DNA of 64,000 nucleotides from Klebsiella phage K64-1. Position 1 is the first letter of the stretch; the number at the start of each line of letters is the position of its first letter. The stretch lies in sequence record AB897757.1. One strand, given 5' to 3'. The translations under genes and the position numbers were made by a program. The notes beneath the pieces are model-generated. The model did no database searches. It was given only the letters and a program-made list of their open reading frames with translations, and was not told the DNA's origin. Positions 1 to 64,000 of this stretch are shown one piece after another.

Positions 1-9204: not shown

Positions 9205-9696
9205 ATGTATACTGTCATTTTTGTATCACAGCCATATAATAATGAAGATGATTATTCAAAAAGTACAGATGGTTCTATGACAATCAAGAATTCAAATTCC
9301 AAATTGGAAACAAATAAGATTATCAATGAATTGATCAATGATTATTATCATAAAGATAATAAAAACACAGCATTAAACCGTCTTGATTTTGGTGATTTTG
9401 GGCTTGTTGTATTACTGGATGGTTGTGTACTACAAGAATTTAACATGAATAATATTGATTACAGTGATTTAACATCACCAGTTAAAAGTACTGATTATTT
9501 TGACATTAAATCAATTGATAATAAAGTTTCAAAGAACATTAGTAATATTAACAAATTTGCTCATGATTTCAAACTTGAAGAAGTTAATGCCTTCAGAAAG
9601 TTGAAAACTATGTATCAGGAGATTGAAATGGAGAAACATGAACGTAGACAACTTAGTATTTTATTAGAAAAATATCCAGATATGGGTGGTAGATAA
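9205..9696 (+). CDS. hypothetical protein
   Basis: The ATG at 9205 (MYTVIFVSQ) sits 2 nt after the upstream stop, in the same frame as the track ORF 9157..9696. Confidence 0.45.
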   Translation: MYTVIFVSQPYNNEDDYSKSTDGSMTIKNSNSKLETNKIINELINDYYHKDNKNTALNRLDFGDFGLVVLLDGCVLQEFNMNNIDYSDLTSPVKSTDYFDIKSIDNKVSKNISNINKFAHDFKLEEVNAFRKLKTMYQEIEMEKHERRQLSILLEKYPDMGGR

Positions 9697-9795
9697 TGGC
9701 ATTGCGTTCAATAAAGAAATATAGTGCAACAACAAAAATAATCAAAAAAGATGGTTATGATTTAGTACTGAAACCTGAATATCAATATATTAAAA

Positions 9796-10023
9796 ATGCT
9801 ATCTTTGAAATGCCAATATGGTGCTAAAAGAAGAAAAATCATTCTTGATATGTTAAGAGAAGGTGTTGAATTTAAAGTTAATGGTATGCATGATATCCAA
9901 ACCAAAAATGATCCAGATATTAAACGATTGTTGAAGTACAAGAAAATAGAGATGTTTAATGTGAGAAGTGGTTCATGGTCAGATCGTAGTAAACATACAT
10001 ACTTGAGGATTAAAAATGGATGA
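9796..10023 (+). CDS. hypothetical small basic protein
   Basis: 75-aa ORF. Small unlisted ORFs (about 9696-9833 and about 10017-10187) flank it. Confidence 0.3.
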   Translation: MLSLKCQYGAKRRKIILDMLREGVEFKVNGMHDIQTKNDPDIKRLLKYKKIEMFNVRSGSWSDRSKHTYLRIKNG

Positions 10024-10197
10024 AACTGATTTAGAAATTTTATTGACAAATAATCTAAGTATAGAAATTGATACAGTAGATGATGATTACTACAATATGG
10101 ATGGTGATATTGTTAGAAGAAAACATATTACTGTTAGCATTTTATACAAAGGAAAGGTAATAAGCACAGATATTAGTACTGTATAAGGAAATACAAA

Positions 10198-10773
10198 ATG
10201 AGTTTGATTTATACTTTCGCGGTGATGGCCGCAGGGAAAAGTACACAATTATTACAAAATGCATATAATCACAGTAAAAATGGATTAAAAGTACTGTATT
10301 ATACAAGTTCACTGGATAACAGATATGGTGTGGGTAAAATAACATCCAGAATTGGTATTAATGCAAATGCTGAGGTGATTCCAAAAGATGATCTTTCAGT
10401 ACTGCAAAATATCATCGAACTGTTGAAGAAAGACGACTACGTTGCTATTTTTGTTGATGAGTGTCAATTTTTGAATTCAAAACAGGTTGACTTTTTGAGT
10501 GATATCGTTGATAATTACGAAATAGACATTTATTGCTACGGCATTAAAACTGACTTTGAAGGTAAGTTGTTTGAAGGTAGCAAACGATTAATAGAAATTG
10601 CTGATTCCGTTAAAGAACTGGAAAATTTATGTGAAAATCATAAATGTAAAAACTTAGCTATTATGAATGCTCGTATAGTCGATAGTACTGAACAAGTGCT
10701 GATCGGCGGTTCTGAAGCATACAAAAGTTTATGTAGAAAGTGTTATAAAAATCATATTTCTAAAAGAGGTTAA
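10198..10773 (+). CDS. tk: thymidine kinase
   Basis: P-loop FAVMAAGKST (deoxythymidine-kinase-type Walker A). C-terminal Cys cluster (C-x2-C ... C-x2-C zinc ribbon) and ~190-aa length, as in T4/E. coli Tdk. Confidence 0.88.
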   Translation: MSLIYTFAVMAAGKSTQLLQNAYNHSKNGLKVLYYTSSLDNRYGVGKITSRIGINANAEVIPKDDLSVLQNIIELLKKDDYVAIFVDECQFLNSKQVDFLSDIVDNYEIDIYCYGIKTDFEGKLFEGSKRLIEIADSVKELENLCENHKCKNLAIMNARIVDSTEQVLIGGSEAYKSLCRKCYKNHISKRG

Positions 10774-10777
10774 TGCA

Positions 10778-11005
10778 ATGAAAATCATTAAAAATATTTT
10801 CACTCGCGTTGGGGAAGGTATTGTTGAATCTTTTTCTTTTATGTTTGGCACAGCCTGTAATTTAATTGCAGTACTGTGGTTTTCTTTGGCTTTACATTTT
10901 GTTCCAGTGTGGTTTATTGCTACAGTTATAATTGTGATTCTGTTAGTGGTAATTTATTTTACATATAAAGATGAACTCGATTCAATTAAAGAATCCGATG
11001 ATTAA
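10778..11005 (+). CDS. small membrane protein (two predicted TM helices)
   Basis: 75-aa ORF with two hydrophobic segments (FGTACNLIAVLWFSLALHFV and WFIATVIIVILLVVIYF). Confidence 0.45.
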   Translation: MKIIKNIFTRVGEGIVESFSFMFGTACNLIAVLWFSLALHFVPVWFIATVIIVILLVVIYFTYKDELDSIKESDD

Positions 11006-11053
11006 TAACAAAAACTTCTCCTTTTGGGGAAGTTTTATTTTTAAGGTACTAAT

Positions 11054-11518
11054 ATGTTAATTGCTTATTTTGTATTAATGCTCTTTACTTTAGTTATTGT
11101 AGTACTGGATGGCTCTTATATTGGTTTATTCGGTAAAACTATCCAGAACTATCGTATCGCAGGAGCAGTAAATGATTCAGAATCAAGACGTGTATCATAT
11201 CTATGTGCGAGAGCATTAAATCATGAAATTGATGTTAAAATAATCGAAGATAAACATGAATCTTATCTGGTATTCAAAGATGAATTAGTATGTCTTGATA
11301 TTACAGACCGATTGAGATGGACGTTCGGTAATAGAATGAAGATGAACAGTGTAACACAGGAAACTTTTATTAAAAAATGTGATAACGGAAGCAATAATTT
11401 GTCTATTAGTACCAAAAAAGATATTGAAGAAGTTATTCAGTACTGTAAAAATAATAATCTAATTGATTCTTATAAGAGTTACGTGTCAATTAGTGATGAC
11501 CATTGGTGGTTTGAATGA
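11054..11518 (+). CDS. hypothetical protein with N-terminal TM segment
   Basis: 154-aa ORF with a hydrophobic N-terminus. Confidence 0.45.
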   Translation: MLIAYFVLMLFTLVIVVLDGSYIGLFGKTIQNYRIAGAVNDSESRRVSYLCARALNHEIDVKIIEDKHESYLVFKDELVCLDITDRLRWTFGNRMKMNSVTQETFIKKCDNGSNNLSISTKKDIEEVIQYCKNNNLIDSYKSYVSISDDHWWFE

Positions 11519-11931
11519 GAGTACGTAAACACAAATTAAAACACTATAACAAAATTATCAAAAAATATTATTTAATTGATGATGATTTTATACGTAAAAT
11601 GTATCGTTCACTACATACCAGAGTATACCCCGACTGTGTATTGAATGATAATAAAAAATACTACAATCCTGGTAAATCCAAGTACAAGAAAAAAGTAAAA
11701 AAAGAAAAATTTAAAACTAAGAATTCTTTTGAAAAATTTATTCCAATGAGTAAAATATATGCATGGATACCAATCACTTATTACAATCCAGTCAAAAGAA
11801 GTAGAGTAAAAGATATATCCAATGGTTATATAATGTGCAGCCGAGTTGACCTGAATGAAATTCTTGGTACTGAATACGATGAAATGGATTTCCAAAATAT
11901 GAATTTAATTTCATATTTTTCAGAGTGGTGA
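11515..11931 (+). CDS. hypothetical basic protein
   Basis: 138-aa ORF, Lys/Arg-rich, with a 4-nt overlap with the upstream gene. Confidence 0.4.
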   Translation: MRVRKHKLKHYNKIIKKYYLIDDDFIRKMYRSLHTRVYPDCVLNDNKKYYNPGKSKYKKKVKKEKFKTKNSFEKFIPMSKIYAWIPITYYNPVKRSRVKDISNGYIMCSRVDLNEILGTEYDEMDFQNMNLISYFSEW

Positions 11932-11969
11932 TTTAATTTTTTTGGATATTTTTTATTAGGTGTGATATA

Positions 11970-12311
11970 ATGTATACAAATAAAGCACAAGTTGACACAA
12001 TGTACTGGAATATTCATATTGCTGGGGATTTAGCAGCAGCGGAACGTTTTTGTACTGAATATGCATTTCAAAAAGGTTGGTGTACTCAGATTTATCCATG
12101 CAAGTACATTTATACTGGTGGTCAAGAGTCTGGTATCGTGGCTCGTATTATTTCTTATCCTCGTTTTGTGAAGAGTTTTGACATTCAGAACGATGAAGTT
12201 ATTGATTTTGCCAAGAAATTAGCAGAACGTCTTTGTCAGAAAAGTTTTACAATTGAAAATAAAGATACCAGTACTTATTACGAAAGTGATAATCCACTAC
12301 ATGGAAAATAA
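11970..12311 (+). CDS. hypothetical protein
   Basis: 113-aa ORF. Confidence 0.45.
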   Translation: MYTNKAQVDTMYWNIHIAGDLAAAERFCTEYAFQKGWCTQIYPCKYIYTGGQESGIVARIISYPRFVKSFDIQNDEVIDFAKKLAERLCQKSFTIENKDTSTYYESDNPLHGK

Positions 12312-12791
12312 ATGAAAGCTAAAATTACTTATACGTATGAATTTGATCCATCAGAATCTGAGTTTTGGTCACATGAAACTGAACAAGATATGCTTAATGT
12401 ATTAACTAGTAATGCTGAAGCTGGATTTCATAGAGTTCGTTTGAATCATGAATATCAACATAAAGTTTCTGATTTTAGTTATTCTATAAAACATGCTAAA
12501 AATACTTTTGATATAATTATTGAAAGTGAGTATCCGATTCATCGTTGTGAAGAATTTCTTGAAGATTTCAGTGATGATTGTTTTGAAGATCTTATGTCAC
12601 AATTTTCTGTGTATTATTCAAAACATAACGTTGAGATTAAAAATTGGATAGAAATACCTACTAAACCAGGAAAATGTTCTCACATTTATCAACACTTGCA
12701 ATTTATGGCAGTTGGTGATAAAATACAAGAATTGAAGAAATGTGAAAAGTGTGAAGAAGTCTTTACATTTGACGTTAAAAAAGGAAAATAG
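12312..12791 (+). CDS. hypothetical protein
   Basis: 159-aa ORF starting 1 nt after the upstream stop. C-terminal CxxC...CxxC pattern (CSH...CEKCEE). Confidence 0.45.
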   Translation: MKAKITYTYEFDPSESEFWSHETEQDMLNVLTSNAEAGFHRVRLNHEYQHKVSDFSYSIKHAKNTFDIIIESEYPIHRCEEFLEDFSDDCFEDLMSQFSVYYSKHNVEIKNWIEIPTKPGKCSHIYQHLQFMAVGDKIQELKKCEKCEEVFTFDVKKGK

Positions 12792-12928
12792 ATGAAAGGA
12801 TTACGAAATTTTACATATGCTACGTACATTGCAATACGTACTAGTTACGAAATGAACCCAGTACTGACTACTGCTCTTGGAACAGTTACGGTACTTTTTG
12901 TTTTGAGTATATTTGGAGTTATTTAATA

Positions 12929-13135
12929 ATGTCTGTGAAAATCAATGCTGATATTTACTGTAGTGGTGCACCGAACTATTTTATTTTTGCAGTAAGTACA
13001 TCTTATGATAGTAAAGGTGATTCTTATACTTTGATTAATAATACACATTGGGTACGTACAAGTAACCCCATTGATATTTCTGAATTATCAAACTATTATA
13101 GCATTGGAAAAGACAGCATTTTTGTAAACAATTGA
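12929..13135 (+). CDS. hypothetical protein
   Basis: 68-aa ORF. Confidence 0.35.
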   Translation: MSVKINADIYCSGAPNYFIFAVSTSYDSKGDSYTLINNTHWVRTSNPIDISELSNYYSIGKDSIFVNN

Positions 13136-13145
13136 GGAATATTAC

Positions 13146-13553
13146 GTGATTTCATTGGAAGGTACATTGCAATATGATCCGCCAAGGACTATTAAAATCA
13201 ATGAACCTTATTGGTTAGTACTAAACCTACCAGATGAAATTATTAAGTACTACCAATGGTTTGTTCGTAAAGAATTATTCATTGATATTAAAGATCCTCC
13301 ACACAGTGCTCATGTGAGCATAGTTCGTGGTGAAGTTCCTCCTAATATTGATATGTGGAAAAAATATGATGGGATGGAATTACATTTCGAATATTATCCA
13401 TATATTACAATTAAAAAGGATGAGAAAAATCCAGGAAATTTTTTCTTTATTAACTTTTATTCTGATGAAATATTGAGCATTAGGGAAGAACTGGGATTAT
13501 ATTCCAAATATTCCGAGTGGCATTTTACGATTGGTAGAACACACTACGACTAA
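13146..13553 (+). CDS. 2H phosphoesterase superfamily protein (LigT/CPDase/Acb1-like)
   Basis: Two H-x-[ST]-x motifs with the expected spacing, HVSIVRG and HFTIGRT, in a ~135-aa protein. The start is GTG (AGGAA Shine-Dalgarno). Confidence 0.55.
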   Translation: MISLEGTLQYDPPRTIKINEPYWLVLNLPDEIIKYYQWFVRKELFIDIKDPPHSAHVSIVRGEVPPNIDMWKKYDGMELHFEYYPYITIKKDEKNPGNFFFINFYSDEILSIREELGLYSKYSEWHFTIGRTHYD

Positions 13554-13610
13554 ATATAATTTGACATTAAATGAAATCAGTATTAAAATACTGAGATTGT
13601 TAAGTCCATA

Positions 13611-13653
13611 GTGGCTTGATGCGGAAAAGCCACTTTCTGTATCAAGCCTTTTA
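13611..13653 (+). terminator. rho-independent terminator with alternative hairpins
   Basis: GGCTTGAT...ATCAAGCC stem plus TTTT. An overlapping alternative stem is AGTGGCTT/AAGCCACT. Confidence 0.55.
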
Positions 13654-13680
13654 TTAAACAAAAAAGGAGAAATACAGAAC

Positions 13681-14583
13681 ATGGCGAAACATAACAGAAA
13701 AACCATCAAAAAGCTTATTCTTTTAAGTGGTTTAACTGTTCTTGCTGCCGCTACATTTGAATTTAACGCTTTTTCTAATAACGATCACTTATCATCGCAA
13801 AAGGTAAGTATACAGGAACCGCATATTCAGCAAATTCAAAAGCAAGTACTTAACATTACAGTACTTAACAGCGAGAATGAAAAATACACGGTACAGGCTG
13901 GTGATACATATAAAAGTATTTCCGTTAAATATAAGCCAAAAAACGTGAAACTATCCGAGTATATCACATTAATAAAAAATATTAATTTGAATTCTCCTAT
14001 TAGAACTTCTCAAGTTATCCTCTTACCTAATAAAGAGGATTTGCAGAGCATTATGACTGATGAGGTTATAAAATTCGATTATACAAACCCAAATTTTATT
14101 TCTCACTTAAAAGAACAAGAGGGATCAAAAAAATATCAAAGTACTACTAAACGTAGATTGTTAAATGGTACTTATGGTTATTCTTACAAAAACTCTAAGT
14201 TCTATCCATACAGAGATAGCTATGGTAATTACACCATAGGCTTCGGTCATTATATTTCTCGTAATGAATCAGTTGCAATGAAGTACAAAAATGGCATCAG
14301 TACTAAGGAAGCACATGATTTATTACTTGAAGATCTTAAAGTTACTGATTTACAATTAACCAAATTATTACAAGAAAAGAATGTTAAAAATTTGAGTCCA
14401 TACCAAGAGAGGGTATTATTTGAAATGACATTTATGTTAGGTTCAGATAAATTGTCAAAATTCCATACAATGTGGAGTGGTATTAAAACTGGAAATCATA
14501 AAAAGGTTAAACAGGCGATTGTCAATTCATTGTGGTATCGTCAGGTACCAAATCGTGCTGAATTGCTCGTAAACAATCTTTAA
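13681..14583 (+). CDS. endolysin: signal peptide + LysM + T4-lysozyme-like (GH24) muramidase
   Basis: N-terminal signal or anchor (KKLILLSGLTVLAAATF). LysM motif YTVQAGDTYKSIS. The GH24 core has YTIGFGH (compare T4 lysozyme YTIGIGH) and a C-terminal WYRQVPNRAE (compare T4 WYNQTPNRAK). Confidence 0.82.
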   Translation: MAKHNRKTIKKLILLSGLTVLAAATFEFNAFSNNDHLSSQKVSIQEPHIQQIQKQVLNITVLNSENEKYTVQAGDTYKSISVKYKPKNVKLSEYITLIKNINLNSPIRTSQVILLPNKEDLQSIMTDEVIKFDYTNPNFISHLKEQEGSKKYQSTTKRRLLNGTYGYSYKNSKFYPYRDSYGNYTIGFGHYISRNESVAMKYKNGISTKEAHDLLLEDLKVTDLQLTKLLQEKNVKNLSPYQERVLFEMTFMLGSDKLSKFHTMWSGIKTGNHKKVKQAIVNSLWYRQVPNRAELLVNNL

Positions 14584-14598
14584 AACATTTTTTTGGCA

Positions 14599-14628
14599 TT
14601 GACAACATTACAGATTGTGTGTTATAAT
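14599..14628 (+). promoter_or_regulatory. sigma70-like promoter (TTGACA-18-TATAAT)
   Basis: TTGACA at 14599-14604 and TATAAT at 14623-14628. A GGGAC...GTCCC plus T5 hairpin (14632-14653) follows directly. Confidence 0.4.
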
Positions 14629-14631
14629 AAA

Positions 14632-14653
14632 GGGACTTTAAGAGTCCCTTTTT
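14632..14653 (+). terminator. rho-independent terminator / 5' stem-loop
   Basis: GGGAC-tttaaga-GTCCC hairpin followed by TTTTT. Confidence 0.5.
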
Positions 14654-14668
14654 CTATTTGGAAAATGT

Positions 14669-15121
14669 ATGCAAGAAACAATCAAATCTATTTCATTAAA
14701 AAATGAATTACAATCTGTACTTGATATTAAAGATATTCATTACTATAGAAAAAGAGATAAAAATAATAAATTTAGTGCAGGATGGTTTAAAATAACAAAA
14801 AATACAAGTATTTGTCAGGCACGTTGTGGTGTGAATTATGCTTCGTATCTTTGTATTGAAGTACGTTATCCAAACAGAGATGAATTAAAATTTAAGTTAT
14901 ACAATGATGCAATTGTATTGGAAGTGAGAAACGGGTTTATTAATATTTTTACGTTTAAACATGTACAACATTGTAGATTTACACCTGATTTATCTTATGA
15001 TATGTACCATCAATATATGTTCATTGAAGACCATTGGAATTTATCATATGATGAGTATTCAGTACTGAACAAGATTTATAATAAATGTAAAGATCATTTA
15101 TTGAAAGAAGAAAAAAGATGA
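14669..15121 (+). CDS. hypothetical protein
   Basis: 150-aa ORF. Confidence 0.45.
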   Translation: MQETIKSISLKNELQSVLDIKDIHYYRKRDKNNKFSAGWFKITKNTSICQARCGVNYASYLCIEVRYPNRDELKFKLYNDAIVLEVRNGFINIFTFKHVQHCRFTPDLSYDMYHQYMFIEDHWNLSYDEYSVLNKIYNKCKDHLLKEEKR

Positions 15122-15132
15122 AGGGTTAAAAT

Positions 15133-16239
15133 ATGAAAAAATATCTGGTAGGTGGTTATTGTCGTGACCGTCTTATGGGGTTAAAACCAAAAGACAAAGA
15201 TTATGTTATTGTTGGTGCTAATGAATCAGATATAAAATATCTGGAAAGTGCTGGATACAAACAGGTTGGTGTTGATTTCCCTGTGTATTTGAGTCCAAAG
15301 GGTAATGAATTTGCATTAGCTCGTGTAGAAAGAAAAACAGGGAATGGTTATGGTGGTTTTACCGTTGAAACAAAAGGTGTCACTCTTGAAGAAGACTTAT
15401 CTCGTCGAGATTTGACAATTAATAGTATTGCATATGAACCACTAATGGGGATCCACATTGACCCGTTTAAAGGAAGAGATGATATTAAAAATAAAATCTT
15501 GCGTCATACAAGTTCAGCTTTTAGTGAAGATCCACTCCGTGTTCTAAGGCTTGCTCGTTTTGCTACACGTTTTCAGGATTTTACTATTCATTCTGATACT
15601 GAACAAATGGTAATTGATATGGTACAAAGTGGTGAAACTGATTACTTGGTACCTGACCGAGTTTATGTTGAATTTAAAAAAGCATTTTCAGAAGAAAAAC
15701 CAGGTCGATTTATTAAAGTATTAAATGATATTGGATATATTCCCAAAGTACTACCTAAGTTTAAATGTACTAAAAAGAACATCGAATTGATTGATTATAT
15801 TTCGATGAATTGTACTGAACAATGGAAAGATTATTTCATTTGGAGTGTATTACTACAGGATGAAATTACTAATATTGAATCTAAAATCCGTGTACCACAA
15901 AAATACATTAAATTTAGTTCTTTTGTAGACCGTATGAAGGAAAATATTAAAACGTTTCGTAAAAAATCAGTAGAGGAAATGTGTGATATTCTCTTTGATA
16001 TGAATATCAAAAATAACGGTGGTGAAGAGTTTTTATATAAAGTACTGGAGTATTTTATTCTACGAAAAGAAATTGATGTAGACTTAGAAGACTTGATTAT
16101 TAAAGTATATGACAGATATGATAGTACTGTCATTCCTGATATTCAGGAAATGGTAAAAACTGGGGAACTTGATCCAAAAGACATTCGTGATTTTGTTCAA
16201 AATACACGCTATCATGAAATTAAAAAAATGTTTATCTGA
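15133..16239 (+). CDS. cca: tRNA nucleotidyltransferase (CCA-adding enzyme / poly(A) polymerase family, class II)
   Basis: Head-domain signature GGYCRDRLMGLKPKDKDYVIVGA (class II NTase GGxVRD...DxD) followed by RRDLTINSIAY. Its ~370-aa length matches short CCA enzymes. Confidence 0.82.
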   Translation: MKKYLVGGYCRDRLMGLKPKDKDYVIVGANESDIKYLESAGYKQVGVDFPVYLSPKGNEFALARVERKTGNGYGGFTVETKGVTLEEDLSRRDLTINSIAYEPLMGIHIDPFKGRDDIKNKILRHTSSAFSEDPLRVLRLARFATRFQDFTIHSDTEQMVIDMVQSGETDYLVPDRVYVEFKKAFSEEKPGRFIKVLNDIGYIPKVLPKFKCTKKNIELIDYISMNCTEQWKDYFIWSVLLQDEITNIESKIRVPQKYIKFSSFVDRMKENIKTFRKKSVEEMCDILFDMNIKNNGGEEFLYKVLEYFILRKEIDVDLEDLIIKVYDRYDSTVIPDIQEMVKTGELDPKDIRDFVQNTRYHEIKKMFI

Positions 16240-16299
16240 ACGTAAGACCAAAAAAACGATATAATAAATACCACAACAGCAAGCAAAAAGGAACGTCTT

Positions 16300-16734
16300 A
16301 TGCTTTATAGTTGTGGTATTATATTTTACCAAAATGGACAAATATTATTGGGTCATTGTACTGGTCAAAAACATTGGGATTTACCAAAAGGTAAAGCTGA
16401 AAACAATGAATCATTTGTTGAAGCAGCCATAAGAGAATGCAAAGAAGAAACTGGATTTATTGTAAAAGAAAATGAATTAATTCTATTAGGAGAAGTATCC
16501 TACCGTAAAGGAAAAAGATTAGTATTATTTTTTTGTACGTCAAAAATTAAACCAAATCCAGATGAGCTTCGATGTAGTACTACATATGTTAACAAACATG
16601 GTAAGAGAAGACCTGATATAGATTCGTACAAATATGTAGATCTAAAAGATTGTCCAAAATATTTAACACAAAGAATGTCTAAAAGTATTTTAAAATGTAC
16701 AGAGATTTATAAGAAGAAAAGGGAATCGAAATGA
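16300..16734 (+). CDS. Nudix hydrolase
   Basis: Nudix box GKAENNESFVEAAIRECKEETGF matches G-x5-E-x7-REuxEExGu. Confidence 0.8.
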   Translation: MLYSCGIIFYQNGQILLGHCTGQKHWDLPKGKAENNESFVEAAIRECKEETGFIVKENELILLGEVSYRKGKRLVLFFCTSKIKPNPDELRCSTTYVNKHGKRRPDIDSYKYVDLKDCPKYLTQRMSKSILKCTEIYKKKRESK

Positions 16735-16979
16735 AAGTAACTATCTATGGTCGTAGTAGTGGTTGTAAGTGGTGCGATACCGCCAAAGCAGTATGTGAAA
16801 CCAATGGTTTTGATATGACATTTATTGATATCGATAGTGAAGGTATTGATGCCAATAAACTTGCTGAAATCTGTGGTGAACCAGTACGCTCAGTTCCACA
16901 AATTTTTGTGAATGGTGAATTCGTGAAAGGTGGTTGTACTGGTTTTGTTGAAGGTCTGAAAGAAGGTAAATTCATTTGA
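16731..16979 (+). CDS. nrdC: glutaredoxin (NrdC-like)
   Basis: Thioredoxin-fold CxxC active site (SGCKWCDTAK), VPQIFVNGEFVKGGCTG C-terminal motif, 82 aa. Confidence 0.8.
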   Translation: MKVTIYGRSSGCKWCDTAKAVCETNGFDMTFIDIDSEGIDANKLAEICGEPVRSVPQIFVNGEFVKGGCTGFVEGLKEGKFI

Positions 16980-17206
16980 ATATTGAAGAAATCTCTAAAC
17001 GTGCAAAAGAAGTTGCAGAACAATTAGGAACTGATTTCGTTATTCCAGATTATAATGCATCTAAAGAAAAAGCCGAACGTAATATTAAAATGCGTATGGA
17101 ATACTTGTCACGCAAAGAAGAATACGATAATGTAATTGAAATGATTTTTGAAAAATACAGTCCAGAAGTCATTAATTGTTTTATTAATGATATCAAGAAA
17201 TCCTAA
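16976..17206 (+). CDS. hypothetical protein
   Basis: 76-aa ORF with a 4-nt overlap. Confidence 0.4.
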   Translation: MNIEEISKRAKEVAEQLGTDFVIPDYNASKEKAERNIKMRMEYLSRKEEYDNVIEMIFEKYSPEVINCFINDIKKS

Positions 17207-17254
17207 ATAATATTGAAGGAACATGATTCCTTTGTACAATAAGAGGATATTACT

Positions 17255-17494
17255 ATGCTTAGTTTCCGTGAAAAATTAGCTAAAGGTATTTTTGAACACT
17301 CTACTCCTGCTACTTTTATTCCTAAAAAATCAAAATTCTTAGGAACAATTACAGAAGATGGTTATTGTGATTTTGAAGCACCAGAGAGTGATTGGTATCT
17401 TACTAAGGATTCAACACGAAGTAATAGACTTTATAAAAGTACACTAGCACGACAACATCGTAAAGAAGTGAAACGTATACGTTTCAAAGAATAA
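17255..17494 (+). CDS. hypothetical protein
   Basis: 79-aa ORF with an AAGAGGA Shine-Dalgarno, followed by a terminator. Confidence 0.45.
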   Translation: MLSFREKLAKGIFEHSTPATFIPKKSKFLGTITEDGYCDFEAPESDWYLTKDSTRSNRLYKSTLARQHRKEVKRIRFKE

Positions 17495-17502
17495 ATCAAA
17501 AA

Positions 17503-17535
17503 AGGACTTCAAATATTTGAAGTCCTTTTCTTTTC
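17503..17535 (+). terminator. rho-independent terminator
   Basis: GGACTTCAAATATTTGAAGTCC hairpin followed by TTTTCTTTT. Confidence 0.7.
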
Positions 17536-17545
17536 AGGAAAATAT

Positions 17546-18025
17546 ATGATTCAGATACACAATGGTAATCTGTTTGAAAAATACATCACACTAAACACCC
17601 CACCAGACGCTCTACACATCATTGTACACGGTTGTAACGCACAGGGTAAGATGGGATCAGGGTTTGCTAAAGAACTACGCACACGCTTTCCAGTGGCTTA
17701 TACGGAGTATTCAGAACACATATCAATGATTGGTACGGATAATGTATTAGGTACTGTATCATATGTTGCCATTGATGAAAAGTTGATTATTGCAAATGCC
17801 ATTACACAGCAGTACTATGGATATGATTCCAAAAAATATGTAAGTTATGATGCAGTTGACACTGCTTTTAAAAATTTGAATGCATTTTGTGATTGTGATA
17901 AAATAATACATGTGCATTTCCCTAAGATTGGAGCCGATTTAGGCGGAGGTAACTGGAACGTTATCAAGGAAATCATTGATGGTTCACTCATCAATGCACA
18001 CAAACATTTATATATTCTAAACTAA
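17546..18025 (+). CDS. macro domain protein (ADP-ribose / Appr-1''-p processing family)
   Basis: The motif HGCNAQGKMGSGFAKEL resembles the macro-domain diphosphate-binding loop (NAAN..L.GGGGV.GAI). It is ~160 aa and lies downstream of the Nudix and CCA genes. Confidence 0.6.
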   Translation: MIQIHNGNLFEKYITLNTPPDALHIIVHGCNAQGKMGSGFAKELRTRFPVAYTEYSEHISMIGTDNVLGTVSYVAIDEKLIIANAITQQYYGYDSKKYVSYDAVDTAFKNLNAFCDCDKIIHVHFPKIGADLGGGNWNVIKEIIDGSLINAHKHLYILN

Positions 18026-18041
18026 AAAAGGACTTGACACT

Positions 18042-18356
18042 ATGACTAAAAATGTTAAACTATTCCATGTAAATTCAGTTGGTCCAGTACTGGCAATCAT
18101 CCAACAAGAAACCGCCGAGGCTATTGTTGTGAATGACCCACTACAATTGGGTACAGATGAAAAAGGTGAACTAATGATGATGGATTATCTTGATATGATT
18201 ACTGAACACAAAGCAGTTGTATTTTACAAAAACAACATCATTAGTGTGAGTACTCCAGTACCACAACTGGCTAAACTTTATGTTGAAGCAGTCAAGGGTG
18301 AAGAAGATTCTGCTCCTAAGCTAATCGTCCCTGACAATAAAATTATCACACGTTAA
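18042..18356 (+). CDS. hypothetical protein
   Basis: 104-aa ORF. Confidence 0.45.
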   Translation: MTKNVKLFHVNSVGPVLAIIQQETAEAIVVNDPLQLGTDEKGELMMMDYLDMITEHKAVVFYKNNIISVSTPVPQLAKLYVEAVKGEEDSAPKLIVPDNKIITR

Positions 18357-18376
18357 TATACTAAAAAGGTACAGTT

Positions 18377-18757
18377 ATGTCCAATAAAGAAGCAGTAAAC
18401 ACTATTCAAGCTATTCTGATTATGGCAAATGATCAACCAAACCCAAAAGAACTTGTTATGGCTGGCATGACTGTACTACACCAGTACAACCCAGCTTCAC
18501 CTAATTTTGTAGGTCAAGCAGAAGCAGAAGAATTTAAAAAGCATTGGGACTCGTGGATTAAAAATAATATGGAACAAGTGGTATACGTATGTAACTCAGA
18601 AGAAGACATGGAACAAATCGAGTACCAGGCTAATATGGAATCTATTCCTCTTAGTATTTTCGGTAATGGTGAAAAATGTCTTGTACTTGGACCATTCAGT
18701 GCTGAAGATATTGAACGAGTGACACATGAACTCGTTGAAGGAAGTATTCAGTACTAA
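18377..18757 (+). CDS. hypothetical protein
   Basis: 126-aa ORF. Confidence 0.45.
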   Translation: MSNKEAVNTIQAILIMANDQPNPKELVMAGMTVLHQYNPASPNFVGQAEAEEFKKHWDSWIKNNMEQVVYVCNSEEDMEQIEYQANMESIPLSIFGNGEKCLVLGPFSAEDIERVTHELVEGSIQY

Positions 18758-18814
18758 TACAATTATAATATAGCACCTCTAAATAATGTATATAACATTA
18801 AAATGAGGTGCTAT

Positions 18815-19603
18815 ATGTACGATTATATGGCTGGCAATCCAGATGCTCCAAATTTTGATCACAGAGAGAAAATTAAAGATACTATTACACAAATGCTTGG
18901 TGCAGGTGCTGTAAATGTAGAACTCACTGATGGTCAACTTGAAATTGCAATAGATAATGCAGTGAGTAATTACAGAGCATGGAGTTCTGCATCAAAAGAA
19001 GAAGCATTTTTACATTTAAAAATGTTCGATTCACAGAGTGTTTATGTACTTCCTACTGAAGTTGAAATAGTACATAAAATTTATCGCTACGGAAATGGAT
19101 ATTTAAGTTCTGGACAAGGTTCAGCAACTGACCCTTTTAGTTTAGCATTCACCAATAGTTATGTCCTCCAATCTGCACGAAATGCAGGTGGTTATGATTT
19201 AGCTACTTATGATTTTTCATTCCAATATCAAGAACTTGTCGCCAGAATGTTTGGAAGAGATATTATTTTTCAATTCAATCCAGTAACAAAGAAATTAGTA
19301 CTTGATCGTGATATTCGAGGAAATGAAGAAGTATTAATTCATGTTTTTCAAAACTTACCAGAACCGATGTTATTCCAGAAACAACAATCGTATCCATGGT
19401 TGCGTGATTGGGCTTTATCAGAAGCCATGATCATGTTAGGTAGAAACCGTAATAAATTTGCCACTCTACCCGGTCCACAAGGTACATTTTCAATGGATGG
19501 ACAACAGATGCTCGCAGATGGTCAACAATTGCAACAAGAATTAAAAGAACGATTAAGAAAATACGAAGATGGTTCTCAACCACTTGGTATGATTATTGGA
19601 TAA
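18815..19603 (+). CDS. hypothetical protein (possible virion/tail-associated)
   Basis: The ATG at 18815 (MYDYMAG) has a GAGG Shine-Dalgarno 6 nt upstream. The track start at 18803 would lack a Shine-Dalgarno. It sits upstream of the tail module. Confidence 0.45.
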   Translation: MYDYMAGNPDAPNFDHREKIKDTITQMLGAGAVNVELTDGQLEIAIDNAVSNYRAWSSASKEEAFLHLKMFDSQSVYVLPTEVEIVHKIYRYGNGYLSSGQGSATDPFSLAFTNSYVLQSARNAGGYDLATYDFSFQYQELVARMFGRDIIFQFNPVTKKLVLDRDIRGNEEVLIHVFQNLPEPMLFQKQQSYPWLRDWALSEAMIMLGRNRNKFATLPGPQGTFSMDGQQMLADGQQLQQELKERLRKYEDGSQPLGMIIG

Positions 19604-19617
19604 TTAAAAAAATAAAA

Positions 19618-19657
19618 AAGTACTAATATGGGTTTCTGTATTAGTACTTTTATTTTA
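19618..19657 (+). terminator. rho-independent terminator
   Basis: AAGTACTAATA...TATTAGTACTT hairpin followed by a T-rich run. Confidence 0.65.
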
Positions 19658-19669
19658 TGGTACTAACAA

Positions 19670-21673
19670 ATGACAAATGCAGAATTAAAAGAATTATTAA
19701 ATTGTAAGAACATAAATTCATGGCCTTACTTGTATAAACATGATATTGAAATACGTGATATTCTTTCAATATATAATATAATCCCAAAAACCAATAAAGA
19801 TATTTTTAAATTATTTTACCTATTCATGAATTCATATTCTGAAGAACCAAAAGCTTATTGTGGAAAACCAGCAGTGTATGTTAATTATAAGAATGGGTTT
19901 TATAAAGTATGTTCTGATTTTAATGCAAAAGATAAAAATTCTTGTAAAATTTGTACTGAAATGCGTTACAAATCAAGGACTGAAAATACAAAGAAAAGTA
20001 ATTTGGAAAAATATGGAGTTGAAAATATTTCACAGGTTCAATCCATAAAAGATAAAAAAGAAAAAACATGTATTGAAAAATTTGGTGCAAGTACTAATTT
20101 AAAGACTAAAGAAACCAAAGACAAAATAAAAAATACCAACAGAAAGAAATTCGGTACTGATCATCCTTTGCAAAATACTGATATTTTATTAAAACAGCAA
20201 AATACAAATATAAAACGTTATGGGGTAAAATATCAAGGACAACGTGAAGAAGTAAAGAATAAGATTAAAGAAACAAATTTGAAAATTCGTGGAGTTCCTT
20301 ATGTATTACAGGATGAAAACATTAGGTCAAAGATCAAAGATACTAATATGAAAAAATATGGTGCTTCTTGTATTTTTTCAACACAATATTATAAAGAAAT
20401 AATAATTAATACTAATATTAAAAAATACAATGCATTATATCCAATGCAGAATTCTGATATTCTTAATAAAAGATGTATGACAAATAATAAATTATATGGT
20501 GGTAATTCACCAAGTTGTGATTCTTCAGTACTGAATAAAATGAAGAACACTACACTAGAAAGATATGGTGTTGAATATTATTCCCAAAGCGACGAATATA
20601 AAATTTATATTCAAGATTCATTGTATATGGATAGATATGATATAATTTCAACGAATATTGATTATAATTATATTCCTCTTTTTGATGAAGATGATTTGAT
20701 ATTCAGAACCAACATGGATTTATTACCATTTTGGTGTAATTATTGTGATGATTTATTCTATTCTAAACACAAACAAAATAATATCAAATGTAATTGTCAA
20801 ATAAAACATGGAGTATCTATTAAAGAATTAGAGTTAAGAAATTATATAGTATCGTTAATTCCAGATGAAGATATCATTTTCAATGATCGTACTATTCTTA
20901 ATGGGAAGGAACTTGACATTTATATACCTAATTTGAATTTAGCATTTGAATTTAATGGTATGTATTGGCACAGTAATAATATTATAGACAAAAATATGCA
21001 CCAAAACAAAGTACTACAATGTAAAGAACAAGGTATTAATTTAATTCATGTTTTTGAAGATGAGTGGGATTCCAAAAATGAATTAATTAAAAATCGCATT
21101 AAAAGTAAATTAAATAAATCTCCAAAAATTTATGCAAGAAAATGCACAGTTGGTAATGTCGATAATACTACATACAAAGATTTTTGTAATTTATTTCATA
21201 TTCAGGGTTACACTGAAGCAAAAATCAAAATTGGATTGTATTATGATTATGAACTGGTTGCTGTAATGTCATTTGGAGCACCGAGAAACAAAAGTGATAA
21301 AATTAAATATGAATATGAATTAATTCGTTACTGTTCAGATGGTTCAGTTATTGGTGGTGCTTCAAAAATACTCAAATATTTTGAAAAGAAATATAAACCA
21401 AAATCACTAATGTCATATGCAGATATGAACTGGAGTAATGGAAACTTATATTCAGTACTGGGATTCACTGAAGAGTCATATACCAAACCTGGGTATTTTT
21501 ATTATAACAAAGAAACCAACGAACGAATTTCCAGACAACGTTGTCAAAAACATAAACTGGTTAAATTGGGATATGATAGTAATTTAACTGAAACTACAAT
21601 CTGTTGTGATATTATTGGATATCTAAAAATTTACGATAGTGGTAATTTAAAATACGTTAAAAAATATCAATAA
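19670..21673 (+). CDS. homing-endonuclease-like protein: Zn ribbon + ~9 NUMOD3-like DNA-binding repeats + PD-(D/E)xK nuclease-like domain
   Basis: N-terminal CGKP...CSD...CKIC zinc ribbon. Nine tandem ~24-aa repeats with consensus K(K/R)YG(V/A)..P.Q....K(I)K.TN (NUMOD3-like). C-terminal ELDIYIPNLNLAFEFNGMYWHS matches restriction-endonuclease-like (Vsr/DUF559-type) folds. Confidence 0.6.
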   Translation: MTNAELKELLNCKNINSWPYLYKHDIEIRDILSIYNIIPKTNKDIFKLFYLFMNSYSEEPKAYCGKPAVYVNYKNGFYKVCSDFNAKDKNSCKICTEMRYKSRTENTKKSNLEKYGVENISQVQSIKDKKEKTCIEKFGASTNLKTKETKDKIKNTNRKKFGTDHPLQNTDILLKQQNTNIKRYGVKYQGQREEVKNKIKETNLKIRGVPYVLQDENIRSKIKDTNMKKYGASCIFSTQYYKEIIINTNIKKYNALYPMQNSDILNKRCMTNNKLYGGNSPSCDSSVLNKMKNTTLERYGVEYYSQSDEYKIYIQDSLYMDRYDIISTNIDYNYIPLFDEDDLIFRTNMDLLPFWCNYCDDLFYSKHKQNNIKCNCQIKHGVSIKELELRNYIVSLIPDEDIIFNDRTILNGKELDIYIPNLNLAFEFNGMYWHSNNIIDKNMHQNKVLQCKEQGINLIHVFEDEWDSKNELIKNRIKSKLNKSPKIYARKCTVGNVDNTTYKDFCNLFHIQGYTEAKIKIGLYYDYELVAVMSFGAPRNKSDKIKYEYELIRYCSDGSVIGGASKILKYFEKKYKPKSLMSYADMNWSNGNLYSVLGFTEESYTKPGYFYYNKETNERISRQRCQKHKLVKLGYDSNLTETTICCDIIGYLKIYDSGNLKYVKKYQ

Positions 21674-21697
21674 CTCTTTTCTTAAAAGGATAATTAT

Positions 21698-22324
21698 GTG
21701 AAAAGAAATATAGTTGCAATCAATGGAACAATAGGGAGTGGGAAAGATACTTTTGCACAAGCATTTATTGACAATGGATACACGAGATTATCTTTTGCCA
21801 AAAATCTAAAAGATACTGTATCAGCAATATTTGGATGGGATCGTGAAATGCTCGAAGGTACAACACCAGAAAGTAGAAAAATTCGTGAAATGGTTGATCC
21901 CTACTGGTGTGAAAAATTAGGACGAAATGATGTTTCTCCGAGATGGGTGCTGCAAAATTTTGGTACAAATGTACTTCGTAAGCATTTCCATGATAACATT
22001 TGGGTTTTTAGTTTAGAAAAAACAATGAACCAAATAGAAGGTAACATTATTATTACTGATTGTAGATTTCCTAATGAACTTGAAATGATTCGTAAAAATA
22101 ATGGAATAGTTATTGAAGTACAAAGAACAATTCCATATTGGTATGGTTTGGCATCAGAATACAATAAAGGATTTATTAATATGCTACCAGTTGAACTGGA
22201 AGATATTCATGAATCAGAATGGAAATGGATTGGTGTAAACGAACCAGATTATGTTGTAAAAAATACAGAAACCCTTCAATCTCTTCAGGATAAAGCATTA
22301 AAAATTATTTCATTAATGAAATAA
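21698..22324 (+). CDS. deoxynucleoside monophosphate kinase (T4 gp1-like)
   Basis: P-loop VAINGTIGSGKDTFA (compare T4 gp1 LSGVKRSGKDTTA). ~208 aa. GTG start with an AAAAGGA Shine-Dalgarno. Confidence 0.7.
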   Translation: MKRNIVAINGTIGSGKDTFAQAFIDNGYTRLSFAKNLKDTVSAIFGWDREMLEGTTPESRKIREMVDPYWCEKLGRNDVSPRWVLQNFGTNVLRKHFHDNIWVFSLEKTMNQIEGNIIITDCRFPNELEMIRKNNGIVIEVQRTIPYWYGLASEYNKGFINMLPVELEDIHESEWKWIGVNEPDYVVKNTETLQSLQDKALKIISLMK

Positions 22325-22354
22325 TTTTCTCATTTCTAACATCCCTCATTAATC

Positions 22355-22368
22355 CTCCAATAAATAAT
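22355..22368 (+). promoter_or_regulatory. candidate late promoter motif CTCCAATAAATAAT
   Basis: A/T-rich TATAAATA-like element about 55 nt upstream of the sheath ATG. A near-identical 13-mer sits upstream of tube gene 1. Confidence 0.35.
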
Positions 22369-22419
22369 ACTATACGAGAATAATCGAATAGAACCAAATT
22401 ATTTTTGGAGGATTTTTTT

Positions 22420-25086
22420 ATGGCAGATTTAATCAGCCCAGGAGTTGACGTACAGATTACTGATGAAAGCATTAGTACTGCATCCACTCCAGGAACTGTA
22501 CCCCTATTTGTTTTAGCCACTGCTCAAGATAAATTAGTACCGGGATCAACTTCAATTGCATCCGCTACAACTCAAGCGAATGCTAATACACTACAACTAG
22601 TAACATCACAGAAAAATGTACTTGATCTGTTTGGTACTCCAGTTTTTCAGGTTGACAGCACCGGAAGCGTAGTTCAGGGTGATGAACTAAATGAATATGG
22701 TTTACATGCAGTATATTCCTATATGGGAATTTCTAACCGTGCATATGTTGTACGTGCAGATCTCGATCTAGCACAACTATCACCAAGATCAACTGCTCCA
22801 ACTGGCCCAGTTTCTAACGGTACCCTTTGGTTAGATATGACTTCTTCTCAAGTAGAAGCTTATATTGCTAAAGTGGAAAACCCATCAAGTTTCCATGACT
22901 GGGAATTAAAAACAGTACATATGGTAACTGCTGAGGATGTTGATGATGTTGATACTACAGAATATAATATTGACGATTTGGTATTGCGTTTTAAACCAAG
23001 TAATGGTCAATTTTTAATGTATAAACTGGAAGTACAAGGTCTGGTGCAACCAAACACCATTCTTTCACTAATCAATAAAGTACCTACTGGTGCAAATATT
23101 TCTGTTGGTGATGTGTGGATCCGTGATGGTTATACACAAAATGGTTCCAATTATTTTGGTACTCGTTTTGTAATTAAACGTTATATGTCACTTACTGGTG
23201 TATGGACTGTAGTACCAACTTATACAGGTAACAACTTCGCTGAAATCGAATCTAAGAGTGGTGTTTTCAATACAAGTTATATTGCATCTCGATTTGATTT
23301 AGATAGTAATAGTTTTTCTTTTTATCTACAGAGTGGAAAAACAGTATCACAAAATAGTCCTGCTGTTCCAGTCGGTGAACTAACTCCGACCACTGCTACT
23401 CAAATTTCATATTTAACTTTCTCTTATCTGGATAAAGTTACAAAACTTGTAGCAGTTAAACAAGGTGAAACAATTAATACCGCAACAATAATTAGTAATA
23501 TTTCTTCAAGTAAAGATATGGCTAATGCAGGTTTTAGTTTTGTCCGAGATTCAAATGGTGCTCTGGTTGTTAGCAACAAAAATGGCTATAGTTTCAAGAC
23601 TACTCAAACTGGTGATGTACTATTCAGTAATACTGAATTTGCTAAACTATCAGTTGTTGAAAGTTCAAACTATTCTATTCTGAATCCTAATAATTTCAAA
23701 GGCAACACTGATACCCCAACCAGTATTGCTAAAGATGGTACTTATTGGTATGATTTTTCCAATAGTGATAACTTGACTGTTACTATGTATACCGCTGATT
23801 ATGCAACTGATTCATGGAAACTTGTTGACAGTTCTAATCAATATGTACAAGTCGATGAACCCACTGCTGATCGTGAATTCTGGGTACTACCACTTTCACA
23901 AGGCGTTGATGGTTATGTTTTCTATCGTAACATCAACGGTTCATGGGTTAAACTTGATACTACGGATCAAAGTACCCTTAACGGCATGATTTTCGAAGAT
24001 TTTAACTTCCCTGATACTGTACCAGCACCAGAATTATATCAAAACTCTATGCTCGCTATCGACATGGGTAATACTGAAGGTGTTGTAAAGAAAATGGAAG
24101 ATGGCGAATGGCACGTAGTTAGTGGTACTAACCTAAGTGGTAGTGGTCTTTTCGGTCGTGCCGCACAACGTCAAATTGTTGTACAAGCACTTCAAGCAGT
24201 ACTGGTAGGTAATGAAGATATTCGTTCTGAATGGATTAGCTATAACCTAATCTGTGTTCCTGGATATGTTGAAACACTGGATGAATGCGTGACTCTTAAC
24301 GTAGATCGTAAAGAAACTGCGTTCATTATTACTGATGTTCCAGCACGATTAGATCCAACTGGTAATGGTAATGATGTACAAGCATGGGCCAGCAATGCAA
24401 ATAATGCGGCTAGTAATGGTGACGTTGGTCGTACAACCACTTATGACTATGCTGCTGAATACATGGGATGGTGCCTGAGTACTAACGTTGACGGTACTGA
24501 AATTGCAGTTCCTGGTAGTACAATAGCAATGCGTACTATTGCTTATAGTGATAGCATCAGTCATGTTTGGAACCCACCTGCGGGTACTTCAAACGGGGTT
24601 GTTACCAATGCAAGTTCTGTTGGTTTTATTAACTCAGAAGGTGAATATCAATCCGTTCAGTACTCTGAAGGACAACGTGATGTGATGTACTCAAACAATA
24701 TTAACCCTATTGCTATGCGTCCAACTCGCGGTCTTCTAATTTGGGGTCAAAAAACACTAAGTGCTGACAGTACTTCTGCACTAAGTCGTGTTAATGTCGC
24801 TCGTCTGATGTGTTATATTCGCAAACAAGTTGCTATCATTGCTGAACCATTCCTATTCCGACTGAATACACCAAGTACTCGTCAGGAATTCACTGGTGTG
24901 ATGAATGCATTCTTCAGTGAATTAGTGCAAAATAATGCACTATATGATTTTACTGTAGTGTGTGATGAGAGTAATAACACCTCCGCCCGTATCGACCGTA
25001 ACGAACTGTGGTGTGATATTGCAGTACAACCAGTGCGAGCAATTGAATTCATCTATATTCCAATTCGTATTGAAAACACTCAATAA
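22420..25086 (+). CDS. tail sheath protein
   Basis: 889 aa from the ATG at 22420 (MADLISPGVDVQ...), which has a GGAGGA Shine-Dalgarno. The N-terminal LISPGV motif and large size are typical of contractile-tail sheaths. Tube genes follow immediately. Confidence 0.8.
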   Translation: MADLISPGVDVQITDESISTASTPGTVPLFVLATAQDKLVPGSTSIASATTQANANTLQLVTSQKNVLDLFGTPVFQVDSTGSVVQGDELNEYGLHAVYSYMGISNRAYVVRADLDLAQLSPRSTAPTGPVSNGTLWLDMTSSQVEAYIAKVENPSSFHDWELKTVHMVTAEDVDDVDTTEYNIDDLVLRFKPSNGQFLMYKLEVQGLVQPNTILSLINKVPTGANISVGDVWIRDGYTQNGSNYFGTRFVIKRYMSLTGVWTVVPTYTGNNFAEIESKSGVFNTSYIASRFDLDSNSFSFYLQSGKTVSQNSPAVPVGELTPTTATQISYLTFSYLDKVTKLVAVKQGETINTATIISNISSSKDMANAGFSFVRDSNGALVVSNKNGYSFKTTQTGDVLFSNTEFAKLSVVESSNYSILNPNNFKGNTDTPTSIAKDGTYWYDFSNSDNLTVTMYTADYATDSWKLVDSSNQYVQVDEPTADREFWVLPLSQGVDGYVFYRNINGSWVKLDTTDQSTLNGMIFEDFNFPDTVPAPELYQNSMLAIDMGNTEGVVKKMEDGEWHVVSGTNLSGSGLFGRAAQRQIVVQALQAVLVGNEDIRSEWISYNLICVPGYVETLDECVTLNVDRKETAFIITDVPARLDPTGNGNDVQAWASNANNAASNGDVGRTTTYDYAAEYMGWCLSTNVDGTEIAVPGSTIAMRTIAYSDSISHVWNPPAGTSNGVVTNASSVGFINSEGEYQSVQYSEGQRDVMYSNNINPIAMRPTRGLLIWGQKTLSADSTSALSRVNVARLMCYIRKQVAIIAEPFLFRLNTPSTRQEFTGVMNAFFSELVQNNALYDFTVVCDESNNTSARIDRNELWCDIAVQPVRAIEFIYIPIRIENTQ

Positions 25087-25095
25087 TACAAAAAA

Positions 25096-25120
25096 GGGAA
25101 CTTTCGAGTTCCCTTTTTAT
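25096..25120 (+). terminator. rho-independent terminator
   Basis: GGGAACT-ttcg-AGTTCCC hairpin followed by TTTTT. Confidence 0.7.
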
Positions 25121-25150
25121 TTTATAAGTTAGTACAGGTTGTGGTTATTT

Positions 25151-25165
25151 CTCCAATAAATAAAT
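25151..25165 (+). promoter_or_regulatory. candidate late promoter motif CTCCAATAAATAAAT
   Basis: Same 13-mer as upstream of the sheath, about 43 nt upstream of the ATG. Confidence 0.35.
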
Positions 25166-25205
25166 ATAAAGAGAATTATATATTCCTTAGTGGAGAAATT
25201 ATAAT

Positions 25206-25889
25206 ATGGCGACAATGCTTGATAAGTATGGCGTACCCATTAGTGGTGGCGGCAATATGATGAAAAGCCCTAAACCAAAATATCGATACAGAGTTATCTT
25301 TTTTGGTTTTGGTGCAAACGACGATGGTAACATGATTACCCTTGATACCAATACCGTCGGTGCAGTTAGTGTATCACATGAAAATGTAACTGTTCATAGT
25401 TATAACTCAAGTGCACATTACAAAGGGAAATATTCATGGAACACAATTGAAGTTGCATTTCGTGATTCTGTTGGTAATGACAGTGCTAAAGCAGTTTATA
25501 ACCAAATGCGTAAAGAGTTTAACTATTATACTCAGGAATCACGCACTTCTGATTCACAATTTAAATTCGAAATGTGGATTCAGGAACTGGATGGTAGTAA
25601 CTCATCTGAACGTACCAATTTATTTCAGGGTACTCTGAGTACTTGGGTTTGTCAGGGTTGTTTTATTACTGAAACCAACTTTGGTGAATGGGATTATTCC
25701 AGTTCTGATCCACAAGTTATTACCATGACAGTTCAACCAGATGGTTGTGCTAAACTTGGGCCTACTGGTCTTCCATTCGGTGATGAAGTTTCCGGTAATG
25801 GTACTCCAGAAGGTGCTTCTTCTATTAGTGGTGCACAAACAGTCATTAATGAAACATCTATAACTGATAGTAACTTCTATACTTCATAA
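25206..25889 (+). CDS. tail tube protein (paralog 1)
   Basis: Lies immediately downstream of the sheath. Shares N-terminal MA(T/D)ML(D/S)KYGVP, RDS(V/I)GNDSAKAV and C.GC.IT(E/D) motifs with the next gene. Confidence 0.55.
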   Translation: MATMLDKYGVPISGGGNMMKSPKPKYRYRVIFFGFGANDDGNMITLDTNTVGAVSVSHENVTVHSYNSSAHYKGKYSWNTIEVAFRDSVGNDSAKAVYNQMRKEFNYYTQESRTSDSQFKFEMWIQELDGSNSSERTNLFQGTLSTWVCQGCFITETNFGEWDYSSSDPQVITMTVQPDGCAKLGPTGLPFGDEVSGNGTPEGASSISGAQTVINETSITDSNFYTS

Positions 25890-25938
25890 TTTATTTGATA
25901 AATAATAAAGTATGTTTCATATAACTTCCTTGTAAACA

Positions 25939-25975
25939 AAAGCTCCGATGCTAAAAACGTCGGAGCTTTTTTTGT
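25939..25975 (+). terminator. rho-independent terminator
   Basis: AGCTCCGA...TCGGAGCT hairpin followed by T7. Confidence 0.7.
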
Positions 25976-26029
25976 TTATTATATTCGCTAAATAATAGAT
26001 AAAACCTAATATAATACAGAGGTTAAAGT

Positions 26030-26803
26030 ATGGCTGATATGCTATCCAAATACGGTGTACCTATGCCGAGTGGTAAAAACAAAACTATGCTACAACCTAA
26101 AGCACAATATAAATTCAGAGTTATTGTATACAATTTCGGTACAGAAATTGATGAACGAGATCATATTGCTTTAGATGTTGACAAAGTTGACAGACCAAGT
26201 ATTTCATTTTCAACACATAAATTATATCAGTTCACGACTAACACATCCTATATCGGTAGTTATGACTGGAAAGAAATTAAATTAACAATCAGGGATTCGA
26301 TTGGTAATGACAGTGCTAAAGCAGTATCAAGACAATTACAAAAACAAAAAGATTTTCAACGAAGAATTACTTCTAAATCAGAACAGGATTATGCTGGATA
26401 TAAATTCGGTATGATTATTCAGATGCTAAATGGGCGAAACTACGATGATAGTCTAGAATCATTGGGTAGGAATACTGCCACCAGTGTAGCTAGTGCAGTT
26501 ACAAATAATACTGGACTGGTTAATGCAATTGATAAATTTATCGGTGGTTCTACTTATAACACATCAGGTGTAATGGAATATTTTGTATGCACTGGGTGTA
26601 TTATCACTGATATAAGTTATGACTCACTTGATTATGGGTCAAGTTCACCAGTTACTATGCAACTTACTATTAAACCAGATAGCTGTCTACAATTCGATGA
26701 TATAGAAGAAATGTATAAAGTTAGAATTAGTTCACTTCTCCCAGATAGTGTTAATCAGGGTCTTGATATTTTAGATCGTGTACTCGGTAGTACTGGAATT
26801 TAA
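26030..26803 (+). CDS. tail tube protein (paralog 2)
   Basis: Paralogue of 25206..25889, sharing the same N- and C-terminal motifs. It has its own upstream A/T-rich promoter-like region (CTAAATAAT, TAATATAAT). Confidence 0.55.
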   Translation: MADMLSKYGVPMPSGKNKTMLQPKAQYKFRVIVYNFGTEIDERDHIALDVDKVDRPSISFSTHKLYQFTTNTSYIGSYDWKEIKLTIRDSIGNDSAKAVSRQLQKQKDFQRRITSKSEQDYAGYKFGMIIQMLNGRNYDDSLESLGRNTATSVASAVTNNTGLVNAIDKFIGGSTYNTSGVMEYFVCTGCIITDISYDSLDYGSSSPVTMQLTIKPDSCLQFDDIEEMYKVRISSLLPDSVNQGLDILDRVLGSTGI

Positions 26804-26812
26804 GGAGAATAT

Positions 26813-28972
<2,160 letters not shown>

Positions 28973-29009
28973 ATTAAACGACAACTTTATATTAATTTTG
29001 GAGTTATTA

Positions 29010-29558
29010 ATGATTAATTTACAAAAAATTCTCACCGATAATAAGCCTGTATATGAATACAGGATTAAATTTGCAACTGAACCGAGTACTGAAGACTTGA
29101 GTAAAATTACTCAACGACTTACAGATCGTTATGATGCATTTGAAATTGGTGCAGTTAAGAAAACTATTTTTATGGATAAACCACTTGATTTTTATGATAT
29201 GGATTGTGGTGAAATCTGGATGTTTGATTTTAAATGTAATCGTGGAGTACAAACCAATGTTCTTACTTATGAAATTGGTAATCTTCTGAGTATGAGTGAA
29301 GCACTAATTCGAGTGCGTAGTAAAGATTCACCAACTCAAATTGAAATGTCAATTAGTGAAGATGACATTGATTTTGATACAGTAGAAGTAATTGGCGTTG
29401 ATGTAGGTGCGGCTGTTGATAGTACTGGAATTGCTGGTCAGGAACGTGCAGATCAAGCAGTGAAAGATTCACTTAAAGCATCTGAAGAAGTAAGGGGAGC
29501 ACACAAAAAAGATAAGTACACTCACTATATGAGTGCGGCTTTTGGTAATAAGGAATAA
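29010..29558 (+). CDS. hypothetical protein
   Basis: The ATG at 29010 (MINLQKIL) has a GGAG Shine-Dalgarno and is in the same frame as the track ORF 28938. Confidence 0.4.
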   Translation: MINLQKILTDNKPVYEYRIKFATEPSTEDLSKITQRLTDRYDAFEIGAVKKTIFMDKPLDFYDMDCGEIWMFDFKCNRGVQTNVLTYEIGNLLSMSEALIRVRSKDSPTQIEMSISEDDIDFDTVEVIGVDVGAAVDSTGIAGQERADQAVKDSLKASEEVRGAHKKDKYTHYMSAAFGNKE

Positions 29559-29562
29559 TAAT

Positions 29563-30108
29563 ATGAGTTTATTTGATGAAGTAATTACACATAATACCGA
29601 ACTTCAAGAAGACCGTCCATATAGCCGCACACAGGGTGCTATTGATGCTGCTAAAGGTAAAGTCAAAGGTATGTTTGGCTCGGGTCAGGTAGAGCAAGGT
29701 GCACAAGAAGTTGGTGCAGAAGCTAACAAGTACTGGAACGAATTTAAACGCTATATTGGTAGAAAATATGGTAAATCCCAAAGTACGGTTCCATATAGTG
29801 ATGTTGAAGAGTTCTTTAAAGGGAATAATCTTGATACTAAGTTTCTTGGTAACAACAATCGTCGTTCATTTACTCCCAAAGATGTAGGTAATGCACTATT
29901 ACAGGCAGTTCGTCAGGAAATGAATGATTATAAAAAACAGGAAGAACCAAAACAAGAACAACCAAAACAACAGGATGACACTACTACACAAGAACGTCCT
30001 TCTACTGGTTCAGATCAGGGACAACCGGGTTCGTCTGATTCTCTAAATAATGAAATACAGAGACTTACGCCAGCAGAACGCAGTCAATTACTTTCCCTGC
30101 TGGCATAA
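29563..30108 (+). CDS. hypothetical Gln-rich protein
   Basis: The ATG at 29563 (MSLFDEV) has an AAGGAA Shine-Dalgarno. Confidence 0.4.
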   Translation: MSLFDEVITHNTELQEDRPYSRTQGAIDAAKGKVKGMFGSGQVEQGAQEVGAEANKYWNEFKRYIGRKYGKSQSTVPYSDVEEFFKGNNLDTKFLGNNNRRSFTPKDVGNALLQAVRQEMNDYKKQEEPKQEQPKQQDDTTTQERPSTGSDQGQPGSSDSLNNEIQRLTPAERSQLLSLLA

Positions 30109-30119
30109 GAGGTGATTGA

Positions 30120-31106
30120 ATGTTAAATGAATTCAAAAATGGTGTGACCGTGCCAAATGGGTATGTTTACACCAGTAAAACAGGTGCACGTTATGTTTTT
30201 CTGGAGTGTATGTGGTTTAATGAAAGTAATATGATGCTTGTTGATCCTCAAAAATATGGTAATATGTATTTGAGTGCAGTTGCACAGATCAATGAATACA
30301 ATTCATCTTCTAATGAATACAAAATTGGTAATACATATAACAAAGATAACAAAACTTGTGTTTTTCTTGGTGAATCACGATTTATTACTGAAAATGGTAT
30401 TATCATCAACGAAGATGATGAAAATACCATTCAGGTACCAAATGGTATCAGAATCACATCAAAGAATGGTAATGTTTACCAGAAAAAAGATGGTACATGG
30501 TTTGACATTAAAACCAAAAAAGCACTGAATAGTTCAGCAGCACAAAGTGTAGAACGTAGTGCACAAAAAATGATTCAAACCCATAATTCAAATGAAGATA
30601 ACATAAAAATTGGTAGTACTGTTACTTCTAAATCAAACAAAACCTATACTTATCTTGGTGGTGATCGTTTTATGGATGCTGATGGTAGATTATTACCAAA
30701 AAGTACTGCACAATCTTTAATTCAAAAACACAAAGATGAAAAAAGTTCTGGGAAAGCAGAAGATGAACAGGAATCTGGCTCATCCGATGATACCAGTACT
30801 GATACATCTACAACCACAGACACAAATACCACTGATAATACAAATAGTTCAGGTGATACTTCTGGTGGTACTGGTGATACAGATAATCAAAGTTCTGGTG
30901 GTACTGGTGATACAGATAATCAAAGTTCTGATAATCCAATGCAAGAACTTGCTAATAAAATTAATGCATCTCCATATGCACGTAAAATTAAAGTTCTATT
31001 AACTCGTGCTGATAAAGTATCTTTGTTAGCCGCTGATATTTTTCTTAGTGGGAAACGAGAAGAAGTTACACAATTTATCAAATCATTAAATAATAATAAT
31101 GAATAA
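30120..31106 (+). CDS. hypothetical protein with Ser/Thr/Asp-rich repeats
   Basis: 328 aa. Contains a perfect 33-bp tandem duplication (30861-30893 and 30894-30926) encoding SGGTGDTDNQS twice. Confidence 0.45.
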   Translation: MLNEFKNGVTVPNGYVYTSKTGARYVFLECMWFNESNMMLVDPQKYGNMYLSAVAQINEYNSSSNEYKIGNTYNKDNKTCVFLGESRFITENGIIINEDDENTIQVPNGIRITSKNGNVYQKKDGTWFDIKTKKALNSSAAQSVERSAQKMIQTHNSNEDNIKIGSTVTSKSNKTYTYLGGDRFMDADGRLLPKSTAQSLIQKHKDEKSSGKAEDEQESGSSDDTSTDTSTTTDTNTTDNTNSSGDTSGGTGDTDNQSSGGTGDTDNQSSDNPMQELANKINASPYARKIKVLLTRADKVSLLAADIFLSGKREEVTQFIKSLNNNNE

Positions 31107-31124
31107 TTAAAAGGATTTATTGAA

Positions 31125-32039
31125 ATGTCTAAAAAAATTAACGAAGCACAAGTTAAGATTGATATCATGAACTTAAATAGTTCAGATCTATCAACACTTG
31201 CTCGAATGATGGAACTTGCTGGACAAGCCGAACAAGGTGCAGTGCAAAGTACATCTAGTTCTATTGGTGTACCAGGTAGTATTGCAGGTGCAGTCGATTC
31301 TATGGGTAATACTGAACCATCTGAAGTTGAAGTAGGTTATGATGTTGATTCTGAACCAGATGTAAGTTCTTCTCTGGAAGTTGGATCTGAACCAGATGTT
31401 GATCCATTACAAAGTTCAATTGAAGAACTTGGTGGTATGACTGATTTTGGTGCACAAGATGATGAACTAACTGATATCGACGTGGTAGAATCAGAAGAAA
31501 TTGAAGACGAAGATGCTATGATTGAAGAAGAGTTAAAACGTATGACTCATTTATCTGGTATTGTCACTGAAGATGAAGATGTTGAAGTCGATTCCGATGA
31601 TGATGATGACAAAGATGAATCAGATGATGATGTAGATCTAGATGAATCTCGCATTATTCCAGATCTAAGTCTAGAAGAAGATACCAGTGATGTTACTGAG
31701 TATGGTCCTTTTGATTCTGAACAAGATGCTATCCGTGATGCAAAATGGAAGACTAATGGAGAACTGGGTGATAACTTCAACGTAGATCAAAAAGAAGATG
31801 GTCATTTCTACTGGAGTCGTGTGATGCAAGAACAAGCGTTTAGTACTGAAGCAGATCCTGAATTAGTAGATACAGATGGTATTCAGTATTCACGTCACCG
31901 TATGAAACCAAAATTTAATGGTGCTGCTCTCGGTGATAACCCACTTCGTGAAGAAGAGCAAGAAGACGAAGAAACCGTTGATGATATCTTTGAAAGTCTA
32001 CAAAAACGCTACACTGCTTTTGTTGGAGGTAAAAAATAA
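31125..32039 (+). CDS. highly acidic protein
   Basis: 304 aa with long D/E runs (DSDDDDDKDESDDDVDLDE). Confidence 0.45.
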   Translation: MSKKINEAQVKIDIMNLNSSDLSTLARMMELAGQAEQGAVQSTSSSIGVPGSIAGAVDSMGNTEPSEVEVGYDVDSEPDVSSSLEVGSEPDVDPLQSSIEELGGMTDFGAQDDELTDIDVVESEEIEDEDAMIEEELKRMTHLSGIVTEDEDVEVDSDDDDDKDESDDDVDLDESRIIPDLSLEEDTSDVTEYGPFDSEQDAIRDAKWKTNGELGDNFNVDQKEDGHFYWSRVMQEQAFSTEADPELVDTDGIQYSRHRMKPKFNGAALGDNPLREEEQEDEETVDDIFESLQKRYTAFVGGKK

Positions 32040-32443
32040 TGTTTGATTATCGTAAACTAATGGAAGCACTTGATGCTATTGAAAATGGTGAAGACGTGCA
32101 ACAGGACAGTGCTCCAGCAGCAAAAGAGGATGTGGTGGGGCATCTCAAGGATATCACCAATTCAATTATCGACATTCTTGATAAACTACAAAGTGGTGAT
32201 GCCGATATGAATGAGGTTTGTAAAGATTTGCAAAAAACTAGTGACATTCTGTCAGCATTGGCATATAATGATTCTACTGATTCATATGAAGAATCTGATA
32301 CAACTGATGATACCAGTACTGATGAAGTAACAGAAGATGTTGGTGTCGATGGTTATGAACCAACAGTGGATAATCAAGAACACCGTTCTTATAAAGAGAA
32401 AAGTGCACCATCATATAGTTCTCGCCAAGGCTTTACTGGTTAA
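32039..32443 (+). CDS. acidic protein
   Basis: 134 aa, D/E/T-rich, with a start/stop overlap. Confidence 0.45.
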   Translation: MFDYRKLMEALDAIENGEDVQQDSAPAAKEDVVGHLKDITNSIIDILDKLQSGDADMNEVCKDLQKTSDILSALAYNDSTDSYEESDTTDDTSTDEVTEDVGVDGYEPTVDNQEHRSYKEKSAPSYSSRQGFTG

Positions 32444-32455
32444 GTGATATGATGT

Positions 32456-32833
32456 ATGATGCCACGAGTTACCGACAGTACAAATTATCAGCTTGATGTA
32501 CTTAATAAAGTTAAAGATGTTCATGAGTTAGAAGCTGATATCACTGATAGAATGCTACTAAGAAGCATATTTAACAATTACAGAAGTGGTGCTGGGTTAA
32601 GATTAAGCAAGTTTGGATATGAAATTTGTACAGAAAATAATCTTTACGAATTTACAAAAATCCCCTTGCAACGAGAAATAAAAAGCTCTATAATCTTTAC
32701 TGCGTTGGACAGAATATGTGTTAGTCCTTATTACTCTGATGGATGTTACATTTATTTGTCTGATGGTATGGTAGTTACTGAATTGACTTTTTGCTGTGAT
32801 GATTTTAAAATACTTTTTGAAATGCACATGTAA
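32456..32833 (+). CDS. hypothetical protein
   Basis: 125-aa ORF. Confidence 0.4.
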   Translation: MMPRVTDSTNYQLDVLNKVKDVHELEADITDRMLLRSIFNNYRSGAGLRLSKFGYEICTENNLYEFTKIPLQREIKSSIIFTALDRICVSPYYSDGCYIYLSDGMVVTELTFCCDDFKILFEMHM

Positions 32834-32864
32834 AAAACACTTCGAAAAAAAATTAAAAAAATGT

Positions 32865-32892
32865 TTGACAAAGCTGATTAATGTGATATAAT
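32865..32892 (+). promoter_or_regulatory. sigma70-like promoter TTGACA-16-TGaTATAAT
   Basis: TTGACA at 32865-32870, extended -10 GTGATATAAT ending at 32892. Confidence 0.5.
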
Positions 32893-33104
32893 GCTCAGCA
32901 TAAAGACAAACAACATCAACGAATTTAATGATTGAATAGTTGATGAAATGTCATCATAATTAATGATGTACATTTTAAGTACCAAGGATGAATTACTAAG
33001 TTAGGACTGCTAAGTTAAAAATAAAAACTTTCAGTCCTTTACTTTTGCTTACGGAAAAGCTATCATATAAACGTAACGATTTCTTAAACCAAAAGGAAAA
33101 TACA

Positions 33105-34439
33105 ATGTCTAAAGCTGATCAAAACGATATCCTGAACGTAACTCTGACCCCAAAGAAAGCAAAAATGGCAATTGCTATTGCTGATAAAATCCAAGATTCT
33201 CTGATGATTTGGGGTTCCCCTGGTATCGGTAAATCTGCTATCGCACGTCAGTACGCTGATGAACAGTACCCGCTGCGTAAGGATAATGTTGGTAAACTCG
33301 AATTCATGCGTCAACAAGTTGAAGTTGCCGATGATTCCGAAAAAGCACAACTGCAACGCGAACTGGAAGCATTTGAAGCCAAACTGATTGACCAGGATTC
33401 AAACTTCATCGACTTCCGCCTGTCGCAAATTGAACCATCTGATCTCCGTGGTATTCCAGTACCAGAGAAAGTATATAAAGATGATAAAGGTAATATTCTG
33501 GCTGAATCTGACCTGGATCAAGTTAATAACTACATCGCAGAAACTGCTGTTGTGTGGGCTGCACCAAAAGTACTGAAACTTCCAGAAGACTGGAAAGGTG
33601 TTATCCTGTTTGATGAGATTAACTCTGCTATGCCAATTGTACAGGCTGCGTCTTATCAGCTAATTCTCGACCGCTGTGTTGGCGAAATGAAACTGCCGAA
33701 GACCGCTATGGTACTTGCAGCAGGGAACCGCGAAACTGATGGTGGTGTAACATTCGCACTGGCGACCCCACTGCGTGACCGTATGACCCATATTGAGATG
33801 GTACCATATCATCAGGATTGGATTGACGATTACGCAATTAGTAAGCGTGTTAACCCAGCAACCGTTGCGTTTATCAATAACACTGGTGCTAAGTACTTTA
33901 ACACACTGTCACCAAATGATCCGTCTCATAGCGGTGGTACCTCTCCACGTTCATGGGAAACCGTAGCTCGCTACGAAGATCTGAAAAAACAGGGTGCGAT
34001 TGATAAAGAAGTTTTCCGTGCACTGATTGCTGGTCGTGTTGGTGATGGTATTGCAACCGAGTACATCGAATATGTCGAAAACGTATCTAAACTACCAGAT
34101 ACCATGGCTATTCTGAATGGTGAGATTACCGAAATGGACTCTTCACTGGATATTTCAGCGAACTACTTTGTTTCACTGAACCTGGTGTATAAGATCATCG
34201 ATCTGTACTCAGAAAAACAGGCTAAACGCCTATCTGACAAAGAGTGGGGTCGTCTGGTGAACAATTTCATCCTGTTCCTGGATCACAACTTCAGTAACTG
34301 TCAAGATGAACTGTCTGTAATGGCGATTCGTACAATCACCAAAGCAAACGTCACTGTGAAATTTGCTGATGCTCCAGCGTTCCGTGACTTTGTTAAGAAG
34401 TATGAACAACTGGTTCGTGCAGCACGCTCTCTTGGTTAA
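33105..34439 (+). CDS. MoxR-class AAA+ ATPase (CbbQ/NorQ/CobS-like)
   Basis: Walker A WGSPGIGKSAIA and Walker B VILFDEINSA. The ATG at 33105 has an AAAAGGAAAA Shine-Dalgarno. The gene has clearly higher GC and host-like codon choices (CTG, CGT, GGT) than its neighbours. Confidence 0.8.
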   Translation: MSKADQNDILNVTLTPKKAKMAIAIADKIQDSLMIWGSPGIGKSAIARQYADEQYPLRKDNVGKLEFMRQQVEVADDSEKAQLQRELEAFEAKLIDQDSNFIDFRLSQIEPSDLRGIPVPEKVYKDDKGNILAESDLDQVNNYIAETAVVWAAPKVLKLPEDWKGVILFDEINSAMPIVQAASYQLILDRCVGEMKLPKTAMVLAAGNRETDGGVTFALATPLRDRMTHIEMVPYHQDWIDDYAISKRVNPATVAFINNTGAKYFNTLSPNDPSHSGGTSPRSWETVARYEDLKKQGAIDKEVFRALIAGRVGDGIATEYIEYVENVSKLPDTMAILNGEITEMDSSLDISANYFVSLNLVYKIIDLYSEKQAKRLSDKEWGRLVNNFILFLDHNFSNCQDELSVMAIRTITKANVTVKFADAPAFRDFVKKYEQLVRAARSLG

Positions 34440-34532
34440 TAAAAAGTTGAAATAGTACTTTACAATAAGGATACCATTTGGTATCCTTATTTTTATCAAG
34501 AGGAAAGTGTTTTAATATACAAAGGGGTAATT

Positions 34533-35918
34533 ATGTCTGATTTTAAATTTGAAGAACCGAGTGTAGAATTGCAACGAGAGTGTCAGAACCGTATGATCAT
34601 TGCTCGTACTGCACTGATGTTGACTCATCCGTTTTTCGGTGTTCTTGCATCCCGCCTTCGTCCGGTAGCCAATAATACATGGTGCCGCACTATGGCTGTT
34701 GATGGTAAACATCTTTTCTATAACGTTGAATTCGTTATGGGTGTTCAAGATCCAGCAAAAAAAGATATGTACAAAGAAGCAATTCGTGAAAAACTACCAG
34801 ATGTTACAGAAGAGCAACTGGAAGCAATGACGAATGGACTAACGAATGAAAACATCATTGCAGTTATTTGTCATGAAATTCTGCACTGTGCATATGATCA
34901 TTTCCTGCGTCGAGGTATGCGTGATCCAAGACGTTTTAACCGTGCTGCTGACTATGCAATCAACCAAATCATTGATCGTGATGGTATTGGTAAACTACCT
35001 GATGGTTGTCTGCTGGATAAGAAGTTTGAAAACATGACCGCTGAAGAAATCTATCTTCTACTGGAAGAAGAAGAGCAGCAGGGGCAAGGTCAACAACAAA
35101 AACAGCAGGGTGGTTCAGGGGATGGTCAGGGTCAATCCAGGGGTACTATGGGTGATTTGGCTAATGGTAGTCCAAAGGGTTCTACTATTGACCAGCACGA
35201 CGTACCACAAGATGGTGAGAATGGTTCTGATGAAGAAACTCGTAAAGGTTATATGGATGATTTCAAACAAGCAATGATGAATGCTGCTCGTGCTGGTGGT
35301 ACACCCGCTGAAATCGCTCGTATGATTAAGAACTTCAAAGAACCAAAAATTGACTGGCGTTCTAAACTACAGCGTACTCTGCGTAGCTGGCTGAAATCCG
35401 ATGCTACTTATCAGACTCCTTCTCGTCGTTCGTGGAGTACTGGTTTTGGTGCCAAGGGTTCATTCTATGGTTCTCCTATCTATCCGGGTATGAAACCAGA
35501 TGAAGATATTGATATCGCAATTGCACTAGATGCATCCGGTTCAATTTCTGAAGATATGCTACGTGATTTCATCGGGGAAGTACTTGGTATTACCAAACAG
35601 TTTAAACAATTCAAAATTCGTATCATGACTTTTGATACCCAAGTTTATACGGTTAAAGACTATAAAACTGGAGAAGAGAAAAAAATTCTTGAATATCCAA
35701 TTTATGGTGGTGGTGGTACTGATTTCGATGCAGTTTGGGAACATATGAAACAAGACAATTATGTTCCTAAACAACTGATCATGTTTACCGATGGTGAACC
35801 ATGGCAATCATGGGGTGATCCAAACTATTGCAAAACTCTGTTTGTGATTCATAGTAATCCTAACAAAGAAGCACCATTTGGTGAAACAGTACATTACGAG
35901 TACGAGAAAAAACGTTAA
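34533..35918 (+). CDS. VWA-domain protein with N-terminal metallopeptidase-like (HExxH, DUF2201-type) domain
   Basis: HEILHCAYDH motif in the N-terminal domain. The C-terminal VWA MIDAS-like motif is DIAIALDASGSIS. It is a partner of the MoxR ATPase and shares its elevated-GC composition. Confidence 0.75.
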   Translation: MSDFKFEEPSVELQRECQNRMIIARTALMLTHPFFGVLASRLRPVANNTWCRTMAVDGKHLFYNVEFVMGVQDPAKKDMYKEAIREKLPDVTEEQLEAMTNGLTNENIIAVICHEILHCAYDHFLRRGMRDPRRFNRAADYAINQIIDRDGIGKLPDGCLLDKKFENMTAEEIYLLLEEEEQQGQGQQQKQQGGSGDGQGQSRGTMGDLANGSPKGSTIDQHDVPQDGENGSDEETRKGYMDDFKQAMMNAARAGGTPAEIARMIKNFKEPKIDWRSKLQRTLRSWLKSDATYQTPSRRSWSTGFGAKGSFYGSPIYPGMKPDEDIDIAIALDASGSISEDMLRDFIGEVLGITKQFKQFKIRIMTFDTQVYTVKDYKTGEEKKILEYPIYGGGGTDFDAVWEHMKQDNYVPKQLIMFTDGEPWQSWGDPNYCKTLFVIHSNPNKEAPFGETVHYEYEKKR

Positions 35919-35925
35919 TAAACAA

Positions 35926-35960
35926 AAAGACGGACTTTTTAATGTCCGTCTTTGTTTTTT
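35926..35960 (+). terminator. rho-independent terminator
   Basis: AGACGGAC...GTCCGTCT hairpin followed by TTTGTTTTTTTT. Confidence 0.7.
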
Positions 35961-35989
35961 TTGAACAAAATAAATATTCCTGATATAAT
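35961..35989 (+). promoter_or_regulatory. sigma70-like promoter TTGAAC-17-TGATATAAT
   Basis: TTGAAC at 35961-35966 and extended -10 CTGATATAAT at 35980-35989. Confidence 0.5.
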
Positions 35990-36025
35990 TATTATGGAAA
36001 ATCACATTTACAAGGAAAGTGTATT

Positions 36026-36247
36026 ATGGAAAATGAAAATGTCCAACTTGAACTAGTTGATCTAATCAATGCAGCAAAAATTATGGAACACGCAATTAAA
36101 CTAAATGTCTTCACCGTAGAAGAACTGGTTTCTGTTGCTCCAGTAGTATCTAAATTTATCAAATTCGCTAATAATGCATTACAAGACTCTCAGAACCAGG
36201 ATTCTGAAAATTCAGAAACCACAGAAAGTGGTGACGTAAATGAGTAA
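36026..36247 (+). CDS. small acidic protein
   Basis: 73-aa ORF with an AAGGAAAG Shine-Dalgarno. Confidence 0.45.
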   Translation: MENENVQLELVDLINAAKIMEHAIKLNVFTVEELVSVAPVVSKFIKFANNALQDSQNQDSENSETTESGDVNE

Positions 36248-36890
36248 TGTAGTACGTCATAAAGGCGTGATGCGAAATACTGGTTCACGTGTGTTCGTTG
36301 TTTTTCGTGAACTACCGGGTGAACCAGAATATTGTCTGGTTGTATTTCAAGATTCTCTACCAGAAGTATATACTTGGGCCGTTCGTGATCTAGTTTCAGG
36401 CCCAGGACAAAATAGTACTGAATTACATGAAATCATGAATGCAGTTGGTGTTCTTGATGGTCGTAAAATGCTGAATGTATTACATGAAGGTAAGTACTTA
36501 CGTAAAGTTCGTACTGCTGATGTGGACATGCATACTGGCGGAAATAACATTATTCCTCTTAATGTTCTTAATGAACGATTCAGTGCTAATCTTACCGAAG
36601 AATCAAAAATCAAAGATTACAACCCCTTTAATCCTGAAATGCAGGATACCAAAATCGAGGAAATGACTATTGTTTCTGAACTGATTAAAGAAGCTCAGAA
36701 ATATGAAAAACTTTCTAAAGATTACTACGAGCGTCTTTATAACCTTGAACCTTCTATGCGTCCACAGGGTGAAGTTAAAGAAAGTGAAGGTTTCTTTAGT
36801 ATCGAATTTCCTAACGATATTTCACAAACTAAAGCAATTGAAAAACTGAAAAAAGTATTCTTGGAGCGTAAAAATAATGCCAACGATTAG
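36240..36890 (+). CDS. hypothetical protein
   Basis: 216 aa with host-like codon usage (many CGT, CTG) like the MoxR/VWA genes. Confidence 0.45.
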   Translation: MSNVVRHKGVMRNTGSRVFVVFRELPGEPEYCLVVFQDSLPEVYTWAVRDLVSGPGQNSTELHEIMNAVGVLDGRKMLNVLHEGKYLRKVRTADVDMHTGGNNIIPLNVLNERFSANLTEESKIKDYNPFNPEMQDTKIEEMTIVSELIKEAQKYEKLSKDYYERLYNLEPSMRPQGEVKESEGFFSIEFPNDISQTKAIEKLKKVFLERKNNAND

Positions 36891-37182
36891 TATAGAAGAA
36901 ATTATTCTTATGCTAAAAGAAGAAAGGCAAAAACAAATTCATAGTCCAAATACTTTAGGTGATACAAATAAAACAAAAAATGACTGGACTGCATTATGTG
37001 CTTACTATTTGTTTGAAGGAGCAAGTAGACCAGATAAACATGTATCATTTGATGAATTCAGAACATCATTGATTAAAGCAGGTGCTGTTATTATTGCAGC
37101 ACTTGAAACGAGTTTCGCTTTAGAAGATGAAAAACTAAAAGACTTGATGAATAAGCTTGAGAATAATCATGACGAAGAATGA
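36877..37182 (+). CDS. hypothetical protein
   Basis: 101-aa ORF. Confidence 0.4.
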   Translation: MPTISIEEIILMLKEERQKQIHSPNTLGDTNKTKNDWTALCAYYLFEGASRPDKHVSFDEFRTSLIKAGAVIIAALETSFALEDEKLKDLMNKLENNHDEE

Positions 37183-37759
37183 ACTTGATTCTTGGATCAG
37201 GTGTCAGACTAATACATTTTATAGTGGCGGAGCAGCAGGTGCTGACCGCCTTTTTACTTTATATGCAATTGAAAACGGTTTTGAATGTATCAATTTCTCT
37301 TTCAGTAAACATGTACATTATGTATCAGAAGAAACTGTACTGAGAATACCAGCAGATATATTAGGTGACAATGAAATATATAATGAATTAGTTAGAGCAT
37401 CCAGAAATTTATCGAAGAAAGTCCCACAAAAAAATACATACGTATATAACTTATTAGCTCGCAATAGCTATCAAATATTCAATACTGAACGTATATATTG
37501 TATTTCTACTTTAGTTTCTCCTAATACAGTTAGTGGTGGTACATCATGGGCTGTACAAATGTTGATTAATAAAGAAGAACACCCAGAAATATATTTGTAC
37601 GACTATTATGATAAATGCGTATATTCATACGATTCAGTACTAAAACAATTCACTGAAGTATTTTTTGTTCCCACCCCTCATGGAAACTGGACTGGAATAG
37701 GGTCAAGAAATGCCGAACCAAAACATTTAGAACATTTTAAAACATTTTTCAAGGATTAA
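37157..37759 (+). CDS. SLOG/DprA-like Rossmann-fold protein
   Basis: FYSGGAAGADRLFTLYAIENGF resembles the DprA/Smf nucleotide-binding loop (SGxAxGID..AH). Downstream hydrophobic or Gly segments are consistent. The start may be the ATG at 37172. Confidence 0.4.
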   Translation: MRIIMTKNELDSWIRCQTNTFYSGGAAGADRLFTLYAIENGFECINFSFSKHVHYVSEETVLRIPADILGDNEIYNELVRASRNLSKKVPQKNTYVYNLLARNSYQIFNTERIYCISTLVSPNTVSGGTSWAVQMLINKEEHPEIYLYDYYDKCVYSYDSVLKQFTEVFFVPTPHGNWTGIGSRNAEPKHLEHFKTFFKD

Positions 37760-37761
37760 AA

Positions 37762-38691
37762 ATGAAACAACTATTAGACTTATATGATAAAATCTTGAAA
37801 GAAGGAGTGAAAAGTACAGACCGAACTGGGGTTGGTACTATTAAACTCGTAGGTCAACAAATGCGATTTGATCTAAATGAAGGCTTTCCAGCCGTAACAA
37901 CTAAACGTCTTGCGTGGAAGGCGATGTTATCAGAACTACTGTGGTTCATTGAAGGTTCCCATGATGAACGTCGTTTGTGTGAAATTCTTCATGGTACTCG
38001 TGACTGGAGTAAAAAAACAATCTGGACAGATAATTATCTCAAACAAGGTGTAGATCTTGGATATAGTGACGGTAATCTTGGTCCAGTATATGGTAAACAA
38101 TGGCGAGATTGGGTAGATTATAAATTTAGTTCTGATCCAAATGAAATTCAATTATTAAAAGATAAAGGTTATAAAGTATTAGATTATACCGGCTCGCATG
38201 GTGTTGTAATGCGTCGCAGTACTGATCAACTCATGAAAGTTATTGATGGTCTAAAAAATGATCCATATGGACGCCGACATATTCTAAGTGCATGGAATGT
38301 TGGTGAGCTTGATGATATGGCTCTTCAACCATGTCATAGTTTTGTTCAATGGGTAGTTAGTGATAATAAACTAAGTTGTATTCTGACCCAACGCTCAGCA
38401 GATACATTCTTGGGAGTTCCACTGAATATCACATCATATTCAGTACTCACCCATATGATAGCACAAATTACTGGATTAGAAGTTGGTGAATTTATCTGGA
38501 ACGGTGGAGATTGTCATATTTACTTGAATCATATCGAACAAGTAAAAGAACAATTATCACGAGATACAAAAGAATTACCAAAATTGTGGATAGACCCAAC
38601 AGTTACAGATATTACAAAATTTACAATGGATTCTGTTAAATTGATTGGATATGATCCACACCCGGTAATCAAAGCACCAATGGCAGTATAA
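37762..38691 (+). CDS. thyA: thymidylate synthase
   Basis: ThyA signatures: RTGVGT, the catalytic-Cys region LQPCHSFVQWVV, the DLGPVYG-type motif (LGPVYGKQWRDW) and the C-terminal AV. It is uninterrupted, with no intron. Confidence 0.9.
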   Translation: MKQLLDLYDKILKEGVKSTDRTGVGTIKLVGQQMRFDLNEGFPAVTTKRLAWKAMLSELLWFIEGSHDERRLCEILHGTRDWSKKTIWTDNYLKQGVDLGYSDGNLGPVYGKQWRDWVDYKFSSDPNEIQLLKDKGYKVLDYTGSHGVVMRRSTDQLMKVIDGLKNDPYGRRHILSAWNVGELDDMALQPCHSFVQWVVSDNKLSCILTQRSADTFLGVPLNITSYSVLTHMIAQITGLEVGEFIWNGGDCHIYLNHIEQVKEQLSRDTKELPKLWIDPTVTDITKFTMDSVKLIGYDPHPVIKAPMAV

Positions 38692-38696
38692 TATAA

Positions 38697-38725
38697 AAGG
38701 GAGACATTAAGTCTCCCTTTTTTTA
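38697..38725. terminator. bidirectional rho-independent terminator
   Basis: GGGAGAC-attaa-GTCTCCC with A-runs on one side and T-runs on the other, between convergent genes. Confidence 0.7.
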
Positions 38726-40255
38726 TACACCTACAACACAACGACCGAGGAATCTCATATCAGGTTCCATCGGAACTTGTAGTTTTACTTTATCCAGTTC
38801 AATTGACATATTCTCTACTGCAACATTTTCATAAAACCCATTTGACATAAGTTCTTGTACCTGTACTGACTTTGGTTCATCTACGGTAATGACCAATTCA
38901 TAGTTGATACCATCACTTGAAGGTACCCATGAAGACATATCAGAAATGTTTATTGTTTCGGAACCACTGATGCGTTTCCATTTACCACTGATTTTTTGAA
39001 TTAATGTATTAAAGCTAGGAGAAAAAGCTAACATACCATTTTCACCTAAAGTATTATTGGATGCATCAATAAATGGTGGTCTAAACCCGATCTCTGTTAA
39101 TTTAGTTTCCCCATTATAGCCATCAACCGTCGGATTTTGTGGGAAAAATAAAATTTCAGTATTTTTCCAACGCTGAACTTCTTTCGATGAGGCAGTTGCA
39201 GAAAACTCACCAGTTACCGAACCCCTGTGATATAAACCAGTACTACTATCAGACCATTTACTTGGGTCAATTCCGGGGTTTTCAGTTGGATCATAGGTCT
39301 TGTTGTTAAATGTAATCGCTGGTTTATCAACAGTACCATATGTTGCTGCAAAACGTCCCTCAGCTTCTGAAATACCATCATCATACATTGCATCACCGGT
39401 TCTACGTAAACCATCTAAACCATATAAATCAAGTACGGATTGTACATCGGAAACTGATGTTGGGAATTGTCGTCCATATGAATTTACTAGTTTATTATCA
39501 AATGTAACACTTGTGGCTGCAATACGGGTAGCATATTGACGAAGACTTTGCCATTTAGTACCAGTACTGATGATCCAGTCACTATCACGTAAGCCTGGGT
39601 CATAACTAGCATTACCAACCTCGAATTGTTCTGTTAGATCTGGGTCTGATGTTAATGATATAAGACCTTCATGACCAGTAGTTGGGATTTGATCTACATT
39701 AAATCTTGCATAAGCAGAGGTAACTGATTTAGAACCATTACCATCTGTGGTAAAATAATATTTAATTTCCAACCAGTCACCCTCACCTGATGGGTTGGTT
39801 GGTGTGAATATAACTGGTGATGTTGAAGGATTTGTAGTACTCATGTGAGTAGTAGCTAGATCAACAATACCACGAGTTACGTAATAATGACCTGAATTGG
39901 TTGAGTCCGTTGGTGGTAGATTATCGTAAACCGAAATTTCTGATGGTGGATCTACATCATCGGTATTTGGATTAAAAGTACCTTTATATGTCATACCATT
40001 CAATAATGTATCTGGTAAATTTGCAATTGAAATTTTACCATTAGCATCTAATTGAACAAAACGTCGATATTCTACTGTATCATCTAATAATTGTAATGTA
40101 CCTTCAAAAGCTTCCCATTCACTATTATAACGAATCATTCCCGGACGTTTAATGTCATTTGGTGGATTTTTCAATAGTGCTTTTGGTAATTCCAAGAAGC
40201 CATTAGTACTATCGATAATAACACCAGAATCACCACGTATTCTATATATACTCAT
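38723..40255 (-). CDS. tail fibre / baseplate-associated protein candidate
   Basis: 510-aa Thr/Ser/Asn/Gly-rich ORF lying next to the collagen-like fibre gene. Confidence 0.45.
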   Translation of the reverse strand: MSIYRIRGDSGVIIDSTNGFLELPKALLKNPPNDIKRPGMIRYNSEWEAFEGTLQLLDDTVEYRRFVQLDANGKISIANLPDTLLNGMTYKGTFNPNTDDVDPPSEISVYDNLPPTDSTNSGHYYVTRGIVDLATTHMSTTNPSTSPVIFTPTNPSGEGDWLEIKYYFTTDGNGSKSVTSAYARFNVDQIPTTGHEGLISLTSDPDLTEQFEVGNASYDPGLRDSDWIISTGTKWQSLRQYATRIAATSVTFDNKLVNSYGRQFPTSVSDVQSVLDLYGLDGLRRTGDAMYDDGISEAEGRFAATYGTVDKPAITFNNKTYDPTENPGIDPSKWSDSSTGLYHRGSVTGEFSATASSKEVQRWKNTEILFFPQNPTVDGYNGETKLTEIGFRPPFIDASNNTLGENGMLAFSPSFNTLIQKISGKWKRISGSETINISDMSSWVPSSDGINYELVITVDEPKSVQVQELMSNGFYENVAVENMSIELDKVKLQVPMEPDMRFLGRCVVGV

Positions 40256-40419
40256 TTATATATTTCCTCAATAAGTAATATTGTATATGGTATTTATTTT
40301 TCGATAATAAAAAAAGTTATTCTTGGAATTATATGTTTACACACAAACTACGGTACTTTTTCCATGAAAAATATATTCTTTATTTTTAATAAATTATTAT
40401 ATCAAAATCTTGAACCGTA

Positions 40420-40767
40420 TTATACAGATGGTATACTAATAAGGGGTTTCCATATACCGTTGTCTTTGATAAAAATATTAACGATGTTGGTTGTATCAAT
40501 TTGGTAATATACATTACCATCTTCACCTGTACTGGAATCTGGAATATCTGTTCCTCGTAATATAGTACTGTTTAATTTAGTATTAAGATGGTTTAATGTA
40601 ACCAGATGTTGATCTTTGGTAGGTTCACCAGCTTCCACTGGCAATAATAGTGTGCCTTCGTAATTATAAATTTTTACATCGGTACCATCTGTGCTTAATT
40701 TTGCACCATTTTTACCAAGAACAAAATCCTTCTTCATAGTCCCTTCTAAGTTAGAAAAAATTGCCAT
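40420..40767 (-). CDS. hypothetical small fibre-associated protein
   Basis: 115-aa ORF between the fibre-like genes. Confidence 0.4.
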   Translation of the reverse strand: MAIFSNLEGTMKKDFVLGKNGAKLSTDGTDVKIYNYEGTLLLPVEAGEPTKDQHLVTLNHLNTKLNSTILRGTDIPDSSTGEDGNVYYQIDTTNIVNIFIKDNGIWKPLISIPSV

Positions 40768-40779
40768 TATATCATCTCC

Positions 40780-41895
40780 TTAGATATTGTCGCTAATAGG
40801 CAGAGTTGGTGCTTGCCATGATAGTGTACAAATAATTGTCATATTACCATATGAACTTAAATTAACTGATTCATTAAAAATACAAGAAATTATTTCGTCT
40901 TTATCAGAAACAATGTGATTTGTTTCATTGATTACATATCTACTTTGCATTGATATATCAAAATAATCATAACCAGCAATAACAGTACCACCAATATCCT
41001 CATTTGCTTCCCCACTGAAACGAATTTTCATATCAGTTACTGGTGGTTCATACCCCTGTGTTACATTTACTTCGATATTAGTGACAAGATATCCAGCAGG
41101 ACAAGTACCAATAACCAGTACTGTATTAGTGTATGAATGATCGATAGTGTTCACTATAACAACTATATCCTTACCGGCATCTCCTTTATCACCCTTCTCA
41201 CCTTGCAAGCCTTCTTTACCACGAAATTCAATGCCAGTGCTCCATTCTTTTTGTACTGGATCTGTATTTTCCACAATATCTACATAATATAATTTACCAT
41301 CACTTGTGTTATAGAAACAATAATCTTCTGGAAGATTAGTAATATCAGGGAAAGTGCTTCCGGTACTATCAATGTGGAATCTACCGCGTGGACCTACTTC
41401 ACCCCTGAAGCTAATACCGCTCGACCACGTTTGAGTACTGGAATCATAAAAATAAAGTTTTCCATCATTGGTATTATAGAAAGTATAACCATCAAATAAA
41501 CCCGAAGTAGGGAATACCGTACCAGAACTATCTATATGGAATGGTTTACCCTGTTCACCTTGCTCACCTTTTCCAAATTCAACCGAATTCCATGTGCTTG
41601 ACTCACCTGGATTTGAAGTTTTAAAATACAAAACACTTGTGGAATTTGCTAAGCTCAGATAGCTCCACCCAATAGTTTTATCTGTATTAAAATCACTGTC
41701 AGGTATTTCAAAACCAATTTCGTTTGGATAAAAATTACTTCCATCAGAACCGTCATGACCGACAACCAGACCTAAATCTTCAATGGTATTATCTGCATAA
41801 GTTACAATCAAATGACCATCTGTGCTGATTTTCATACTTTTAATACCAGAATTATTACATGAGCAATTGGACCCATTATTAAATGAAATTGTCAT
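40780..41895 (-). CDS. collagen-like repeat-containing tail fibre protein
   Basis: G-X-Y triplet runs: GKGEQGEQGKP, GEVGPRG and GKEGLQGEKGDKGDAGKD. Confidence 0.55.
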   Translation of the reverse strand: MTISFNNGSNCSCNNSGIKSMKISTDGHLIVTYADNTIEDLGLVVGHDGSDGSNFYPNEIGFEIPDSDFNTDKTIGWSYLSLANSTSVLYFKTSNPGESSTWNSVEFGKGEQGEQGKPFHIDSSGTVFPTSGLFDGYTFYNTNDGKLYFYDSSTQTWSSGISFRGEVGPRGRFHIDSTGSTFPDITNLPEDYCFYNTSDGKLYYVDIVENTDPVQKEWSTGIEFRGKEGLQGEKGDKGDAGKDIVVIVNTIDHSYTNTVLVIGTCPAGYLVTNIEVNVTQGYEPPVTDMKIRFSGEANEDIGGTVIAGYDYFDISMQSRYVINETNHIVSDKDEIISCIFNESVNLSSYGNMTIICTLSWQAPTLPISDNI

Positions 41896-42012
41896 ATTTA
41901 TATCCTTTAATGAATATCATCTAGAAATATTTATCCAGTACTATACTCTTTTGGTTAGTATATAAAGCACAATAAATAAGTTAAAGTTCATAATAAAAAG
42001 GGCTTAACGATT

Positions 42013-42510
42013 ATGGCATTACGTTCAAAAAATTTTCTATTCAACAGAAAAGACAGAGATGGAGAATATAAAGATTTTCCAAATAGTGATGTGTGGTATC
42101 CAAACAATGTAGATTATTACTGGGATGAGCAATCAACTCCAATGGCAAGTGGTGGATATTATGGAAGTACTACAGGTTTGCACACAATTTCTTTTACACT
42201 ACGCGAATTTACTGGAAGAATTTATGTACTTGCTACACTAGCAAGCAACCCAACAGATCAAGACTGGTTTCCAATTAAATTTAAAGAAAGTTGTAAATAT
42301 TATCTTGAATTTACGGATATGTCGGTTTATAACCCAATTACCGCAGAAATAAACCGCGAACGTGGTACAACTGGTACTTTTGCTGAAACATTAACTGGTA
42401 ATTTTACATACATTAAAATTGGTATCGATAGAGATTATATCAGTGAAAATCCAAGTGATATACAAAAAGGTGCAGTAGGGTACTTAGAATCTATATTAAT
42501 TAATTTTTAA
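42013..42510 (+). CDS. hypothetical protein
   Basis: 165-aa ORF with an upstream CACAATAAATAAG late-promoter-like motif. Confidence 0.45.
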   Translation: MALRSKNFLFNRKDRDGEYKDFPNSDVWYPNNVDYYWDEQSTPMASGGYYGSTTGLHTISFTLREFTGRIYVLATLASNPTDQDWFPIKFKESCKYYLEFTDMSVYNPITAEINRERGTTGTFAETLTGNFTYIKIGIDRDYISENPSDIQKGAVGYLESILINF

Positions 42511-42520
42511 GGAATAAGAA

Positions 42521-43126
42521 ATGCTACACAAAGAACAACCAAAATTATTTGTAAAAGGACATGTATTAATAACTGATATCACGGATCCAAATAATGTTAT
42601 TACAGTTTTAGATCGTAGTAATGCGATTCACAGTGAAAATATGTCATATGCAATAGCGAATTCATTATCATATGTTCAAGATAGTACTGGGGTTCCTATT
42701 GGATCTATTAGTTCTATGCATTTTGGTAACGGTGGTAGTACTATCATCGGTACTGGACGTATTTTATATAAGCAGCCAAGAGTAACATCTTTTGGTGGAT
42801 TATATTCAGAAACTTATAAAAAAAATATTAATGCCAGAATTAATCCTGGAATTGATGAACAATACAACTATATTAGTACTGTTCATATCCCAGGTCAATC
42901 ATACTCAGATGTTGTATGTATTTGTACTCTAGGTTTAGGTGAACCAGTTGATCAAAACGCAAGTAGTAGTAATGATTTAGATGGTACCTATGTGTTTGAT
43001 GAATTAGGTCTGTATACTGATGGTGATAGTGGTTCACCACTGTCTCATATTATTTTCCACCCAGTGGAAAAATCAGCCAACCGTGTTTTGCAAATTAAAT
43101 ACACTGTACGCATTCAATTACAATAA
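42521..43126 (+). CDS. hypothetical protein
   Basis: 201-aa ORF. Confidence 0.45.
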   Translation: MLHKEQPKLFVKGHVLITDITDPNNVITVLDRSNAIHSENMSYAIANSLSYVQDSTGVPIGSISSMHFGNGGSTIIGTGRILYKQPRVTSFGGLYSETYKKNINARINPGIDEQYNYISTVHIPGQSYSDVVCICTLGLGEPVDQNASSSNDLDGTYVFDELGLYTDGDSGSPLSHIIFHPVEKSANRVLQIKYTVRIQLQ

Positions 43127-43139
43127 TAAGAGGTATATA

Positions 43140-44252
43140 ATGGCAACGGTTAATTATGTAATCAAAAGAAGTGATGGTACTACATATGCTACCATCCCCA
43201 ACGATGTTATACTAGGTCCAAATCAACCTGGTAGCAACCCAGTACCTCTTAATTTTGTAGGAAGGAATAAGGTTGGATATGGTCAGGCATCAAACGAAAA
43301 CTTTCTACACTTAGTTGAAAACTTCACAAGTTCAAATGCACCTTATGGTAACGTTAAAGGGCAATTATGGTATAAAGCCACTGGTAGTACACCTGGTGAA
43401 TTTCTTTTAGCATTACAGGATAATGCTCAACAACCCGTAGATACTGCAACAGAAGGACAATGGGCTTCTATACCAATGATTACATTGTTTAATACCATAC
43501 CAGATGGTACTAACAGTGTGATGGGTAGAATGATCCTCACCAATAATGGTGATACTCTTCGTGTTCTTATGAAAAATAAAGAATGGAGGGAAGTTTTAAC
43601 TCGTAAACCACAAGCAAAAGAATATGAAGCACTGCTTGATATTAATTATGATAGTTCAGTAAATTATATTGAATTCACACAAACTAACAGTACTAAACCT
43701 ATTGCTTATTTTAATACTGGTGGTGATATGAGCATTGACTCAAATGGTTGGGCTAGTTTTGAAACAGGCAATGGTGTGTTCCAATTTGGAACTAACTATT
43801 TTTATGAAATGAAAATAATGTTCAGGGAAGTTTCGATGGATAGTGGATCATTATTATCTGTCCCTTCTAACTACAAAACGTGGAAAATTAATGGTAGCTT
43901 TTATGTTGATAATAAAGGAACCATTACACCGGGTTCTGTTCCGTGCAGTGATTTACCAGATCCACGTCGTATTGCAAGTTTGGAAACTATTAAAGATGTA
44001 ATCACCAGTGCTACGCTACAAAATGACTGGGACGTTAGTATGGTAATTAATGATATAGATTCATCCATTCCTAACCCTACTGGGGTTACTAAAGCAGCAT
44101 ATGAACAATGGGTTATTAATTCACTTAATAGTAGTAAAACGCTAGGTTTTAGAGTAGATGGTACTGTATCAGGATTAAGTACCGGACAAACTGTAAAAAT
44201 TCAACCTAACATTTCAATTAAAATTCTTGGGATCCCGGCACTCGGTGTATAA
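43140..44252 (+). CDS. baseplate/tail-fibre attachment protein candidate (T4 gp9/gp10-like N-terminus)
   Basis: The ATG at 43140 has an AAGAGG Shine-Dalgarno. The N-terminal pattern NYVIKRSDGTTYATIPND...NENFLHLVENF resembles the N-terminal domain shared by T4 gp9 and gp10 (I..DGTGD...IN.NF..LY). Confidence 0.35.
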   Translation: MATVNYVIKRSDGTTYATIPNDVILGPNQPGSNPVPLNFVGRNKVGYGQASNENFLHLVENFTSSNAPYGNVKGQLWYKATGSTPGEFLLALQDNAQQPVDTATEGQWASIPMITLFNTIPDGTNSVMGRMILTNNGDTLRVLMKNKEWREVLTRKPQAKEYEALLDINYDSSVNYIEFTQTNSTKPIAYFNTGGDMSIDSNGWASFETGNGVFQFGTNYFYEMKIMFREVSMDSGSLLSVPSNYKTWKINGSFYVDNKGTITPGSVPCSDLPDPRRIASLETIKDVITSATLQNDWDVSMVINDIDSSIPNPTGVTKAAYEQWVINSLNSSKTLGFRVDGTVSGLSTGQTVKIQPNISIKILGIPALGV

Positions 44253-44265
44253 CAAAAATAAAAAA

Positions 44266-44288
44266 GGAGCCGATTGGCTCCTTTTTTG
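44266..44288. terminator. bidirectional rho-independent terminator
   Basis: GGAGCC-gatt-GGCTCC flanked by an A-run and a T-run. Confidence 0.7.
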
Positions 44289-44762
44289 TTAAAAATATGG
44301 TTCACTATTTAAACTGTTGACAAACACAGTCCCTTTCTTTATACTTTCATACAGAGATTTAAAATCCTTCATTAAATTTTCATTAAGTAGTGTGCTTTTA
44401 GCACCCGGATGTAATCTTAGACTTTTATACGAACCAATTTCTACCCAAGAATATCCAGAGCTTTCGTGATTCAGTACAGGAATAAATTCATTTTCAACTA
44501 CTATAACAAATGAATAATATTTGAATTTACCATTTTTAGTACTGAATACATCAAAAGGTATAATATCTTCAATATCGGGAACAGAATTACCTAATTCTTC
44601 TTGTATTTCTCTGTACAATGCTTGTAATGGTGTTTCATTATTTTGAAGTTTTCCTCCTACAAATCCCCAGTTATTACTATAGGTAGCACTTTCCGAACGT
44701 AAATTGAGCATCATTCTTCCTGTATTCTTGGATAGGAATATAGCACCAACTGCTTCATTCAT
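44289..44762 (-). CDS. Nudix hydrolase (second copy)
   Basis: Nudix box GGKLQNNETPLQALYREIQEELG. Confidence 0.75.
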   Translation of the reverse strand: MNEAVGAIFLSKNTGRMMLNLRSESATYSNNWGFVGGKLQNNETPLQALYREIQEELGNSVPDIEDIIPFDVFSTKNGKFKYYSFVIVVENEFIPVLNHESSGYSWVEIGSYKSLRLHPGAKSTLLNENLMKDFKSLYESIKKGTVFVNSLNSEPYF

Positions 44763-44774
44763 AGAAACTCCTTG

Positions 44775-46100
44775 TTAGTTTTTATCACGAAATGTAATAC
44801 GCCAATAACCAGCAGTGTATTTTGGTTTAACCGATCTAGACCAACCCAAACGCTTATTATATTTGTAATAATGAGTATCATCTCTGTTATAGATATAATT
44901 TGATACAGTTTCTGGATCAATCAAATCTGCACCTGTGTTGGTTATTTTAAATAGCATATTAGGTTCAATTGATGTATCTTTGTATTGAATAGAACATTTT
45001 GAATTATTAACATAATATTGTTCTGGTATAGCATTATTTAGTTCAGAAATTTTAGATACTAATTTGATAATATTAAAATTCGTACTATACTGCAAAGGAT
45101 CAATTTCAACTGTTAACTTATTTGCATCATCACCACTACCAATAGATGTTACTATCCCCTTTAATGGGTTAGTTTCTTCGATTGCAGTTTGGAATCTTAT
45201 GGTGATTTCTTTATCTTCATAATCTGGATCTAAATACTGGAAATATTTTTTCCATGAATAAATCCCACCAGTATCTGCTTTTGGACTTCCTGATTGAGAG
45301 ATTAAAGTAATTTCAAAAATATTATCCGTTTGTTCTTCAGTACCTATACCCAAATTCTTTGGTGTAAAAACATCAACGATTGGATCTTCAAAATCAAAGT
45401 TCATATCCTTTTCAGGAACATACGTTGTCATATTAGTGTTTATTTGGTTAATTAGTTTTGGTTTTTCAACCCTAGCAGGTAAAGAAAACCATATAGTAGT
45501 TTCGAATTTAAATACTGCAATATCCAAATCAGTATCATTACCCTGTGGTACACCCCTTGTACTAAATGTTGTATCTACCAATTCCACATTTTCAATACTA
45601 GTCCAATCAAGTGGGTTATTGGACATTTGCATTTGTACGCTTGGTGCAAAGAGTGTACAAATTTGTTCCCACAATTCCATTTTAGCTTGCAATTGTGTAG
45701 TCCATATGTTAAGATTGAATACAAATTTATATGGTACTGGATTGTGTCGTGTAACTTTGTACATTTTATCGATTTCGTGTATATAATTACCATTATCATC
45801 AGTTTTATTAGTTGCGAATACAGAAATATCATCTGCATTAGAACGCGTTGATTTTCTATCAACATTTAAGCTTTCTACACTGATAGTCATGATAGGTGCT
45901 GAATTTATGATATTTTCACTACCACTATTAATAATATAAGCAGCCATTTTTGAAATATCTGCATAACGCACCGGAACTTCTCTGTATCGTGGTTTGCCTT
46001 CATCATCAACACCATTTTGTACAGTAAAACCACTGAATAAACGAATAAGATGAGTTAATTCTCTATGAAATTGTCCATCATAATAATAATCTAGTTTCAT
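44775..46100 (-). CDS. hypothetical protein (virion structural candidate)
   Basis: 441-aa ORF. Confidence 0.4.
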   Translation of the reverse strand: MKLDYYYDGQFHRELTHLIRLFSGFTVQNGVDDEGKPRYREVPVRYADISKMAAYIINSGSENIINSAPIMTISVESLNVDRKSTRSNADDISVFATNKTDDNGNYIHEIDKMYKVTRHNPVPYKFVFNLNIWTTQLQAKMELWEQICTLFAPSVQMQMSNNPLDWTSIENVELVDTTFSTRGVPQGNDTDLDIAVFKFETTIWFSLPARVEKPKLINQINTNMTTYVPEKDMNFDFEDPIVDVFTPKNLGIGTEEQTDNIFEITLISQSGSPKADTGGIYSWKKYFQYLDPDYEDKEITIRFQTAIEETNPLKGIVTSIGSGDDANKLTVEIDPLQYSTNFNIIKLVSKISELNNAIPEQYYVNNSKCSIQYKDTSIEPNMLFKITNTGADLIDPETVSNYIYNRDDTHYYKYNKRLGWSRSVKPKYTAGYWRITFRDKN

Positions 46101-46102
46101 TG

Positions 46103-47566
46103 TTATTCTTTCCTATATTTTGGTGTACTTGCAATATCATGCAATGGCATTCTATCTGAACTGTTGACGAAATTTACAAGTTCTGGGTCTGAACCTAACC
46201 ATGGAATTCTGTTACCATAATCGAATACTACCCATGATTGACTGTCGGCATTGTATTTCCAACATGTGACAGGATTATAGTCAGTTCTGAAAAAATATTC
46301 TCCATCAGTTGGTGTAGATGGAAACTCGGTACCTTCTGGTACTGAACCCCTTTGTGGTGGAATTTCCGGTCTGTAGTTATTAGGATCATCAATAATATCA
46401 TTAATATTAGAAGTATTGAAATTAAATTTTCCTGGGAAATTAGATGGAATAATCCACGAATCATCTTTGTATTGATATACTTGTGAATCACTATATTTTA
46501 CATAAAACTCTATGTTGTTCTTAGGTTGTTTATCTTCCTTACTATATTCAACATCACATAGCAACCAACTATTACTTGAGTTATCGTACTGGTACAATGA
46601 AAAACCACTTACATTAGTACTATCTTCTTTAAAGAAGAAATCACCATCAGTTGGATTGGATGGGAAGTTAATATCATACCCAGTACTGACAACATTCCAC
46701 ACATCATCAACATTCTCTTTAAGTACAGGTTTAGTCTTTTTAAGATATAGCATATTATTAGCTGGTTCTTCTGGGAAGTCATATCCATTTAGCATACTTT
46801 TAGATAGGTCTACATAGTCAATTCGTGGATCATAAAACTGTTCATTATCAAAATTGAGATAAGGTACATCATTTTCAGCTATTGTGATTATTTTATTCAT
46901 TATATCCATTTCATTTTGATAATTACTGTTGTTATTACCATTACCGTTGCCATTATTTGGATCATCTGGGTTATCTGGATAACTATTGTTTTGTAGTAAA
47001 TCTGAGTATTCAGGTGAATCAGTAATGGGTTTGACTCGAATTTTCCATATATGAGCTTGCCACGTAGCAGAATATCCTTCATATGTTTTAAAAGCATCCT
47101 GAACTACATAAAAACGGTTTATACCACTATCTTTACCAATAACATCGAAATCACGTAAATTTGGTAGTTCAATAACATCACCCGGAAGAATCTTTCTTCC
47201 TAAACGTTTCATCATATCGTTATAATGAACAGTTATATCCATTGTATTAAAATCAAAAAACAGGCCAGGGAGTTTCATGTCGGGAGTTGCTTCTTGCACT
47301 TGATAGACACATGAAAATGTGATAGCCTCTAGATTATATTTTCTATTCGAGGTGTCACCAAAAACCCAATCGCTAACACTGTTGATATCAAAACTTGACT
47401 CTGAACTGGAAGTTGTTGTATAATCACCAGTACTGGACGTTGGTTTTTCACCACAGTACGCGTAAAGCCACATGTCAACGCCACCTATGTTGTATTGTTC
47501 GGCAATGGCAGAATCAATAAAAGAGTAATCATTCGTTCTGCCTTTTTTCCACATCTTATAAGCCAT
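46103..47566 (-). CDS. hypothetical protein (virion structural candidate)
   Basis: 487 aa with a GNGNGNNN low-complexity stretch. Its stop is 2 nt before the previous start. Confidence 0.4.
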   Translation of the reverse strand: MAYKMWKKGRTNDYSFIDSAIAEQYNIGGVDMWLYAYCGEKPTSSTGDYTTTSSSESSFDINSVSDWVFGDTSNRKYNLEAITFSCVYQVQEATPDMKLPGLFFDFNTMDITVHYNDMMKRLGRKILPGDVIELPNLRDFDVIGKDSGINRFYVVQDAFKTYEGYSATWQAHIWKIRVKPITDSPEYSDLLQNNSYPDNPDDPNNGNGNGNNNSNYQNEMDIMNKIITIAENDVPYLNFDNEQFYDPRIDYVDLSKSMLNGYDFPEEPANNMLYLKKTKPVLKENVDDVWNVVSTGYDINFPSNPTDGDFFFKEDSTNVSGFSLYQYDNSSNSWLLCDVEYSKEDKQPKNNIEFYVKYSDSQVYQYKDDSWIIPSNFPGKFNFNTSNINDIIDDPNNYRPEIPPQRGSVPEGTEFPSTPTDGEYFFRTDYNPVTCWKYNADSQSWVVFDYGNRIPWLGSDPELVNFVNSSDRMPLHDIASTPKYRKE

Positions 47567-47620
47567 TTGAATTCTCCAAATGCATTTTTTATATAGTATT
47601 TAGAGAAGATAAAAAAAGAG

Positions 47621-47650
47621 TTGACATTGCAATTTAATTTCTGATATAAT
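47621..47650 (+). promoter_or_regulatory. sigma70-like promoter TTGACA-18-TGATATAAT
   Basis: TTGACA at 47621-47626 and CTGATATAAT at 47641-47650, upstream of the ClpA-like gene. Confidence 0.5.
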
Positions 47651-47697
47651 GTAATCATAGTTCAATACAAAAGAGACATTTTACAAAAGGAAAATCA

Positions 47698-48195
47698 ATG
47701 AATCTACAAAAACTATTTAAAGTAAGCGATGATCTGGCAACTTCTCTTGGTCATACATATCTTACTATTGACCATATTAGTGCTACACTTCTTGAAGTTG
47801 ATAGTATTGTAGAACTATTCAATACCATGAATATTGATACAAATAAACTTCACAGTCGTGTGATGAATTTTCTGAAAAGTACTGAATATCCAAATCAACC
47901 GGCTAGTATGTCAGCTAATGGGACTAACAGTAGTTCTTTGTTGGTAAATCGCGTATTCAATGAACTGTCAAAAAAATCAGTTATTGAACAACTTAAACGT
48001 GATGATTTTACAATTGATTCATACTTTGTACTATTTGAATGCTTGTCTTTCCCAAATACAGCAAAGGCGTGTCTCGCACTGAAGCAGCACGTGCATTACA
48101 AAAACATGTGGCGAAAATCGATAGTTCCATCAATCTACAAAGTATTGCTGAAGATCCTAATTCATCAGATAAGAAAGCGACGGCGGGACAAATGA
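47698..48195 (+). pseudogene. clpA: Clp N-terminal domain ORF (ClpA N-domain, frame-shifted relative to AAA+ body)
   Basis: TIDHISATLLEVD and the second repeat NRVFNELSKKSV...YFVLFE match the Clp_N double repeat. It runs in frame 1 and overlaps the frame-0 ClpA body by 157 nt. Confidence 0.6.
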
Positions 48196-49985
48196 ATGCA
48201 ATTAAACAAAAAACTCTAGAAGATTTTACTGTAAACCTGACTAAACTTGCACAGGAAGGTAAACTTGACCCAATGATCGGTCGCCAAAAAGAACTTCAAT
48301 CACTAATTGAAGTAATGGCACGTAAAAACAAAAAGAATGCTATTCTTACTGGTGATGCAGGAGTCGGTAAAACTCAGATCGTCGATGGTTTTGCACAAGC
48401 CATTGCTGATGGTGACGTACCTGACTATCTGAAAGGTGTTGAGGTATTATCTCTTAACGTTTCTGCTGTAACTGCTGGTACAAAATACCGTGGTGAATTC
48501 GAAGAACGTATGGAAGGTATTATTAAAGAACTTAAAAAACGAGAAAATGTAATTTTGTTCATTGATGAAGTACATATTATGATGGGTGCTGGTGGTAGCA
48601 GCACTGGATCTATGGATATGAGCAATATCATGAAACCTGCACTTTCACGTGGTGATATTCGTGTTATCGGTGCAACAACTTATGAGGAATATCGCCAGAA
48701 CATTGAAAAAGATGCTGCATTTTCCCGCCGCTTCACTAAAATTGATGTAGTTGAACCTAGTATTAACGAAACACGTGAAATTATTAATGGTCTGAAAGGT
48801 ACTTATGAAAAATATCATAACGTAACATTCAGTACTGAAACAATTAACTCAATTATTAATCTGAGTTCTAAATTTTTACAAAATAAAAAGTTTCCAGATA
48901 AAGCAATTGATCTGATGGATAGTGCTGCTGCTAAAATTCGTTCAGAAAAACGTTCAGATCTAAAAGTGACGGTACGTGATATTGAAGAAGTTGTGTCCAG
49001 AATCACAAACCTTGATATTAGTGTTATTTCTTGTACTGAAAGTGAACGCATGAATAATCTACCAGATGTTCTACGTTCGCGTGTATTTGGTCAAGATGAA
49101 GCAATCGAAAAATTGGTCGATAACGTTATGGTTGCACGTGCTGGGCTACGTGATAAATCAAGTGTTCAGGGTGCTTTCATGTTTGTTGGACCATCTGGTA
49201 CTGGTAAAACTGAAATCACAAAAGCACTTGCTGAAGCAATGGGTTCTGAGCTAATTCGTTTTGATATGTCAGAGTTTTCGCAAGACCACACTGTATCTAA
49301 ACTTATTGGTTCACCTCCTGGATATGTAGGACATGAAACAGGAAATGGTCAGCTTCTTGATAAAGTTGAACAATTCCCTAATGCAGTACTTCTACTGGAT
49401 GAAATTGAAAAAGCACATCCAAAAGTACTGCTGACATTCCTACAAGTATTGGATGAAGGGCGTTTGACTGGTTCACAAGGAAAAACAGTTTACTTTAATA
49501 ATATTACTGTTATTATGACTACAAACCTTGGAGCAGCAGATTCCAATAAACGTAGTATCGGTGTAAGTACAGTGGATTCTGCACAAGAAAAAGCTATTAA
49601 AGCATTTTTACCACCAGAATTCATCAATCGCATTGATAGTATTGTTAAATTCAATGAACTATCATCAGAAGCAATTGATAGTGTAATTGACAAGTTTATG
49701 GGGGCATTGCGTGAACAAGTTAAAGAACGTGGAATTGAAGTGGTACTGACCAAACGTGCACGAGAATATCTTGCAGAGAATGGTGTTCAGAACGGCATGG
49801 GTGCTCGTCCAATGAAACGTTTGATTGAACAATGCATTCGTGTACCTTTGGCAAAAGAAATGCTTCTAGGCTCTCTGGTGAACGGTGGTAAGGTAACGTT
49901 TGATGTGATTGATGGTAAGATTGCAATTAAACAAAAAGTTAAAAAATCCACAAAGGAAATTGATTCAGCAGAATTAGAGGCGTAA
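48039..49985 (+). CDS. clpA: ClpA-like double-ring AAA+ unfoldase (D1+D2)
   Basis: D1 Walker A GDAGVGKTQIV and Walker B ILFIDEVH. D2 Walker A GPSGTGKTEITKALA, Walker B LLLDEIEKAHP and sensor-2 GARPMKRLIEQ. It is collinear with E. coli ClpA throughout. Confidence 0.88.
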   Translation: MLVFPKYSKGVSRTEAARALQKHVAKIDSSINLQSIAEDPNSSDKKATAGQMNAIKQKTLEDFTVNLTKLAQEGKLDPMIGRQKELQSLIEVMARKNKKNAILTGDAGVGKTQIVDGFAQAIADGDVPDYLKGVEVLSLNVSAVTAGTKYRGEFEERMEGIIKELKKRENVILFIDEVHIMMGAGGSSTGSMDMSNIMKPALSRGDIRVIGATTYEEYRQNIEKDAAFSRRFTKIDVVEPSINETREIINGLKGTYEKYHNVTFSTETINSIINLSSKFLQNKKFPDKAIDLMDSAAAKIRSEKRSDLKVTVRDIEEVVSRITNLDISVISCTESERMNNLPDVLRSRVFGQDEAIEKLVDNVMVARAGLRDKSSVQGAFMFVGPSGTGKTEITKALAEAMGSELIRFDMSEFSQDHTVSKLIGSPPGYVGHETGNGQLLDKVEQFPNAVLLLDEIEKAHPKVLLTFLQVLDEGRLTGSQGKTVYFNNITVIMTTNLGAADSNKRSIGVSTVDSAQEKAIKAFLPPEFINRIDSIVKFNELSSEAIDSVIDKFMGALREQVKERGIEVVLTKRAREYLAENGVQNGMGARPMKRLIEQCIRVPLAKEMLLGSLVNGGKVTFDVIDGKIAIKQKVKKSTKEIDSAELEA

Positions 49986-49993
49986 AAACAAAA

Positions 49994-50021
49994 GGAGAGC
50001 ATAAAAGCTCTCCTTTTTTTT
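49994..50021. terminator. bidirectional rho-independent terminator
   Basis: GGAGAGC-ataaaa-GCTCTCC followed by T8. Confidence 0.75.
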
Positions 50022-50022
50022 A

Positions 50023-53000
50023 TTATATAACATTTAACAAGTTATTGAGTACCAAACCGTCAATTTTCAATGAATTAGCATACACACTTACATCAATTGG
50101 TTTGTAATAATTTTTATAAACACTAAAATTAAGTTCAACACCAAGATTGATACCAGTGAATGTATATGTTTCACCTTTAGCAAAATAGTGTTCAGCACTA
50201 TACATATCTGAACGAAGGATATTGTTATTATTTCGCACATGAACTTTTTCATATCCAAGTACGATAATATCATCATAACTAGTACTACCAGTAATGATAT
50301 TATCCTTAACACTATATGTACCAACTGAAACTGGCTCCACCACATAAGTGGTATTTTCATTCTCAACTTTAGTAACACTGGTTACTGTACAAGTTGTATC
50401 ACCGATATACACTTTATCTGTTAAATCATATGAGTAAGTCCATCTTACACCATCGAACACAGGTTTAATATCATCGACGTCATATTCATATACAGTAAAC
50501 TCTAAACTTTCTGGAGTTCCAATACGAACCAGTTCATCTAATGTACCAACACCGGTATTTGGCATGAAATATCCACTATCAACCACACCATCAGAAGTTT
50601 CAACTAACTCATTAGAGATTAGCCAAACATCCAAATCTAATGGATCTATTTCATCCGTGTAATCACCATTATTCAAAGAAATATCATAGAATACATCATA
50701 GTCCATAACATCAACTCTGTAATTTCTTATACTTTCATACAACAAATCACCATTGTTATTGAACTCATGGTCTGCAAAACTTCTAATACGAATAACATTT
50801 ATACTTGTTTTTGTATAAGGTTCACCAGTATTATTAGTGGTTAAATTATTAAACTCAAGTTTATTTCCATTTAAATCAACCAAAGAATAAACTCCGTTGT
50901 TAAGCTCAACTTCAAACATAATAGGTCGATCATTCTCTTTGATTTTATCAGTACTGAGAATAAGTTCATGAGTAAAGTTCTGGTATCTGTAATAATCATC
51001 ACCATCTGGGGTAAACACCATAACTTTATCACCACTATTGAGATTACTATTTTTCATCAAGAATTCAGTACTGCTTATAATACTATCAATAGTACTGATA
51101 TAATTATAAGAGTCTTTCTTAATTACTGTGCGGTTTACATAGTTTTGTACCAGACTATATGGAGGAATGCTCACAATAGCTTCTGTACGCTTGTATGGAT
51201 TGAGAACAACAAAACCCTCTATCTGGAATCGACTAAAGTCTTTAATCTGCTGTAGAGATGTAGAATCGTTACTATAACCATCTACTGTAAAACGCATTTG
51301 TGAAATAGCATTAGCACTTGGGTTCAACTCGGAAATATCAATGAAAACTGATTCAGTCAAATCACCTTCGTAGCTCAGTGCGACAGTTTTATATTGAGAT
51401 TCCAAACCTAAATTATCATAAGCATTCATATCATTATAATACTTCTGCCCCTTGATTCCCTCAAGTACAACCATGTAGTCACTGTACATTGGATTATTAT
51501 CATCCATTTCCAGATCATCCATATCAATCTCAACTGCTGTAACTACTGAACCATCAGTAATGAAAAGATCTTCCATATATTCATCAATGCTACGATCATC
51601 AGGAATACTAACATAACTACCGTTAATATTGAATCTAATATATTTTCTCGGGATCATTACAAATGCCTGAATATCCATTGATTTACGATTACTATTCAGA
51701 ATATCCTCTGCATATGCATAAGGATCATCACTGTCTTTATCAAACGTGTTACGAATAGCAGTTAGTACATGGATAGCATCTTTGTAATAACGACCCTGAG
51801 AATCAATATCATATTTGAAACAATAGATACCGTATTCAATTTCCATTACGCTTCTGATGGTTTCTTCATCAGCATCTGGTGTTTCTTCCAAAATAAGTTC
51901 TCTATAATGGGCGAATAAATCCTCACTAATTTCAAAATATCCCATGTTGAAGTCAGAACTTGAACTAAAACCAAAAGGTAATCTCGTATTCGGATTATCA
52001 TTGTAAATTTCACCACTCAGACCACAACCAATGGTATCATGGATTACATCTGAACTCATTGAACTATAAAGTTTTAATCTATTACTCAATGTATTATATT
52101 GTGAATACATTCTAACATCTTGTGTTAAGTTAGAAGTACTATACAATTCAGAAGTGATTCTGTCTAAATCAGAAGTGAAACTTTCAGTTCTTTCAGCATC
52201 ATCAACGTTCAATTTATACCATGCATTGATAGCATCAACTAAATCCAGACTTGTATCAAAATCAGAATATAGTTCAAACATATCAACAGAAATCTGAGTA
52301 TAAATTTCATCTACCTCAACAACTGGTAGTGTATACTTGAAACGCTGGATTTCATAGTACTGTACATTATCATCAGAATTACTTACATACTTAGCATTGT
52401 TCTCTTCCAGACTTGTAACATCATATAAATCACTATCAGGCTGGCATTGAACATTATCAAATTGCATTGAGATATCAATTTCCTGGAATTTTCTATCTGG
52501 GTAAACGAAGTCGTTTGGTATTGAACCAACTACCACCCATTGTCCAGTACTTTCATTATATTCAGCATATTCATGATCCCAAATATCAGATTGTGTTTTA
52601 ACCCAAATTGTACCGTTATATTCATAACCATTTGGATCTAAATCATTACAAACACCATAAACATAATCAGTGTCGGATGTTTTCTGTTCAATTTGAGAAC
52701 GAATTTTAGTCCTGTACGGTTTAACTTCATTGAAATATTCAATAATCTGATTAATCAATTCGTCATTAGTGTAATTTTGTTTAAGTGATTGTTCTAACCC
52801 AACAATATAAATGTATGAAGTTTTGAATACCCAATCAACCACACCCTGTTCAACGTGTACGTATTTAACCATGTCAAATACAATATTACTTTGAGCTAAA
52901 TCGAATGTATTTTTGATTAAATCTAATGCACTTCTTACATTAATTTCCTTGTTGCTTAAAGAACCATCACTGTTATAAACTTCATACCCATCATATAAAG

Positions 53001-55011
53001 ATGAATTAAGAGCGATTGTGCTGTTTTGACGCCCAATAGCATTCCAGAATACAGTATTACGTGATGATGTTTTCACATACATTGTCCATCCATCTGAATC
53101 AGTGATTCGAATAACATCACCAACTTGATAGTTTTTGGTATTAGCTATATCCAGGCTGGCTTCCTGAGTATAATCAGTATTTTCATCATACCCATCACTA
53201 TACCAGTCAGCATATTCCCAGTACTGGGTCATGTCAAGAGAAGTACCAAGTGATTCAACATAATCACTCTGTTTAATCATACTATGTTGTCCTTCACCTA
53301 GACCTTCCAGTGTGATTGTTGATGGATTAGCATCAATACTCTTTGTAGTCATGAATCTTATATAACCATTACTATCGTAGTGGACGAAATATACTGAAGT
53401 TGTATCTAGCGGGGATGGTAATACACCAGTACTACTCAAAATTACTGCATCGTTTTCATCGAATTTATCAAAATCAGTTGAGACAACAAATTCGTTATTG
53501 TATGCCAGAACCCTGAATGTAACTGAATTTTCATTCACCTCAGTAGTTTTAACATTGAAAACTTCACTCATTAATACCGTATCAGTTATGATATTTTGTG
53601 TTTTGTAATAATTATTTGCACTATCTACAAACGTTCTGCGAGCTTCAATCAAATCCATAAACCAGGTTTTAGATGAACCCAACCCTAATTCTACATCAGG
53701 ATAAACAATTTCATTTACTACACCACTCTTCGTGGTTTCGTGTCCTTTCAGAGAATTCCACAGAGAATTCCATATATCTGAATTGAAATTATAGCTATCT
53801 CCTTCTTTACATAGCTGATATTGTTCATGTTTAATAATATCAACACTATCTTCATGATAAGAAACTGTCAAAATGCTGGTATCATCAGTAATTTCATATT
53901 GCATATTACTAAGAATGAATGAATTCTCGTTAATTGGTGCAAACCAAGGAACGTCCAGTAAATGTGGATCTTTAATAATACGTGCAATATCAGTACATGA
54001 TTTACTTCTGGTGTTAATTGGTGGTACATAAATTGTATCTCTTACCCAGAAATAATAATACGTAACATATGAATCAGTTGTTTCATCATACTCAATGAAT
54101 GAAGTATAATTATCCATGATTGCAGTACCAGAAGGTATATACATAGTGTTATTTTTATTATTTTTAGTTTGTTCCTGACAGTATTTGTCCCAATTATATG
54201 GCTGTACTGGAGATTTAACCCACTCAAGAACATTAATATCACTATGTGGTAGCAATCTACCCCAGTTATAACGACGATATTCATTTGTAGCATCTTCATC
54301 AATGTCACCATTCTCATCCAGTACTGGGCGAGTGTAATCCAAATAAAATGCAGTACTGGTGTCCCACCATACTTGACCAACTTTCTCAGAACCCCATGCT
54401 TGAAGAGTTTCTCCATTGCTATTGTACTGAGCAGGGTCTACTGGAGAGATATAAGATACATCTTTCATTGCAGTCCCAGGTAAAACACCATTAATTGGGT
54501 CAAATATATTAAGATATAATTCAGTAATGTTTGTTTTTGAATTATAAGTAGATGGTCTATCAAATAAAGTACTATCTGGAACATCAAAACTGTATTTTTT
54601 ATCAATATATGCCTGACGTTCGGTTGTATCACTGAATCTGGATGTATATTTGTACAGTTTTGGTCTTGTATCTGGATCAGTGAAATTAATTGTGATACTT
54701 GTATCAAACGGAACAACAATTTTAGTTTTATCATCCCCTGCCGTGAAATATTGACTTTCTACTGTTAATGCATCTGGCATAAAATATGTATCATCAACAA
54801 AATAATAATAATCACCATCATCTAATGGAGCTTCGGCATCTAATTGAACAGTACAGTACTGTTCAGCATAAGTATCAGTATTTTCAATTGGAGTAATTGA
54901 TAACATAGATACACCAGTATCAACTAAATCAAAAATGTTCCATTCCTGATTCATATCAACGAACATCCACACTGAATCTGGATTTTCACCATTATTTTTA
55001 ATATAATTCAT
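50023..55011 (-). CDS. giant virion protein (1662 aa; tail fibre/baseplate candidate)
   Basis: Long uninterrupted ORF, Asn/Asp/Tyr-rich, in frame with the upstream giant ORF across a single TGA. Confidence 0.6.
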   Translation of the reverse strand: MNYIKNNGENPDSVWMFVDMNQEWNIFDLVDTGVSMLSITPIENTDTYAEQYCTVQLDAEAPLDDGDYYYFVDDTYFMPDALTVESQYFTAGDDKTKIVVPFDTSITINFTDPDTRPKLYKYTSRFSDTTERQAYIDKKYSFDVPDSTLFDRPSTYNSKTNITELYLNIFDPINGVLPGTAMKDVSYISPVDPAQYNSNGETLQAWGSEKVGQVWWDTSTAFYLDYTRPVLDENGDIDEDATNEYRRYNWGRLLPHSDINVLEWVKSPVQPYNWDKYCQEQTKNNKNNTMYIPSGTAIMDNYTSFIEYDETTDSYVTYYYFWVRDTIYVPPINTRSKSCTDIARIIKDPHLLDVPWFAPINENSFILSNMQYEITDDTSILTVSYHEDSVDIIKHEQYQLCKEGDSYNFNSDIWNSLWNSLKGHETTKSGVVNEIVYPDVELGLGSSKTWFMDLIEARRTFVDSANNYYKTQNIITDTVLMSEVFNVKTTEVNENSVTFRVLAYNNEFVVSTDFDKFDENDAVILSSTGVLPSPLDTTSVYFVHYDSNGYIRFMTTKSIDANPSTITLEGLGEGQHSMIKQSDYVESLGTSLDMTQYWEYADWYSDGYDENTDYTQEASLDIANTKNYQVGDVIRITDSDGWTMYVKTSSRNTVFWNAIGRQNSTIALNSSLYDGYEVYNSDGSLSNKEINVRSALDLIKNTFDLAQSNIVFDMVKYVHVEQGVVDWVFKTSYIYIVGLEQSLKQNYTNDELINQIIEYFNEVKPYRTKIRSQIEQKTSDTDYVYGVCNDLDPNGYEYNGTIWVKTQSDIWDHEYAEYNESTGQWVVVGSIPNDFVYPDRKFQEIDISMQFDNVQCQPDSDLYDVTSLEENNAKYVSNSDDNVQYYEIQRFKYTLPVVEVDEIYTQISVDMFELYSDFDTSLDLVDAINAWYKLNVDDAERTESFTSDLDRITSELYSTSNLTQDVRMYSQYNTLSNRLKLYSSMSSDVIHDTIGCGLSGEIYNDNPNTRLPFGFSSSSDFNMGYFEISEDLFAHYRELILEETPDADEETIRSVMEIEYGIYCFKYDIDSQGRYYKDAIHVLTAIRNTFDKDSDDPYAYAEDILNSNRKSMDIQAFVMIPRKYIRFNINGSYVSIPDDRSIDEYMEDLFITDGSVVTAVEIDMDDLEMDDNNPMYSDYMVVLEGIKGQKYYNDMNAYDNLGLESQYKTVALSYEGDLTESVFIDISELNPSANAISQMRFTVDGYSNDSTSLQQIKDFSRFQIEGFVVLNPYKRTEAIVSIPPYSLVQNYVNRTVIKKDSYNYISTIDSIISSTEFLMKNSNLNSGDKVMVFTPDGDDYYRYQNFTHELILSTDKIKENDRPIMFEVELNNGVYSLVDLNGNKLEFNNLTTNNTGEPYTKTSINVIRIRSFADHEFNNNGDLLYESIRNYRVDVMDYDVFYDISLNNGDYTDEIDPLDLDVWLISNELVETSDGVVDSGYFMPNTGVGTLDELVRIGTPESLEFTVYEYDVDDIKPVFDGVRWTYSYDLTDKVYIGDTTCTVTSVTKVENENTTYVVEPVSVGTYSVKDNIITGSTSYDDIIVLGYEKVHVRNNNNILRSDMYSAEHYFAKGETYTFTGINLGVELNFSVYKNYYKPIDVSVYANSLKIDGLVLNNLLNVI

Positions 55012-55107
55012 GCGGTCTTCATATGAATCCTGATAAGTCCATGTAGTATAAGATACTTCATTTAAATTAACTGGGCCAATATCAGGTAAATGGATATTAT
55101 CACTCTT

Positions 55108-58100
55108 TCAGCGGAATTTACCTTTAGGACGAGTAATCCATCTGGAATCTTCACCTTGTGAACCATAATAAACTATTTCAGTACTACTTGTACTTGTATT
55201 AACATCTTTATTAAACGTAACCAGTTGTGGTTCTTGTTTAAAATCACTGTTAATTAATTGAAATTGTAAATTTTTCTTGGCATTAACGTTTCCATAAGTA
55301 CCAACTTTAAAAGCCCACTCTTGTAGTGCTTTATATTCATCAGTATTATATGATTTAGATACACGAAGAACGCGTTCCATTACCAAATTAGAGCCTTTAT
55401 CTCTAATAAAACCACGATAAAAATCAACACGGTTGGGATTATTAGTGATCATTTGCTGTAAGTAATCACGAGTTTGATATCCAATAACATGAGTACTTAG
55501 ATCATACAGTTGAACATCAGAAACAGGATCATTTGAATCATAATAATGTTGGAAATTAGTAACTAATGTTTCAAATGATGGTAATGTACCAGCTTCAAGA
55601 ATTATAAATCCGGGTGCTTGTAGGCGACCAACCCAGTTATCAGTGATATAACCGTACATTTTCACCAATTCCTGAATAGAACCGAATGTAGGTTGATAAA
55701 TGCTATCACCAAAAATAGTTTTATCATCAAATACCACTGCATGTTCCCATGAACATACACCTAAACGAACCAACGCCATGCGTTTATCGGCATCTTCATT
55801 AACTCTAACAGTGAAAACATTACCAATTCTTGATGTTTCAACTTCATATGGGTAGATACCACTGTTATCATCGTCCAACAGACTCCAGACACCACCATTT
55901 GTTTCACTAATACTTTGTACTGAGCCAAAATAAGTTCCGAATTTGGCATTTTTAGAGCTTGGTGTACATGAAATGTAATCACCAATGGTTAAATCTGTGG
56001 TACTCCATTGTAAAAAGTACTTAGCAATAGTAGACCAGTCCTGTTGTACCCCAGTGTCATCAACATCTTCAAAAATCCATCCATGTTCAACAAGATATTG
56101 ACCATATCCACACAGGAATGTATAAACATCCTGGAATGTGTTAAGAATAGATCCATATTCAAGCGTATCATCTTCTTTCCATTCCATATAATGAACAACA
56201 GTGCGATTTCCTTCAGTTACGGTTACTTTTTTACCATTTTTAACTGGTAATTTATAAGTAAACGTAGCATTAACCAAATCATAACCTTTAATAATATAAT
56301 TACTACCATTGAAAGTGATTTTAACTGCACTAAGAACTTCATTTTTGATATTATTAGAGCGTACCAGTCCGATTGTTTGGTTTTCTTGTGAAATTAAACC
56401 AAACGATTCAGATGTAAATGTTAATTCATTGCTCTTTGTAAATCCACCAAGCTTGTGTGCAATACTGATGTATGAAGTTCTAACTAAATCACCATATTTT
56501 GAAGTAATATTCTTACTTTGATAGGTTAAGTAGTTACTAACAGCCATTTGATAACCAAGAACACGAGTATTATTTTCACCATGAACCACCGTATCTGAAT
56601 TAAAATTCAGTCGAGTTCTGGTTTCTTTGTACTGCAATTGTAAACCACCATTTTTTACAGTTTTTAGTGTATCATTTAGTGTATCCCAGAAATAATTACA
56701 GAATTGTGCTGGTTTTGCACGATATATCTGCATCATTACATCATAACTAAACATTGCGTTATTCATATAGGTGAATTCGTTGTCACCCATATCACCATAA
56801 GACCATGGTGCACTGCGTTCTTTGATCGTACCTTTTACTAAACCAAGAACGTCAGGTTGAATATAATCAACGGTACAAATTTCTTTACCATTAGTTGAAT
56901 ATTCACCTGTTTTAGTAATTACAAATGGTTGAGTACCAAAACGCTTGTACTTATCATGCTGTCCCTTACGATCTCCATATAAAATGGTACCAGTACTGGC
57001 ATCACCTTTAACACCATTAACATCCCAAAGACCACTTGGTACTAATTCACCACTTTCATTAACAACCAATGCTTCATATACATATAAAATGTCATCTTCA
57101 TTTGTGCCTACCTGAACTTCAGTTGGTTCATATTCCTGATTCCACCAGGTTGGACGAACACCAAAGCCAAACATTTCCCATGGATGAGTTGCAGGGCGAT
57201 AAGTCCCGAACTGATCAGTATATATGGCACGCCAAGAACCACGTGCAGGAAAATCGGTAATTACACCATTAACTGTATAATAGGTACCACTATAATTCCA
57301 CGTCATCCAGTTTTGTTGGTCATAATTATGAGTAGTACTGTCAATTCCGTTGGTTGCAATGAAGTTAATATACCCACGTAGTAATAATTCATCACGTTCT
57401 TCTGCACTATACTCAGTATCCCTGTAATATGGTGTTGGAAACAGATCTGAACTATCAAGTTCAGGTTGATAATCTTCATCTTTGAAAGTATTATCAATAC
57501 TGTTATAAATTCTATTCTCAAGTTCATAGATAACATCATCCATTTTATCTACACCGTTAATAACACGATAAGATTTGGTAATTTCACCAGTATGACGAAT
57601 ATTATACGGTACTTGTTTGGATGCAGCAGTCAGGTATACAGTTTTTTCTGGCTTATGTACTTTAAGAACACCCATAAATTGTGGTGTAGGTGGAATAAAA
57701 GTACGAATTGTAGTTGTAGTACTCCCTACGCCATCGTAATAGAACGCAAAAGTAGAATCTTTACCAACATTAATGTTACTCAAAATAGTATCACAAATAT
57801 CACTACTTGAAGTGCTTAAAAATTTACTTGGGTCTTCTTTATACATATTAAGCATGTAGTTTTCAAATCTGTTATTAAAACGAAGATATTCACCTTGTAA
57901 AAACATTAATGCTTCAAAAAGATCAATATCACTATTAGCAGTATGTGCCATTAGTGGAAGTAGTGATCCTTCGTTTTGAATAATTTTAGTACCAACAGCA
58001 TTATCAACTAACCCTTGTTCAAGACGTTCTTCATAATCATTGATATTATCCACGGCACCAGATGTGATATTTTTTTGTACAATTTCCTGAAAATGTAAAG

Positions 58101-59988
58101 TATAATTACTTTGATCAATATAAGAAATATTATCACTATATGGGTTATTTTGTAAATTTACTGGAATTTCATAACTACCAAGATCGGTATCTGGTACTTC
58201 AGTACTACTATAAGTTCTGATTTGAATCACACTTTCAGAGTCCAAATCAACAGAGTCACCAATGGTGATGCTTTGTACTTTACCATTAGACACATTTCTT
58301 GTATAATCTTCAACTACAACACCATTGACCTGAATTTCAATGATATCTGAACTTCCATCAATGACTTTTTGTGCCAGTTCATAACTGCGGTTATACAATT
58401 CACTCTGAATACCTTCAGTGTTTACCATATGCCAGTCATAATAAGTTTCAGATTCTTCTTTGTAGTATTGATAGGTTGCATTGGTTTCAATAACATATGC
58501 ATACATACCATCAATGGCTTGACTGGAAAAGCTTTCCATTTCATATACAGTACTGAACACTCTGTACATATCAGTGCGTTCAACTTGAGGTGTTTGTTTT
58601 ACAAATTGTTTAGAAAATTCAGTACTACGAACCCAGTCAGTTTTTAATACACTATCTTCATCACCAATGATATTGTAATAATAAAATCCAGGGATTTCTT
58701 TAGTTTCACCAGAACTGATGTATTCATAACGAGTACTTTCAATAAAATTTTCGTATATATAATAATTATAATCACCCAATTCTACATTATATCCATAATA
58801 ACTATCAACTTTGTAGTTGTAGTTAATTTTTAGTCCAAACAGAGAAGAACCACTGAAGGTACTTGACGGATATACAGTACTATCTTGTAATTTTACACCA
58901 TTTCGATCATATAACTGGAAAAGAGGGAATGCATTTGTTCCATTCTTTTTCTGAGTTGCAATCCAGTTATGCCCATTCCAGTACATAGTGGTATTTCCAT
59001 AAACTTTACCACTTTTAATTAATACAACATCACCATCAAGTGGTTCACCACTTACACGTTCTGGTGTTTCTTCATCTGGGTCTAATGCTAAACCATAAAC
59101 GCGAGTACCATCCTGCATTTGGTTGATGTATACTTTATAAATTCTGTTATTTTCACCACTGTTACCAATGCTGGTAAAAAGAATACGCATTCCGTCTAAT
59201 GGGATTTGTCCATCAATACGAATACCCTGATTAATATCTTTTTGTACGATATCTTCTGGTTTTAATGAATCACTTAGTAGATCCACCACACCACGGAACT
59301 GTGTACCAAAATTGATTAGTTCGATATCTTTGTTATATTCAATAATTGGTACTTGTGCACGTACAAAACGATTATCATATGATAATTCATCATTCAGTAC
59401 TGAACCATCTGGTAAAGTATCACCAATGGTATACCAGAAGTTTTGTAATGACCATAAGTTTCCGTTTTTAGCATTACGTTGCATTACAACATAATCAGGA
59501 CTAGCGATACCATATTCATTTTCAGTATCCCAAAGATATGAACTAAAATTAATCATTTTATTTGGATTAATTGGTGGAGTCCATGAATAAATTCTTGAAT
59601 TAAACAGTCGGCTTTGATTATCAGTAATTGCACCATAATGATTCATATAAGAAACCAGATCATCATAGAATTCAATACTACGAATACTTTGATCTACATT
59701 ACGGGAGACATAAGCTGGAGATAACTGATATGCTTGGCGTGGTTGTGTTGATTCATTAACGAAAATCTTACCACTCGCTGCTGGAGAACCCATATCACCA
59801 AGATACCCATCAACGATTTTTTGTTCAGTGGGATTAAAGAATTGTTGAATAACATCATCACATACCTTTTGGATATCTTCCAAGCCTTGCATCCATTCTG
59901 GTAATCTCTTAATGAACAACTTTTGTTGTACTGCTTCAGCCGTTTTTGTTGGTTGAAACTTAAAATCATTAGCCATGTTTAGCTCCAT
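55108..59988 (-). CDS. giant virion protein (1626 aa; tail fibre/baseplate candidate)
   Basis: Long ORF with a TAATAAATAAAA late-promoter-like element about 30 nt upstream and a terminator hairpin beyond it. Confidence 0.6.
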   Translation of the reverse strand: MELNMANDFKFQPTKTAEAVQQKLFIKRLPEWMQGLEDIQKVCDDVIQQFFNPTEQKIVDGYLGDMGSPAASGKIFVNESTQPRQAYQLSPAYVSRNVDQSIRSIEFYDDLVSYMNHYGAITDNQSRLFNSRIYSWTPPINPNKMINFSSYLWDTENEYGIASPDYVVMQRNAKNGNLWSLQNFWYTIGDTLPDGSVLNDELSYDNRFVRAQVPIIEYNKDIELINFGTQFRGVVDLLSDSLKPEDIVQKDINQGIRIDGQIPLDGMRILFTSIGNSGENNRIYKVYINQMQDGTRVYGLALDPDEETPERVSGEPLDGDVVLIKSGKVYGNTTMYWNGHNWIATQKKNGTNAFPLFQLYDRNGVKLQDSTVYPSSTFSGSSLFGLKINYNYKVDSYYGYNVELGDYNYYIYENFIESTRYEYISSGETKEIPGFYYYNIIGDEDSVLKTDWVRSTEFSKQFVKQTPQVERTDMYRVFSTVYEMESFSSQAIDGMYAYVIETNATYQYYKEESETYYDWHMVNTEGIQSELYNRSYELAQKVIDGSSDIIEIQVNGVVVEDYTRNVSNGKVQSITIGDSVDLDSESVIQIRTYSSTEVPDTDLGSYEIPVNLQNNPYSDNISYIDQSNYTLHFQEIVQKNITSGAVDNINDYEERLEQGLVDNAVGTKIIQNEGSLLPLMAHTANSDIDLFEALMFLQGEYLRFNNRFENYMLNMYKEDPSKFLSTSSSDICDTILSNINVGKDSTFAFYYDGVGSTTTTIRTFIPPTPQFMGVLKVHKPEKTVYLTAASKQVPYNIRHTGEITKSYRVINGVDKMDDVIYELENRIYNSIDNTFKDEDYQPELDSSDLFPTPYYRDTEYSAEERDELLLRGYINFIATNGIDSTTHNYDQQNWMTWNYSGTYYTVNGVITDFPARGSWRAIYTDQFGTYRPATHPWEMFGFGVRPTWWNQEYEPTEVQVGTNEDDILYVYEALVVNESGELVPSGLWDVNGVKGDASTGTILYGDRKGQHDKYKRFGTQPFVITKTGEYSTNGKEICTVDYIQPDVLGLVKGTIKERSAPWSYGDMGDNEFTYMNNAMFSYDVMMQIYRAKPAQFCNYFWDTLNDTLKTVKNGGLQLQYKETRTRLNFNSDTVVHGENNTRVLGYQMAVSNYLTYQSKNITSKYGDLVRTSYISIAHKLGGFTKSNELTFTSESFGLISQENQTIGLVRSNNIKNEVLSAVKITFNGSNYIIKGYDLVNATFTYKLPVKNGKKVTVTEGNRTVVHYMEWKEDDTLEYGSILNTFQDVYTFLCGYGQYLVEHGWIFEDVDDTGVQQDWSTIAKYFLQWSTTDLTIGDYISCTPSSKNAKFGTYFGSVQSISETNGGVWSLLDDDNSGIYPYEVETSRIGNVFTVRVNEDADKRMALVRLGVCSWEHAVVFDDKTIFGDSIYQPTFGSIQELVKMYGYITDNWVGRLQAPGFIILEAGTLPSFETLVTNFQHYYDSNDPVSDVQLYDLSTHVIGYQTRDYLQQMITNNPNRVDFYRGFIRDKGSNLVMERVLRVSKSYNTDEYKALQEWAFKVGTYGNVNAKKNLQFQLINSDFKQEPQLVTFNKDVNTSTSSTEIVYYGSQGEDSRWITRPKGKFR

Positions 59989-60026
59989 AAATTCTTTCTT
60001 ATATCATATGTTTTTATTTATTACAT

Positions 60027-60051
60027 AAAAAGGCGTCCACAGTGGACGCCT
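60027..60051 (-). terminator. rho-independent terminator
   Basis: Perfect 8-bp stem AGGCGTCC-acagt-GGACGCCT followed by a T-run on the minus strand. Confidence 0.6.
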
Positions 60052-60055
60052 TAAA

Positions 60056-63000
60056 TTATGAACCAATATTGATATTAGTCTTAGCAAGGGATTTGACAAT
60101 TTGTACATTATCAACTGTTGCAGTACTAATAAAAATCTGATCACTTTGAGATGGTATTTCAAATAAAGAACCAAATTTAGAATCTGGATTTTGTGATACA
60201 ATAACGATTGTACTAATATACCTACCTAAATTACTTTGAATATAAGTACACAAATCAGTATAATAAAAACTTTCACCAAAGTCCCAGTTATCTATACTGA
60301 AGTATTCATTACAAAGAGAAATAACATTTTGTCTTATTTCATCATCACTCATAGTAGTATTTGGTAGTGGTACCACTTTGAAATCAGCCCTGTATGATTC
60401 ATCTGCACTATCACCAAATAAAGGAAGATATCTTGCACTGTGCCAAATTAAACTATCACTGATTACACTCCTTAACTCAACATCGCTAAATGTTTGTTTA
60501 AGTTCAACTGAAGTTGGTGGTTTAGGAATAGTACCACTTGCACCATTCTTAATCCACAATTGTACTTCATCATGATAAGATGTTGTTAATACATACATAT
60601 CAATTAGGTTAGTTTTACTTGGATCTATGCGATTATCATCTGGTGCATAATGTTTCCAGTGGAAATATACCCCGCTTCTTGCACCAACTTTAACATCGTA
60701 TTGAGTACTTACATCATCATATCCATAATAACTGAGTTTTTGGTTTTCATCAACATCGGATGAACCGTTATTCATAATAGCTCTATAAAACGCAGTTTCT
60801 GGTGTAATAGCCGAAGTATCATCAGATGAAGTCATATTTGTAATTAAATTATTAAGACGATCATTGTTATTTCCCACATTTTGTTCAATGAAGTAATAAT
60901 TATCATTGTACGCAAATCCAATAACAAAACCTGAACCTTTATTGAACAAATCACTCAATAAGGTACTTCTGATTTCCACGTTTCTGGTAAATTCTTTTCG
61001 TTTATATGCATTGGTTTCTGCTAATGCATCAGAATTAGTATATTTCCATGAAGAATCTAATAAAGTAAAATCATCATCTGGTAAATTTAATGCTTCTACC
61101 GTGAAATCTTCATTTTGCTGGAATATCAAAATTGCACCATATTTTTTGAGATCAGTTGATTCCCAGTCCGGTACTATATTACTGAATTGATTTGGCTCAA
61201 GTGGGATACCATTGGTATCTATTTTAGTACTACTGATAACTACACGAGAACCATCTATATAACCATTATCCTGTTCAATATTATCAATAATCTGGAACTG
61301 GATATCACTAGACAGACCCAAATTACTGGTATCAGTAGTATTTGAACTTAAAATTGTTATTTTATCGTTCTGTACTGTACCACTGTTGATATCATTAATT
61401 TTATTTGGGTTAACAAAATAAAAACGAACTTTAGAACCACCAACGAAGATATATTCAATACCATTTGATTCAAAACTCCATGATTCAGATGTGTACTTGA
61501 TATTAACCATTACTGGAACAGTAATACCCTGATATGAGATTTCTTCTTCATCAGTACTGATTTCAACTGGAACCCAGCGTGAAATAGATGTATCATAAAT
61601 GAGTACAAAATCCGTTTTTTTATCCAGTTCAGCGGAAATAGATTGAATTTCGACTGAATTGAAACTAATTCGGTAAGGTTTGATATATTCCTGAATATAC
61701 ATAGATGTAGGAACAGTAGTACTTAAAATATAATATCCATTCTCAAGGACATTAGTGATACTACTCCATATCGTCGTGTTTCCATCAGTGAATAAAATTA
61801 AAGTACCAACTTGGTAATCATACAAGGTCTTTCCTGTACTATCAAGTATTTTACCATATGTATTGTTTGTATAATTTGAATTATATTCAGGAGTCCAGAT
61901 ATTTCTCAATTCAAGTGTGACAGTATTACTTGGATATGATTGATATTTCTGTATAACTGCATTTTCACCAATTAATGGTTGGATACTATCAACTACTATA
62001 CTTGCATTTGGTTTAGATGTTGGCAATGATACTGTATTTTTATAAGTAACTTTATCTTTATACATACTACCATCATCACTGAATACATCAGTGTTTTGAT
62101 ATTTCCCGGTTGGGTCATTAATGTCAATGAATCGTGACTGACCACTATATATTCGGTTAATAGCTTTTGCTTTTTGAACCAAATTACCCTGACTTAATGG
62201 TGCAATATCATAATCCTCACCATTGACAAATCGGTTTTGGGTGTAATATAATTGTGGAGCACGAGCTTTAATCTGTTCCAGAGTTTCAGCACTTTGTGCA
62301 CGACTACTTTCGTACTGTAATGTAAATTTAACTTCAAGGATACTCTGTTCGTAGTTTGATTGTGCATTAGTTCTGTACTGATATTTTATACTTTTATTTT
62401 GGATATCAGTTGTTTTAATACTGTATGTCATCCCATTACTAACACGATACCACGTTCTGAATGTTCCACGTGGAACAACACCACTTCTTGAATCAGGAAA
62501 CTTAATACTAATTTGATCATTATCACGCGTGGTTACAGCGAAAATAGTTTGTTTTTTTCTGTCTACACTGTTATAAGCAACACTTTCCATTGCAGGAACT
62601 TTAGTCCATTTGGTTCTTACTAAACCGTCCTGATTAATTTCTTGTACCCAAACATCTGTTTCATTAATATTATTAACATTAATATCCTGTAAACGATTTT
62701 CAATACTCACACTATAATCGAAGTCTTGTTTAGAAAGTGTGCCTTGTTTGAAATAAACGAAAAATCCAGTATTGATTGAATTAAAACCATTACCATCATT
62801 CTGATAAATGATATATTTTTGTTCTTGTGGTTCAGGATGGCGTTCATCGACACCAGAAGAGCTAATATCAGGGTTTACTACTTCAAATTTCATACTTTCA
62901 CCATTTACGTTTGCACTAAATGGGATAGCTGGTGATTGCATTTGATTAGTATTCATTTTATACAAATGAGTACTCAACCCATTCACATTAGTTTTCTTAA

Positions 63001-63520
63001 CTGGATTGCCAAACTGGTTGGTACTCACAAAAACATTGTTCATAACCAGAATAAAGTTCTCGTACCAGTTAGGATCAGTAGGGTCATTCCATCTAATCGT
63101 TTTATCTTTAAGTGATTTATTAAAACTATTTCGTACATCCTGGTTTGTTTTTATTTCAGTGACTTTAGCTAATGCACGACCTGGATATGAACGCCTTGGA
63201 GCATAAGAGATCATTTTAGCAAGTTTAAGTACCGAAGCCCTGCGGGTTGCAGTATCCATAAAGTTTTCACGAGTGTTCATGTCCATACGAAATGCAAGGT
63301 TTTGACCAAGCATGGCAATCGTGTCCAGAATGAATAAAAATTCATCATTTGCAATCCAGTCATTGAATGTATCAGGATAGTTAGTACTAAGATAGTCAAC
63401 CATACTTTGACGTATACTATCGAAATCATATGAATTCAATGAAATTTGATAAAAACTTTCATATATTTGCGACCAGTCTTCACCAGCGTATAAATTAGAT
63501 TGTCTTCTTTGCTGAGACAT
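60056..63520 (-). CDS. large virion protein (1154 aa; baseplate/tail candidate)
   Basis: Long uninterrupted ORF with a GGAATAAC Shine-Dalgarno-like sequence upstream of the ATG. Confidence 0.6.
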   Translation of the reverse strand: MSQQRRQSNLYAGEDWSQIYESFYQISLNSYDFDSIRQSMVDYLSTNYPDTFNDWIANDEFLFILDTIAMLGQNLAFRMDMNTRENFMDTATRRASVLKLAKMISYAPRRSYPGRALAKVTEIKTNQDVRNSFNKSLKDKTIRWNDPTDPNWYENFILVMNNVFVSTNQFGNPVKKTNVNGLSTHLYKMNTNQMQSPAIPFSANVNGESMKFEVVNPDISSSGVDERHPEPQEQKYIIYQNDGNGFNSINTGFFVYFKQGTLSKQDFDYSVSIENRLQDINVNNINETDVWVQEINQDGLVRTKWTKVPAMESVAYNSVDRKKQTIFAVTTRDNDQISIKFPDSRSGVVPRGTFRTWYRVSNGMTYSIKTTDIQNKSIKYQYRTNAQSNYEQSILEVKFTLQYESSRAQSAETLEQIKARAPQLYYTQNRFVNGEDYDIAPLSQGNLVQKAKAINRIYSGQSRFIDINDPTGKYQNTDVFSDDGSMYKDKVTYKNTVSLPTSKPNASIVVDSIQPLIGENAVIQKYQSYPSNTVTLELRNIWTPEYNSNYTNNTYGKILDSTGKTLYDYQVGTLILFTDGNTTIWSSITNVLENGYYILSTTVPTSMYIQEYIKPYRISFNSVEIQSISAELDKKTDFVLIYDTSISRWVPVEISTDEEEISYQGITVPVMVNIKYTSESWSFESNGIEYIFVGGSKVRFYFVNPNKINDINSGTVQNDKITILSSNTTDTSNLGLSSDIQFQIIDNIEQDNGYIDGSRVVISSTKIDTNGIPLEPNQFSNIVPDWESTDLKKYGAILIFQQNEDFTVEALNLPDDDFTLLDSSWKYTNSDALAETNAYKRKEFTRNVEIRSTLLSDLFNKGSGFVIGFAYNDNYYFIEQNVGNNNDRLNNLITNMTSSDDTSAITPETAFYRAIMNNGSSDVDENQKLSYYGYDDVSTQYDVKVGARSGVYFHWKHYAPDDNRIDPSKTNLIDMYVLTTSYHDEVQLWIKNGASGTIPKPPTSVELKQTFSDVELRSVISDSLIWHSARYLPLFGDSADESYRADFKVVPLPNTTMSDDEIRQNVISLCNEYFSIDNWDFGESFYYTDLCTYIQSNLGRYISTIVIVSQNPDSKFGSLFEIPSQSDQIFISTATVDNVQIVKSLAKTNINIGS

Positions 63521-63740
63521 ATATGTTATTCCTTTAAAATTATGTTGAATGTATTTTTAAAGTGCTGTATAAGTACTGAAATATGATTTTCATCATATCT
63601 AATTCTCAATAGTCATTCTTTATACACGTAATTATGTTTTCTAATGATTCATTATTACTTTGGTATTGTAAATTGATTCATTTAACCATATAAAATACTA
63701 TCCAGTACTATATTCTATGAAGATATTTATAAAATAATAA

Positions 63741-63762
63741 AGGCTCCATATCGGAGCCTTTA
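63741..63762 (-). terminator. rho-independent terminator
   Basis: GGCTCC-atatc-GGAGCC hairpin flanked by A- and T-runs, directly after the partial minus-strand gene. Confidence 0.55.
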
Positions 63763-63769
63763 ATGTTAT

Positions 63770-64000
63770 TATGAAACAACATAAGATGACATTTTATCAG
63801 TGTTTCTGTTATCAAATACCATACGAAGAGTTTCAACTGAATTTAGAATTACATACTTCAGTTGTAATTCAACTACATAACCGTAATCAATTTTTTCGGC
63901 CGCAATATTCAATAGTTCAACTCTTGGTTCTTCATACACAATTCTCCTACAGTCAGCTTCAATAAGATTGAGTGTGTTGTAGCTATCCAGTGAGAAGATT
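63770..64000 (-). CDS. hypothetical protein (3' partial, continues beyond window end)
   Basis: Open minus-strand frame from the window edge to the TAA at 63770-63772 (…VFDNRNTDKMSSYVVS*). The + strand ORF 63771..63965 is antisense to it. Confidence 0.4.

Follow-up and report, generated by a model that had tools for sequence, protein, structure and literature searches.

The genes at positions 13146 to 18025 of the window (the whole 64,000-nucleotide stretch that was analyzed) are best explained, with somewhat more confidence than doubt, as a mosaic of independently acting tRNA-repair and ADP-ribose anti-defense genes and not as one pathway. Part of this explanation is that the patch is an early or accessory region segment of a RaK2-type jumbo phage of T4-like descent; the stretch belongs to Alcyoneusvirus (Klebsiella jumbo phages of the RaK2/Muenster type; about 99% identity). 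The plus-strand ORFs of the patch all lie where an earlier note on this DNA had placed them, and its gene calls, namely, a 2H phosphoesterase with two HxT/S motifs, a class II CCA tRNA nucleotidyltransferase, a Nudix hydrolase, a glutaredoxin, and a macrodomain protein, were every one borne out by ORFs, Pfam domains, and motifs. What the note had made of these enzymes was supported in part: the enzyme identities held up, tRNA repair and a link to DarT-type ADP-ribosylation gained support, and a single pathway and an Acb1-type 2H protein did not. The gene order of the patch was kept in 12 of the 12 RaK2-supergroup loci examined (2H identity, 47 to 90%) and was not found around more distant 2H homologues.

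The first gene of the patch (positions 13146 to 13553, plus strand; ORF028 of RaK2, annotated there as "hypothetical") encodes a minimal stand-alone 2H-fold phosphoesterase of 135 amino acids, with the motifs HVSI at residues 56 to 59 and HFTI at residues 126 to 129. Two HxS/T motifs are not significant by themselves; the assignment was made because both motif histidines are invariant in an alignment of 90 sequences and because of the fold. The catalytic His, Ser, and Thr are likewise intact and invariant. The Pfam 2H-SAK model (PF22547) gave the protein 17.6 bits, under the gathering score of 27, and was matched by 75 of its 90 relatives. By these profiles, the proteins form a jumbo-phage family related to the 2H-SAK RNA-repair domain, and they share with that domain and with the LigT/ThpR RNA 2',3'-cyclic phosphodiesterases the 2H fold, the HxS/T dyad, and an association with RNA ligase genes.

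Across distant lineages, the recurrent neighbor of the 2H family is an Rnl2-type RNA ligase, not a macrodomain or a Nudix protein. Three distinct lineages carry the Rnl2 gene (PF09414) at about 1.5 to 6 kb from their 2H gene, namely, the RaK2 supergroup (loci L006, L009 to L011, L013, L015, and L016), loci L018/L019/L021/L022, and locus L030, and macro, Nudix, and CCA genes were never near the distant 2H homologues in the neighborhoods examined. A DUF2828/DUF7788 gene lies immediately 5' of the 2H gene in the RaK2 supergroup and in L030, and one member of the family is a 2H-YqeY fusion, YqeY being related to the GatB tail domain. NADAR genes adjoin some of the homologues, which fits an anti-defense context as well as repair. 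The window phage itself is missing the Rnl2-DUF2828 pair found with the 2H gene of its relatives, and its RnlA and PseT are about 70 kb away; elsewhere in its genome, RaK2 carries rnlA, pseT, five tRNAs, and another Pth2. Healing of cyclic phosphate ends is a task that a T4-type Pnkp already performs, and a 2H healer may be redundant for this reason.

The earlier note had likened the 2H protein to Acb1-type enzymes, and this likeness failed in the sequence tests. Neither the protein nor its relatives matched Pfam Acb1 (PF23474), against which the control, T4 Acb1, scored 2.7e-60; the family profile aligned to T4 Acb1 with a probability of 0.8% (hhalign) and found no PDB sequence. These tests detected no sequence-level relationship to Acb1 (T4 57B, whose genome position also differs from that of the 2H gene) and led us to reject membership in that family; a resemblance in fold remains. 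We consider it doubtful that the 135-amino-acid protein evades immunity as an Acb1/ns2-like nuclease that degrades host cyclic or 2'-5'-linked nucleotide second messengers (signals of CBASS, Pycsar, or type III CRISPR). Such a role would suit a family confined to jumbo phages, with 75 GenBank records (310 to 635 kb) and one bacterial MAG match; the known anti-defense gene types that adjoin it (e.g., NADAR and macro); and the rate of change of the 2H gene, as no gene of the stretch evolves faster when near-identical phages are compared (dN/dS of about 0.3 versus about 0 for its neighbors). However, in addition to the profile results, Yersinia phage fHe-Yen9-04 has both a gene of this family and a separately named Acb1, and the recurrent partner of the family is an RNA ligase.

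The same 17 kb is enriched for other tRNA-related genes. A nucleotidyltransferase of the RlaP family (RNA-ligase-associated Pol-beta; positions 1839 to 3095, plus strand; PF10127, E = 2.7e-14, over the cut-off) is a homologue of T4 NrdC.11 (BLASTP, 30% identity, E = 2e-12), and a PTH2-type peptidyl-tRNA hydrolase-like protein (positions 18377 to 18757, plus strand; Pfam PTH2, E = 5.6e-7, 30.2 bits, cut-off of 23) is annotated in Muenster with an HHpred match to 1XTY. The class II CCA-adding tRNA nucleotidyltransferase (positions 15133 to 16239, plus strand) has the Pfam PolyA_pol head and RNA-binding domains and the class II motifs GGYCRD, DKD, RRDLTIN, and EDPLRVLRLARF. Its head and neck are strongly like those of the E. 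coli multifunctional CCA-adding/repair enzyme (E = 3.5e-81), but only positions 1 to 210 of that 409-position model were matched (273 bits, cut-off of 451), and the HD phosphohydrolase domain of the E. coli enzyme is absent from the phage protein, which contains no HD dipeptide and only 4 His residues. This absence leaves the Muenster product name, "multifunctional ... 2,3-cyclic phosphodiesterase," without support. Repair of tRNA, which the earlier note had offered as an alternative, is favored by the recurrence of the 2H family beside RNA ligase genes and by the presence of the RlaP, CCA, and PTH2 genes in one stretch.

The last gene of the patch (positions 17546 to 18025, plus strand) encodes a stand-alone macrodomain of the TARG1/DarG/Poa1p-like clade that scored 26.9 bits against Pfam Macro (cut-off of 22). 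Its PDB sequence matches were BT1257, SCO6735, yeast Poa1p (E of about 3e-5), and DarG, and NCBIfam gave a single match, to the macrodomain portion of DarG (E = 4.4e-8, 32.8 bits versus a cut-off of 250). DarG and human TARG1 belong to the same macrodomain clade, but DarG has a DarT-binding C-terminal domain that the phage protein lacks. Moreover, the phage macro family has Gln and Gly at what we take to be Lys84, the catalytic residue, and Asp125 of TARG1; with Gln in place of this Lys, the reaction may not be the one that DarG catalyzes. The macrodomain is homologous to T4 Tk.4 (BLASTP, E = 1e-12), another stand-alone macrodomain of about 155 to 160 amino acids from a tk-linked accessory region; the two have the invariant HGCN, TQ, and GxxGGGNW motifs in common, as well as their best PDB relatives (the four named above and TARG1). 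They differ in that identity is only 32% and in that tk.4 follows tk.1-tk.3, whereas the phage gene is shifted and follows nudE and grx. Tk.4 is required for T4 resistance to DarTG2 and has been named AdfM, for anti-DarT factor (2025 preprint, bioRxiv 10.1101/2025.11.20.689424). This homology lends support to the DarT-type DNA ADP-ribosylation that the earlier note had invoked, with removal of ADP-ribose as the predicted activity.

The Nudix hydrolase of the patch (positions 16300 to 16734, plus strand; Pfam, E = 5.8e-14) has a complete Nudix box and is a homologue of T4 NudE, or NudE.1 (BLASTP, 35% identity, E = 6e-19). Both genes lie 3' of an e-type lysozyme gene; T4 has no CCA gene between e and nudE, whereas the CCA-enzyme gene is inserted there in the phage stretch. 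The substrates of T4 NudE.1 are ADP-ribose, Ap3A, FAD, NAD, and NAD-RNA caps (bioRxiv 10.1101/2024.04.04.588121; T4 record note). A GrxA-family glutaredoxin with a CKWC motif follows (positions 16731 to 16979, plus strand; Pfam, E = 1.1e-11; NCBIfam GrxA, E = 3.7e-18, under the model cut-off). The second Nudix gene of the earlier note (positions 44289 to 44762, minus strand; Pfam NUDIX, E = 3.2e-15) is real but stands outside the enzyme set: its best NCBIfam matches are MutT-type models, RaK2 annotates it as mutT, and tail sheath and structural genes flank it.

The note had also read the 2H, macro, and Nudix enzymes as one route from Appr>p through ADP-ribose to AMP; the enzyme identities stand, but a linked unit is not supported. 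A consensus scan, which yields pattern matches only, placed promoter-like sites and terminator-like hairpins between the three genes. In the gap from the 2H gene to the lysozyme gene (positions 13561 to 13648, plus strand), a promoter-like site at 13561 to 13589 precedes a hairpin with a 15-bp stem at 13613 to 13648, and ahead of the CCA block (positions 14599 to 14651, plus strand), a perfect sigma-70 consensus (TTGACA-18-TATAAT, with TG) is directly followed by a hairpin, at the place where a Muenster terminator is annotated. The three genes are putatively separate transcription units. Their order is a relic of a T4-like nrdC.11-rI.-1-tk-tk.4-e-nudE region, anchored to tk-tk.4 by the thymidine kinase gene (positions 10198 to 10773, plus strand; tk in RaK2 and Muenster), and the macro-Nudix linkage is ancestral T4-type synteny. 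The genes in between, a LysM plus T4-type, e-like lysozyme gene (positions 13681 to 14583, plus strand; Pfam Phage_lysozyme, E = 3.2e-8; phrog_15410; "e" in RaK2) and small unknown ORFs, are unrelated.

Coordinated disposal would have the 2H protein open Appr>p, the macrodomain dephosphorylate the product, and the Nudix enzyme split it to AMP and ribose-5-phosphate. The Appr>p would come from removal of the 2'-phosphates that tRNA ligation leaves behind, carried out by a 2'-phosphotransferase, either KptA of the host or Sir2 of the phage. The Aravind-lab NAD-ADPr/RNA-repair model explicitly proposes such a scheme for jumbo phages and names 2H, macro, and Nudix domains (PMC7824862, PMC9503650). 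The three classes, which also serve in the yeast tRNA-splicing by-product route (Tpt1 -> Cpd1 -> Poa1 -> Ysa1), all lie inside 5 kb in an order kept across the RaK2 supergroup; Poa1p, which the macrodomain resembles, is an Appr-1''-p phosphatase, T4 NudE hydrolyzes ADP-ribose, RaK2 has an adjacent Sir2-Nudix gene pair elsewhere, and E. coli has kptA. Nevertheless, we regard this route as very improbable. The yeast route has its generating enzyme, whereas a search for Tpt1/KptA (phmmer, one query, limited sensitivity) that covered the window and 81% of the RaK2 genome gave no homologue; the patch lacks operon structure; the macro-Nudix proximity comes from T4-like ancestors, in which these components have other, distinct demonstrated roles; and distant 2H homologues lack these neighbors.

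The same ancestry bears on whether co-location is functionally meaningless, with a hyperplastic accessory region carrying the genes as passengers that have nothing to do with each other, and with the 2H gene perhaps drifting. Synteny as a T4 relic, the intervening genes, the elevated dN of the 2H gene, and the loss of its Rnl2/DUF2828 partners in the RaK2 lineage would be consistent with passengers. This is distinctly unlikely, however, as the catalytic residues of the 2H protein are preserved, its dN/dS is still well below 1, the block order is retained down to 47% 2H identity, and tRNA-related genes are concentrated in the same 17 kb.

In the mosaic that we favor, one group (the RlaP nucleotidyltransferase, 2H protein, CCA enzyme, and PTH2) would serve tRNA and translation maintenance. 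The 2H protein would act on the 2',3'-cyclic phosphate ends that anticodon nucleases of the host, or other RNases that need no metal, leave behind, opening them so that a phage RNA ligase could reseal them; the CCA-adding enzyme, devoid of its own HD end-healing domain, would rebuild tRNA 3' ends, and the PTH2 hydrolase would free peptidyl-tRNA. A second group would comprise ADP-ribose and NAD conflict genes, with the AdfM-like macrodomain stripping DarT2-type ADP-ribose from phage DNA and the NudE.1-like Nudix enzyme hydrolyzing ADP-ribose, Ap3A, FAD or NAD, and NAD-RNA caps. What the analysis demonstrates is the folds, motifs, homologies, synteny, and gene neighborhoods, whereas every substrate is inferred. 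The general concept of NAD-ADPr/RNA-repair genes in jumbo phages is already published (PMC7824862, PMC9503650), and the novelty here is modest, namely, that a previously unannotated 135-amino-acid ORF has a 2H fold. The enzymes of the patch give the impression of an inherited T4-like accessory set in which each gene does its own job, mostly one described before.

The 135-amino-acid ORF at positions 13146 to 13553, which corresponds to RaK2 ORF028 ("hypothetical") and to phrog_12204 ("unknown"), had been assigned to the 2H phosphoesterases, and before checking this was the least secure of the gene claims in the earlier note. The protein has the bilobed 2H fold and carries two HxS/T motifs, HVSI at residues 56 to 59 and HFTI at residues 126 to 129; in a 90-sequence alignment of the family, H56, W71, and H126 were invariant and G62, R113, G117, and T128 were nearly so. 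The 2H-SAK model PF22547 gave E = 0.0047 and 17.6 bits with the window protein, under the cutoff of 27; no NCBIfam model matched, and PDB sequences searched with the protein and with the 90-member profile yielded nothing meaningful. Since the HxS/T motifs are conserved and 75 of the 90 relatives match 2H-SAK at E < 0.01 (best value, 1e-8), the concern that the ORF might lack the fold was not realized, and the 2H assignment stands. "Swiss Army Knife" proteins were reportedly defined in an RNA-repair paper by Burroughs and Aravind in 2016.

An exhaustive profile search placed the family in at least 886 representative clusters at 50% identity. GenBank held it in 75 records, all listed ones being phages of 310 to 635 kb, in which the gene is labeled "hypothetical" nearly throughout and once "viral L protein". 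The bacterial genome collection gave a single match (locus L036, 7911 to 8327), on a gammaproteobacterial MAG contig of 455 kb with 63% G+C. One family member, the metagenomic protein P0028 (335 amino acids), is a fusion of 2H-SAK with YqeY (GatB tail-like), which hints at tRNA as a substrate.

Loci of 2H relatives were searched for with a 12-sequence alignment as the query, the 90-sequence alignment being too diverse. The 12 RaK2-supergroup loci (2H identity, 47 to 90%) all keep the gene order 2H, lysozyme, CCA, NudE, Grx, macro, PTH2, gp13, dNMP kinase, and sheath. Immediately 5' of 2H, most supergroup loci carry an Rnl2-type RNA ligase (PF09414) with DUF2828/DUF7788, a pair that RaK2-type phages lack; it was seen upstream of 2H at 6707 to 9807 of locus L006, in L009, L011, and L016, and also outside the supergroup, in L030. 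The relatives' block also has an S30AE ribosome hibernation factor after lysozyme and, in L004, a YqeY gene, both of which are missing from the window phage. Around more distant 2H homologues from other giant phages (26 to 39% identity), CCA, Nudix, and macro genes were never found within 10 kb. An RNA ligase lay 1.5 to 6 kb from five such homologues (L018, L019, L021, L022, and L030), with DUF2828 adjoining 2H in L030, and a PseT-like kinase lay within 6 kb of the 2H gene in L027. A NADAR gene, whose domain is that of the T4 anti-DarTG1 factor AdfN, stood immediately 3' of 2H in two others (L017, 10745 to 11335; L020, 1694 to 2320). Searches of PDB sequences with the DUF2828 protein and of the literature for DUF2828/TROVE were empty. 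Across lineages, therefore, the recurrent neighbor of the 2H gene is RNA ligase, and this recurrence favors an RNA end-healing role for the 2H protein.

The suggestion that the 2H protein is an Acb1-type enzyme held for structure but not for sequence. The protein is structurally similar to solved Acb1, and Acb1 and coronavirus ns2 are the nearest solved structures of the family. By sequence, PF23474 (Acb1) recognized T4 57B at 2.7e-60 but neither the window 2H protein nor any of its 90 relatives, and hhalign of the 2H family profile against T4 Acb1 gave a probability of 0.8%. Moreover, Yersinia phage fHe-Yen9-04 of the RaK2 supergroup possesses both this 2H gene and a separately named Acb1. 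It seems unlikely that this minimal, unannotated, and nearly jumbo-phage-restricted family would be a new immune-signal-degrading anti-defense enzyme distinct from Acb1, a reading that would fit the faster evolution of the 2H gene among otherwise near-identical Klebsiella phages. Within the compared region (10198 to 19603), this gene is a hot spot of divergence among phages about 99% identical: relative to Muenster it has 22 nucleotide and 11 amino acid differences (dN/dS, ~0.3), with the replacements clustered at residues 77 to 114 and the catalytic motifs spared, while tk, CCA, NudE, macro, and PTH2 show synonymous differences only. An unknown 159-amino-acid ORF at 12312 to 12791 has five nonsynonymous and no synonymous differences from Muenster, which may reflect positive selection or a small-sample effect.

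The macro gene (17546 to 18025, + strand) was upheld by profile search, PF01661 giving 26.9 bits against a cutoff of 22. Its product is 32% identical to T4 Tk.4 (E = 1e-12), and the two share family-invariant columns (alignments A3 and A4) as well as the PDB relatives BT1257, SCO6735, Poa1p, and DarG, with TARG1 also found for Tk.4. The only NCBIfam match was to the macro part of the antitoxin DarG, and the match to Poa1p (6lfq/6lfu; E, ~3e-5) covered query residues 18 to 93 only. Knockout of tk.4, now renamed adfM, makes T4 sensitive to DarTG2 (2025 preprint, bioRxiv 10.1101/2025.11.20.689424), and the genetic demonstration of this protection is in T4 only. As a homologue of Tk.4/AdfM, the macro protein adds support to the alternative that it counters DarT-type ADP-ribosylation. 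DarG and TARG1 have a catalytic Lys, whereas at the position of Thr-Lys84 in TARG1 the macro family, T4 Tk.4 included, invariably carries Thr-Gln. In what we take to be the correct TARG1 sequence, whose numbering fits, K84 (K80 of DarG) aligns with the invariant Gln88 of the family and Asp125 aligns with a Gly. Given Gln for Lys84 and Gly for Asp125, the macro protein may use a chemistry unlike that of DarG and TARG1. A 104-amino-acid ORF after the macro gene was considered as a T4 Vs homologue and rejected on comparison.

The Nudix gene at 16300 to 16734 (+ strand) was confirmed by Pfam (E = 5.8e-14) and by a complete Nudix box, GX5EX7REUXEEXGU, present as GKAENNESFVEAAIRECKEETGF at residues 31 to 53; its product is 35% identical to T4 NudE (E = 6e-19). 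NudE.1 is noted in the T4 record to act on ADP-ribose, Ap3A, and FAD, and in vitro it hydrolyzes NAD and decaps NAD-RNA (bioRxiv 10.1101/2024.04.04.588121). The second Nudix proposed earlier, at 44289 to 44762, is a real gene, but it was rejected as a member of the set, being MutT-like, on the opposite (-) strand, and surrounded by virion genes. Elsewhere in RaK2 (NC_019526, 305143 to 311011), an annotated cytidyltransferase (NMNAT-like?), a nicotinamide phosphoribosyltransferase, and Sir2 occur, with Sir2 followed directly by a second NudE-like Nudix at ~310 kb and PhoH further downstream; together they resemble a module of NAD-salvage and Sir2-Nudix genes, which could interact with the genes of the flagged set.

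The class II CCA enzyme (15133 to 16239, + strand) was likewise verified: it has a PolyA_pol head (PF01743) and RNA-binding domains (PF12627), and class II head-domain motifs A, B, and D were found (GGYCRD, DKD, RRDLTIN, and EDPLRVLRLARF). The NF008137 model aligned over positions 1 to 210 of 409 only, with 273 bits against a cutoff of 451. The multifunctional CCA enzyme of E. coli carries a C-terminal HD phosphohydrolase domain, whereas the phage enzyme does not; it contains no HD dipeptide and only four His residues. Because the HD domain is absent, the CCA enzyme cannot itself supply cyclic-phosphodiesterase activity, and it was rejected as a source of that activity. For the same reason, the Muenster annotation of CPT_Muenster_268 as [quoted passage not shown] is unsupported. 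Other tRNA-related genes include an RlaP (RNA-ligase-associated Pol-beta) nucleotidyltransferase homologous to T4 NrdC.11 (1839 to 3095; Pfam, 2.7e-14), which lies 10 kb 5' of the set and is labeled merely "nucleotidyltransferase" in RaK2, and a PTH2-type peptidyl-tRNA hydrolase-like gene just 3' of macro (18377 to 18757; Pfam, 5.6e-7). No tRNA genes were found in the window; outside it, RaK2 has rnlA, pseT, five tRNAs, and a second Pth2 (ORF188). The tRNA-repair alternative therefore gains support from the recurrent RNA ligase neighbors together with RlaP, CCA, and PTH2.

The headline proposal of the earlier note, that the 2H, macro, and Nudix enzymes form a single pathway from ADP-ribose-1'',2''-cyclic phosphate (Appr>p) through ADP-ribose to AMP, was not sustained, since no Tpt1/KptA (the 2'-phosphotransferase generating Appr>p) was found in the sequence covered, the genes lie in separate putative units, and their linkage occurs in one clade. 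In T4 the order is nrdC.11 (the homologue of the window RlaP), rI.-1, tk, tk.1-3, tk.4, other genes, e, and nudE, followed after further genes by 57B (Acb1), 57A, and gene 1. The window runs RlaP, rI.-1 (7768), tk, other genes, 2H, e, CCA, nudE, grx, tk.4, PTH2, gp13, and gene 1. Given this T4-like order, the proximity of macro and Nudix is ancestral, and in T4 a macro, a Nudix, and a 2H enzyme lie within 13 kb with distinct roles. By consensus matching only, a strong sigma-70-like promoter with a terminator-like hairpin was called between 2H and lysozyme (13561 to 13648; hairpin 3' of 2H at 13613 to 13648), a perfect TTGACA-18-TATAAT with extended TG followed by a hairpin was called ahead of the CCA block (14599 to 14651), and a further terminator-like hairpin was called ahead of macro (17498 to 17531). 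The intervening hairpins and promoter-like sites would place 2H, Nudix, and macro in different putative transcription units. A sigma-70-like promoter directly before a terminator-like hairpin thus occurs twice in intergenic gaps. The three-enzyme linkage was absent beyond the RaK2 supergroup, around the 2H homologues of 26 to 39% identity.

A phmmer search, at single-sequence sensitivity with E. coli KptA as the query, detected no Tpt1/KptA among the ORFs of the window or of the 81% of RaK2 that was covered (best E, 5), and homologues of Acb1, Rnl2, DUF2828, or NADAR were not found in that 81%, which held one 2H-family gene and one AdfM-like macro gene. With 200 to 266 kb (about 19%) outside this coverage, the absence of KptA, Acb1, and Rnl2 is established for the covered part only. 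In line with a proposal of the Aravind laboratory, a host KptA, or the phage Sir2 next to the second NudE-like Nudix, could in principle be the Appr>p maker here.

All named ORFs of the set were present on the + strand, including the glutaredoxin (16731 to 16979; Pfam E = 1.1e-11; GrxA-like, CKWC). The window is A+T-rich (G+C, ~31%), its coordinates equal those of RaK2 minus ~22, and the 5.4-kb region is 98.6 to 99.3% identical to its counterpart in seven Alcyoneusvirus Klebsiella jumbo phages, including RaK2, Muenster, RCIP0023, and KP13-7. An inserted homing-endonuclease-like ORF (19670 to 21673; 667 amino acids) separates gp13 from the dNMP kinase gene; loci L004 and L006 lack it at this position. 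On the - strand, a 15-nucleotide deletion relative to eight Alcyoneusvirus records (RaK2 and Muenster included) creates an in-frame TGA at 55108 to 55110. This stop divides a giant virion structural gene (RaK2 ORF070w, 3,326 amino acids) into ORFs at 55108 to 59988 and 50023 to 55011; its counterpart is uninterrupted and longer in all eight deposited relatives.

Together, these results strengthen the DarT and tRNA-repair alternatives but lend no support to the single-pathway idea or to Acb1 membership. We lean toward a mosaic accessory region in which tRNA and translation maintenance genes (RlaP, a putative 2H end healer, the CCA enzyme, and PTH2) would sit among ADP-ribose and NAD conflict genes (the AdfM-like macro and NudE.1-like Nudix). 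There is little conceptual novelty in this, as the general 2H/macro/Nudix/CCA/PTH2 network has already been published for jumbo phages (PMC7824862, PMC9503650) and the key homologues are already known from work on T4. What is new is that an unannotated minimal 2H family restricted to jumbo phages has been recognized by its fold and found to be linked to RNA ligase genes. In practice, these findings permit annotation of ORF028 and its homologues as 2H phosphoesterases of a 2H-SAK-related family, and of the macro gene as a homologue of AdfM (anti-DarT2). For RaK2-like phages, which find use against Klebsiella pneumoniae, knowledge of the anti-defense and tRNA-repair gene content would aid host-range prediction.

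Follow-up and report, generated by a model that had tools for sequence, protein, structure and literature searches.

In the 64,000-nt stretch of the Klebsiella phage K64-1 record (AB897757.1) that was analysed here, referred to as the window, a gene resembling that of the E. coli unfoldase ClpA is spread over two overlapping open reading frames, and it must be asked whether the phage really encodes ClpA in two pieces. A first-pass annotation, made from the sequence alone, had proposed a ClpA-like double-ring unfoldase whose N-domain is set apart from the AAA+ body by a single-nucleotide shift of frame. It had offered three explanations: a sequencing or assembly error, a genuine split gene or a recoding event. 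Both open reading frames are present at the positions it gave, and the locus is organized as follows:

47621-47650, plus strand: sigma70-type promoter (TTGACA, 18-nt spacer, TATAAT, TG extended -10), 12/12 consensus match
47687-47691, plus strand: Shine-Dalgarno-like AAGGA, read from the sequence, 6 nt before the ATG
47698-48195, plus strand: ORF1, 165 aa, overlapping ORF2
48039-49985, plus strand: ORF2, 648 aa, overlapping ORF1
47698-48063, plus strand: native 5' part of clpA, spanning codons 1-122, with the first Clp_N repeat and the larger portion of the second N-domain half
48054, plus strand: synonymous T>A unique to K64-1 (CCT>CCA), placed 9 nt before the gap, by which CCCTAAT becomes CCCAAAT
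48063/48064, plus strand: gap junction, where 22 nt present in all relatives are missing
48064-48195, plus strand: out-of-frame tail of ORF1, 43 residues (KACLALKQ...RRRDK), with the TGA at 48193-48195
48066-49985, plus strand: native 3' part of clpA, read in the other frame, from the last N-domain helix through the linker, D1 and D2 to D2-small
48192-49985, plus strand: 597-aa RefSeq ORF, YP_010842962.1, 'ATP-dependent protease'; exact match, found on one contig only (346,602 bp)
48351-48374, plus strand: Walker A1
48483-48494, plus strand: pore loop 1, KYRG
48555-48575, plus strand: Walker B1
49188-49211, plus strand: Walker A2
49320-49331, plus strand: pore loop GYVG
49389-49415, plus strand: Walker B2
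49551-49571, plus strand: ClpP-docking loop, RSIGVST
49800-49820, plus strand: sensor-2, GARPMKR
49990-50017, both strands: bidirectional intrinsic terminator, 11-bp stem, T-runs on both strands

Judged by its sequence, the clpA product is a ClpA-class double-ring AAA+ Hsp100 unfoldase, and the family assignment made earlier was thus borne out. With the 22 nt restored, the protein is colinear with E. coli ClpA (E = 2.7e-177), residues 17-743 aligning with residues 20-734 of the latter in a single continuous stretch (phmmer). ClpB and ClpC chains, in turn, align in two stretches that leave out the M-domain, the coiled-coil middle domain being absent from the phage protein. The nearest solved structures are those of E. 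coli ClpA (PDB 1ksf/1r6b, 6w1z), the class I Hsp100 of ClpAP, which is 40% identical to the phage protein, colinear with it from the N-domain to D2-small and likewise devoid of a middle domain, and in which the Walker pairs, the pore loops and the GARP of sensor-2 are conserved. Profile searches on both frames, as recommended in the first-pass annotation, matched Clp_N, AAA and AAA_2: Clp_N was found in ORF1 (residues 11-59, E = 1.6e-5; 4.5e-6 in the intact RaK2 protein) and AAA (2e-27), AAA_lid_9 (7.5e-22), AAA_2 (2.2e-50) and ClpB_D2-small (9.4e-20) in ORF2. The Walker and sensor-2 motifs that had been picked out by eye are all in place. In an alignment of eight phage homologues and E. coli ClpA, GDAGVGKT, FIDEVH and KYRG of D1 and GPSGTGKT, LLLDEIEKA, GYVG and GARPMKR of D2 are invariant.

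The N-domain is less conserved. Clp_N repeats had been reported in the plural, and one was matched; a second was not detected by Pfam even in the intact RaK2 protein. Nevertheless, residues 17-160 align with the E. coli N-domain and linker (phmmer). The second N-domain half is divergent from that of E. coli and carries a clade-specific FECLSFPNTAL motif, and the linker between the N-domain and D1 is longer than in E. coli ClpA. As to whether an IGF/IGL loop for binding ClpP is present, the loop itself was found at the homologous position of D2, with the tripeptide IGV in place of E. coli's IGL and outside the canonical IGL/IGF ([ILV]-G-[FL]). Seven of the eight phages have IGV, IGM, LGM, VGM, VGF or IGF at this position and the eighth, Salmonella phage Munch, has MNM. 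The normal form of clpA is one gene of 769 codons encoding an N-domain, two AAA+ rings and a ClpP-docking loop, with no middle domain.

Such a gene had been thought undescribed in phages, which turned out not to be the case: the ClpA unfoldase gene is already known in all RaK2-like giant phages. In RaK2 it has been annotated since the original record (gp069/ORF069, YP_007007224.1, 'ATP-dependent protease; ClpA-like'), at the same genome position and with matching promoter, terminator and convergent virion-protein neighbour. Orthologues are found in Muenster, KP13-7, phiKp_21, 121Q (gp581, 75% identical), PBECO4, CBB, Munch and others, and in 121Q, PBECO4 and further phages the gene likewise carries a ClpA-like annotation. 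The promoter of its own that the first-pass annotation had assigned to the gene holds up as well: an equivalent TGnTATAAT promoter also precedes clpA in RaK2, 121Q, Munch, CBB and Erwinia phage pEa_SNUABM_47, while in XaC1 the match is weaker and without the TG. The intact clpA would be transcribed from this sigma70-type promoter. The terminator is common to clpA and a convergent gene for a giant virion protein, and the latter neighbours clpA in all six of these phages.

The reading frame of clpA is interrupted at 48063/48064 in the K64-1 record and uninterrupted in every relative examined. The frame break is therefore real as far as the record goes, but it is not the single-nucleotide shift first assumed. 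Relative to all seven close relatives, the 22 nt CTAGAAGCTGCGTTAAAAGAAG are lost between 48063 and 48064, and these relatives all have T at the position of 48054, where K64-1 alone has A. The junction has no flanking microhomology and lies at no homopolymer. Neither does the break fall between the N-domain and the AAA+ body. It deletes the codons for LEAALKEE in the second N-domain half (approximately residues 119-126 of some 143 in E. coli ClpA), and being inside the N-domain it leaves ORF1 with just 122 native residues, identical to residues 1-122 of RaK2 gp069, and the out-of-frame tail. The native 3' part is the counterpart of RaK2 residues 131-769. An intein or intron was rejected: a segment of 22 nt would be too small for either, and it is missing from K64-1, not inserted there.

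Among the relatives, clpA encodes an uninterrupted protein of 769 aa in seven out of seven close ones and is in a single frame in 121Q. By tblastn each full-length phage homologue listed is one piece, with query coverage of at least 80% in 102 of 179 records. The same 769-aa protein, without a difference, is encoded by 20 public contigs, and on the two contigs (RCIP0023 and one ENA contig) that encode the exact K64-1 neighbour protein clpA is intact. Searching IMG/VR with the intact junction sequence retrieved RaK2 as the sole match and with the K64-1 gap junction nothing; exact look-up of the 165-aa ORF, the 648-aa ORF and both halves of the giant gene gave no match either. Once repaired, K64-1 ClpA is 100% identical to RaK2 gp069, all six differing codons being synonymous, and the ratios of synonymous to nonsynonymous codon differences against the seven relatives are 6:0, 11:0, 12:1, 16:1, 24:2, 47:3 and 47:3. 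As the repaired protein equals gp069 and the substitutions are nearly all synonymous, the comparison indicates that the break is either very young or not real.

Of the explanations offered at the outset, an error of sequencing or assembly is the one that we favour, and the split gene and recoding found no support. It is probable, if by no means certain, that the 22-nt gap is an error of the K64-1 record and that the real phage has an intact clpA. Three further small indels within the 64 kb are unique to K64-1 (net -23 at 6913, +1 at 9815 and -15 at 55109/55110), and the last of them introduces a TGA into a conserved 3326-aa virion protein; it is these lesions that favour record errors over a recent deletion. 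No opal-suppressor tRNA to rescue the TGA of the giant gene was found in the RaK2 tRNA cluster. None of the three indels is at a homopolymer and none has microhomology. On the other hand, deletions of 15-25 nt are no classic signature of platform error, K64-1 is represented by one old record, of which no second sequencing turned up in the collections searched, and the choice between error and true mutation is an indirect one, drawn from sequence comparison. If the gap is real, K64-1 has suffered a recent lesion of its own and its clpA is a fresh pseudogene or hypomorph, a reading that we hold to be possible but doubtful. The phage would then produce a 165-aa N-fragment, misfolded, and in the best case also some 597-aa delta-N ClpA, made by termination-reinitiation at the ATGA of 48192-48195, which could hexamerise and dock on ClpP but would lack the route through the N-domain and ClpS. 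The gap does stand in the public record, and RefSeq calls the 597-aa ORF, whose in-frame ATG overlaps the TGA of ORF1 and is preceded by GGCGGG. In E. coli, assembly and ClpP binding are retained both by delta-N ClpA and by ClpA65, the natural product starting at Met169, and this counts in favour, as does the lack of nonsynonymous change relative to RaK2, which fits a very recent event; clpA might also be dispensable on laboratory hosts. The start of the 597-aa ORF is 8 residues ahead of the Met169 equivalent, and the product would be an N-domain-less ClpA like ClpA65. However, ClpA65 arises from an internal start in an intact gene, whereas the short form of K64-1 exists only through the gap, and its start Met is not conserved in 121Q. 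The gap is seen in none of the seven close relatives, in none of the 20 contigs that encode the intact protein in identical form and nowhere in IMG/VR. Its junction lacks the microhomology that replication slippage usually leaves, and no Shine-Dalgarno sequence was seen by inspection before the ATG at 48039. Moreover, a true deletion together with the other three lesions, including the premature stop in the giant virion protein, is hard to square with a viable phage.

Two readings would make the two-frame layout functional. In one, -1 frameshifting, programmed or compensatory, at T_TTC_CCA or C_CCA_AAT (48048-48057) would restore ClpA to full length minus 7 residues. Two overlapping X_XXY_YYZ heptamers are indeed in the correct frame and inside 48039-48192, outside which no -1 slip would bring the ribosome back into frame; the second of them owes its existence to the T>A at 48054. 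Still, there is no downstream structure (48048-48140 folds with an MFE of -12.5 kcal/mol at z = +0.87, and 164 of 200 shuffled sequences were no less stable) and no upstream Shine-Dalgarno-like stimulator. In enterobacteria, heptamers that end in CCA or AAU promote shifting poorly, and both of those found here are of this weak kind. By a rough estimate, not computed, a chance heptamer in the 51-codon AT-rich overlap has a probability of a few tenths, and the product would be devoid of a conserved helix segment. The two-frame layout is found in no relative (seven close ones and 121Q, distant homologues being single tblastn pieces), so there is nothing 'programmed' about it. We regard frameshifting as extremely unlikely, and deliberate recoding was rejected on the same grounds of single-frame relatives and missing RNA structure. 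Hardly credible at all is the other reading, a selected two-gene architecture of an N-domain protein and a separate AAA+ body, the designed split with delta-N ClpA of the first-pass annotation. Two ORFs with an ATGA overlap do exist, but the break falls within the N-domain fold and leaves a nonsense tail of 43 residues, it occurs in one record among approximately 100 full-length phage homologues, and the sequence shows no adaptation after the break. A related proposal, quite improbable in our opinion, takes the gap as genuine and K64-1 as a viable natural mutant with an N-domain-less ClpA, the body being made by reinitiation at ATGA or by -1 slippage at C_CCA_AAT. If true, the N-domain and the phage ClpS route would be dispensable on laboratory hosts, and the T>A would be a compensatory change making the heptamer.

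The break is confined to one GenBank entry, 2014-era and with other likely errors; under the favoured reading, that of an error in the record, its practical value is curatorial, K64-1 being the ICTV exemplar of Alcyoneusvirus. The 597-aa RefSeq protein named 'ATP-dependent protease' has probably been called too short, and the K64-1 reference is probably in need of correction at four or more sites within its first 64 kb. The peptide FPNTALEAALKEEGVSR is the segment expected from an intact clpA and not from a truly deleted gene.

Delivery of substrates to host ClpP had been suggested as the role of the unfoldase, an idea that is incomplete, because the phage encodes ClpP homologues of its own. 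These were found through the whole RaK2 annotation and a Pfam scan of candidates; in a tblastn search of phages with E. coli ClpP, Alcyoneusvirus was absent from the best 60 matches listed. RaK2 ORF489 is a ClpP (CLP_protease, Pfam E = 2.4e-45) 40% identical to that of E. coli, with the Ser-His-Asp triad aligned and S111, H136 and D185 invariant in the alignment, and ORF318 is ClpP-like (Pfam 7e-23). The K64-1 copies of the two, YP_010843512.1 and YP_010843279.1, are encoded outside the window. RaK2 ORF154, with 179 aa, matches Pfam ClpS at 24.4 bits, barely over the cut-off of 23 (E = 2.5e-5), and is named 'Adaptor protein ClpS core domain-containing' in UniRef. Two further candidates of RaK2, the 'Hsp70' ORF048 and the 'putative peptidase' ORF173, had no chaperone or protease match in Pfam.

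By homology and gene content, ClpA and the phage ClpP, together with the ClpS-domain protein seen in RaK2, are likely to form a phage-encoded ClpAP(S) protease. Phage ClpA would most likely act as a hexamer that unfolds proteins and feeds them into the ClpP chamber, its probable partner being the phage's own ClpP homologue or homologues, and the ClpS-domain protein would probably adjust substrate choice via the N-domain. The non-canonical tripeptide IGV, and MNM in Munch, leave the partnership with ClpP a putative one. E. coli ClpA differs from the phage protein in that the latter is phage-encoded and accompanied by phage ClpP paralogues and a longer ClpS-domain protein. The proposed protease would differ from prohead proteases of the T4 gp21 type; RaK2 encodes its prohead protease separately, as a Peptidase_S77 protein. 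That RaK2-like phages should have a ClpA of their own, paralogues of ClpP and a ClpS-like protein besides a T4-type prohead protease raises a wider question, one that has already been noted.

Experimental work on any phage ClpA was not found in the literature searched, and the PA5oct transcriptome preprint makes no mention of Clp. Agrobacterium phage Atu_ph07 encodes ClpX, ClpA, ClpB, ClpP and ClpS (PMC6102473). PA5oct and Sinorhizobium phage Phosso have both ClpA and ClpP, their ClpA with a canonical IGF loop. In these three phages ClpA is accompanied by a genuine ClpP that shares 46-64% identity with its E. coli counterpart, and their ClpA is just 37-41% identical to the K64-1/RaK2 protein. 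The neighbourhoods of clpA differ as well, DnaJ being upstream in PA5oct and peptide deformylase in Phosso.

The clpA gene of Klebsiella phage K64-1 (genome of 346,602 bp) is already known and unremarkable, apart from a 22-nt defect specific to its sequence record. Several proteins encoded in the window are identical to K64-1 BAQ/YP accessions, and clpA itself is present as two overlapping ORFs flanked by virion genes on the minus strand:

47621-47650, plus strand: sigma70 promoter, perfect consensus with extended -10 (sequence match)
47698-48195, plus strand: ORF1, 165 aa, overlapping ORF2; Pfam Clp_N
48039-49985, plus strand: ORF2, 648 aa; Pfam AAA, AAA_lid_9, AAA_2 and ClpB_D2-small
48192-49982, plus strand: annotated 597-aa ORF, an exact protein match to YP_010842962.1 'ATP-dependent protease [Klebsiella phage K64-1]'
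49990-50017, both strands: bidirectional terminator 3' of clpA, common to the convergent giant virion-protein gene

The first-pass annotation had proposed a ClpA homolog lying in two frames behind a strong sigma70-like promoter, and the profile searches of both frames and the promoter match bear this out. In an exact protein look-up the 597-aa YP_010842962.1 was known from one contig only. The minus-strand virion protein at 46103-47566 is 487 aa long in K64-1, Muenster, KP13-7 and RCIP0023 and 486 aa long in RaK2 and phiKp_21; this reflects another stop position, a variant common to several records and not peculiar to K64-1.

The nature of the frame break is not as initially described. Instead of a single-nucleotide shift, alignments, first with RaK2 and phiKp_21 and next with the full set of seven close relatives, revealed that 22 nt (CTAGAAGCTGCGTTAAAAGAAG) are absent from K64-1 between 48063 and 48064 and that a synonymous T>A at 48054 is unique to K64-1. 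Since the gap removes residues LEAALKEE from a very conserved N-domain segment (FECLSFPNTALEAAL), the break falls within the N-domain and not, as had been assumed, between that domain and the AAA+ body. ORF1 comprises 122 native residues followed by 43 nonsense residues.

RaK2 is collinear with the entire window from base 1. By megablast, the clpA region shares 97-99% identity with eight Alcyoneusvirus records, including RaK2, Muenster, KP13-7, RCIP0023, OU509535, phiKp_21 and W12-3, and approximately 75% with Asteriusvirus and jumbo phages related to it. The gene is a single frame of 769 codons in 7/7 close relatives (762 codons in 121Q), and the K64-1 protein with the 22 nt restored equals RaK2 gp069 at 769/769 positions. 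Codon differences from the relatives are nearly all synonymous (synonymous to nonsynonymous 6:0, 11:0, 12:1, 16:1, 24:2, 47:3 and 47:3). Purifying selection has therefore acted on clpA until now, and the gap is either extremely recent or not real.

Elsewhere in the 64 kb, K64-1 carries three more unusual indels that occur in none of the four to seven relatives compared:

~6913: 25 nt replaced by AA (net -23); RaK2, Muenster, RCIP0023 and OU509535 share the same 25 nt
9815: one additional A (GCCATATGG > GCCAATATGG), frameshifting the conserved homolog of RaK2 ORF019
55109/55110, minus strand: 15-nt gap (CTGAACGCATCGGGA in relatives), a TGA arising at the junction

The indel at ~6913 lies within RaK2 ORF014w, a doubtful ORF that may not be coding. 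An intact, annotated ORF019 is present in RaK2, Muenster and RCIP0023. Because of the TGA, the conserved 3326-aa virion structural protein of RaK2 (ORF070w) corresponds in K64-1 to two minus-strand ORFs, 55108-59988 (1626 aa) and 50023-55011 (1662 aa), while the site is intact in 5/5 relatives where readable. A phage whose giant structural gene stops prematurely in this way is unlikely to be viable, and the RaK2 tRNA cluster encodes no suppressor tRNA able to rescue the TGA. No homopolymer at the site or microhomology at the junction was found for the K64-1-unique indels, and every K64-1/RaK2 indel of at least 15 nt falls on the K64-1 side. In K64-1 the homolog of RaK2 virion protein ORF049 (30120-31106) has 13 extra codons, which keep the reading frame and fall where the sequence diverges locally (~30806-30819).

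The first-pass annotation had left open a sequencing or assembly error, a genuine split gene and recoding. Because of the other K64-1-only indels, the split virion gene and the intact clpA found elsewhere, we favor the first: the gap is probably an error of the K64-1 record, whose GenBank file was described as incompletely annotated in a published comparison (PMC5259590). A true recent deletion of 22 nt is a distinctly weaker candidate, as its junction sequence has no match in IMG/VR, the identical intact 769-aa protein occurs on 20 public contigs, both contigs carrying the exact neighboring K64-1 protein have intact clpA (n = 2), and the same record holds the other unique indels. If the deletion were real, the AAA+ body would more plausibly be expressed by reinitiation at the ATGA overlap (48192-48195), presumably yielding delta-N ClpA comparable to E. 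coli ClpA65. Restoration by -1 ribosomal frameshifting is very improbable. A slip at any point of 48039-48192 would bring the frame back, and TCT TTC CCA AAT fits X_XXY_YYZ twice, in one case through the K64-1-only T>A, but heptamers of this kind are weak in enterobacteria, the two-frame layout is found in no relative, the RNA downstream folds no more stably than shuffled sequences (z = +0.87) and there is no upstream SD-like stimulator.

Residues 17-743 of the repaired protein match E. coli ClpA as one stretch (E = 2.7e-177), while the matches to ClpB and ClpC are each broken in two, and therefore the middle domain is absent. Across an alignment of eight phage homologs with E. coli ClpA, no variation occurs in sensor-2, in the pore loops (KYRG and GYVG) or in either Walker A/B pair. 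The putative ClpP-docking loop, suggested earlier as a check in the form IGF/IGL, is retained, with the tripeptide IGV in K64-1 and IGM, LGM, VGM, VGF, IGF or, in Munch, MNM in relatives.

Clp partners were sought in the complete RaK2 annotation, and candidates were checked with Pfam:

ORF489: true ClpP (2.4e-45); shares 40% identity with E. coli ClpP, to which its catalytic triad aligns
ORF318: ClpP-like paralog (7e-23)
ORF497: third ClpP-like paralog, weak
ORF154: ClpS-domain protein, just above the Pfam cut-off
ORF092: separate prohead protease, T4 gp21-type

The ClpS-domain, ClpP and ClpP-like genes lie outside the window (RaK2 NC_019526 138875-139414, 222054-222686, 300100-300849 and 304459-305055). 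With ClpA, the ClpS-domain protein, ClpP and one or two ClpP-like paralogs, RaK2 appears to encode a full phage Clp set, and K64-1 records hold exact or near-exact copies of ClpP and one ClpP-like paralog. Given these genes, a phage-encoded ClpAP(S) protease, formed by the phage ClpA with its own ClpP and possibly the ClpS-domain protein, is the best-supported putative function; its ClpA would be expressed from the host-type promoter, which recurs 5' of clpA across genera and is weakest in XaC1. The ClpP homologs carry the RefSeq label 'head maturation protease'.

A convergent giant virion-protein gene (~3,320-3,340 aa) accompanies clpA in RaK2, 121Q, Munch, CBB, XaC1 and Erwinia pEa_SNUABM_47, a pairing always found in the RaK2-like clade; the bidirectional terminator between the two genes is present in K64-1, and the Munch annotation includes it. 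Such persistent pairing may hint that the giant virion protein is a ClpA client.

The novelty initially claimed for a phage ClpA does not hold: ClpA-like annotation has been present since the RaK2 record, and 179 phage records match by tblastn, 102 of them near full length. ClpA, ClpX, ClpP and ClpS of jumbo phages have been discussed (PMC7824862), and our literature search found no experimental work on phage ClpA. Clear ClpA homologs are misnamed 'porphyrin biosynthesis' in PA5oct (NC_071039.1) and 'putative virion protein and lysozyme murein' in vB_EcoM_CRJP21 (OQ708376.1).
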